The notes under the pieces are model-generated. The model had not been told where the DNA came from. It ran no database searches and saw nothing but the letters and a program-made list of their open reading frames with translations. The translations under genes and the position numbers were made by a program. Of a stretch of DNA of 40,969 nt, positions 1 to 40,969 are shown in pieces; within the stretch, counting starts at the first letter, position 1, and each line of letters opens with the position of its first letter. Origin of the DNA: Coriobacteriales bacterium (GTDB lineage Bacteria; Actinomycetota; Coriobacteriia; Coriobacteriales; UBA8131); NCBI GenBank assembly GCA_031272005.1, contig JAISUQ010000029.1:1-40969 (forward strand), read 5' to 3'.

Positions 1-216
1 CAGGGCGATGTAAGGCTTATCCTTGAACAGGTTGCGCAGGAAATCCAGATAGGCCTTCTGGGCCTCCGTATCGCGGCGGTGTATACGAAAGTCGCAGTCC
101 CACTCGTCGATGATGAAGACGAAGCGGGTGCCGGTCTCCTCGTAGATTGACAGCAGTCGCCAGGTCAAGTCGTCTTCGCTGGCATTGCTGGGATACGCTT
201 TGTCAAGCTCTTTGAT
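1..216 (-). pseudogene. 5'-truncated remnant of an AAA-ATPase-like (PF09820-type) gene; 3' part runs off the window edge
   Basis: The minus-strand frame reads IKELDKAYPSNASEDDLTWRLLSIYEETGTRFVFIIDEWDCDFRIHRRDTEAQKAYLDFLRNLFKDKPYIAL. This is the hhhhDEWD Walker-B region, which normally lies about 150 aa into this family. No ATG/GTG/TTG occurs upstream in frame before the frame runs into the 216..1190 ORF. Confidence 0.5.
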
Positions 217-1190
217 TATCCTCGCACCCGAGGTAGCAGTTGACGGCGTAGCTCGATATGGGCAGCGTTGAAGTTTTGTTCCGGTGTGCGCAGTCGCTTG
301 TCCAGCAGAACAGCCAGCGCTTCGGCCACTCTGCGCAACTCCGAGTTGCTGACAATCTGCCGACGGGTAACGGTGATAACCTCCACACCCATTGCGGCCA
401 GTGTATTGCGGCGTTTGGCGTTGTCGTTGACCTGCTCTTCTGACAGGTGATAGTCGCGGCTGTCATACTCTACGTCAACCTGGTAATCTGCCCAGTACAG
501 GTCGCAAACGAAGTGACTCCTGTGGGTTGTGCGTTTGGCTTCAGCGGAGCCCGTTATCCTGGTATTGAGTTGCGGCGCAGGCAAGCCATAACCGCCCAGC
601 CGATAAGGCAGGCAAAGCAGCATGGCAAGGATGGTTTCCATAGGTGATCGGGAATCTGCCAGGACATACTTTATAGCCCGCATGGCCTGCTTGCGCCCCT
701 TGAGGCCAGTAGCAGCATTGGCAAAGGCCTGCAATTTAGCCACAGTGGTCAACGGGCTGGCCAGAGTGAATCCCTGGCCAGTGCTTTCGTTGGCCGCCAG
801 GCGATAGGAACCACACAGTTCGTAACCTAGCGCTATCAGCTCAGGCAAGGTCAGCTTGCCAGCCATCTGCACAAAGCATAACTCCGGCGAGCTCACGTAA
901 GGTCCGTCCTTGGCCTTCAGGAAACTGCCAGCAGGCAACTGGGTGGTCAGGATGTGCGACTTGATGAATCCAGCACCTTTGCGCCCAGCCTTACTGCCCA
1001 CCAGGATGTGCAGGGGTTTATCCAAGCTCCATAGCTCAACAGCACGCAGGCTGCCTGCATCAGGCAGCTTAGCTGCGGGCAGCTTCTGGCTTACTCGCCG
1101 CACACAGCTATAGCGTGTAACCCTGGCATCACCAAGCTGGTAGTAGCGCCAGAATTGCAAGGCCGAGTCATGTGAGATGAACCACTTCAT
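216..1190 (-). CDS. Hypothetical protein with C-terminal DUF559/Vsr-like endonuclease-type domain
   Basis: 324-aa ORF. The C-terminal FVCDLYWADYQVDVEYDSRDYH...RRNTLAAMGVEVITVT resembles the DUF559 PD-(D/E)XK-like core. The N-terminal part resembles AbiEi_4-like wHTH regions that are often fused to it. The assignment is from remembered motifs only. Confidence 0.6.
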   Translation of the reverse strand: MKWFISHDSALQFWRYYQLGDARVTRYSCVRRVSQKLPAAKLPDAGSLRAVELWSLDKPLHILVGSKAGRKGAGFIKSHILTTQLPAGSFLKAKDGPYVSSPELCFVQMAGKLTLPELIALGYELCGSYRLAANESTGQGFTLASPLTTVAKLQAFANAATGLKGRKQAMRAIKYVLADSRSPMETILAMLLCLPYRLGGYGLPAPQLNTRITGSAEAKRTTHRSHFVCDLYWADYQVDVEYDSRDYHLSEEQVNDNAKRRNTLAAMGVEVITVTRRQIVSNSELRRVAEALAVLLDKRLRTPEQNFNAAHIELRRQLLPRVRG

Positions 1191-1215
1191 TTAGCTACTG
1201 TAACACGATTTAGAT

Positions 1216-1422
1216 ATTTTTTGGCAGAGAATTACGAAAGGGCGATGTTTTCTCCGGCATTTGAGCGCTTATCGTTTGACCGAAGAAAACCATGCGGAGA
1301 AATTCAAGCCATCTACATGCGTAAACGCAGTGTGTTGATAGCTGTGCTGGAATCCGGCATTGAAAAGGTAGGTGTTTTTGCCATCCCAAACATCGCCCTT
1401 TCGTAATTCTCTGCCAAAAAAT
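1216..1422. repeat. 207-bp element bounded by perfect 35-bp inverted repeats (1216-1250 and 1388-1422)
   Basis: attttttggcagagaattacgaaagggcgatgttt at 1216-1250 is the exact reverse complement of 1388-1422. The 137-bp interior carries a small GCGTaaACGC palindrome. Confidence 0.9.
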
Positions 1423-1531
1423 GGGGATTTTGCGAAACGGTGATGGCTGGCTGGCCCAGCGTGCCAGCAAGTGCCTTACTCAACGTCTGCCGACAATGCC
1501 TGCCCGCAGATTCTTGCACATGGTGTCTTGG

Positions 1532-1990
1532 CTACTGCAAACTGATCTCTGGCATCAGTTCCTGGTTGATTACTTCTAAGGTGTGCTGGAAGATGCGGAG
1601 TTCTTCGGGGGAGAGGCGTTGGCGGATGCGGTTGACTACCTCGCCAACGTAGTCGGTGTTGATCTTGGCGTAGTCATTGAACTTTTTGGTGACGGCCAGG
1701 CGATACTCGCGCTTGTCGGTGTCGGAACGCTGCTTGGCCACATAGCCTTTCTTGATCAGGCTCTGGACCTTGTAGGTGGCGTTGGCCTGGGAGATGTCTA
1801 CGAACTTGGCAAAATCGCCGATGGTCGGGTGCCCCAGGGCGTTGATGACCTCTACGCAGAAGGTCTCCACTGCCGTCAGTGTGGCTTCGCGCGACTCGAA
1901 GCGGCCGAAGATCTTGCGGTAGAACTGCAGCTTGAATTTGGTATAGACGTCGATAAAGGCCTGGTCAAGCGGTTTATCCATTGGCGTCAT
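1532..1990 (-). CDS. MarR-family transcriptional regulator, FabT-like by position (last gene of the FAS operon)
   Basis: Product [19 protein letters not shown]...[47 protein letters not shown] has a winged-HTH MarR pattern. The start at 1990 overlaps the fabZ stop. The longer ORF-track start at 2080 would overlap fabZ by about 100 nt. Confidence 0.75.
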
Positions 1991-2516
1991 CCTCTCTGGA
2001 CGCGTTCTCTGAAGCCGTGTTTGCTGGGGGTGTGCTTGCTCGCGGTGTGCTTGCTCCGGTGGTGTCCTCCCCGGGCACATCAGGGTCTTCTGCCATCAGG
2101 GCGAACGAGATCTCGGCGCTGCAGGCCAGCTGGCCGTCAACCAAGGCGCGGCCTTCGCCAAAGCCGATACTGCCGCGCATACCGGTGATCTGGCATTCCA
2201 GCAACAGCACGTCTCCTGGCACCACCGGCTTGCGGAAGCGGGCTTTCTTCACGCCGCCGAAAAAGGCCAGCCGCCCGGCGTTCTCCGGTACGCTGAGCAG
2301 CGCCACGGCGCCAGTCTGGGCCAGCGCTTCGAGGATCAGCACGCCGGGCATCACCTTTTGCTGTGGGAAGTGCCCCGCAAAGAACGGCTCGCCCGCCGTC
2401 ACGCATTTCTGCGCCTTGGCGTATTGGCCGGGCTGCATCTCCAGCACCCGGTCGATGAGCAGAAACGGCGGGCGGTGGGGGAGAATCTCCTGGATGGCTT
2501 CGATGTCCAAAGTCAT
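1974..2516 (-). CDS. fabZ: 3-hydroxyacyl-ACP dehydratase FabZ with a ~35-aa low-complexity C-terminal tail
   Basis: [13 protein letters not shown]...[24 protein letters not shown] hot-dog fold signature. Confidence 0.9.
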
Positions 2517-2548
2517 ACGTTACTCCTTAACTATAATGCTCGCATGGC

Positions 2549-2679
2549 GGGCGGTCACGCGAGCGGTCAAAACGGGCTGCCAGCGTGTGCGGTCAATACG
2601 GGCGGTCATGCGAGCGGTCAAAACGGGCGACTGCAGCAGGCAGTCACGCGAACGCTCAAAACGGGCAGTCAAAGCGGGC
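2549..2679. repeat. Intergenic array of about eight GCGGTCA-type heptads, organised as three ~28-bp units plus half units
   Basis: GGCGGTCACGCGAGCGGTCAAAACGGGC at 2549-2576, GGCGGTCATGCGAGCGGTCAAAACGGGC at 2601-2628 and GGCAGTCACGCGAACGCTCAAAACGGGC at 2639-2666. Half units lie at 2588-2603 and 2667-2679. The array sits between the fabF stop and the fabZ start. Confidence 0.85.
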
Positions 2680-2706
2680 GACAACAAAGGTTGCCAATCC
2701 AGGCAA

Positions 2707-3996
2707 TCAATGATATTCGGAGACGACCAGGCTGGCGTTGTGCCCGCCGAAGCCCAGGGAGTTGGACAGGGCATGGCGCACCTCAGCGTTGCGGCCAGTC
2801 CCGGGCACCACATCCAGGTCGCATTCCGGATCCGGAACCCGGTAGTTGATGGTCGGTGGCAGAAAGCCCTCGCTTACCGCCAGCGCGCAGACGATGCCCT
2901 CCACCGCTCCAGCCGCGCCCAGCAGATGCCCGGTCATAGATTTGGTGGAGCTGCAGGGCACGGTGCACCCGGCGCCGAAGACGGCATGCACGGCCAGCGT
3001 CTCGCCCTTGTCGTTGAGCGGCGTGGAGGTGCCGTGGGCATTGATGTAGCCCACATCGCTGGTGGTGATACCGGCGTCGGCCAACGCCAGTCGCATCGCC
3101 CGGGCGGCGCCGGTACCTTCCGGGTCCGGCGCGGTCATGTGGTAGGCGTCGCAGGTGGCACCAAAGCCGCTCAACTCGGCGTAGATGCGGGCGCCGCGAG
3201 CCAGGGCGTGCTCCAGGCTCTCCAAAGCTACGATGCCGGCGCCTTCTCCCAGCACAAAACCGGAGCGCTCCAGGTCGAAGGGGATGGAGGCACGCGCCGG
3301 GTCGCTGCCGGTATGCAAAGCCTGCATCGAGGTAAAGCCGCCCATCGCCAGCGGGATGACACAGGCCTCCGCCCCACCGGCCAGCACCACATCAGCATAA
3401 CCGTGGCGGATGTGGCGCATCGCCTCACCCAGGGCATGGCTGCTTGAGGCGCAGGCGGTGACCACACAGGAGCTGTCGCCTCGAAAACCGCTGTCGATGG
3501 CAATCCGCCCTGCTGCCATATTGGGGATGGTGGTGGGGATATAAAACGGAGAAACCCGGTCCCAGCCGCGCTCCTGGGCCCGCAGGTGTTCGCGTACCGT
3601 GGTCGCCAGGCCGCCGATGCCGCTGGCTACCAGCACGTCGGCGCGCTCCAGGTTGGTGTTCTCGGCGCTGATGCCGCTGTCGCGCAGGGCTTCGCGGGCG
3701 GCAATCAGGGCCAGCAGAGTGAAGCGATCCATCTTGCGGGCTTCAGCGGCGGAGACGTACTCACCGGGCTCGATATGCACCTCGGCGGCCAGCTTGGCGG
3801 CCTGGTCTGTGGCGTCGTAGGCACTGATGGGCGTAATGCCGCAGCGTCCGGCGCGGATGGACTGCCAGAAGCTGGTGACGTCGTTGCCCAGTGGTGTGAC
3901 GGCACCCAGGCCGGTGATTACAACGCGCTGACGTACTTGCGACATACCATGCGCAGCCTGCTCGTTGGTCTGCGGTTGTCCTTGCGTGTTACTCAT
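2707..3996 (-). CDS. fabF: Beta-ketoacyl-ACP synthase II
   Basis: 429 aa. RVVITGLGAVTPLG start of the KAS domain, active-site ACASS, and HGTSTP and GHLLGAAG motifs. ATGA overlap with the fabG stop. Confidence 0.92.
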   Translation of the reverse strand: MSNTQGQPQTNEQAAHGMSQVRQRVVITGLGAVTPLGNDVTSFWQSIRAGRCGITPISAYDATDQAAKLAAEVHIEPGEYVSAAEARKMDRFTLLALIAAREALRDSGISAENTNLERADVLVASGIGGLATTVREHLRAQERGWDRVSPFYIPTTIPNMAAGRIAIDSGFRGDSSCVVTACASSSHALGEAMRHIRHGYADVVLAGGAEACVIPLAMGGFTSMQALHTGSDPARASIPFDLERSGFVLGEGAGIVALESLEHALARGARIYAELSGFGATCDAYHMTAPDPEGTGAARAMRLALADAGITTSDVGYINAHGTSTPLNDKGETLAVHAVFGAGCTVPCSSTKSMTGHLLGAAGAVEGIVCALAVSEGFLPPTINYRVPDPECDLDVVPGTGRNAEVRHALSNSLGFGGHNASLVVSEYH

Positions 3997-4766
3997 AGCG
4001 TCATCCCTCCGTCCACGCAGATTACCTGTCCGGTGATATAGCTGGCCGCATCGCCGGCCAGGAAGGCCACCAGTGCGGCTATGTCTTCAGGCTGCCCTGC
4101 CCGGCGCAAGGCGATACCGGCCTGTACGGCGGTTCGGGCCTCTTCCGGCATGGCGTCGGTCATGTCGGTGGCGATGAAGCCGGGCGCCACGGCGTTGACG
4201 GTGATATTGCGGCTGCCCAGCTCGCGAGCCAGCGTCTTGGTCAGGCCGATCAACCCGGCCTTGCTGGCGGCGTAGTTGGCCTGGCCCGGGTTGCCGGCGA
4301 TGCCCACCACGCTGGTGATGTTGACGATACGTCCGCCGCGCTGCTTGACCATGTTGCGGCTGGCCCGTTTACAGCAGAGGAAGGCGCCCTTGAGATTGGT
4401 GTCCAGCACTGCATCGAAGTCCTCCTCAGACATTCGCAGCAGCAGGGCATCGCGGGTGATGCCGGCGTTGTTGACCAGGATGCCCACGCTTCCCAGCGTT
4501 GCCTCTACCTGCTCAAACAGCGACTCAACGCCCTGCGCCTCGCTGACGTCGGCGGCAAAGGTGGCGAAGCGGGCGCCGCCGCCTCTGTCATCGTTGACTG
4601 TGTGTGCGAATTGCCTGGCAGCCTGCTCGCAGAGCGCCCGCGTCTCCTCCGCCGCCGCAGCGTTGCCGGCGTAGTTGATGGCGACATCATGGCCGGCCTG
4701 CGCCAGTGCCAGGCAGATGGCGCGGCCGATTCCCCGCCCGCCGCCGGTGACCAATGCGGTACTCAT
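3993..4766 (-). CDS. fabG: 3-oxoacyl-ACP reductase
   Basis: TGGGRGIGRAI Rossmann motif, NNAG, and the YAASKAG catalytic Y-x3-K of the SDR family. Sits in FAS operon context. Confidence 0.9.
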   Translation of the reverse strand: MSTALVTGGGRGIGRAICLALAQAGHDVAINYAGNAAAAEETRALCEQAARQFAHTVNDDRGGGARFATFAADVSEAQGVESLFEQVEATLGSVGILVNNAGITRDALLLRMSEEDFDAVLDTNLKGAFLCCKRASRNMVKQRGGRIVNITSVVGIAGNPGQANYAASKAGLIGLTKTLARELGSRNITVNAVAPGFIATDMTDAMPEEARTAVQAGIALRRAGQPEDIAALVAFLAGDAASYITGQVICVDGGMTL

Positions 4767-4771
4767 CGTGA

Positions 4772-5731
4772 CTATCCTCTCTGCTCGCTGTTCAAGTTAT
4801 CGCCCCAGTCTGCAATGATGGTTTGCAAATCCTCCACAACCTGGATACTGCGGCACTCCAGCTCGGGGGCGGTCTTGCGGATAAAACCGCTCAGAGCCTT
4901 GCCCGGGCCAATCTCGATGACCCGCCGGATGCCCGCGTCGCGCAGCGCAAGGATGCTCTGAGCGAAGCGCACCGGTGCAATCAGCTGACGCACCAGCAGG
5001 GCTGCCACCTGGTCATCTGAGGCAGCAGCAGCGGTGGCGTTGAATACCACTGGCACCTTTTGCGGCGCCAGCTCGGTCTGTGCCAGCCGCTTTTGCAATG
5101 CCGGTTGCACAACAGCCATCAGCGGCGTATGAAAGGCACCGCTGGTGGCCAGGGGCAGGCAGCGTTTGGCACCGCGCGCCTGGCATAACTCGGCGGCCTT
5201 CTCCACGGCAGCCGGCTCACCGGCGATGACCACCTGGCCGGGGCAGTTGTAGTTGGCGCAGGCCACCACGCCCAACCCGGCGGCAGCAGCCTCGGCCACG
5301 GCTGCTTCCACATCAGCATCGGCCAGGCCGAGAACGGCGCACATCCCGCCCGCTGCAGAGGCAGCAGCCTCGGCCATTCGGGCGCCCCTGAAGGCCAGCA
5401 GCGAGATCAGCGTCTCGGCATCGAACACCCCGGCAGCATGCAGGGCGCCATATTCGCCCAGCGACAGCCCGGCGGTCATCTGCGGTGCCAGGCCGGCCTC
5501 GCGCAGCAGCAACGTGACGGCAGCCGCAAATGCTGCCATGCAGGGTTGGGTGATGCGGGTATCGGCCAGCTCATCGGCAGAGGCCTCGAAGCAGGCGGCG
5601 GCCAGGTCGAAGCCGGCGGCGTCGCTGTCAAACAGCGGGCGCACCTGCGGGTAGAGCTCGTAGAAGTCGTGTCCCATGCCGGGGGTTTGGGAGCCCTGAC
5701 CGGCATAGAGCCAGGCGGTTGGGGTGCTCAT
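4772..5731 (-). CDS. fabD: Malonyl-CoA:ACP transacylase
   Basis: The internal start MSTPTAWLYAGQGSQTPGMG was chosen because its ATG overlaps the fabK stop (ATGA at 5728-5731). GLSLGEY active-site serine motif. The upstream part of the 431-aa ORF overlaps fabK and looks non-coding. Confidence 0.88.
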   Translation of the reverse strand: MSTPTAWLYAGQGSQTPGMGHDFYELYPQVRPLFDSDAAGFDLAAACFEASADELADTRITQPCMAAFAAAVTLLLREAGLAPQMTAGLSLGEYGALHAAGVFDAETLISLLAFRGARMAEAAASAAGGMCAVLGLADADVEAAVAEAAAAGLGVVACANYNCPGQVVIAGEPAAVEKAAELCQARGAKRCLPLATSGAFHTPLMAVVQPALQKRLAQTELAPQKVPVVFNATAAAASDDQVAALLVRQLIAPVRFAQSILALRDAGIRRVIEIGPGKALSGFIRKTAPELECRSIQVVEDLQTIIADWGDNLNSEQRG

Positions 5732-6657
5732 AACTCCGGCAGCCCCTTCCGGACCTTTGCGTAATCGCTCATCAATTCGGAGAAGATGCTGGCCAGCGGG
5801 CGTATCTCGGTCAGCTGACCGGCCACCTGCCCGGCCATGAACGAGCCGCGCTCCAGGTCGCCCTCGCGCACCGCCCGCTTCAGCGAGCCCAGGGCCATGC
5901 CTTCGAACTCCTCGCGGCTGGCCCCGGATTGCTCCAGCGCCAGATACTCCCGGCTCATCTTGTTCTTCAACAGGCGCACCGGCGTACCGCTGACCCGGCC
6001 GGTGACGGTGGTACCGGTGTCGCGGGCGTCCAGCAGGGCCTGCTTGTAGTTGGCGTGTATCGGGCATTCCTCGCTGACCAGCAGCGCCGTGCCCATCTGG
6101 GCGCCGATTGCCCCCAGCGCCAGCGCCGCGCAGAGCTGGCGTCCGGAGGCGATGCCCCCAGCAGCGATGACCGGGATGGAGACGGCCGCCACCACCTGCG
6201 GTAGCAGTGCCATGGTGGTCAGCTCGCCCACGTGGCCGCCGCTCTCGGTGCCCTCGGCCACCACGGCATCCGCTCCGCTGCGCTCCATGCGTTGGGCCAG
6301 CGCCACACTGGGGATGACCGGGATGACCTTGGCGCCGGATGCCTTGAAGGCTGCGATATAGGGCGCTGGATTGCCGGCGCCGGTGGTGATTACCGGTACG
6401 CGCTGCTCTACCAGCAGCTCAGCCAGCTCGGCAATCTGCGGATGCATCAGCATCAGGTTGACGCCGAAGGGCTTATCGGTCAGTGTGCGCAGCTCGGCAA
6501 TCTCGGCGCGCAGGGCTTCGGCGGATAAACCGCCGCTGGCGATAATCCCCAAGGCTCCGGCCTCGCAGACGGCGGCGGCAAAGCGCCCGGTGGCAATCTG
6601 AGCCATGCCACCCTGCATGAACGGATACCTGATACCCAAGAACTCATTCAACAACAT
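5728..6657 (-). CDS. fabK: Enoyl-ACP reductase II (FMN-dependent, NPD/NMO fold)
   Basis: MLLNEFLGIRYPFMQGGMA...DKPFGVNLML...VITTGAGNP...AEGTESGGHVG...IPVIAAGGIA aligns motif for motif with FabK as I remember it. An RBS-like AAGGGAGAAG lies upstream of the 6657 start. Confidence 0.88.
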   Translation of the reverse strand: MLLNEFLGIRYPFMQGGMAQIATGRFAAAVCEAGALGIIASGGLSAEALRAEIAELRTLTDKPFGVNLMLMHPQIAELAELLVEQRVPVITTGAGNPAPYIAAFKASGAKVIPVIPSVALAQRMERSGADAVVAEGTESGGHVGELTTMALLPQVVAAVSIPVIAAGGIASGRQLCAALALGAIGAQMGTALLVSEECPIHANYKQALLDARDTGTTVTGRVSGTPVRLLKNKMSREYLALEQSGASREEFEGMALGSLKRAVREGDLERGSFMAGQVAGQLTEIRPLASIFSELMSDYAKVRKGLPEL

Positions 6658-6677
6658 CGGACTTCTCCCTTTGGTTC

Positions 6678-7694
6678 TCAATACTCCATACACACGGCGC
6701 CAGAGGTCAGTCCCGCGCCGAAACCGGCCAGCACCAGGCGTTGACCACGCAACAGGCGCCCGGAGCGGGCCAGCTCGTCCAAGGCCAGCGGGATGCTGGC
6801 AGCCGAGGTGTTGCCAAAGCGTGCCAGGTTGACAAAGAAGCGCTCCAACGGCAACCCCAGACGCCGGGCGGCAGCGGCGATGATTCGCTGGTTGGCCTGA
6901 TGACAGACGAAATGCTCGATGTCTGCCAGCGCCCACCCGGCCTGCTCCACCACCTGGCGCGCCCCGCTGACCAGCGCCTCCACGGCAAAGCGGAACACCT
7001 CCGGCCCGTCCATGCGGATATAATCGCGCACCGAAAGCGTCACGTCATCGCCTTGTGCCCGCGCCAGCCACTCAAAGCGTCCCGTCGTCTTGCGCACCAC
7101 TGCCGCACCCGCCCCATCGCCAAACAACACGCAGGTGTTGCGGTCTGTGAAATCAACAACGTGGGAGAGGACCTCGCTGCCCACCAGCAGCGCCGTCTCG
7201 CCCTCGTTGAGCAGGCGTTCGGCTGCGATCAGGGCGTAGACGAAGCCGCTGCAGGCGGCGTTGACATCAAAGGCCAGCAACTGGCTGGGCAATCCCAAAT
7301 CACGCTGCAGGTAGCAGGCCAGTGAGGGTGCAGCGGCATCAGCTGTGATTGAGGCGCATAACACTAGCTTTATAGCGTCAGTGTCAGCACCGCTGCCGGA
7401 ATTGCGACCGGAATCACAGCCGGAATCGCGTCCTGTCGCGCAGCCGGACCCAGCGGCGGACCCAGCGGTGAATCCAGCGGCGGACACAGCGTTGTACCCA
7501 GCTGCCGCCAGTGCCTGCGCGCCAGCCTCCCGCGCCAGCGACAGCGCCGTCTCGGTCTCGGCGACATAACGGCTGTGGATGCCGGTGCGTGAGACAATCC
7601 ACTCGTCGCTGGTCTCCACCATCTGCGCCAAATCGTCGTTGGTCAGTACGCGGCGCGGGTGAGCGCTGCCGGTGGCGAGGATAGACAGTCCCAT
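6678..7694 (-). CDS. fabH: Beta-ketoacyl-ACP synthase III carrying a ~40-aa Ala/Gly/Ser-rich insertion
   Basis: NDDLAQMVETSDEWIVSRTGI, the active-site AACSGF, and HQAN and GNTSAAS motifs. The insertion is YNAVSAAGFTAGSAAGSGCATGRDSGCDSGRNSGSGADTD. Confidence 0.88.
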   Translation of the reverse strand: MGLSILATGSAHPRRVLTNDDLAQMVETSDEWIVSRTGIHSRYVAETETALSLAREAGAQALAAAGYNAVSAAGFTAGSAAGSGCATGRDSGCDSGRNSGSGADTDAIKLVLCASITADAAAPSLACYLQRDLGLPSQLLAFDVNAACSGFVYALIAAERLLNEGETALLVGSEVLSHVVDFTDRNTCVLFGDGAGAAVVRKTTGRFEWLARAQGDDVTLSVRDYIRMDGPEVFRFAVEALVSGARQVVEQAGWALADIEHFVCHQANQRIIAAAARRLGLPLERFFVNLARFGNTSAASIPLALDELARSGRLLRGQRLVLAGFGAGLTSGAVCMEY

Positions 7695-9555
7695 CAGTTA
7701 AACCTCCGATAACGTTGATAACGCCGCTCCAACAGCTCGCTGGTCCCCAACGTCGACAGCTCGGCCAGGGCTTGGCGCAGCAGCGGGCGCAGGGCGAAGA
7801 TGGCTTCGCTGGCTGCGGCCTCATCGGCGCCGGCGCCAGCGGGCGGTTCGGGCACTATGCCGTCAATCATCGCGAACTCCTTCAGGTCGGCGGCGGTCAG
7901 GCGCATCAGCTCGGCGGCCTCGGCGGCCCGTGAGGCATCCTTCCAGAGGATGCTGGCGAAACCTTCCGGGCTGAGGATGGAATAGATGGCGTTCTCGTAC
8001 ATCAGCACCTTATCCGCCAGCCCCAGCGCCAGCGCCCCGCCGCTGCCGCCCTCGCCGGTTATCACAGCGATGGTCGGCACCCTCAGCTGGCTCAAATCAA
8101 ACAGGCAGCGGGCGATGGCCTCGCCCTGGCCACGCTCCTCGGCGCCGGTGCCGGGGTAGGCGCCGGAGGTGTCGATGAACGTGATGACCGGCCGGCCGAA
8201 CTTCTCGGCCTGGGCGATGGCGCGCTGGAACTTGCGGTAGCCCTCCGGGTGCGACATGCCGAAGTTGCAGGCGATGTTGCTGGACAGATCGGTGCCCTTG
8301 ACGTGCCCGGCCAGCGTTACCGGCCGCCCTTCAAAGCGGGCGATGCCGCAAATCAGCGAGCGGTCATCAGCATACAGCCGATCGCCGTGCGTCTCGAAGA
8401 AGTCCTCAAAAAGCTGGGAGATAAAATCGCCAATCCGCGGCCGTCCGACATCCCGCGCCAGGGCCACCCGTTCGCTGGCCGTGATGGTTGGCGTCGATGT
8501 GGCTGAGGCTGAGGCGGGGGAGACGTCCGGCGCCAATGGAGCAGCAGAAGCGGCATCCGAGGCTGCCCCAATGCCCGCATCTGCAGCAATGACTGCAGCC
8601 GACACCTCAGCGCCAGTCACCTTATCAGCTTCGCCCGCTGCGTCCGCTGCCCCCGGATCTGCTCCCACCGCGTTGCTTGCACCCGCTGTCCCCGCCGCGT
8701 CTGCCGCCCCTGCGCTCGCGCCCACCGCGCCCGCACCCGCCGCCGCCCCTGCACTCGCACCCACCGCACCCGCTGACACCACATCACCCACATCCGCCAC
8801 ATGCAACCGCAGCAGCAAGCCCAGCGTCTCGCGCAGCTTCTCCCGCGCCACCACGGCGTCCACGAAGCCGTGCTTCAGCTGGAACTCCGCACTCTGGAAG
8901 CCCTCCGGCAGTTTGGTGCCCAGGGTCTGCTCAATCACCCGCGGCCCGGCAAAGCCGATCAGTGCCCCCGGCTCAGCCAGGATAATGTCGCCCAGCGAGG
9001 CAAAGGAGGCGGTCACACCGCCGGTGGTGGGATGGCAAAGCACGCTGATGAACAGCCCGCCGGCAGCCGCCAGCCGCCGCACGGCAGCAGCGGTCTTGGC
9101 CATCTGCATCAGCGAGAACATCCCCTCCTGCATCCGCGCCCCGCCGCTGGCGGCGAAGATGATCAGCGCCAACCGCTGCTCCAACGCATACTCGGCGGCC
9201 AGGGCGACCGTCTCGCCAACCACCGTGCCCATGCTGCCCATCAAGACCTCTGGCAGCAACTCCACGCAAACAACCCCGCAACCGCAGATGCGGCCGCTTT
9301 TGCAGAGCACAGCATCAGGCAGGCCGCTGCGCTTGGTCAACCCGGCCAGCTTCTCCGCATAACCCGGAAACCCCAACGGGTCCCGCGTGGCCAGCTCGCC
9401 AAACAGCGGAGAAGCGCTGCCCTTGTCCAACACCTCGTCGATGCGGCTGCGAAACCGGATACGCGCCTTGCTCTGGCGCCCGGCCCGGCGTTCCTCAGAC
9501 AAGGCCTCCAAACTCTCCTTGCGCTGGCGAAAAGCCTCAAAGATGTTCAGCGGCG

Positions 9556-9559
<4 letters not shown>
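7694..9559 (-). CDS. accD-accA: Fused acetyl-CoA carboxylase carboxyltransferase beta-alpha (AccD::AccA) with a long Ala/Gly-rich linker
   Basis: The N-terminal half has GSMG...FAASGGARMQEG...HPTTGGV (AccD-like). The C-terminal half has FIDTSGAYPG..AEERGQ...GEGGSGGALA (AccA-like). They are joined by ~105 aa of A/G/S/D low complexity. No CxxC...CxxC zinc ribbon is present at the N-terminus. Confidence 0.85.
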
Positions 9560-10932
<1,373 letters not shown>

Positions 10933-10934
10933 GG

Positions 10935-11579
10935 CTACCTCACGGCGCTGTCTGCTGCGATGGCAAACAGCAGGTCGCCGTACTCCGCCAACCGACCGTT
11001 CTCCGCCGGCGCGGCGGTGATGGTACCGCCAACCGGCGCTGTAACCTGGTTGAAGGTCTTCATCGCCTCAATCAGGCAGAGCACATCGCCAGCGTTGACA
11101 TGTTCGCCTACCGTTGCATAAGGCTCGCTGCCCGGCTCGGCACTGCGATAGATGATGCCCAGCAAAGGCGCCGTAACCAGGATGTCTGAGGGATTTATGG
11201 CGGAGAAGGTCGTGTTGTTGGCAGCGCTGCCAACGGGGGAGCCAGAAGGGCTGCCGGCAGCTTGGTTGCCCGCGGCGTGATTGCTGACGAGAGTACCGCC
11301 GCCGCCTGCACCGTCAGCTCCGCCAACACCGCCCGCACCGAATGCACTAACGCGGCCATCCACACCTGCTCCAGCATCGCTAAACAGCGTGGAGGCATCT
11401 CCCAGCAACTGCCCACTCGTCGCACCAGCGGTCAGATGGCTGGCAGCTGCGGGGTAGCCCAGATACTGGATGTTGACCGGCTGTCGTTCGAGGACAAGGC
11501 GCACACCACCCTCCTCATATTCGAGGCGGGTCAGGTTATGCGATTCGAACAGAGCAGCCAGTTCTTCTGGCGACCTCAT
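10935..11579 (-). CDS. accB: Biotin carboxyl carrier protein with an extended Gly/Ala-rich linker
   Basis: C-terminal biotinyl domain with CLIEAMKTFNQV (the EAMK biotinylation motif). Confidence 0.88.
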   Translation of the reverse strand: MRSPEELAALFESHNLTRLEYEEGGVRLVLERQPVNIQYLGYPAAASHLTAGATSGQLLGDASTLFSDAGAGVDGRVSAFGAGGVGGADGAGGGGTLVSNHAAGNQAAGSPSGSPVGSAANNTTFSAINPSDILVTAPLLGIIYRSAEPGSEPYATVGEHVNAGDVLCLIEAMKTFNQVTAPVGGTITAAPAENGRLAEYGDLLFAIAADSAVR

Positions 11580-11815
11580 GCCTTCAGGGAGTCGATGAGC
11601 GAAACGACGTCGCCAACGGTCTTCAAGCCCTCGGCATCGGCCGCCTCAATGGTCACGCCGAACTCGTCTTCCAGCGACATAATCAGCTCCACGGCGTCCA
11701 GCGAGTCCGCACCCAAGTCGTCCGCGATGTCTGATTCCAGCTTGATATCCGCAGCGTCCAGGCTCAGCTGGGCCACCAGCACCTTCTGAATCGCCTCAAA
11801 CGTACCATCTGCCAT
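11576..11815 (-). CDS. acpP: Acyl carrier protein
   Basis: MADGTFEAIQKV...LGADSLDAVELIM has the DSL phosphopantetheine site. A GAAGG RBS lies 6-7 nt upstream of the 11815 ATG. The ORF-track start at 11857 adds 14 unlikely residues. Confidence 0.88.
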   Translation of the reverse strand: MADGTFEAIQKVLVAQLSLDAADIKLESDIADDLGADSLDAVELIMSLEDEFGVTIEAADAEGLKTVGDVVSLIDSLKA

Positions 11816-11865
11816 CTGCCAACCTTCTTTCATCCACACCAGGCGACGCCCTGCCAACCAAAGAA

Positions 11866-11912
11866 ACTTAAAATTCTTTAAGTATTATTCGCCCCTTGCC
11901 CCACTTTGTCAA
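11866..11912 (-). promoter_or_regulatory. Candidate sigma-70-type promoter of the FAS operon plus an adjacent 7-4-7 palindromic operator
   Basis: The minus strand reads TTGACA (11912-11907), a 17-nt spacer, then AATAAT (11889-11884). ACTTAAAGAATTTTAAGT follows immediately (11883-11866), with perfect ACTTAAA/TTTAAGT arms. It lies about 60 nt upstream of the acpP ATG. Confidence 0.55.
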
Positions 11913-12268
11913 GTGGGATCACTACAGGCTCTTGAAAACACTCTCCACAGCTACACCGCCAAGGTGTTTGGATACAAAATCGATTTCTTTGCGCGCTGGG
12001 GAAAGGTGTCGAGATGAACGCGACAAAATGTATACCTTTCGTCGCGTATGCACGATAAAACGTAGGGGTGCGTGTTGCGCGGTGCCGCGGGATGAGCCAT
12101 TCCCGGGCTTGCGTGAGAAGCTCGGTGGAAGTGCCGCCGGGATGACACGGTTTTGACATTCTCGCTTGATAAGTTGGGGGTGCGGACAATATCGCTTAGT
12201 AACGGCACAATTCTGAAGTGAGCAATTGTATGGACACCCAACCTGTTATAATCTGGCAAGAAGGAATA

Positions 12269-12484
12269 ATGAAGCAAACAGAGAAATATCAGAACTTGAT
12301 TATCGTAGCTGCTATTGACGGCTATTCGAATAAGCATGGCTTGTCCCCCAGTGATACATTCAAACTATTTCGCAGGTATGATGTCTTTGAGGCTCTCCGT
12401 CAGAGTGCTGACAGCCTGCACACGCAAAGCTTCGACGATAGCGCCGACTTTGCCGAAGACTTCATTGCGAGGATGTCTAAGTGA
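12269..12484 (+). CDS. DUF3791-like small protein (triad 1, first gene)
   Basis: MKQTEKYQNLIIVAAIDGYSNKHGLSPSDTFKLFRRYDVFEAL. A GAAGGA RBS precedes the 12269 ATG. The stop overlaps the next start (GTGA). Confidence 0.65.
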   Translation: MKQTEKYQNLIIVAAIDGYSNKHGLSPSDTFKLFRRYDVFEALRQSADSLHTQSFDDSADFAEDFIARMSK

Positions 12485-12963
12485 CAACATTGCGTCTCTA
12501 TCATGGCTCGAACTGCGATTTTTCTCGTATTGATTTGAACCATTCACGAGACAAACGCGATTTTAGCAAGGGGTTTTATGCAACAACCCTGCGCGAACAA
12601 GCTGAAAGTTGGGCCGCAACAACACATTTGCGCTATGATGGCGAGGGCAAGTTCCTTTACCTGCTCGATTTGAATCTTGACCCAAGCCTTGCAATATTGG
12701 AATTCGATGGTATTACTGCAGATTGGCTGGAGATGGTTAAGGAAAACCGCATCAAAGGTGGTTTGCAACATTCGTACGATATTGTGCGTGGGCCTGTGGC
12801 TGATGACGATACGATGCCGACACTTTCCCTATACGTTGATGGTTTGCTGAGCGTGGAAGCAACTATGCGTCAACTGGAGTATTCCAAGCCCAACGACCAA
12901 GTGTCATTGCATACACCGATTGCCCTGCAAAAGCTGGAATTGGTTGGAAAAGTGCGCTTATGA
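12481..12963 (+). CDS. DUF3990-family protein (triad 1, central gene)
   Basis: GTG start. TLRLYHGSNCDF...RDFSKGFYATT...DIVRGPVADDD is the pattern I recognise as DUF3990. Confidence 0.7.
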   Translation: MTTLRLYHGSNCDFSRIDLNHSRDKRDFSKGFYATTLREQAESWAATTHLRYDGEGKFLYLLDLNLDPSLAILEFDGITADWLEMVKENRIKGGLQHSYDIVRGPVADDDTMPTLSLYVDGLLSVEATMRQLEYSKPNDQVSLHTPIALQKLELVGKVRL

Positions 12964-13199
12964 GCCAACACTATTTCTACAAAGAGAAGAACCTGACTTC
13001 GATTATCCTGCTCAAGACCGAGAAAGTAGTCGAATTGATAGCTGCAAGAGAAGGCATAGACTTCGAGTCGGCGCTGGAGAAGTTCCTGGACTCGAAAACC
13101 TACGAGTCGCTCTGCAACCCAGACACCCTGCTTTGGTCTGAGAGCTCCCCTTTCATCCTGGATGATTACCTGAGAGAGTTGTCGGTTTCCGGCCGTTGA
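12960..13199 (+). CDS. DUF3791-like small protein (triad 1, third gene)
   Basis: ATGA overlap with the DUF3990 gene. KVVELIAAREGIDFESALEKFLDSKTYESL parallels the first gene and the 23619..23876 product. Confidence 0.65.
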   Translation: MSQHYFYKEKNLTSIILLKTEKVVELIAAREGIDFESALEKFLDSKTYESLCNPDTLLWSESSPFILDDYLRELSVSGR

Positions 13200-13278
13200 A
13201 CCAATTGCGCTGCTGGTATACTATGTTAACTTGCGCCGCGAGGCGCTTATCTCCGCTGATTACTCCCTAAGGAGCGCT

Positions 13279-14145
13279 GTGTTTGGTTTAGGTGGATTCG
13301 AGATTGCGATTATCGCGCTGTTCGGATTCCTGATATTCGGGCCGGATAAGTTGCCGCAGATTGCCCGTACCATCGGCCGGGCGATGCGGCAGTTCCGCAG
13401 TGCCCAGGAGCAGATGAACAAGGTCATCAAGGCCGAGGTCTATGACCCTTTGAAGGACATCGAGCCGATTGCCAACCCCTTCGCCGGCCTCAATCTGGAA
13501 GACGCCCTGACCGGCAAGAAGAGCGACAAAGCGGCGGAGAAGAAAGACGACAAGAAAGCCGATAAGCCTGCTGCGTTGAAGTCGGGCGATAAGACCGCTG
13601 GCAAGGCTGGCAGAAGCAAGGCTGGCGACAAGTCCGGTAAAGCCGATACTACAACTGAGGACGCCAAGCCGATTCCGGCTGACGCCATGCAGGCAGCCAT
13701 CGCTGGGCAGGCCAGCAAGGCCAAGGAGGCGGCTGCCAAGTCGGCCAAGTCGGCCAAGGCGGCTGAGAAGCGGGCTGGCGGATCGGCTGGCGCCGGGGCA
13801 GGCGGGTCAGCCACCGCAGGCGGGGCAGCCACCGCAGGCGGAGCGGCTGCTGTCGCGTCTGCCACCACCAACACCACCAGCAAAGCGTCAACTGAGAGCT
13901 TCGCCGAGCGCCGCGCCCGGCTGGAGCGGGAGCACGCCGCTGCCAAGGCGGCCAAGGCTGCCGAAGCAGCCGCAGACGGCGGCGCATCATCTGACACTGC
14001 GTCTGCCGGCGCCGCGCCTGCCAACGCCACCACCGGCGCTGCGACTGCCGCTGCCGCTGCTGGAGCCGCAACTGCCTCAACAGACAGCACGCCTGATGCG
14101 CCCGCAACCGCTTCTGGCTCAGCCGCCGATGGAGGTGGCCGGTAA
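13279..14145 (+). CDS. tatA: Twin-arginine translocase TatA/TatB-family subunit with a ~230-aa Lys/Ala-rich tail
   Basis: GTG at 13279 lies 4 nt after AAGGAG. (M)FGLGGFEIAIIALFGFLIFGPDKLP is the canonical TatA TM-hinge-amphipathic helix. The remainder is low complexity. Confidence 0.85.
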   Translation: MFGLGGFEIAIIALFGFLIFGPDKLPQIARTIGRAMRQFRSAQEQMNKVIKAEVYDPLKDIEPIANPFAGLNLEDALTGKKSDKAAEKKDDKKADKPAALKSGDKTAGKAGRSKAGDKSGKADTTTEDAKPIPADAMQAAIAGQASKAKEAAAKSAKSAKAAEKRAGGSAGAGAGGSATAGGAATAGGAAAVASATTNTTSKASTESFAERRARLEREHAAAKAAKAAEAAADGGASSDTASAGAAPANATTGAATAAAAAGAATASTDSTPDAPATASGSAADGGGR

Positions 14146-15014
14146 TGCCAGTCGGACAAGCCCGGATGCCGCTGTTTGACCACATCGGCGAACTGCGCCG
14201 CCGGATGACGGTCATCGTGGTTGCCCTGCTCATCGCCACCATGGCGCTTTACTTCATCTCGCCGATGCTGATCCTGTTCATCGTTCAACCGGTGACTGAA
14301 TACATCAACGGCGGCGAGCCGGTGACCACGCTGGAGGCTCTGCAGCCCATCCTCTATCAGCTCGACCCGCTGGGCGGCTTCTCGCTGCGTTTCAAGGTGG
14401 CGCTGGTCTTCGGCATCCTGGTCACCAGCCCCATCTGGATCTGGCAGCTGCTGGGCTTCTTCGTGCCGGCCCTCAAGCCCAACGAGCGCAAATGGGTACT
14501 GCCCACCTTCTTCGCCGCCGTGCTGTTGTTCGCCTTTGGCATGGTCTTTTGCTACATGCTGATCCTCGACCCGGCCTTCCAGTTCCTGGTCGGCCAGATT
14601 GAGGACTACGCCAGCGTCTTTCCCAACGCCACCGACTATATCAACGTCATCCTGCTGTTTGAGATCGGCTTCGGTGTGGCCTTTGAGCTGCCGCTGGTCG
14701 TCTTCTACCTCACGGTCTTCAACATCGTGCCCTACAAGAAACTGCGCGCCAGTTGGCGAGTGGTATATATAGTGCTGCTGGTGGTCTGCGCCATGGTCAC
14801 GCCGGATGCCAATCCGGTGACCATGCTGCTGATGTTCGCGGCCATGGCCGTGCTTTACGAGGCTTCGTTGTTCATCTCGCGCATCGTGCTGGCCCGCCGC
14901 ATCGCCCGCCAGAAAGCGGCGGAGGCCGGCGAGCTGGACGAGGACGAAGACGACGATGACGATGACGAGGGCGATGAAGACGAAGACGAAGACGAAGACG
15001 AGGACGCGAGCTGA
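14145..15014 (+). CDS. tatC: Twin-arginine translocase subunit TatC with a poly-Asp/Glu C-terminal tail
   Basis: PLFDHIGELRRR start, a six-TM profile, TAATG overlap with tatA. The tail is DEDEDDDDDDEGDEDEDEDEDEDAS. Confidence 0.9.
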   Translation: MPVGQARMPLFDHIGELRRRMTVIVVALLIATMALYFISPMLILFIVQPVTEYINGGEPVTTLEALQPILYQLDPLGGFSLRFKVALVFGILVTSPIWIWQLLGFFVPALKPNERKWVLPTFFAAVLLFAFGMVFCYMLILDPAFQFLVGQIEDYASVFPNATDYINVILLFEIGFGVAFELPLVVFYLTVFNIVPYKKLRASWRVVYIVLLVVCAMVTPDANPVTMLLMFAAMAVLYEASLFISRIVLARRIARQKAAEAGELDEDEDDDDDDEGDEDEDEDEDEDAS

Positions 15015-15359
15015 GTGCATGAGTTCTCGCTGATGCAGAGTGTGTTGGACACTGTGGAGGCCTCGGCGCGGGATGCCGGGGCCGAACGCGTTACTGTCAT
15101 CAAGCTGGTAATCGGCGAGATGAGCGAGGTGGTGGAAGAAGCGATGGAGTTCGCCTTTGAGGCCCTCTCTCCGCAAACCTTAAGCGCAGGAGCCGCGCTG
15201 GAGATGCGCATCGTACGCCCGCGCTCGCGCTGCGCGGCCTGCGGCCAGGAATTCGAGCACGACCGCTACCACCGCGCCTGTCCCCACTGCGGCTCCCTGG
15301 CCTGCGAGCTGATAGCCGGTCGGGAGTTATATATAGATGCAATCGAGATAGAGAATTAG
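15015..15359 (+). CDS. hypA: Hydrogenase/urease nickel-insertion protein HypA
   Basis: (M)HEFSLMQSVLD N-terminus with a GTG start. CAACG...CPHCG zinc motif. Confidence 0.88.
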   Translation: MHEFSLMQSVLDTVEASARDAGAERVTVIKLVIGEMSEVVEEAMEFAFEALSPQTLSAGAALEMRIVRPRSRCAACGQEFEHDRYHRACPHCGSLACELIAGRELYIDAIEIEN

Positions 15360-15372
15360 ATAGAGAACCGCC

Positions 15373-16041
15373 ATGCAACTGGACATCCATAAACCCATCC
15401 TGGACCTCAACGACCGTCTGGCTGCGGAGAACCGCGCCCGCCTCGACGAGCACGGCATCTACCTGCTCGATCTTCTGGCCTCGCCCGGCGCCGGCAAGAC
15501 CTCGTTGATCCTGGCCAGCATCGAGCGCCTGCGTCAGCGCTATCGCATCGCCGTCATCGAGGGCGACATCGCCAGCGACGTCGACTCCCAGAAGATCAAA
15601 GCCCAGGGCATCCCGGCAGTGCAGATCAATACCGGCGGTGCCTGCCATCTGGAGTCAGCGATGGTCAAGCGCGCCCTGGACGCCTTGGACCTCTCCCAAT
15701 TAGACCTGATTATCGTGGAGAACGTCGGCAACCTGGTCTGCCCCACCGATTTCTACCTGGGGGAGGACGCCAAGGTGATGATCCTCTCCGTCCCTGAAGG
15801 GCATGATAAGCCGCTCAAGTATCCGGGCATCTTCCAGGTCGCCCGCGCCGTTATCCTCAATAAGATAGACACCATGCCGGTCTTTGATTTCGATGAGCGG
15901 GCCTTCAGGCAAAGCGTGCAGGACCTCAATCCGCAGGCGCCGGTCTTCCCGCTCAGCGCCACCACGGGCAAAGGATTGGAACTTTGGGTACAATGGCTGG
16001 CTGGGGAAGTTGACAGGAAGTCAGAGCCTGACGACAGCTGA
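15373..16041 (+). CDS. hypB: Nickel-dependent GTPase HypB
   Basis: ASPGAGKTSL P-loop, ENVGNLVCP and NKID motifs. Confidence 0.9.
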   Translation: MQLDIHKPILDLNDRLAAENRARLDEHGIYLLDLLASPGAGKTSLILASIERLRQRYRIAVIEGDIASDVDSQKIKAQGIPAVQINTGGACHLESAMVKRALDALDLSQLDLIIVENVGNLVCPTDFYLGEDAKVMILSVPEGHDKPLKYPGIFQVARAVILNKIDTMPVFDFDERAFRQSVQDLNPQAPVFPLSATTGKGLELWVQWLAGEVDRKSEPDDS

Positions 16042-16171
16042 TGGCAACTGACGGCAGCAGACGGCAGTTGACCGCGTGGCACCAGCCGCCACCAGCCAGC
16101 CAGCCGCCACCAGCCAGCTGCCAGTCGCCGGCCGTCTGCCGCCAGGCAAGCATTTGTATTGGAGATCAGTT

Positions 16172-18793
16172 TTGCGTCTAGTCATCACAGAGAAGAATAT
16201 CGCCGCCAAAAAGATTGCTGAGCTGCTGGCCACCGGCAAGCCCAGGATTGACAAGGTCTACGACACCCAGGTCTACCGCTTCGAGCGCGACGGCGAGGAG
16301 TGGGTCAGCATCGGGCTGAAGGGCCACATCCTGTCCGTGGATTTTGTGGAGAGCATCCGCTGGTCCAAGAAGCAGGGTTGGTACTCGGTGGATGAGGACG
16401 GCGTGCTGACCAGCTTTGAGCTGCCATCCACCCTGGCCACGCCGCCGTTCAAGAAGAAGAAGCCCTTCTCCGAGGACGGCGTGGACCTCAAGGCCTGGAA
16501 GGTGGGGGCGCTGCCGTATCTGGTCTATGCGCCGCTGCGCAAGCTGCCGGCCGAGAAGGGCATCATCCGCTCGATGAAGAACCTGGCCGCCAAGGCCGAT
16601 AGCGTGATTATCGCCACCGACTTCGACCGCGAAGGCGAGCTGATTGGCGCGGATGCCCTGTCGGTGGTGCGCGAGGTGGCGCCGGATTTGCCGGCCACAC
16701 GCGCACGCTATTCTGCTATCACCAAGGAGGAGATCAACCACGCCTTCGCCAATGAGGTGACGCTGGATGTCGACCTGGCCCAGGCCGGCGAGTCCCGCCA
16801 GTGGATCGACCTGATCTGGGGTGCGGTGCTGACCCGCTTCTTGACCATCTCCAAGTTCGCCGGCTTTGGCAACGTGCGTCCCTCCGGGCGGGTGCAGACG
16901 CCAACCTTGGCGTTGATTGTCGCCCGCGAGATGGAGCGGCGGGCCTTTGTCCCCGAGGATTACTGGGTAATCAAGGCCAGCTTCGATGCCGATGCTGCCG
17001 CCACGCCCGAGCAGCCCGTCCAGCCCTTCGAGGCCGGCCACGCCACCGAGCGCTTCAAGGTGGAGGCCGAGGCCAACGCCGCCATGGCTGCCATCGACGG
17101 CGCCACCAGCGGCACCGTCAGCAGCATCGAGAAGAAGGAGCGCCGCGTCCCGCCGCCAACGCCGTTCAACACCACCTCCCTGCAAGCCGCCGCCGCCGCC
17201 GAGGGTCTGGCACCCGGGCGCACCATGCGTATCGCCGAGTCGCTGTACATGGACGGCTTCATCTCCTACCCACGTGTCGACAACACCGTCTATCCGGCCT
17301 CGCTGGATCTGGCCGGCACCGTCAAGATGCTCAAAGGCGTGCCCGCCTACGCTCCCTATGCCGACCAGCTGCTGGCCAAGGCGGCCGGCGGCAAGCTCAG
17401 CGCCACCCGTGGCAAGACCGAGACCACCGATCACCCGCCCATCTATCCCACCGGCGTCGCTTCTCCGGAGAAGCTCAAGCCGGAGGAGTGGAAGCTTTAC
17501 AACCTGATTGCCCGCCGCTTCATGGCTACGCTGTCCGGCCCGGCCACGGTGGAGGGCACCAAGGTCTCCATCGACGTCGCCGGCCAGCCCTTCGTGGCCA
17601 AAGGCGACGTGCTGGTGCAACCGGGCTTCAGGGCCATCTACCCCTACGGCCTGAAGAAGGACGAGCAGCTGCCCGCGCTTGCCCAGGGCCAGCGGGTGGC
17701 CTTCTTCGGTGCCACGCTGACCAAGAAGCAGACCGAGCCGCCCGCCCGCTTCTCCCAGGGTCGCCTGGTGCAGGAGATGGAGAAGCACGGCCTGGGCACC
17801 AAATCCACCCGCGCCTCGATCATCGACCGCCTGATTGCCGTGCGCTACATCCAAAACGACCCGGTGGAGCCCACCGCCCTGGGCATCGCCGTCATCGAGG
17901 CCTTAGGCCGCTTCGCCCCCCATATCACCACGCCGGAGATGACCGCTCAGCTGGAGGAGGAGATGAGCGCCATCGCCGCCGGTGCCAGCAGCCGGGACAA
18001 AGTGGTCAACCATTCCCGCAACCTGCTGGCCGACATCATGGACGAGCTGATTCCGGCCAAGGAGGAGGTCGGCGAGGCGCTGGAGGACGCCGTCACCGCC
18101 GATGCCCGCGTGGGCGCCTGCCCCACCTGCGGCAAGGACCTGCTGATGAAGCACTCGGCCAAGAACCGCTCCAGTTTCATCGGTTGCTCCGGCTGGCCGG
18201 AGTGCGCGGTCACCTATCCGGTGCCGCAAGGCCGCATCGAGCCGGTGGATGACCTCTGCCCCACCTGCGGCAAGCCCCAGATCAAGGTGACGCCGTTTCG
18301 CTCCAAGCCGCATCTGCAATGCGTCGACCCGCACTGCCCAACCAACCATGAGCCGGACCTCAAGGTGGGGGACTGCCCCATCTGCGCCGCCGCCGGCCGC
18401 ACAGGCGCACTGATTGCCCAGAAGAACCCACGCACCCTAAAGCGCTTCATCCGCTGCACCAACTATGAGCTCTGCAACGTCTCCTACCCGCTGCCGCAGC
18501 GGGGCAAGCTGGAGGCCACCGGCCAGGTCTGCGAGGCCTGTGGGGCGCCAAAGGTGATAGTCAACACCACCCGCGGCCCCTGGGAGCTCTGCCCCAATCT
18601 GGAATGCCCCCTGCGCGAAGAGCGCGAAAAAGCCAAAGCGGCGGAGAAGGCCGCCGGCAAGTCTGGCAAGTCGGCCAAGAAGCCAGCCGTCAGGAAGTCC
18701 ACCAAGTCCGCAAAGTCCGCGAAGTCCGCGAAGAAGGCCCCCGCGGCCAGCAAGGCCACCAATGCCGCCGAGGCCGCCGAGGCCACCGAGTAG
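16172..18793 (+). CDS. topA: Type IA DNA topoisomerase with four C-terminal zinc ribbons and a Lys-rich tail
   Basis: TTG at 16172 lies 7 nt after GGAG and gives (M)RLVITEKNIAAKKIA (TOPRIM). DFDREGE is present, and the active-site region has GFISYPR. There are four CxxC...C..C modules. The ORF-track start at 16076 adds a repeat-derived leader. Confidence 0.85.
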   Translation: MRLVITEKNIAAKKIAELLATGKPRIDKVYDTQVYRFERDGEEWVSIGLKGHILSVDFVESIRWSKKQGWYSVDEDGVLTSFELPSTLATPPFKKKKPFSEDGVDLKAWKVGALPYLVYAPLRKLPAEKGIIRSMKNLAAKADSVIIATDFDREGELIGADALSVVREVAPDLPATRARYSAITKEEINHAFANEVTLDVDLAQAGESRQWIDLIWGAVLTRFLTISKFAGFGNVRPSGRVQTPTLALIVAREMERRAFVPEDYWVIKASFDADAAATPEQPVQPFEAGHATERFKVEAEANAAMAAIDGATSGTVSSIEKKERRVPPPTPFNTTSLQAAAAAEGLAPGRTMRIAESLYMDGFISYPRVDNTVYPASLDLAGTVKMLKGVPAYAPYADQLLAKAAGGKLSATRGKTETTDHPPIYPTGVASPEKLKPEEWKLYNLIARRFMATLSGPATVEGTKVSIDVAGQPFVAKGDVLVQPGFRAIYPYGLKKDEQLPALAQGQRVAFFGATLTKKQTEPPARFSQGRLVQEMEKHGLGTKSTRASIIDRLIAVRYIQNDPVEPTALGIAVIEALGRFAPHITTPEMTAQLEEEMSAIAAGASSRDKVVNHSRNLLADIMDELIPAKEEVGEALEDAVTADARVGACPTCGKDLLMKHSAKNRSSFIGCSGWPECAVTYPVPQGRIEPVDDLCPTCGKPQIKVTPFRSKPHLQCVDPHCPTNHEPDLKVGDCPICAAAGRTGALIAQKNPRTLKRFIRCTNYELCNVSYPLPQRGKLEATGQVCEACGAPKVIVNTTRGPWELCPNLECPLREEREKAKAAEKAAGKSGKSAKKPAVRKSTKSAKSAKSAKKAPAASKATNAAEAAEATE

Positions 18794-18806
18794 AGAGCTG
18801 CCGAGA

Positions 18807-19730
18807 ATGACTGAGAAAAGCTACCCCAAAGTAACCGTCGTCGGCGCCGGCAACGTGGGTGCCAATGCCGCCCTGCTGCTGTTACTCAAGGACCTGGCCA
18901 ACGTGGCGTTGGTCGACGTGGTGCCCGGTGTGGCCGAAGGTAAGGCGCTGGACATCATGCATATGCGCTCCAACGAGCGCTTCGGGCCACGCATCTGCGG
19001 CAGCGAGGATTACGCCATCACGGCCGGCAGCGACATCGTGGTGGTCACCGCCGGTGTGCCGCGCAAGCCGGGTATGACCCGCGAGGATCTGCTCTCCGTG
19101 AATTCCGGCATCGTACGCTCGGTACTCGACGCTGCCCTGCCGGCCTCGCCAGACGCTATCTACGTCTTTGTCACCAATCCGCTGGACGTGATGGTCAACC
19201 TGGCCTTCTCCCTGGCTGGCCTGCCGGCCAATCGGCTGTTCGGCATGGGCGGTGTGTTGGATACCGCCCGTTTCATCTACGCCATCGCCCAGGAGACCGG
19301 TGCCGAGCCAGGTGACATCCAGGCCATGGTCATCGGTGCCCACGGCGAGGCCATGCTGCCACTGCCCCGCCTGGCCACCGTAGCCGGCCGCCCGCTGCCG
19401 GAAGTGGTGGATGCTGCTGCCATCCAGCGCATCGTTGAGGCCACCGTTCAGGGTGGCGCAGCCGTGGTCAACCTGCTGAAGACCGGCTCGGCCTTCTATG
19501 CCCCGGCCTCCTCCATCGCCCGCATGGTGGCCGAGATCCTCTCCCCCAGCGGCCAGACCCTCTCCGTCTGCGCCCGCCTGGCCGGCCAATACGGCATCGA
19601 GGGCACCCACATCTGCGTACCGGTGCGCCTCGGCAAAGCAGGTGTGGAGGAGATAGTCGAGCTTCCCTTGAATCCCGACGAGCTGGCCGCGCTGCAGGCC
19701 TCCGCCGCTGCCATCAAGTCCCAGCTGTAG
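18807..19730 (+). CDS. mdh: Malate dehydrogenase (LDH-like family)
   Basis: KVTVVGAGNVGA Rossmann motif. AGVPRKPGMTREDLL has Arg at the substrate-discriminating position, which is typical of MDH. GAHGE is present. Confidence 0.8.
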   Translation: MTEKSYPKVTVVGAGNVGANAALLLLLKDLANVALVDVVPGVAEGKALDIMHMRSNERFGPRICGSEDYAITAGSDIVVVTAGVPRKPGMTREDLLSVNSGIVRSVLDAALPASPDAIYVFVTNPLDVMVNLAFSLAGLPANRLFGMGGVLDTARFIYAIAQETGAEPGDIQAMVIGAHGEAMLPLPRLATVAGRPLPEVVDAAAIQRIVEATVQGGAAVVNLLKTGSAFYAPASSIARMVAEILSPSGQTLSVCARLAGQYGIEGTHICVPVRLGKAGVEEIVELPLNPDELAALQASAAAIKSQL

Positions 19731-20215
19731 TGTTAATCGGCATCCTCAGTGATACCCATGGCAGTCTGTCGCCGGGCGTCAAGCAGGCGCTGGCGGGGGT
19801 GGAGCACATCCTGCATGCCGGCGACATCGGCGGCCAATGGCTACTTGACGAGCTGGCCGAGATTGCCCCGGTGCAAGCCGTGCTGGGCAACTGCGACTGG
19901 AGCGGCGACTACCTCGACGTGCCCGAGTCGCAGAGCCTGCAACTGGACGGCTTGCGCATCTTCATGACCCATAAGCCAGCCGACCTGGAAGCCGCCCTGC
20001 GCGGCAGAGGCGCCATCGCCGCCGGTCAACCGCTGCCCAACATCGCCATCCACGGCCACACCCACATCCCCCGTCAGGAACACCAGGGCTCCGTCCTGCT
20101 CCTCTGCCCCGGTTCCCCCACCCGCCCCCGCGCCACCAGCCCCCCCAGCATCATGCTCCTGAAAACAACCCCCAGCCGAGTTGCTGCTGTTGAGGTCGTG
20201 GAAATAACAGCTTAG
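19730..20215 (+). CDS. YfcE/MJ0936-family metallophosphoesterase
   Basis: GILSDTHG, HAGD, GNCD and GHTH motifs. The GTG start overlaps the mdh stop by 1 nt. Confidence 0.85.
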   Translation: MLIGILSDTHGSLSPGVKQALAGVEHILHAGDIGGQWLLDELAEIAPVQAVLGNCDWSGDYLDVPESQSLQLDGLRIFMTHKPADLEAALRGRGAIAAGQPLPNIAIHGHTHIPRQEHQGSVLLLCPGSPTRPRATSPPSIMLLKTTPSRVAAVEVVEITA

Positions 20216-20231
20216 ATGCATCTGTTGAGCA

Positions 20232-20268
20232 TATAATATTGATATTCACACTGAAAGTGTTATTATCA
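20232..20268 (+). promoter_or_regulatory. Candidate -10 box plus imperfect inverted repeat upstream of abiEi
   Basis: TATAAT at 20232-20237. TGATATTCACACT-gaa-AGTGTTATTATCA at 20240-20268 has 11 of 13 arm positions complementary. No convincing -35 box was found. Confidence 0.35.
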
Positions 20269-20296
20269 GTAGATAAAACTCAACATAAGGACGAGC

Positions 20297-21100
20297 ATGG
20301 CTATTCAGGAGTACATCAATACACATCAGGTGTTCAACATTGCCGACTTGCGAAGCGGTAACAGCTTAAGCACTACCAATCTCAACCTACTGTCACGTGC
20401 TGTTGCCAATGGCAAGCTTGAGCGAGTACGCAAAGGACTTTACGTTTCGAAGACCGGGCGTTTTGAGGGCGCCGTTGCAGAACCTTACGACGTCGCCATG
20501 GCCGCAGTCGACGATGCTGTATTCTGCTGTCTATCTGCTCTGCAACTGCATGGCGTGCTACACAACACCATTTACTGGACACAGTTTTATACAAGACACC
20601 ATCTGCCTGTCTTCAGCTATGAAGGTCAGAGATACATCCCTATTTATAACAAGAGACAAAACATCGACCTGGATAGAGTCATGACCTTACGCGGCGGCAG
20701 TTATCCTGTAACTTCCAGAGAGCAGACGGTGCTTGATTGCCTGAGTAACGTGAATCGCGCTGCCGGAGCAGAGAATCTCCTGCGCTCTGTTGGAGGATTC
20801 GCCTATTTGGATGTTGCCCAGTTACTCAACCTTGCTGCCAGCTACAGCGCTGGCACACGTGCTCGGCTTGGATGGCTTTTATCTGTTAATAAGCAGATCT
20901 GGAAAGTCAGCGATACTCAACTCTTGAAGCTGCAGACAAGCATCGGTGCAGGGCCATACTATTTTGGCTCAAAACCAACAGCAAGTGCAGCTGGCTCAAT
21001 TGCCCAGTCAGAAGCAGCGCCCAAAACCACCTGGCAACCAACCTGGCGACTCTATCTGCCAACCGAGGAAGAGGAGATGACAGCATGGCTAAACCACTGA
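20297..21100 (+). CDS. abiEi: AbiEi-family type IV antitoxin / transcriptional regulator
   Basis: N-terminal wHTH (LLSRAVANGKLERVRKGLYV). The size and the 16-nt overlap with a downstream nucleotidyltransferase gene are typical of AbiE. Confidence 0.75.
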   Translation: MAIQEYINTHQVFNIADLRSGNSLSTTNLNLLSRAVANGKLERVRKGLYVSKTGRFEGAVAEPYDVAMAAVDDAVFCCLSALQLHGVLHNTIYWTQFYTRHHLPVFSYEGQRYIPIYNKRQNIDLDRVMTLRGGSYPVTSREQTVLDCLSNVNRAAGAENLLRSVGGFAYLDVAQLLNLAASYSAGTRARLGWLLSVNKQIWKVSDTQLLKLQTSIGAGPYYFGSKPTASAAGSIAQSEAAPKTTWQPTWRLYLPTEEEEMTAWLNH

Positions 21101-22035
21101 AGACGACACCCATTGACTTGTCTGGATTCAACCCGTCTGTGGCTAACAAAGTGAAACGCCTGGCGATTATCCTGAGCAGTATAACGCGACACCCTTTCTT
21201 AATGAGCCGAGTTTGTCTGCATGGCGGTACGGCGATAAACCTGTTCCTGCTATCGGCACCCAGATTGTCGGTCGATATAGACTTGAACTATATAGGCACT
21301 GTCGACTATGAAGAAATGTGGGATGAGCGCCCAGCAGTAGAGGAGGCAGTTATGGAAATTGCCTTGGAGCAGGGCTACGCTGTTACGATTGGAAAACAAG
21401 AGCATGCCGGCATGAGTTTCAAACTTCGCTACGAGGATCAGTATGGTGCCGATTTCATAAAAATCGACTTGGATTACCTGAATAGATCACCTCTCCTGTC
21501 GCCAGAAATACGCCAGATAGTTTTGGATGGTCAAGTGATGGCAGCTATTCTGACGAACTCAGCAATAGAACTGATCGGCGGCAAACTCAAGGCGCTGCTG
21601 AGCCGCGTCGTGCCGCGAGACCTTTATGATATCTGTCGTTTAGCAGAGCTATATCCTGCGCTCGTCAGCGATGGAGATGAGACGTTAATGCGACGTATCA
21701 TGATTTACTACTCAGTTCTGTCTGACCCATTCCCGAAGCCATTTGCGGTAGCCTCTCGTTTTCACGCCAAAGAGCGCGAAGTGCAGGACATACTTTATCC
21801 GATGCTCAGAGATGGCGAGCGCCCATTGCTTGCAGATATGATTGCCTGCGCCGAAGATTTCATTGCCATAACAACTACCCCAAAGGACGCAGCAGAGGAG
21901 GAATTCGTAGTAAAGGCTGCCAAGGCGCAACTTGATCCGTCGTTATTGTTTGACGATGCTCCGTCGATACTCCAAGCAGCGCTGGCAGACCCAGCCGCAA
22001 AATGGAAGATGCAGAATTTGGCCAAAGTCGTATGA
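21085..22035 (+). CDS. abiEii: AbiEii/AbiGii-family nucleotidyltransferase toxin (DUF1814)
   Basis: CLHGGTAINLF...RLSVDIDLNY NTase motif, followed by the LLSRVVPRDLYD motif. Confidence 0.8.
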   Translation: MAKPLKTTPIDLSGFNPSVANKVKRLAIILSSITRHPFLMSRVCLHGGTAINLFLLSAPRLSVDIDLNYIGTVDYEEMWDERPAVEEAVMEIALEQGYAVTIGKQEHAGMSFKLRYEDQYGADFIKIDLDYLNRSPLLSPEIRQIVLDGQVMAAILTNSAIELIGGKLKALLSRVVPRDLYDICRLAELYPALVSDGDETLMRRIMIYYSVLSDPFPKPFAVASRFHAKEREVQDILYPMLRDGERPLLADMIACAEDFIAITTTPKDAAEEEFVVKAAKAQLDPSLLFDDAPSILQAALADPAAKWKMQNLAKVV

Positions 22036-22215
22036 ATTCTACCATAGACGCTTCTGAAGTGATTGCTGCTGGCAGAACTTGTCTACGAGCATAATGTTGG
22101 CCAGCAACACCAGAAATGCTCTTCCTCAATAATAGCAATAATATTGTACAAAAGTAAATTAAATTGCGGCGAAAATGGGACAAAACGTTTAAAAAAGTAC
22201 AATAATCGTGGAGAA

Positions 22216-22689
22216 TTAGCTGGCTAGTTGCTGTAATTGCTCGGTGTTCAGGCGGTAGGTGGTCCAGTCGTCCATGGGTGTGGCTCCCAGGGAGAGGTAG
22301 AAGTCGATGCTGGGTTGGTTCCAGTCCAGGCAGGACCATTCCATGCGGCCGCAACCTTGCTCCAGGGCGCGTTGAGCCAGCTGGCGTAGCAGCCCTTTGC
22401 CCAGGCCATGGCCGCGCCACTGCGGTTGCACAAACAGATCCTCAATGTACAGGCCAGCCTGCCCCAGGAAGGTGGAGTAGTTGTAGAAGTACAAAGCAAA
22501 GCCTACCTCCTGGCCATCCACCAGCGCAAAGGTGGCTTCAGCCAGCTGCTTGTCGAACAGCCACTGCTCCAAGTCTTCTGTGGTGGCCACCACCTTATCC
22601 AGCAGGTGTTCATAGGCCGCCAGCTGCCGGACAAAGTCCAACACCAGCGCCACATCATCCCGCTGTGCCTGTCGATAACTGATTCGCAT
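22216..22689 (-). CDS. GNAT-family N-acetyltransferase (diamine/SSAT-like)
   Basis: The start MRISYRQAQRDD was chosen. The acetyl-CoA motif is VQPQWRGHGLGKGLL. Confidence 0.8.
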   Translation of the reverse strand: MRISYRQAQRDDVALVLDFVRQLAAYEHLLDKVVATTEDLEQWLFDKQLAEATFALVDGQEVGFALYFYNYSTFLGQAGLYIEDLFVQPQWRGHGLGKGLLRQLAQRALEQGCGRMEWSCLDWNQPSIDFYLSLGATPMDDWTTYRLNTEQLQQLAS

Positions 22690-22859
22690 ACCTGCCATTC
22701 TACCGTATTCGATTGTTTGCTCGTTCGCCACGACTGGCAGCTGCCACGACAGGCAGCGACTCCAGGCAGTTCAGTAATGGCGTTCATGGTAGAATGGGGC
22801 AAAACCTGAAGCGTATGCAAACAGGTTGCCACAATGCATTGCGGCAGGAGTTCAAGCGT

Positions 22860-23081
22860 ATGACCGGTAAAGACAACATAGCCACCATGATTAAGGTCGA
22901 GCAACTCGACCTGTTCAAGCAGGAACTTGGTCTTACTTACCGGCAGGCATCGGAGTACTTCGATGAAAACGGCATATGGCAGCTCATCGACGACTGCTAC
23001 GAGGGCTTTCACGTTCAAGGCCCCTGGGCTACCTTTGAGGACATCAACCAGTGCCTGGAAAACCGCAGGCAGAACCAATGA
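22860..23081 (+). CDS. DUF3791-like small protein (triad 2, first gene)
   Basis: VEQLDLFKQELGLTYRQASEYFDENGIWQLIDDCYEGFH parallels the 12269..12484 product. ATGA overlap with the next ORF. The start is uncertain (22860 or the Met 9 codons downstream). Confidence 0.55.
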   Translation: MTGKDNIATMIKVEQLDLFKQELGLTYRQASEYFDENGIWQLIDDCYEGFHVQGPWATFEDINQCLENRRQNQ

Positions 23082-23622
23082 TAGCCGACCAGAAAAACCT
23101 GACGTTGTACCACGCCAGCTTCATGGAGGTCAAAAAGGTAGATTTGTGTCTTTGCGGCAAACGCAGCGACTTCGGGCAGGGCTTTTATCTTACCACCAGC
23201 AATACGCAGGCTAGAAAGTTTTCAGGACTGCTGTAGGCAAAAGCGGGCGCACCCAGCGCTCCGGTTTTGTGAATCAGTATCTGTTCGCAGGTCTCGCAGA
23301 GCTGAACATTCTGGAGTTTGCATCTGCAGATAAAGACTGGCTCAACTGCGTCTGCGAATACCGCAGGAGGCGGAAAGCTGCAGAAGTCGAGCTGCCTTGG
23401 GATGTTTACGACGCAATGATCGGCAAAATTGCCAATGACGACACGATGGCTGTCATCAATGCATATCTCGGTGGCATACTCGGCTCATACGGCTCTGATG
23501 AAGCCGTCAGAATTACGATTGCCGCCCTCAAACCGGAGCGGCTGGAAGATCAGATTTGTCTGAAATCGTCAGCAGCCGTCAGCAGGCTGCAGTTCGTCAG
23601 TTCTGAGGAGGTGCTGATATGA
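23078..23622 (+). pseudogene. DUF3990-family gene disrupted by a frameshift
   Basis: Frame 1 gives MIADQKNLTLYHASF...DFGQGFYLTTSNTQARKF, then stops at 23234-23236. The homologous continuation (YLFAGLAELNILEF...KIANDDTMAVINAYLGG) is in another frame, open from 23215. The shift maps to the AAAGTTTT tract at 23215-23222. Confidence 0.7.
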
Positions 23623-23876
23623 CGCCAGACAAATACGATGCCGCTGCTCGCATCACTGTGAACATGGTGGCCGAGGAACTCTCGGTAAGGCACGGGTGGA
23701 GTCTGAATGAGGCTCTGTCGCGCATGACCAAAGCCGATCTTTATCCATCTCTGACCAGCAGCAGCACCAAACTTTGGATGGAGAACCCCCTCGATTTGGC
23801 AGACCTGTTCGACAAAGAGTTTGTCGGCGACGAGCTGACTATCGCCAACTTCTTCTACGGTGTTCCTGCTAACTAG
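23619..23876 (+). CDS. DUF3791-like small protein (triad 2, third gene)
   Basis: ATGA overlap with the end of the disrupted DUF3990 gene. VNMVAEELSVRHGWSLNEALSRMTKADLYPSL parallels 12960..13199. Confidence 0.6.
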   Translation: MTPDKYDAAARITVNMVAEELSVRHGWSLNEALSRMTKADLYPSLTSSSTKLWMENPLDLADLFDKEFVGDELTIANFFYGVPAN

Positions 23877-24174
23877 CACAAAATGATGCTCGCCTAAGCA
23901 GAACGCAACCGCTCCAACAAGCAGCTCAGCCAAAACAGATGTTTACGCTAATTTAGAATTCCCCCGGGGTACCGGTTGCGAAGTCTCCACTTCGCTGGTG
24001 AGGAATCCCCCTGTTAATCTCCCTACTGGATACACCGGTGGGACATGTCCAGATAACACAATATGTCATCCTGTTATGCGGCAGCCGTGCCAGAACACAG
24101 GATAGGACGAGAAAGGATGTTGAACATGTCCCTGCAAACCATTATACGACTACAATTGCAGTTACATATCCAGC

Positions 24175-24816
24175 TTGATTGTAGAAAAGGTGCCGTTTGC
24201 ATTCATTCTAAGCAGAGAAAAGGTGCGAAAAATTATAGTAAATTGTAAAAACGGTGCCAAGAAAGGTGCTCGCGGACGAGACTATGACTCTGCGCTCAAT
24301 TGGCTGTCAGCCTCCGAGATGGTTTTACAATGCAACTCGGTAGAAGCTCCCAAAATGCCATTGAAGGGCTATCTGGATGCAGGGGTCTTCAAGCTGTTCT
24401 TGAACGACCCCGGTTTGCTGGGTAATCTTGCGGATATTCGCTATCCAGATATCATGCTGAATAAGGCCTTCGAATACAAGGGCATGCTTACCGAAAGCTA
24501 TGTTGCAGGTCAACTGGCTGCAACAGGTATCCCTCTCCATTATTGGCGTGATGAGAAGAATAACGAGGTTGGCTTCCTGATCCAGACTGATGACTGTGTC
24601 ATCCCTGTTGAATGTAAATCCGGAACAAACAAAGTGAGTGCAAGCTTGAAGAGATACCAGGAGAAGTTTCGGCCGCCTTGGGTCATCAGGCTGATGGGAA
24701 ACAACTTCGGCTTCGTTAACAACGTCAAGACCATACCGCTCTATGCGGCATTCGCCGTGGCAGAACTTACTCGGCCAAGTCTGGAGTTACCTGATTTGAC
24801 AGGCCAGCGTTGGTAG
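24175..24816 (+). pseudogene. C-terminal fragment of an AAA_14/DUF4143-type ATPase gene (N-terminal ATPase domain missing)
   Basis: The product has only the DUF4143-like end (FKLFLNDPGLLGNL...SYVAGQL...LHYWRDEKNNEVGFLI...IPVECKSG). No P-loop region appears upstream in any frame. The usual EVDF acidic residue reads EVGF here. Confidence 0.5.
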
Positions 24817-24833
24817 GCTCTGGCTTTATCTAA

Positions 24834-26252
24834 TCAGCCAGCGAACAAATCGTCCAGGGTTATTTGGGACTGGATGTTATTGGCGAAGGCGTTGTGAGTT
24901 AAGCCATAGGTGGTAATCATCGTCTGGTGGATGGCGCTGCGAGTTGCGGTTTCGGAGATAAAGCGCTGGCGCCTGGCGGCCAAGTGTTCAGCATAGTCGG
25001 CGTCGATGCTGAATTCGGAGGTGGTGTATTTAATCTCGCAAAGGTTGATCACCTGGTCTTTACGGTTAATCACCAAGTCGATTTGCAGGGGAGAAGCACT
25101 GTTGGTTGAACGCCAGGAGCAGGCATTGGTGATAACCCCGGTGATTCCCAGGCAGGCCTTGATTTGTGGGATATGTGCCAGACAAAGGCGCTCAAAGGCA
25201 TGTCCGCACCAATTGCCGTGGGCGGGGTGCAGCAGGTAGTTGGTCCAATAATGCTCGTCCTTGGTGCGATTGCCTTTGACATAGCGCAGGTAATAGAGGC
25301 TGAAAAAGTCAACGAGGTGATAGTACTCACCATTGCGGCGTTTGTTATAGTCATCAATAGTGGAGATGAAGCCGCATTGCTCCAGTTCGCGCAGTGTACC
25401 AGACAAGGCCCCACCATCCGATATGCCACAGGCCTTGATGATCTCATGACGGCTCAAACCTGTGTTTTGAGTGCCCAGAGCTTCGATAATCCGGATATGA
25501 TTGCCTGCCGAGCGATACAGTGAGCGAAACAGGCGGTCGAACTCATTTTTCAGTGGGGCATTCTTTGCAAAGAACAAAGCATCAACGTTTTGACTCAAGC
25601 TCAGACCCTTATTCAGCAGTTCCAGATAATAAGGTATGCCGCCGAGAATCATATAGGCTTCGGCCAATTGATGGCGATTGAATACTACCCCGTGGCTGCG
25701 GCAGAATTCTTCGGTTTCTGCGAGGGTAAACGGCTCAAGTGAGATGCTGTGAGTAACTCGATTATGCAAGCCGCCGTAGCTGTCGATGAGGTTTTTAATC
25801 ATCCAGGAGGCAGCACTGCCGCAAACAATCAGCATGATGTCTGGGCGAGATGAGGCAAAAGAATTCCAGAAGTGTTCCAGGGCTGGCAAGAAGCCCGACT
25901 TGCGGGTGTCAAACCAGGGCAACTCGTCGATGAAGATGATCTTCTTCTCAGTGGTAGTCAGGGATGTGAGCTGTGACTCCAGTTGAGTAAAGGCATGCAA
26001 CCAACTGCGGGATGCCTGAATGTCGCCGGTAAAATACTTGTCAAGTGCCGCATCAAAGACTGCCAACTGGTCAGATTTGGAAACATTGGCTTCGGCAGTG
26101 ACGTAAAAAGTGAAGTGGTTGTTGAAATGCTCTTTGACCAGGTAAGTTTTACCAATACGCCGCCTGCCGTAAATTGCTAAGAAGACAGGACGCCCAGACA
26201 AAGCACACTCCTGCAGCAACTGCCGCTCGGCCTTTCTGCCAGTAATCTCCAT
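24834..26252 (-). CDS. AAA+ ATPase (Arch_ATPase-like) with wHTH and a C-terminal DUF234/PD-(D/E)XK-like domain
   Basis: MEITGRKAE...FLAIYGRRRIGKTYLV Walker A and IIFIDELPW Walker B. The C-terminal QIDLVINRKDQVINLCEIKYT is a D...E-x-K nuclease-like motif. Confidence 0.75.
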   Translation of the reverse strand: MEITGRKAERQLLQECALSGRPVFLAIYGRRRIGKTYLVKEHFNNHFTFYVTAEANVSKSDQLAVFDAALDKYFTGDIQASRSWLHAFTQLESQLTSLTTTEKKIIFIDELPWFDTRKSGFLPALEHFWNSFASSRPDIMLIVCGSAASWMIKNLIDSYGGLHNRVTHSISLEPFTLAETEEFCRSHGVVFNRHQLAEAYMILGGIPYYLELLNKGLSLSQNVDALFFAKNAPLKNEFDRLFRSLYRSAGNHIRIIEALGTQNTGLSRHEIIKACGISDGGALSGTLRELEQCGFISTIDDYNKRRNGEYYHLVDFFSLYYLRYVKGNRTKDEHYWTNYLLHPAHGNWCGHAFERLCLAHIPQIKACLGITGVITNACSWRSTNSASPLQIDLVINRKDQVINLCEIKYTTSEFSIDADYAEHLAARRQRFISETATRSAIHQTMITTYGLTHNAFANNIQSQITLDDLFAG

Positions 26253-26760
26253 ACTGCTCCAGTTCCTCTCGCAACAACAGGCGTAAGTCAGCAAGCTAAG
26301 CTACTTCGTAGTTTATCATATAAGTCGCTGAAATATTGATAATATTGGCCAATTCAGCGGATAAAAATAGCACAGCAATCTCAGAATATCACATAAAATG
26401 CCTGAAATGCCGCGAGTAAAACAAATATATCCCGCTGAAATAATTTAAAAAGGCGTATATCAGCGAAGAATATTAGCAATTACAAGTCCGTATGGCATCA
26501 ACACACACTTACGGATTCTGGTATCATTCGGATTGCCAAAACCTCATGGACTTCATTGCGAGGTCCTCATATGAACGTACGCGCAGAATGACATCTGCCT
26601 TCTAAAGACGTGCATATGAGCTCTTTGAGGTGTTTTGGCGACCATAGGTGGATGTCCTTCTTCTCGGGCCGCTGATGCTCGTCGAACACGAATCCACCAA
26701 TTGTGTAATTCTCTGGCAGTGCAGGTTTCATGTTGTAAAGCGGGCAAGGAGCATTGTTCG

Positions 26761-27840
26761 CTACCTGCGGCTCTTTTCTATCCAGAGTTTGAAGAATGGA
26801 TCCTCCAGAATGTAACTTTCAAGTTTTACGACCAGCCCCTTTTTGACCAGCGCTTTGAGGCTGCTGTAATAGGTGCTGTTTTTTGCAGGTTGTATATTGG
26901 CTGCGCCCAGCGCCAGCGAGACCAGTATACCCTGCTGGTTCTTATTCAGCTGGTTCCAGAGTTTTTCGTAGTTGTTGTCCTGCTCAGCTACGATGCTGCT
27001 GCATACGAGGGGCAACGTGTCGACATCGTAGTCGGTGTTTCTCAGGAATTCGAAGCACTTGTAAGACAGGAGTTGCGTGTAGTAAGGATGTGACTCGGTG
27101 AAAGCGACGATGTCTCTGGCAATCAGCGCCGCATGCTTGCTGATGTCTTGAAGGCCGCCTGCGACAAAGGATTCAAAATCGCTTTTTGGTATTCGCGCCA
27201 GGCGCATCAGCAGCCCAAAATGATAGAAAGGTGATTTCTTGGAGTTGAATATCTGCTCCATCATCGATTCTTCACTGCCGATGAAAACGTAATTGATGTT
27301 TTGCTGCATCTGCATGACGGATCTGAGCTTCTTGAACAACTGTGCATCGATGCTGGCTGCTTCCTGAAACTCATCGAGAATCACGATCGGCCTCTTCTTG
27401 GCGGTCGCCAACTTCTCTATCAAGGTGAATACATCTTCAAGGGAGGAGGTACTCTCCTTACCGATAGGCCTGAAATACACCGAGATAGCCCCGGTAGCCA
27501 TGTCGGTCTCGAAGGCCGGGCTGCCCCTCAACCCGGCCAGGTGTCGGCGGATGTTCTCAAATTTGTAGGCCTTCAGCACTTCTTTAAGCAGTTGGTTCGC
27601 AAAATCCGTAACACTGGTGGCGCTTTGCAGGTTCATATAAATCAGCGGACGTTTCGTACTCCTGGCGACATTGAGCGCCAGCGAGGACTTCCCATAGCGT
27701 CTTGGGCTGATGAGTACGATATGGTTGGCGCTGTTGAGCGCTTGCTTCAGCTCAGCTTTTTCGGTTGTGCGATCAGTGAAGAACGGGCCATCCACAACCA
27801 CTCCAAAGCGAAACGGGTTCAAAGCTGATGCCCGGCTCAT
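26761..27840 (-). CDS. AAA+ ATPase (Arch_ATPase-like) with a C-terminal wHTH and no recognisable nuclease domain
   Basis: NPFRFGVVVDGPFFTDR...VLISPRRYGKSSL Walker A and IVILDEFQE Walker B. The C-terminal YYSSLKALVKKGLV is wHTH-like. Confidence 0.7.
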   Translation of the reverse strand: MSRASALNPFRFGVVVDGPFFTDRTTEKAELKQALNSANHIVLISPRRYGKSSLALNVARSTKRPLIYMNLQSATSVTDFANQLLKEVLKAYKFENIRRHLAGLRGSPAFETDMATGAISVYFRPIGKESTSSLEDVFTLIEKLATAKKRPIVILDEFQEAASIDAQLFKKLRSVMQMQQNINYVFIGSEESMMEQIFNSKKSPFYHFGLLMRLARIPKSDFESFVAGGLQDISKHAALIARDIVAFTESHPYYTQLLSYKCFEFLRNTDYDVDTLPLVCSSIVAEQDNNYEKLWNQLNKNQQGILVSLALGAANIQPAKNSTYYSSLKALVKKGLVVKLESYILEDPFFKLWIEKSRR

Positions 27841-28023
27841 GCATTACTCCTTGCTTTTCGATAGGGGCTACGAAAATAATAATAGCAGAAAAATACGTAT
27901 ATATATACGAAAAAATATGTAGTTACGAAACTGGCATTCAAATGATCCCACGAAACCTTAGTTTGATCCCAGTTAAATAGAGGAACCTTGACCCATTTAA
28001 AAACCCAGACTCAGCTAGTGAGC

Positions 28024-28100
28024 ATTACAACGTATCGCAAAGAATTACAACGTATCGCAAATTATACAGAGAATTACAAAATATACAGAGAATCGCATGT
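28024..28100. repeat. Iteron-like tandem repeats (about 19-20 bp period)
   Basis: ATTACAACGTATCGCAAA occurs at 28024-28041 and 28044-28061. ATACAGAGAAT occurs at 28064-28074 and 28083-28093, interleaved with GAATTACAA. Confidence 0.85.
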
Positions 28101-28155
28101 TGTGTTGATTCGCGTATGTCGCGCTTCGCCCGGGCGGGCGGACCAGCCGGTGGGG

Positions 28156-28182
28156 CTAGTCCGCCTAGTCCGCCTAGTCCGC
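28156..28182. repeat. Perfect 3 x 9-bp tandem repeat CTAGTCCGC containing the rtcB stop codon
   Basis: Copies lie at 28156-28164, 28165-28173 and 28174-28182. The third copy encodes the last two codons and the stop of rtcB (GCG GAC TAG on the minus strand). Confidence 0.9.
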
Positions 28183-29382
28183 TGCCTTGAAGTTGTAGAT
28201 GGGGCGGATGCGCTGGAGGATCTCAGCGGTGGGGCCAATCTGGCTGACGATGCTGTCCAGGCTCTTGTAGGCCATCGGCGCCTCGTCCAGGGTGGCCCGG
28301 GCCACGCAGGTGGTGAAGATGCCAGCCATCTGGGCGCGGTATTCATCCATCGTCAGTTGGCGCTTGGCGGCCATCCGGCTCATCAGGCGTCCGGCGCCAT
28401 GCGGGGCGGAGCAGTTCCACTCGGCGTTGCCCTTACCGGTGCAGATCAGCGAGCCGTCGCGCATGTTGATGGGCACCAGCAGCTTCTCTCCCGCCTTGGC
28501 CGACACGGCACCCTTGCGCAGAATCATCGCTTCGGTGTCGATGTAGTTGTGGATGGTGGTGAAGGCATCCACCCGGGTCAGCCCCAGGCCGCTGAGCATG
28601 ACATCGACCATCGCCTGGCGGTTGAGCACAGCGAAGCGCTGGATGATGCGCATATCGTGGAGATAATCCTCGAACAGCTGCCCGGTGGCGTAGGCCAGGT
28701 CCTTGGGCAGCGTCACCCGTGCGGCGGCTTCGGCACGCAGGCGTTGGATGGTCTCCGCAATCTCCTGCTGGCGACCGGCAGCCTTGAGTTGCTCGATGGC
28801 CTCGGCCAGCTGGTGCTTGGCACTGCCACCCAGCGAGTTGAAGGCCTCGGCCTGGTAGTGCTTGGCCACCTCGTTGCCCAGGTGGCGGCTGCCGGAATGC
28901 ACAACCAGGAACAGCCGACCGTCGTCGCTGCGGTCCACCTCGATGAAGTGGTTGCCGCCGCCCAGCGTGCCGATGCTCTTGCGGGCGCGGTCGAGGTTCA
29001 TCTCCTTGACGCAGCGCAGTTGGTCAAGGTCAATCTCGTCAATCAGCTCATGCGGTTGCTTGCGTACGCTGAAGCCGCTGGGGATGCTTTGGCGGATAAG
29101 TGCGTCCAGCTCGGCGAAGTCGATCTCATGCTCGGCCAGCTCGACTGTCTCCATGCCGCAGCCGATGTCCACGCCTACCATGCCAGGCACGATTTTATCG
29201 GAGATGGTCATGGTGGTGCCGATGGTGCAGCCCATGCCGGTATGGACATCGGGCATGATGCGGATTTGGCTATCGGCGAACTCCGGCTGGTTGCAAACGG
29301 TTTGGATCTGCTGGCGAGCCGAGTCTTCCAGCTCGTCGGTGTAGCAGATTGCTGTGTTGTGTGTGCCTGTAATCTCAATCAT
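28174..29382 (-). CDS. rtcB: RNA 3'-phosphate/5'-OH ligase RtcB
   Basis: 402 aa. MPDVHTGMG, GGGNHFIEV, HSGSRHLG and the nucleotidylation-site SAPHGAGR motifs. A GAAGGAG RBS is present. Confidence 0.92.
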   Translation of the reverse strand: MIEITGTHNTAICYTDELEDSARQQIQTVCNQPEFADSQIRIMPDVHTGMGCTIGTTMTISDKIVPGMVGVDIGCGMETVELAEHEIDFAELDALIRQSIPSGFSVRKQPHELIDEIDLDQLRCVKEMNLDRARKSIGTLGGGNHFIEVDRSDDGRLFLVVHSGSRHLGNEVAKHYQAEAFNSLGGSAKHQLAEAIEQLKAAGRQQEIAETIQRLRAEAAARVTLPKDLAYATGQLFEDYLHDMRIIQRFAVLNRQAMVDVMLSGLGLTRVDAFTTIHNYIDTEAMILRKGAVSAKAGEKLLVPINMRDGSLICTGKGNAEWNCSAPHGAGRLMSRMAAKRQLTMDEYRAQMAGIFTTCVARATLDEAPMAYKSLDSIVSQIGPTAEILQRIRPIYNFKAAD

Positions 29383-29420
29383 CTCTTTCTCCTTCTCAGT
29401 GGCTGCGCCACTTCGTCATT

Positions 29421-29507
29421 TGGTGGGTCGGGGTGGAATTGCACCACCGGTGTTTCTGATGTCACGGGTTTACAACCCGCTGCCTTCGCTGCTCGGCGCA
29501 CCGACCC
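29421..29507 (-). tRNA. tRNA-Tyr(GTA) candidate, class II (87 nt, CCA encoded), with non-canonical features
   Basis: Perfect 7-bp acceptor stem GGGTCGG/CCGACCC, A73 and CCA. Anticodon arm GCGGG-TTGTAAA-CCCGT. T arm GGTGG-TGCAATT-CCACC has G where U55 is expected. By hand fold there is an extra nucleotide before the D stem and a weakly paired long variable arm. Confidence 0.6.
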
Positions 29508-29511
29508 AGAT

Positions 29512-29588
29512 TGGCACTCGCGGCTGGACTCGAACCAGCGACACGCGGCTTCGTAGGCCGCTGCTCTACTCCGCTGAGCTACGCGAGT
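29512..29588 (-). tRNA. tRNA-Arg(ACG), 77 nt, CCA encoded
   Basis: Hand-folded cloverleaf: ACTCGCG-TA-GCTC-AGCGGAGTA-GAGC-A-GCGGC-CTACGAA-GCCGC-GTGTC-GCTGG-TTCGAGT-CCAGC-CGCGAGT-G-CCA. Confidence 0.88.
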
Positions 29589-29596
29589 GTGCTAAC

Positions 29597-29631
29597 AAAA
29601 AAGCCCCGTCTGCCAGGCTGACAGACGGGGC
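29597..29631 (-). terminator. Rho-independent terminator (minus strand) just upstream of the tRNA genes
   Basis: 10-bp GC-rich stem GCCCCGTCTG/CAGACGGGGC with a 9-nt loop, followed on the minus strand by TTTTTT (29602-29597). Confidence 0.75.
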
Positions 29632-29878
29632 TTACGTAGCAGAATCCTCTGAACGACTTAGTCAGCGCATGGCAAAATATACCGCTCGCAGCGGTAACCT
29701 TTCCGGTTATTGAATGGCAATAAGCCTTGCGCGTTAATCATCATCCTGCTTCCTTTCCGGCGGCATATCCTACGGCATCCATGCCTGTGTGTCAAGCCCC
29801 GGTTTCGGTGGTGCCGGTTTACGGCGATCACGTGATGGGACGTGATGGGTATATTCTGGCTTTCGGTTCTCGGGCTCT

Positions 29879-30283
29879 CTAAGCAACGCCGAGTTTTTGT
29901 TTCAGGGCTTCCTGTAAGGTTGCGGAGAAATTGATGTGTGCTGACTCTGCTTCCATGTTCAACCAGCTGGGGATAGTCACGCTCTTGCGTACCGAGCGGT
30001 TTTCTATTCGGGCACGGTAGACGTCAAAATCCACCAATACCAGCGCTTTTTCCTGATTCTTTGTCAGCTTTATCTTGGATGGTGGCGTTGGCGCAGGTAC
30101 AACCTCGCCTCTGTCCTGGGCGTCAACGCCAGCCAATTCGATATAGTCTTGAGCCATGAACAGCGCGTCTTCCAGGCTGGTGCCTTGCGTATAGCCATCG
30201 AAATCCGGGATATAGACAAGATAGGGCACCGGGTCGCTGGCGTTGTATTCCAAGACTACTGTATAGACATGCTTGCCGTTCAT
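29879..30283 (-). CDS. hicB: HicB-family antitoxin
   Basis: The start MNGKHVYTVVLEY has a GGAG RBS. YLVYIPDFDGYTQGTSLEDALFMAQD is the HicB RNase-H-like fold. The C-terminal part is RHH-like. It lies directly downstream of hicA. Confidence 0.8.
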   Translation of the reverse strand: MNGKHVYTVVLEYNASDPVPYLVYIPDFDGYTQGTSLEDALFMAQDYIELAGVDAQDRGEVVPAPTPPSKIKLTKNQEKALVLVDFDVYRARIENRSVRKSVTIPSWLNMEAESAHINFSATLQEALKQKLGVA

Positions 30284-30317
30284 GGCTACTCCATTCTCGC
30301 GCAACATCTATCTGCTG

Positions 30318-30491
30318 CTATTTCAAACCCCATTTGTCAATCAATCCTCTTGCCAGTCTCTCGTTGATTTCGGAGTGGCGGGGGATTTGTTCCGTGTTCT
30401 CTCCATCAGACCAAATCTCATGGCTTCTGCCCTCGCGTTGCAGATGCCATCCGTTATTGCGAAACAGCCTGACAAGCTCCCGGTACTTCAC
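30318..30491 (-). CDS. hicA: HicA-family mRNA interferase toxin
   Basis: GTG at 30491 lies 5 nt after AAGGAG and gives (M)KYRELVRLFRNNGWHLQREGRSHEIWS...IPRH, typical of ~58-aa HicA. Confidence 0.8.
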   Translation of the reverse strand: MKYRELVRLFRNNGWHLQREGRSHEIWSDGENTEQIPRHSEINERLARGLIDKWGLK

Positions 30492-30577
30492 AAATCTCCT
30501 TTCACAATGATCCAGTATACGTATTAAATACGTATTATTCAAGAGCTTGCGGGCTTGGCAGTATGTTGCGGGTCTTC

Positions 30578-30628
30578 CTTTGGATTACTGGGACAAGCCC
30601 GGTAATGACAGGGGAGTGAACTGTAACG
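30578..30628 (+). repeat. Copy A of a ~50-bp hairpin-containing repeat flanking the phd-vapC cassette
   Basis: CCTTTGGATTACTGGGACAAGCCCGGTAATGACAGGGGAGTGAACTGTAAC. 9-bp stem ATTACTGGG/CCCGGTAAT with one T-G wobble. Confidence 0.8.
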
Positions 30629-30672
30629 TCCAAACAGTGTGCCGCCAGCTGGCGCTGGCTCCTTGCGCAAGC

Positions 30673-31071
30673 TCACTCCGGCAGCAGCCGGAGGCCATCC
30701 TGGCGGTAGGCGCCAAAGCGGCTGTCCATCGAAAGCAGGGTCATCCTCTGCTGAATGGCCTGCCAAATCAGCAGACGGTCAAACGGATCCGGATGGCGTT
30801 GTGGCAGTTGGTAGGAGCTTATCAGCAAGTCGTTGTCCAGAGGCAGACAGCCCAAGAAGCTGCGCTGGCACTCGTCAGCAAATTCCTCGGGCTTGAGCGG
30901 ACCCAGGCTGAGCTTGCCCAAGCCATACTTGACGGCAATCTCCCAGAGGCTGACCGCGCTGTAGTATATGCTGTTATTCTCGTCTTCGATTAGCTTGTGG
31001 ATGTCTTTGGCATTTTTCGCTGGTTCAAGAAACCACCGCAGAAGGATATGGCTATCGACGAGCAGGTTCAT
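30673..31071 (-). CDS. vapC: PIN-domain ribonuclease toxin VapC
   Basis: MNLLVDSHILLRW...SAVSLWEIAVK...PDPFDRLLIWQA...LLSMD carries the PIN acidic residues. 20-nt overlap with the upstream antitoxin gene. Confidence 0.85.
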   Translation of the reverse strand: MNLLVDSHILLRWFLEPAKNAKDIHKLIEDENNSIYYSAVSLWEIAVKYGLGKLSLGPLKPEEFADECQRSFLGCLPLDNDLLISSYQLPQRHPDPFDRLLIWQAIQQRMTLLSMDSRFGAYRQDGLRLLPE

Positions 31072-31306
31072 AGCCGCACAGCTCCTCGTCGGTCATCTCC
31101 CAATCGTCGGCAAACACCAACTCGCCTCTATCCGCCAACGTGCCGGCAATGCGCGGCTGGCGTTTCTTCCAAGCCTCATAAGGCACCAGCACGCCTACTG
31201 GCTCCCTGCGCTGCCCGGAAGTGATGATATACTCGTTGCCCGCCCTGACATCCTTAAGTATTGCCGAGAAGTTAGCCTTGGCCTCAGCAACCTGCACGCT
31301 GCCCAT
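31052..31306 (-). CDS. Phd/YefM-type antitoxin
   Basis: VQVAEAKANFSAILKDVRAGNEYIITSGQRREPVGVLVPYEAW is a typical Phd/YefM N-terminal domain. Confidence 0.8.
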   Translation of the reverse strand: MGSVQVAEAKANFSAILKDVRAGNEYIITSGQRREPVGVLVPYEAWKKRQPRIAGTLADRGELVFADDWEMTDEELCGYEPARR

Positions 31307-31346
31307 TGCAGCTCCCTTCTTTAATTCTCAGAGGATTCCCAATATA

Positions 31347-31375
31347 AGATACTTGACCAACTTGGTCAAGTATCT
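31347..31375. promoter_or_regulatory. Perfect 29-bp palindrome upstream of phd-vapC (candidate autoregulatory operator)
   Basis: AGATACTTGACCAA-C-TTGGTCAAGTATCT has 14-bp perfect arms and contains a TTGACC -35-like hexamer in both orientations. It lies 41 nt upstream of the phd ATG. Confidence 0.6.
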
Positions 31376-31561
31376 AGGCGCTGTTATGTCGTCATTAAGC
31401 GATATTGACACAACTTATCAAGCGAAATGTCAATACCGCACCAACCGGCACTTCGCTGCAGCGTCTGCGGCGGCGGTCGCCCCCGCCCACCACTCAGTGC
31501 ATCCCCCAGTCCGTCATTGCCGGACTTGTTCCGGCAATCCAGTGGCAATGCTGCGAGTCCA

Positions 31562-31614
31562 CCCTTGGATTACCGGGTCAATCCTGGTAATGACGAACGG
31601 GTGTTAACTGTAGT
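31562..31614 (+). repeat. Copy B of the ~50-bp hairpin-containing repeat
   Basis: CCCTTGGATTACCGGGTCAATCCTGGTAATGACGAACGGGTGTTAACTGTAGT. 9-bp stem ATTACCGGG/CCTGGTAAT with one G-T wobble, at a different position from copy A. Confidence 0.8.
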
Positions 31615-31680
31615 TGTTGTTACGAGTGTTTGCTGGTCTATAATTGGCATATTGTTGACGGGGCGCTTTCTGGTTTATGG

Positions 31681-34557
31681 ATGGGTGTTATGGCTGGTGG
31701 TTTGGCAGGGATTCTTGAGGCTGTGGCGGCGCTGCGGAGCGGGGCGGCGGCGGCAACTGTGTCGGTTTTGGTGCCGGATGGGGGGCGGGAGCGGGCGCTG
31801 AAGGCGGCTTTGGCTGGTGGCGAAGTTGGTGCTGGAGGGGTAGCCGGCGTGGCCGGGGCGGCCGGCGAGGTTGGCGCTGGAGGGGCAGTCGGGGTAGCAG
31901 GGGTGGCCGGGGTAGAGGTCGTCACCTGGGGGCATTACTTTCAAGAGGCCTGGCAGCTGTATGGCGATGGGCGCACGGTGGCGCCGGAGCCATTGCGGCG
32001 GCGTTACCTGGCGCTGGCCTATCAGGATTTTGCGGAGACGGAGCGGGCTGGCTGGCGCTTGCCCACGCATCTGGGCGAGTTGAGTGTCGGCTTCCGGCGC
32101 GAGGTCTGCTATCTACTGGATTTTGCCTACGGGCAGCCAGCGTTGATGGCAGCTGTTGAGCAGGCTGGCGGGCAGGCCAAACCATCCGAGGTGCCACTGT
32201 TTGCGCTGCTCAACCGCTATTTTACGCTGCTGGACGCGGATGGCTTCATCGACCCGGTGGATGCCGAGCAGCAACTGGCCGCTCGGCTGCGCAATCAGCG
32301 GCTGCTGTTGGACGGCTTCGTCGAGCTGTCGCCGCGACAGGCCGGGATAATCGCAGCGCTGCAGGCCAACAACCAGGTGCACTGGGACGCTGCGGCCTGT
32401 GCAACAAACTCCCAAACCATCGCCGAAGCGTTGGACAACTTCACCGGCGAGGTGCGCCTGGGCGAGGCAGTTGGCCCGCTGGCCGAGGTACCGCTGCTGG
32501 CCGATCTTATCCAGCAGGCCATCGCCAGCGGTTGCCAGCCCGGTAGCATCGCCGTGCTGACGACCGCTGAGCATGACGCCGGCTCGGCGCTGCTGGACGA
32601 GCTTATCCGCCGGGAGATACCCTTCGCAACCAGCGTCAGCGTGCGCTTGGCGGCCACACCGTTGGGCACAGCGTTCCTGGCACTGCTCAAGGCGCTGCAG
32701 CCGGATGGCGTGCCGGCTGCCAGGCAGCTTTCCGAGCAGCTGTTCAGTCTGTTGAGCAGCCCATATGCCGGCATATCGCGGGAGAAGGCCTGGAGAGCGC
32801 AGCGGGATTGGCGCAAGCAGCGCGTGCTCGACCCAGTGCAACTGCTTGCCTCCGCCCAGGCCGCCTTGGGGGAGAGAAGCGAACTGGTCAGCCTGGCACG
32901 CAGCGTGACTGGCGAGTTGGTAGGCGAGGCCTGGCTCACAGCGCAACGGGAGCTGCTCAACCAGTTGTTCGCCAACGGGCGGAGCAGTAACCGCCGCAGC
33001 GAGGCCGAGTTGCAGGATGACTTCGCGGTGCTCCAGGCCGCCTACGCCTTTGCCGAGCAGGTCGCCGCAACGCGGGGATACTGCTCGTTAGCGGATTTGG
33101 CGGAGATACCGGTGACCCTGAATCGCTCCTACCAACCATCTGCAGCTGACTCCTGCAGCGGGTCTGTGCAGTTGCTGCCACCGCAAGACCTCAGTTATCA
33201 AAGCTATGATGCTATCATCATCGGCAGTTTGAACGCCGATAGCTTCCCGATGAGTCAACGCGAACGCCCGCTGGACGGGCTGCTGACCCGCATGCTTGGC
33301 CAACCGGTCAAGCCCCGCACGGCCGACGTTCAGCGCACATTGCTGGCCCACATGCTCCAGGCGGCCGGCCGGCAGTTTGTCGCCTATCGAATCACCACCG
33401 AGGCCACAGGCGACAAAAGCCGCTCCAGCGCGCTTTGGGATGAGCTGCTGGACGCCCTGGCCAAGGCTGGCCTCCAGCCAGCCACCAGCCGTATCTACGA
33501 GTACGACTACATGCTGCAACAGGCCAACCCGGCCACCCTGGGTACCGCCCGGCGTTTCGACCGCGGCATCTTGGCTGCCAGCCCATCGGCCGCCGATCCA
33601 TCGGCCGCCGATCCATCGGCCAACAGCGACGCAGGCCAACTCGCCAGCTTGATGCCGGCGGTCTTCTCGGTCACCGAACTGGAGGCTTACCTGGCCTGCC
33701 CCTACAAGTGGTTCGTCAGCAGGCGGCTGAAAACCGATGAGATCGACAAGAGCCTGGATGCCCGGGACAAGGGCACTTTTTGCCATGAGGTACTCAAGCA
33801 GTTCTACAATAGCTTGATAGCACAAGGCCATCAGCGGGTGACCGAGGATAACCTCCCGCAGGCGCTGGAGCTGCTGCCGGAGACCTTCCGGCAAACGCTG
33901 GAGGCAGCCCTGGCGGGTGCTGGGGCGTGGGAGGGTCATCCTCTGGTTTTGGCCAACCCCAGCGAGCAGGCGGCCATCAACAGCCTGTTGCCCGGCCTGC
34001 TCGCGCTCATCGAACGTGACGCCAGCTTCCTGCCGGGCTATCATCCAGCCCACATGGAGTACAGAATCAGCAAAGAGGAGCCCATTGAATATGCAGGCGT
34101 GCAGGTCAACGGGATAGTCGACCGTATCGACGTCAACGCCGATGGGCGGGCGGTGGTGCTGGACTATAAGATGCCCAAAAGCCTCAGCGACTACGGTATG
34201 AAAAAGGGCGCCACCTTGCCTATGTATCTACAAGGCGCCATCTATGCCCGCCTGATACAGCGGCAGTTGGAGCTGGTCCCCACGGCGGCTCTGTATCGCT
34301 CCTACACCGCTGTCTCAACGCGGGGAGTCTATTCCAGCGCGCTGATCGACCCGGAAGACAAAGCCCTCCTCAGCGCGCAGGGGCTGGGCAAATATGATGC
34401 CAGCAGCGATTTCTCCGCTTTATTAGATGCGGTGGAGGAGAAGGTGGCGACGGCGATGGAGCGGTTGCAGGCCGGCGACATCGCGCCGGCACCGGCATAT
34501 CAGAAGGCCTGTAGCTATTGCCCGGTTGCGACCTTCTGCCCGGAGAGGAGGGGCTGA
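31681..34557 (+). CDS. addB: AddB/RexB-like helicase-nuclease subunit (PD-(D/E)XK nuclease with Fe-S cysteines; no recognisable P-loop)
   Basis: C-terminal VNGIVDRIDVNADGRAVVLDYK nuclease motif. The cysteines ACPYKW plus CSYCPVATFC (C-x2-C-x5-C) match the AddB iron-sulfur pattern. It is paired with a UvrD/RecB-type partner. The start is uncertain (31630 TTG, 31681 or 31690 ATG). Confidence 0.75.
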   Translation: MGVMAGGLAGILEAVAALRSGAAAATVSVLVPDGGRERALKAALAGGEVGAGGVAGVAGAAGEVGAGGAVGVAGVAGVEVVTWGHYFQEAWQLYGDGRTVAPEPLRRRYLALAYQDFAETERAGWRLPTHLGELSVGFRREVCYLLDFAYGQPALMAAVEQAGGQAKPSEVPLFALLNRYFTLLDADGFIDPVDAEQQLAARLRNQRLLLDGFVELSPRQAGIIAALQANNQVHWDAAACATNSQTIAEALDNFTGEVRLGEAVGPLAEVPLLADLIQQAIASGCQPGSIAVLTTAEHDAGSALLDELIRREIPFATSVSVRLAATPLGTAFLALLKALQPDGVPAARQLSEQLFSLLSSPYAGISREKAWRAQRDWRKQRVLDPVQLLASAQAALGERSELVSLARSVTGELVGEAWLTAQRELLNQLFANGRSSNRRSEAELQDDFAVLQAAYAFAEQVAATRGYCSLADLAEIPVTLNRSYQPSAADSCSGSVQLLPPQDLSYQSYDAIIIGSLNADSFPMSQRERPLDGLLTRMLGQPVKPRTADVQRTLLAHMLQAAGRQFVAYRITTEATGDKSRSSALWDELLDALAKAGLQPATSRIYEYDYMLQQANPATLGTARRFDRGILAASPSAADPSAADPSANSDAGQLASLMPAVFSVTELEAYLACPYKWFVSRRLKTDEIDKSLDARDKGTFCHEVLKQFYNSLIAQGHQRVTEDNLPQALELLPETFRQTLEAALAGAGAWEGHPLVLANPSEQAAINSLLPGLLALIERDASFLPGYHPAHMEYRISKEEPIEYAGVQVNGIVDRIDVNADGRAVVLDYKMPKSLSDYGMKKGATLPMYLQGAIYARLIQRQLELVPTAALYRSYTAVSTRGVYSSALIDPEDKALLSAQGLGKYDASSDFSALLDAVEEKVATAMERLQAGDIAPAPAYQKACSYCPVATFCPERRG

Positions 34558-37500
34558 TGGCTATCGAAGGACTCTCAAAGGCGCAAAACGAAGCTGCCGA
34601 GACCCTCAACAAACCGCTGTTCATCCAGGCCGGCGCCGGAACCGGCAAGACCTACACCCTGACCAAGCGGCTGGCCTATGCCCTCTCGCCGGCCAGTGGC
34701 GTGGCTTGCGGGCAACCGGGGCAGCCCTATCTGCCAGATACCAGCAACTTCATGACCATCACCTTCACCGAGAAGGCCACTGACGAGCTGCTCTCGCGCA
34801 TCCGCTCGACCCTGCGGCAAGCCGGGCTGGAGGAGCAGGCTCTGGCGGTGGACAGCGCCTGGGTCTCAACCATCCATGGCATGTGCCGCCGGCTGCTGCT
34901 GGACAACATCCTGCAATCCGGCATCGACCCGGATGCCGATGTGCCGCCGGACATCCTGTCCGACTATTGGCTGAATCAGCTGTTCAACCAGCTTTTGGAC
35001 AGTCACGCTGAGGATGCCGAGATAACCAGGCTGCTCAACGAGTATGGTGATTCCTGGCTGCGTAACATGGCCGTGCAGGTGGCCGAGCGTCTGGCGGAGC
35101 TGCCCAACGGGGTAGCCGATGTGGAGCTGTGCCAGCCTGAGCACTCGCCATCAGAGTTGTTGCGGATGCTGCTTACGGAGACCAACAGGCTTATCCGGGA
35201 TATCGAAGGATTGGAGAAGCCGGGGAAGAAGGACATCGGCAACATCGCCCTGCTCCAATCCGTCTCTGCTGAAGCCCAAATAGCTTTGGATAGCCCCGGC
35301 GACCGCCTGTATCTTGATGCCTACCAGTTGGTCAATGAGTTGAATATCGCTGCTTCCAATAACTGCTTCGATGAGATTGTCGATTCAATCGGCGCTATCC
35401 AACTTGAAGCCATAGCTGGCAAGCAGCATGACGATTTGCAGGTACTGCTGGGCTTCGCCGCCGAGCTGGGTGATATATACAGCGAGTTTCGCCGCCAGCA
35501 TGCCATGATGACCCATGACGAGTTGATGGTGCAGGCTTATCGCCTGTTGACCGGCGATGATGAACTGGCCGCCGCCTATCGCCAGCAGTTTCGCCTGGTG
35601 ATGGTCGATGAGTTCCAGGACACCGATGCTCTGCAGGTCTCAATCATCGACCAACTGGTGCCGCCAGACAAACACAGTCTGGCCACGGTTGGCGACCTGC
35701 AGCAATCCATCTACGGCTTCAGGGGCGCAGACCCGGACGTCTATCTGGCGCAACGTGACGCAATGCAGGAGCTGGACGCCAAGCTGGTGAAGCTGGACGA
35801 GAATTATCGCTCGCACGACCAGATACTGCGCTTTGTGGATGCACTGTTTGGCCAGAGCCAGGTGTTCGGCAGTGAGTTGGTTTCGCTGGCCAGCAAGCGC
35901 CGCGGGCCCGAGCAGCCCAAACTTCCCGCCGACCAGCCTCGGGTGCGCCTGTTGGTTTCGACCGGTCAATCCATGCCAACTGATGACGGCAAGAGCAAAG
36001 ACCCTGACTTGGCCGTTTTGCGTCCCCAGCTGGCGGCGATGATCGCCGATGAGTTCATCCGCTTGCGTGATGATTATGGCTTCCGCTCCAAAGAAATGGC
36101 CTTGCTGCTGGGCAAGACGACAAATGCAGACGTCTATATCGACGCTTTCAGCGACCGCGGCTTGAATTCAATGGTGGTTGGAGGTTCGGGTTTCTACAAG
36201 GCGTGCGAGGTGGGCATTCTCATCCAATACCTGGCGGCTTTGGCCAATCCCTATGACGAACTGGCCCTGCTGAGTACGCTGACCTCACCGTTGTTCAATT
36301 TGACTGACGACGAATTGTTGACGGTGGCTTCTGTAAAAGGTGAACTCTATTCTAGCTTATTACAAAGTGAACAAGATAGTATAGCACACGCTGCTGCTGC
36401 CTTCCAAGCTGCTCAGTCTCGAATCGACCATCTCAGTGCTGCCGAAGTCTTGCTGGCCAGCTTGCACGACAGCGGCTGGGAACAGGTGCTGCTGGGTAGC
36501 GGCACCATAGGCCAGTCTGCATTGGCCAATATCCACAAACTGATTCGCCTGGTGGCCGAATATCAGTCCAATAGCCAAGCCAGCTTCAATGCAACTGCCG
36601 CCTGGTTCACCAACATCTTGCAGGCCGAAAGCTCAGCACCCAAAGAAAAACCCGGCTTGCTGCAGGGCGCAGACAGCGATGCTGTCAACATCATGACCAT
36701 CCACGCCTCCAAGGGGTTGGAGTTTGCTGTGGCTGCGGTGGCCGAATACGATTTGAGTAACAGGGGCGGCGGCAAGAGCAATGCTGTGTTGTACTCGCAG
36801 AGGGTAGGGGAGAAACTATATTTGGCTATTGAGCCGAAGCCTTCTCCCAAGTATGGCAATGAAAAAAGCAGCACCAATTACGGCAAAGCCATCAAAGCCA
36901 ATCGTGACCAGATCGGCGAGCAACTTGGTTCGCCCGAGCGGGCGTCAAGCTGCCTGGAGTTGTATTGCTATCTGCGAAGTTTGGCGATAGCCAAAGAACT
37001 GCCAGAATGCCAGCGCAAATTCTATGTTGCCTGCACTCGCGCACGTGATGTGTTGTTGGTGGGAGCCTGTGATAAGACTCTGTTGGCGAAACCCAACAAT
37101 CCGCGCAAAGCCATCGCCGGCGACATCCAGCAGGCCTTCTTCCCTGCTGGGTTGCCCACGTCCAGCGCGGAGTTCGCCTTTGGTGGTGCTGCGGGCTATC
37201 GCGGAGCCTGGGATGTTCGCGTGCTGCCGGCTGGCGCTGCGGGCAGCGGCGCAGATGGAGAGGGAAGCGCAGAGGACGACTTCGATAACGAGCAGGGCTC
37301 CGATGACGGGCTGCGCTTGCAGACGGTGCCATTCAGGGACATCATCGCCCCCATGCTGCCGGCTGGCGAGGATCTCTGCCTGCGTCTGGAGCGCGGCCAA
37401 CGCCTGGCGCCAGCCAGCTACTCCTACAGTTCGCTGGCCAGAGCGCATGAGCCGGATTCCGACATTGCCCACATCGCGCTGACGGCCCGCGAGGAGAAGC

Positions 37501-38129
37501 GCGCCACCATCTTCGGCAGCGCCTTCCATCGGGCTTGCCAGTTGCTGCTGGTGGCCACCGATGAGCTCAACCGTCCGTTGCGCGACGCCCAACTGACCGC
37601 CGAGGAGAACCAGCGCCTGGACGCCGCTTTCGAGCGCTGGGTGTCTTCGCCACGCGCCGCCGAGCTGACCGCCATGCCGGAGGTCTTCGCCGAGTACCCG
37701 TTTGTGGTGCCGCTGCCGGGAGCGCAGGCGCGCATCGTCCCGCTGGAAGGCAAGATCGATGCCTTGGGCTTGGACTTGGCAAACCACCGGGCACTGATAA
37801 TCGACTACAAGACCGGCACCTCCGGCGAGGGTCAGCCGGACGAGCTGCGCCAACGCTACCAGCAGCAGGCCGCCTGCTACGCCTATGCGATACTGACGGC
37901 ATTTGCCGGCGGCGTCGAGCAGGTCGAACTGGCCTTTATCCGCCCGGAAGCCCAGGCCCCGGCTGGCGGCGGGCTGGAAGAGGTGGTATATACCTATACT
38001 ATCAACGACAGAGAAACTCTGCTGGAGCTGATCAATTCATCCTACCGGGGCGTCCTGGATACCCCTGTCTTTAGACATGTGGAGGAATGCCCCGCCCACC
38101 TCCTTATTGCAATTCAGATTATAGTGTGA
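34557..38129 (+). CDS. addA: AddA/RecB-like UvrD-family helicase with a C-terminal RecB-type nuclease
   Basis: The ATG overlaps the addB stop by 1 nt. FIQAGAGTGKTYTL Walker A, VMVDEFQDTD Walker B, and LDENYRS, TIHASKGLEF and KIDALGL...ALIIDYKTG nuclease motifs. The last ~29 codons appear to be IS-derived (see findings). Confidence 0.85.
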   Translation: MAIEGLSKAQNEAAETLNKPLFIQAGAGTGKTYTLTKRLAYALSPASGVACGQPGQPYLPDTSNFMTITFTEKATDELLSRIRSTLRQAGLEEQALAVDSAWVSTIHGMCRRLLLDNILQSGIDPDADVPPDILSDYWLNQLFNQLLDSHAEDAEITRLLNEYGDSWLRNMAVQVAERLAELPNGVADVELCQPEHSPSELLRMLLTETNRLIRDIEGLEKPGKKDIGNIALLQSVSAEAQIALDSPGDRLYLDAYQLVNELNIAASNNCFDEIVDSIGAIQLEAIAGKQHDDLQVLLGFAAELGDIYSEFRRQHAMMTHDELMVQAYRLLTGDDELAAAYRQQFRLVMVDEFQDTDALQVSIIDQLVPPDKHSLATVGDLQQSIYGFRGADPDVYLAQRDAMQELDAKLVKLDENYRSHDQILRFVDALFGQSQVFGSELVSLASKRRGPEQPKLPADQPRVRLLVSTGQSMPTDDGKSKDPDLAVLRPQLAAMIADEFIRLRDDYGFRSKEMALLLGKTTNADVYIDAFSDRGLNSMVVGGSGFYKACEVGILIQYLAALANPYDELALLSTLTSPLFNLTDDELLTVASVKGELYSSLLQSEQDSIAHAAAAFQAAQSRIDHLSAAEVLLASLHDSGWEQVLLGSGTIGQSALANIHKLIRLVAEYQSNSQASFNATAAWFTNILQAESSAPKEKPGLLQGADSDAVNIMTIHASKGLEFAVAAVAEYDLSNRGGGKSNAVLYSQRVGEKLYLAIEPKPSPKYGNEKSSTNYGKAIKANRDQIGEQLGSPERASSCLELYCYLRSLAIAKELPECQRKFYVACTRARDVLLVGACDKTLLAKPNNPRKAIAGDIQQAFFPAGLPTSSAEFAFGGAAGYRGAWDVRVLPAGAAGSGADGEGSAEDDFDNEQGSDDGLRLQTVPFRDIIAPMLPAGEDLCLRLERGQRLAPASYSYSSLARAHEPDSDIAHIALTAREEKRATIFGSAFHRACQLLLVATDELNRPLRDAQLTAEENQRLDAAFERWVSSPRAAELTAMPEVFAEYPFVVPLPGAQARIVPLEGKIDALGLDLANHRALIIDYKTGTSGEGQPDELRQRYQQQAACYAYAILTAFAGGVEQVELAFIRPEAQAPAGGGLEEVVYTYTINDRETLLELINSSYRGVLDTPVFRHVEECPAHLLIAIQIIV

Positions 38130-38135
38130 TATAAT
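38107..38135 (+). promoter_or_regulatory. Candidate tnpB promoter giving a near-leaderless transcript
   Basis: TTGCAA (38107-38112), a 17-nt spacer, then TATAAT (38130-38135) preceded by TGa (extended -10). The tnpB ATG at 38143 is only 7 nt downstream of the -10 box. Confidence 0.45.
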
Positions 38136-38142
38136 TTGACAC

Positions 38143-39321
38143 ATGTTGAAGGCCTTGAGATACCGGATATACCCCAACAAGGAGCAGCGTGAGCTGCTCT
38201 CCAAGGCATTCGGTTGTGCCCGGTATATATACAACTGGGCTTTGGATACCAAGATAAAAGCATATACAGCCACCGGCAAATCGCCCAGCCGCTTTGACCT
38301 CAACGTCGCCATCACGTCTCTGAAAAAGGATAACCCTTGGCTTGGCGATGTCTCCGATTGGGTACTGAAGACCGCAGTCGATGACGTTGAAGCCGCATAT
38401 ACGGCCTTCTTCCAGAAGCGCAACCGCTTCCCGCGCTTCAAGTCCAAACGCAGCAGCAAGCAGACATTTCGGGTGCGCGGATACCGGGTCAAGGAAGGCC
38501 GGCTGTGTCTGCCCAAGATTGGCAAGGTCAAGTGTATCTTCTCCCGACCACTTGAAGGCGAGCTGAAGACCTGTACCGTCACACTTGCCCCTTCCGGCAA
38601 GTACTTCGTATCCTGCCTTGTCGATGATGGCCTGGACCCGCAGCCGGATAAGACAGATGCCGGGGCGGTCGGTATCGATTTAGGGCTTAAAGACTTCGCT
38701 ACGTTATCCACCGGTGAGAAAATCGCTACCCCGAAGCTCTTGCGGGCTTCAGAGAGAAAACTCGCCAGACTCCAGCGTGGGCTGGCGCGCAAGACCAAAG
38801 GCTCCAACAGGTATAAAGCCTGCAAGCGCAAGGTGGCCAGGATACACGAGAAGATAGCCAACCAGCGTACAGACTTCCTGCACAAGCTCAGCACTCGATT
38901 GGTAAACGAGAACCAAGTAATCTGTATCGAGGATTTGAATGTGTCAGGAATGCTGAAAAACCACCATCTGGCCAAATCCATCGCTGATGCCAGCTGGAGT
39001 GAGTTCGTACGGCAGCTGGAGTACAAGTGTGACTGGTATGGTTCGGAGCTGGTCAGGATAGGCAGGTTCGAACCGTCCAGCAAGCTTTGCTCTTGCGGCA
39101 GCCTGAACAGCTCCCTAACCTTGGACCAGCGCATCTGGACCTGCCCTAAGTGCGGCGCGACACATGACCGCGATATTCTGGCAGCCCAAAACATCGTCAG
39201 GTTTGCGGTGGCAACCACCGTCAAAGGACGTGGAGAGAATGTAAGACTGTTAGCAGGTCTATCCAATATGGGTATATCTCCTTTCAGCAGTCTCGTTGAA
39301 GCGTCAATCCCCTTGCTTTAG
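38143..39321 (+). CDS. tnpB: TnpB (IS605 OrfB-family RNA-guided endonuclease)
   Basis: MLKALRYRIYPNKEQ N-terminus. RuvC residues in GIDLGLKDF, VICIEDLN and THDRD. Zinc ribbon CSCG...CPKCG. Confidence 0.92.
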   Translation: MLKALRYRIYPNKEQRELLSKAFGCARYIYNWALDTKIKAYTATGKSPSRFDLNVAITSLKKDNPWLGDVSDWVLKTAVDDVEAAYTAFFQKRNRFPRFKSKRSSKQTFRVRGYRVKEGRLCLPKIGKVKCIFSRPLEGELKTCTVTLAPSGKYFVSCLVDDGLDPQPDKTDAGAVGIDLGLKDFATLSTGEKIATPKLLRASERKLARLQRGLARKTKGSNRYKACKRKVARIHEKIANQRTDFLHKLSTRLVNENQVICIEDLNVSGMLKNHHLAKSIADASWSEFVRQLEYKCDWYGSELVRIGRFEPSSKLCSCGSLNSSLTLDQRIWTCPKCGATHDRDILAAQNIVRFAVATTVKGRGENVRLLAGLSNMGISPFSSLVEASIPLL

Positions 39322-39351
39322 CTATGGGGTAGTTGAAGATGGGAGGATAAA

Positions 39352-39954
39352 ATGACAAGGCTCTATTACCAGGGGCACGGCTCCTTTCGAATCACCGCCG
39401 ATGACGGCCGCGTCATCTATGTTGACCCGTTCGCCGGTGATGGCTACGACCTGCCGGCTGACCTGGTACTCATCACCCACCAGCATCACGACCACAACCA
39501 AATCGGCCTGATTACCCAAAAACCCACCTGCCAGGTAATCAGCAACTTCGAAGCCCTGGCTGGCGGCGAGTACCGCAGCTTCGACATCGACGGCATCAAG
39601 GTCGAAGCGGTGGTGGCCGGCAACAAAAACCACAACAGCGACCAATGCGTGGGCTACATCATCAGCCTCGATGGGCTGCAGATCTACGCCGCTGGTGATA
39701 CCTCGCGCACCGAGCAGATGGCCAGCTTTGCTGCCCGCCAGCTGGACTACGCCCTGCTGCCCGGCGACGGCTTCTACAACATGGATGTAGACGAGGCCGC
39801 CGCCTGCGCCAACCTGATAGCGGCCAAACATGCCGTCCCCATCCACCTCGTCCCCGATTCTGTTACCGACTGGAGCCAGGAGCGCGCCGAACACTTCGCC
39901 ACCCTCACCCCCAGCGCCCTGCTCATCGCCCCCGGAAAAGAAATCGAGCTGTAA
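39352..39954 (+). CDS. MBL-fold metallo-hydrolase
   Basis: LVLITHQHHDHN (the HxHxDH motif) with later D and H ligands. A GGGAGGA RBS is present. Confidence 0.85.
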   Translation: MTRLYYQGHGSFRITADDGRVIYVDPFAGDGYDLPADLVLITHQHHDHNQIGLITQKPTCQVISNFEALAGGEYRSFDIDGIKVEAVVAGNKNHNSDQCVGYIISLDGLQIYAAGDTSRTEQMASFAARQLDYALLPGDGFYNMDVDEAAACANLIAAKHAVPIHLVPDSVTDWSQERAEHFATLTPSALLIAPGKEIEL

Positions 39955-39980
39955 AATTATCGAAAAACGATAAAAATCTA

Positions 39981-40523
39981 TTGAAAAACGGAATATCTTG
40001 CGCTACAGTAGTAATAGTCAAAGAAGCCTTGGGAGAGGTTCTCCCGGTTTGCAGCAGTTGGGAGGCTGACGTGTGGAACAGGGATAGATCGGTGCTGCTG
40101 TCGTCGATCTGTACAAAAGTGATAATTGTATTAGCAATTATGCTGGCAATCGCGCTGCCCTTCATCTGCCAGGGTGACTTCTTCAAGAATCGCGCATCCA
40201 TCCAGGAGTACAACATCGTCTGGCTGATGCCGGTCTACTACGCCTTCTGCGTACCCGCCCTGGTGGCGCTGTTTTCGCTGGATCGTCTGCTGGCGGCAGT
40301 GCGGCGCAACGAGGTGTTCACCGCCGGCAATGTCCGCTGGCTGCGCATTATCTCCTGGTGCTGCTTGCTCGCTGCCGCTGTTCTGCTCGTCAGCAGCCTG
40401 GTCAGCGTGGTCTTTCCGGTGCTGGCCATCCTGGCGGCCTTCTTCGGCGTGGTGTTGCGGGTAGTGAAGAACCTCTTCGCCGCCGCCGTAGACTTGAAGA
40501 CCGATAACGATTTCACAATCTGA
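39981..40523 (+). CDS. DUF2975-family membrane protein (start uncertain)
   Basis: Four predicted TM helices. The NEVFTAGNVRWLRIISW motif and the position directly upstream of a small YozG-like HTH gene are typical of this family. A shorter start such as GTG near 40071 is possible. Confidence 0.65.
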   Translation: MKNGISCATVVIVKEALGEVLPVCSSWEADVWNRDRSVLLSSICTKVIIVLAIMLAIALPFICQGDFFKNRASIQEYNIVWLMPVYYAFCVPALVALFSLDRLLAAVRRNEVFTAGNVRWLRIISWCCLLAAAVLLVSSLVSVVFPVLAILAAFFGVVLRVVKNLFAAAVDLKTDNDFTI

Positions 40524-40537
40524 GAGGCAGCCAACCA

Positions 40538-40747
40538 GTGTCCATCAAACTCCACATCGACGTCCTGATGGCCCAGCGCAAAATCAGCGCCGGCGAGCTG
40601 GCCGAGCGCATCGGCATCACACCCGCCAACCTCTCCATCTTAAAGAACGACAAGGCCCGCGCCATCCGCTTCTCCACCCTGGCAGCCCTCTGCAAGGCAC
40701 TGGAGTGCCAGCCCGGCGAACTATTGGAATTCATCGACGACAGTTAG
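40538..40747 (+). CDS. XRE-family (YozG-like) helix-turn-helix transcriptional regulator
   Basis: KLHIDVLMAQRKISAGELAERIGITPANLSILKNDKARAIRFSTLAALCKALECQPGELLEF, with a GTG start. Confidence 0.85.
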   Translation: MSIKLHIDVLMAQRKISAGELAERIGITPANLSILKNDKARAIRFSTLAALCKALECQPGELLEFIDDS

Positions 40748-40825
40748 GCCCAAGCCAGCCTGCCGACCAGTCAGCCAGCCACCCGGCAAACCAACCATCA
40801 TCAGCAACCCGAAAGTGAGGAAACC

Positions 40826-40969
40826 ATGGATAACCAACATGGCCAGGGCGAAGCCTTGCCCGCCCCCGACCCCAGCAACCTGCGTGCCGACTCGCCGCCG
40901 CCAGTGACTGTGCTGCCGTTTGCACCCACGTCAACGCCTGCCAGTACACCGGTGTCGCAATCCCCGGCA
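40826..40969 (+). CDS. Partial CDS (5' end only), Pro/Ser/Thr-rich N-terminus, function unknown
   Basis: The ATG is preceded by GTGAGGAAACC. MDNQHGQGEALPAPDPSNLRADSPPPVTVLPFAPTSTPAS remains open to the window edge. Confidence 0.4.
   Translation, partial: MDNQHGQGEALPAPDPSNLRADSPPPVTVLPFAPTSTPASTPVSQSPA

Follow-up and report, generated by a model that had tools for sequence, protein, structure and literature searches.

A three-gene cassette with a predicted ADP-ribosyltransferase-fold protein (DUF3990) and two small coupled partners in a Coriobacteriales bacterium

The 40,969 nucleotides of contig JAISUQ010000029.1 from a Coriobacteriales bacterium (GenBank assembly GCA_031272005.1), in the following referred to as the window, contain three short open reading frames between an acetyl-CoA carboxylase/ACP operon and tatA. 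The sequence-only reading, made without database searches, had described them as an uncharacterised DUF3791-DUF3990-DUF3791 cassette with toxin-antitoxin-like architecture. This raises the question of what the three encoded proteins are and what they might do together. The features of this locus (cassette 1) are as follows.

11900-13230, no strand: low-GC patch around the cassette, GC approximately 0.45-0.52 inside a 0.62-0.68 core (composition profile)
12244-12252, plus strand: TGTTATAAT, which lies 17 nt before the start of ORF A and was read by eye as a perfect extended -10 promoter-like element
12260-12265, plus strand: GAAGGA, Shine-Dalgarno-like, downstream of TGTTATAAT, read directly from the sequence
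12269-12484, plus strand: gene A (ORF1), 71 aa, Pfam DUF3791
12481-12963, plus strand: gene B (ORF2), 160 aa, Pfam DUF3990, predicted ADP-ribosyltransferase fold
12960-13199, plus strand: gene C (ORF3), 79 aa, unnamed family with a conserved LWxES..F..D motif

The three reading frames lie on the same strand and overlap by GTGA at 12481-12484 (A/B) and by ATGA at 12960-12963 (B/C), as read directly from the sequence, and their lengths and coordinates were exactly those given earlier. The AT-richer patch before tatA was likewise found in the composition profile, in which cassette 1 has a GC content of 0.45-0.49 (approximately 47 %) compared with 0.62-0.68 in the flanks. The neighbours were also as claimed, the minus strand encoding AccC, BCCP and ACP, and TatA and TatC lying downstream. 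The element TGTTATAAT may act as the promoter of gene A. A consensus scan reported no plus-strand promoter upstream of ORF A, the scanner having missed TGTTATAAT because of its poor -35 hexamer.

Neither convincing direct or inverted repeats flanking cassette 1 nor an integrase or tRNA adjoining it were found. A 23-nt repeat pair of 78 % identity (12154 and 13331) was considered as a flanking repeat and looks like chance. An empty site, i.e. an ACP-tatA junction without the cassette, was sought via metagenome relatives of TatC, which were only 55 % identical and not syntenic. As no empty-site relative was found, it is the base composition by itself that points to an insertion, and cassette 1 is probably a horizontally acquired, self-contained three-protein module.

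The product of gene B matched Pfam DUF3990 (PF13151) with an E value of 1.1e-41 and 142.4 bits (cut-off 32.2) over model positions 2-151 of 152, and the PADLOC model PDC-M13B with an E value of 4.5e-41. Residues 4-46 gave a sub-threshold match to Pfam ART-PolyVal (PF18760; 20 bits against a cut-off of 31 bits), and several gene B homologues carry precomputed PF18760 matches. In PHROGs only phrog_4700, an entry without assigned function, was matched weakly (E 6e-6), and Pfam DarT, Tox-ART-HYD1 and RES (the last at E up to 1) gave no match. The AlphaFold model of B (pLDDT 92.6) had the RES toxins 9r35/6gw6 as its top Foldseek match in the PDB (E 3e-4, probability 1.0), with further matches to the VPA0770 toxin and to the cholix, diphtheria and pertussis toxins, and in BFVD ART-PolyVal proteins were at the top and dominated the viral list. 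The TM-scores were modest, 0.44-0.48 to solved ADP-ribosyltransferases (ARTs) and 0.44-0.57 overall. That DUF3990 belongs with the ARTs had been put forward earlier. It is indeed listed in the ART clan of Pfam (PMC7955679), and the Foldseek matches to ART-fold toxins in the PDB and to ART-PolyVal among viral proteins agree with this. According to its model, the product of gene B is an ADP-ribosyltransferase-fold protein.

The pattern by which the central protein had been recognised as DUF3990, LRLYHGS followed by DFSKGFYATT, is present in gene B and includes the residues H8 and Y33, which had been proposed as candidate NAD-site residues. Both residues were invariant in 47 homologues, down to 29 % identity, and they are among the 15 invariant columns of this alignment, which also include G9, D27, G31, F32, T35, D100, G104, D109 and Q140. 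In the model, H8 is located in strand 2-10 and Y33 in strand 32-35. An ART fold with the His on strand beta-1 and the Tyr on the following strand, as in the H-Y-[E/D/Q] clade, was thus found for B, and D100, D109 and Q140, all invariant in the 47 homologues, are candidates for the third catalytic residue.

Gene A matched Pfam DUF3791 (PF12668; E 1.4e-11, 44.6 bits, gathering cut-off 25), PADLOC PDC-M13A (E 4.2e-9) and an HMM of the proteins upstream of DUF3990 in related loci (E 1e-28). Both flanking proteins had been regarded as DUF3791-type, which was borne out for A but not for C. Gene C had no Pfam match at E up to 1 and did not reach the DUF3791 gathering cut-off, and only one of 36 members of its family matched DUF3791, below the threshold (E 0.008). 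When the A and C families were compared profile to profile with hhalign, the alignments were collinear and full-length, with probabilities of 12, 25 and 35 % (P 4e-4 to 2.5e-3), and the C HMM weakly matched the A domain of the fusion protein of pMMCAT (i-E 0.0035). Judging from these profiles, gene C may be a distant relative of gene A. Since ORF3 has no Pfam match and the profile probability between A and C is only 12-35 %, the label DUF3791-DUF3990-DUF3791 is not established.

Gene C did match the PADLOC PDC-M13B/C models (E 8e-11 to 6e-9). A single-sequence search with ORF3 of an index of 5.8 billion proteins returned only ORF3 itself, so that a profile query was needed to recover its family, which has 1217 related clusters, none of them with a Pfam domain. 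The AlphaFold model of C (pLDDT 93.2), consisting of a beta-hairpin and four helices, had no fold match in the PDB with Foldseek (best E 3.4), and no PDB sequence was matched by the profile of B or of C. None of the three cassette proteins was matched by an NCBIfam model, and no HTH, RHH or AbrB DNA-binding domain was detected with Pfam in A or C.

The order A-B-C was kept in essentially all of the nearest 80 genomic loci, which belong to Coriobacteriales, Clostridia, Bacteroidia, Spirochaetia, Fibrobacteres, Planctomycetes and others, the distribution being patchy across many phyla with only 45-59 % identity. The junctions overlapped in 48 of 57 cases for A/B and 53 of 81 for B/C. A and B were fused in 24 of approximately 84 cassettes (29 %), and B-C and C-A fusions also occurred. 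Loci which seemed to be without A or C when neighbours were called from open reading frames turned out, in six-frame HMM searches, to contain fusions or start-codon artefacts. The natural A-B, B-C and C-A fusions suggest that A, B and C work as one complex. The frequent fusions, together with the finding of no DNA-binding domain in A or C, argue against a classical type II toxin-antitoxin system with a labile antitoxin, and a three-subunit complex would fit better than a type II pair. The DUF3990 profile recovered 9567 representatives at 50 % clustering, and PADLOC called PDC-M13 3324 times in rumen genomes, where it ranked among the most frequent calls (PMC13356809). The locus in the window is an ordinary intact member of a very widespread, horizontally moving cassette family.

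A second, decayed copy had been noted 10 kb away in the window, in what proved to be a low-GC island with the following features.

20297-22035, plus strand: AbiEi and AbiEii genes (Pfam AbiEi_4, AbiEii), at the start of the low-GC island (approximately 20.2-28 kb) that holds cassette 2
22860-23081, plus strand: gene A2, 73 aa, Pfam DUF3791 (E 3e-11, 43.6 bits), ATG at 22860 in frame
23078-23622, plus strand: gene B2, DUF3990 split in two frames (pieces 23078-23236 and 23215-23622)
23619-23876, plus strand: gene C2, C family, 85 aa, PADLOC PDC-M13C (E 1.4e-7), C-family HMM (E 6e-5)

The GC content was 0.44-0.55 across 20.0-28.2 kb of the composition profile. Both pieces of B2 matched Pfam DUF3990 (HMM positions 1-42 and 50-157), tblastn returned two segments in different frames, and the break is consistent with a deletion of 1 nt in an A-run at approximately 23215-23217. 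This frameshift is a single one in a metagenome assembly and could be an assembly error. Apparent split genes of an 'ABBC' type in two related loci (L067 and L071) were spurious weak domain matches, and only B2 of the window was truly split. The genes of cassette 2 also match the PDC-M13 HMMs. A second copy is thus present at 22860-23876, but it is not a decayed duplicate, having approximately 31-37 % protein identity with cassette 1 and one frameshift, in B2 only. By its sequence, cassette 2 is a divergent paralogue of cassette 1. A2, C2 and both ATGA overlaps are intact, and the frameshift of B2 alone is the pattern that would be expected if B is the harmful part.

Relatives of the cassette were found on 82 plasmids, 28 of which are conjugative, and on 73 IMG/VR viral contigs. 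On a Clostridiaceae plasmid one triad immediately follows parA, and a different cassette lies beside HipA on pMMCAT. In 4-5 related loci the cassette is flanked by type I restriction enzyme (HsdR) genes, and some cassettes lie inside type I restriction-modification loci. A NADAR gene came immediately after gene C in 6 of 80 loci, in three cases followed by an LPD11 'polyvalent protein-associated' gene, and a microbial PARG was the immediate neighbour in 2 of 80. No NADAR or macrodomain gene adjoins cassette 1, which has ACP and TatA as its neighbours. The genes around most of the related cassettes are ordinary housekeeping genes. Several Treponema genomes have the cassette between gyrB and gyrA, and in 8 Lachnospiraceae loci it immediately follows the gene for NAD-dependent DNA ligase (ligA); these two settings could mean a physiological role. 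Some restriction-modification loci and the AbiE genes beside copy 2 agree with the proposed defence link, but the association with defence islands, though real, is modest. Of the addiction or defence hallmarks claimed for the cassette, its accessory character was supported, as was a mobile, conflict-type nature (PDC-M13, 82 plasmids, 73 viral contigs, AbiE).

The best explanation, which we give about an even chance of being right, is that the locus is a tripartite ART toxin or defence-like conflict module, either toxin-antitoxin-like or abortive-infection-like. The use of DUF3990 as a toxin domain in Serratia Rhs5 and the NADAR or PARG genes beside 8 of 80 loci speak for it. The gene structure, family memberships, predicted fold, conserved residues, gene order, fusions and occurrence on mobile elements were observed, whereas catalysis, toxicity and a target for B and an inhibitory or sensor role for A and C are inferred. 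B would belong to the H-Y-[E/D/Q] type of ART-fold enzymes and bind NAD+ via H8 and Y33, with D100, at the start of the strand following the helix after beta-4, as the likeliest third catalytic residue. Growth would stop once it had ADP-ribosylated an essential macromolecule, the most probable target being a nucleic-acid base. A and C would be small, helical, non-enzymatic partners, kept in fixed proportion with B through translational coupling, which would assemble with B and keep it inactive or gated until a trigger frees it, for example loss of the element or infection by a phage. In loci with a NADAR gene, the true antitoxin may be NADAR, and A and C would then have some other role, and the A-B fusions in 29 % of cassettes are a poor fit with a labile antitoxin. 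It is conceivable, although on balance doubtful, that A and C, as ancient paralogues, share one small helical fold without a solved relative and clamp the ART into a three-part sensor-effector, all pairwise fusions being tolerated because the three are always one particle. The cassette would then represent a new tripartite class of ADP-ribosylation immune or addiction systems, with a nucleic-acid-modifying ART released on phage attack or element loss.

Alternatively, B could be an NAD+-destroying glycohydrolase or phosphorylase like RES and MbcT, which on being freed from A and C would kill or arrest the cell by NAD+ depletion, a common abortive-infection mechanism. The three best PDB fold matches of B are RES toxins of Xre-RES systems, and RES/MbcT toxins degrade NAD+ (PMC6436930). 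However, B has H-Y and not R-E-S, it had no Pfam RES match at E up to 1, and among named families its nearest sequence relative is ART-PolyVal. In addition, the NADAR or PARG genes adjoining approximately 10 % of the loci point to a removable ADP-ribose adduct and not to cofactor depletion, and we consider such a toxin unlikely.

B might also act without killing, by reversible ADP-ribosylation of DNA, RNA or a protein of DNA metabolism that tunes replication or repair, with A and C as specificity subunits; regulatory use of DarTG in mycobacteria and KptA-type RNA end processing would be the models. The R-H-R-R signature of Tpt1/KptA is, however, not found in B in the alignment of 47 homologues. 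A regulatory or repair system would agree with the gyrB-gyrA sites (several Treponema), the sites downstream of ligA (8 Lachnospiraceae loci) and the mostly housekeeping neighbours, and the fusion of A to B is easier to reconcile with a permanent subunit than with a labile antitoxin. DarT-dependent DNA ADP-ribosylation is moreover reported to be regulatory in M. tuberculosis (PMC12170906). Set against this, the patchy multi-phylum distribution with only 45-59 % identity, the GC content of the cassette approximately 17 points below that of the host, the occurrence on plasmids and viral contigs, the use of DUF3990 as an Rhs toxin domain (PMC4524185) and the selective inactivation of the enzyme gene in copy 2 make a regulatory role seem quite unlikely. 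We regard it as very unlikely that the cassette serves mobile elements as an offensive or anti-defence tool, with B modifying host components to help the element establish and the chromosomal copies being remnants. Polyvalent ARTs have been proposed as early-infection effectors (PMC9503650), the closest named viral fold relatives of B are ART-PolyVal proteins, relatives occur on conjugative plasmids and viral contigs, and an LPD11 gene comes after NADAR in three loci. The copy in the window, however, is an insert of 1 kb that is not surrounded by element genes, the cassette proteins are small, standalone and outside polyvalent proteins, and the strict A-B-C coupling and the fusions resemble a self-regulated module, not an injected effector.

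The tripartite conflict module is the reading that we prefer. There is active work on ART-fold toxins and their dedicated neutralisers (DarTG, DarT-NADAR, YarT-YbiA, RES-Xre, ParST), and all characterised ART toxin-neutraliser systems have, to our knowledge, two components. The present cassette pairs a predicted ART with two small proteins without a recognised fold, mostly without a hydrolase. Two DUF families and one unnamed family would gain a function if the target of B and the parts played by A and C were worked out, and the same work would test the reality of PDC-M13, a widely reported 'candidate' defence system. If the three proteins do form a tripartite clamp, the cassettes would rank with the most common uncharacterised conflict modules of anaerobes from the gut and rumen.

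Among known proteins, ART-PolyVal (PF18760) is the nearest named relative of B in both sequence and fold, the sub-threshold match covering the H...Y region. ART-PolyVal domains lie within very large multidomain proteins of phages and conjugative elements, whereas B is a standalone protein of 160 aa with dedicated partners. The C-terminal domain of Serratia Rhs5 is a DUF3990, a variable toxic tip with an immunity gene downstream (PMC4524185), and Photorhabdus Tre23, an H-Y-D-type ART, ADP-ribosylates 23S rRNA (PMC8661411). These Rhs/T6SS ART toxins are secreted, delivered and provided with a single immunity protein, whereas the cassette has no delivery domain and two partners.

RES-Xre and MbcTA provide the best solved-structure matches of the B model (9r35 and 6gw6, E 3e-4) and also consist of an ART-fold toxin and a small partner. 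Their R-E-S site, which degrades NAD+, differs from the H-Y of B, and the TM-scores are only 0.44-0.48. The Xre antitoxin has an HTH domain, which was not detectable in A or C, and with no Pfam RES, Xre or DUF2384 match in the cassette the similarity is in fold only. DarT-NADAR, DarTG and YarT-YbiA resemble the cassette in that a compact operon encodes a small ART-fold toxin of the H-Y-[E/D/Q] type, and NADAR follows 6 of 80 related cassettes and PARG adjoins 2 of 80. DNA bases are modified by DarT and, by inference, by YarT, NADAR or macrodomains reverse the modification, and NADARs, which remove ADP-ribose from guanine, are proven antitoxins for DarT1 and YarT (PMC11543638; PMC11125620). In these systems the antitoxin is a hydrolase, whereas the cassette in the window has no hydrolase gene and instead encodes two small, apparently non-enzymatic helical proteins; the DarT-type systems have two components compared with three in the cassette, and B has no Pfam DarT match.

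The cassette is already catalogued as the candidate PDC-M13, and DUF3990 has also been noted in the Serratia Rhs toxin (PMC4524185). PDC-M13 is a computationally derived phage defence candidate of PADLOC (Payne et al. 2024, bioRxiv 10.1101/2024.01.29.577857). It has the same three-gene composition, and the adjacent genes A, B and C match its individual HMMs (4.2e-9, 4.5e-41 and 8e-11, respectively), in comparison with which the cassette in the window shows no difference in kind.

The three same-strand ORFs of the cassette at 12269-13199 (genes A, B and C) were found exactly as the sequence-only reading had described them, A and B being joined by a GTGA and B and C by an ATGA start/stop overlap. 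They lie, as also claimed, in an AT-richer patch, the composition profile giving a GC content of 0.45-0.49 for the cassette and 0.62-0.68 for both flanks. The features of the region are:

Upstream of the cassette, minus strand: core genes for AccC, BCCP and ACP
12244-12252, directly 5' of gene A, within the low-GC patch: perfect match to the extended -10 element TGTTATAAT, read from the sequence
Directly 5' of gene A, within the low-GC patch: GAAGGA, a putative ribosome-binding site, read from the sequence
12269-12484, plus strand: gene A, ORF of 71 aa; Pfam DUF3791, 44.6 bits (cut-off 25)
12481-12963, plus strand: gene B, ORF of 160 aa; Pfam DUF3990, 142 bits (cut-off 32.2)
12960-13199, plus strand: gene C, ORF of 79 aa
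Downstream of the cassette: core genes for TatA, TatC, a CobW-type GTPase and topoisomerase I

Since the two upstream signals lie inside the low-GC patch, ahead of A, the cassette seems to carry its own expression signals. No flanking repeats, integrase or tRNA were found adjoining it. The TatA homologue (13231-14145) is unusually long, 304 aa, its 50-residue TatA domain being followed by about 230 residues in which Ala, Lys, Gly and Ser abound, encoded at a local GC content of about 0.70.

The identification of the central protein as DUF3990 was borne out by Pfam, which additionally gave a sub-threshold ART-PolyVal match at residues 4-46 of B. DUF3990 had been assigned tentatively to the ADP-ribosyltransferase (ART) clan, and Pfam lists it there (PMC7955679). 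No solved structure was detected for B by sequence search. The AlphaFold model of B, made from 47 homologues (mean pLDDT 92.6), matched only the RES toxins of Xre-RES systems in the PDB at E < 1e-3, followed by the VPA0770 toxin and then the cholix, diphtheria and pertussis toxins, with modest TM-scores (0.44-0.48); ART-PolyVal proteins prevailed in the match list from predicted viral structures. The alignment of the 47 sequences, which extends down to 29 % identity, has 15 invariant columns, including G9, D27, G31, F32, T35, D100, G104, D109 and Q140 as well as H8 and Y33, the two residues proposed earlier as NAD-site candidates. In the model, strand 1 contains H8 and strand 2 contains Y33, a predicted placement which is that of the H-Y-[E/D/Q] ARTs, and B is, as modelled, an ART-fold protein. 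The catalytic Glu of ARTs is normally found at the start of the strand following the helix after beta-4. D100 is at the start of the strand after the helix that follows beta-4 in the model, and because this position matches the usual site, D100 may be the likeliest third catalytic residue among the candidates D100, D109 and Q140.

Both flanking proteins had been described as DUF3791-type, which holds for A but is not demonstrable for C, for which no match was found in Pfam or NCBIfam. A profile search with C-type proteins yielded 1217 clusters, all unannotated and none with a Pfam domain. When the A and C families were compared profile to profile, the probability was 12-35 % over a collinear, full-length alignment, and one C member weakly matched DUF3791 at E 0.008; a distant paralogy of A and C is possible, and the label DUF3791-DUF3990-DUF3791 is established for A and B and putative for C. 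The C model (pLDDT 93.2) consists of a short beta-hairpin and then four helices, with no significant match in the PDB (best E 3.4).

Six-frame HMM searches for A, B and C were made in the 80 nearest genomic loci (Coriobacteriales, Synergistales, Clostridia, Bacteroidia, Spirochaetia, Fibrobacteres, Planctomycetes, Propionibacteriaceae and Desulfovibrionaceae; 45-58 % identity), the row counts including the two copies of the window and one duplicate contig of it (L081). The genes were separate and in A-B-C order in 57 rows, A and B were fused in 24 and B and C in 2; further A-B and B-C fusions were present among the library representatives. The 149-aa "DUF3791" protein ahead of B in the Bacteroidales plasmid pMMCAT (NZ_CP072253.1, from Bacteroides; cassette at L083:4555-5483) is a C-A fusion. 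Overlaps are present at 48 of 57 junctions between separate A and B genes (4 nt long at 31 of them) and at 53 of 81 between separate B and C genes. As all three pairwise fusions exist and translational coupling is family-wide, gene arrangement provides strong indirect evidence that A, B and C work as one complex. Some Spirochaetia have a tandem pair of DUF3990 cassettes with the small genes permuted, B-C-A-A-B-C (L069:4815-5261, L079:4599-5765), so the module has been duplicated and reshuffled locally.

A second, decayed copy had also been reported. A second A-B-C set is present at 22860-23876, with both ATGA overlaps kept and with intact A and C genes. Its B gene changes frame once, near 23215-23217, at an A-run from which a single base is apparently missing. 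Protein identity to the first copy is only about 31-37 %, and the set is therefore a divergent, separately acquired paralogue and no decayed duplicate. Restriction of the frameshift to B fits a harmful enzyme. The set is inside an island of low GC content, roughly 8 kb in length (about 20.2-28 kb; GC 0.44-0.55 across 20000-28200), together with:

20297-22035: AbiEi and AbiEii, at the start of the island
22216-22731, minus strand: GNAT gene
24175-24816: DUF4143 fragment, without the ATPase half
24834-26294 and 26761-27840, minus strand: two ATPase_2/AAA genes

In the PADLOC scheme, AAA_14 with DUF4143 (compare the DUF4143 fragment and AAA genes of the island) resembles the candidate PDC-S01. 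About 1.3 kb past the island, tRNA-Tyr and tRNA-Arg (29421-29588, minus strand) may mark its integration site. They overlap the 3' end of a plus-strand ORF of 522 aa (27988-29556) which, given this overlap and the lack of a Pfam match, is probably partly spurious. Two large overlapping genes at 31630-38129, coding for 975 aa (PD-(D/E)XK nuclease) and 1203 aa (UvrD helicase and PD-(D/E)XK), look like an AddB/AddA-type helicase-nuclease pair.

Among the immediate neighbours surveyed (142 proteins around related loci), NADAR was found in 6 loci, each time directly 3' of C in an A-B-fused cassette, and microbial PARG in 2, and genes for type I restriction enzymes (HsdR) adjoin 4-5 loci, where the specificity and methylase subunits are encoded as well. 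A NAD-dependent DNA ligase is upstream of the cassette in 8 Lachnospiraceae loci. The order ligase, A-B fusion, C recurs in Blautia, Sellimonas, Anaerostipes and Mediterraneibacter (L050, L051, L053, L054, L060, L076, L077), with NADAR after C in L051, L053, L054, L076 and L077 and a 148-aa LPD11 (polyvalent-protein-associated) gene after NADAR in L051, L053 and L054; this arrangement looks like a variant in which the module has four or five genes. The genes gyrB and gyrA are expected to be adjacent. In several Treponema genomes they bracket a same-strand A-B-C cassette (L010, L013, L014, L019; e.g. L013:3696-6700), which could be due to one insertion in a common ancestor or to a functional connection with DNA topology. 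Second-ring neighbours are mostly transporters and metabolic genes, with a few PDC-S01 (AAA_14 and DUF4143) genes, mad genes and integrases.

DUF3990 relatives occur in 82 plasmid records, 28 of them conjugative, and on 73 IMG/VR contigs, mostly together with A and C. A 28-kb Clostridiaceae plasmid has a 76/161/76-aa triad directly after parA. Near the pMMCAT cassette are a HipA toxin-antitoxin pair and a PRTase-SLOG pair; an IS4 transposase is also beside the C-A fusion and DUF3990, and the block recurs on many plasmids of Bacteroidales, about 98 kb in size. Clearly, the cassette is mobile. Conflict genes are often nearby, but in most genomes, the window included, the cassette is a lone insert amid ordinary genes. 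The original observation was real and mostly accurate, and its interpretation largely right on fold, conserved residues and accessory nature.

The reading preferred here, held with about even confidence, is a tripartite ART-based toxin or defence-like module. B would spend NAD+ to ADP-ribosylate an essential target, the likeliest being a nucleic-acid base because NADAR and PARG recur as neighbours and NADARs reverse base ADP-ribosylation, and A and C would be stoichiometric partners restraining or gating B. The frequent A-B fusions and the absence of a detectable DNA-binding domain in A or C (no HTH family was matched in Pfam, and no solved fold by the C model) argue against a textbook labile-antitoxin system. 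An auto-inhibited complex, for which CapRel-type fused toxin-antitoxin defence proteins are a precedent, fits better.

RES/MbcT toxins degrade NAD+ (PMC6436930), and it is conceivable, though unlikely, that B is a RES-like NADase. The gyrB/gyrA and ligA contexts suggest a system of ADP-ribosylation that serves regulation or repair and is not lethal, which we regard as rather improbable, and an ART-PolyVal-like anti-defence or establishment factor of the mobile elements appears very doubtful.

PADLOC already lists the cassette, as the phage defence candidate PDC-M13, whose HMMs match all three proteins; B also matches PDC-M10A and, weakly, PDC-M42A. The PDC set comprises 145 candidate systems, which go back to genes located within BREX, DISARM and type I restriction-modification loci (bioRxiv 10.1101/2024.01.29.577857), and PDC-M13 ranks among the systems called most often in rumen genomes (PMC13356809). 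In Serratia Rhs5, DUF3990 has been noted at the C-terminus, as a domain of that protein (PMC4524185). The literature search found no paper describing what DUF3990, DUF3791 or PDC-M13 does, be it an activity or a phenotype. Characterised analogues are DarT-NADAR and DarTG (PMC11543638), YarT-YbiA, Tre23 and the NAD+-degrading RES/MbcT toxins (PMC6436930); in YarT-YbiA only the linked NADAR rescues from the extreme toxicity of a small H-Y-E ART (PMC11125620), and Tre23 is an Rhs ART acting on 23S rRNA (PMC8661411). Within its very large family, the locus in this genome is unremarkable. In contrast to the characterised ART toxin modules, the cassette has three parts, two of them putative non-enzymatic partners, and it is a variant of such modules that is new relative to the characterised systems.
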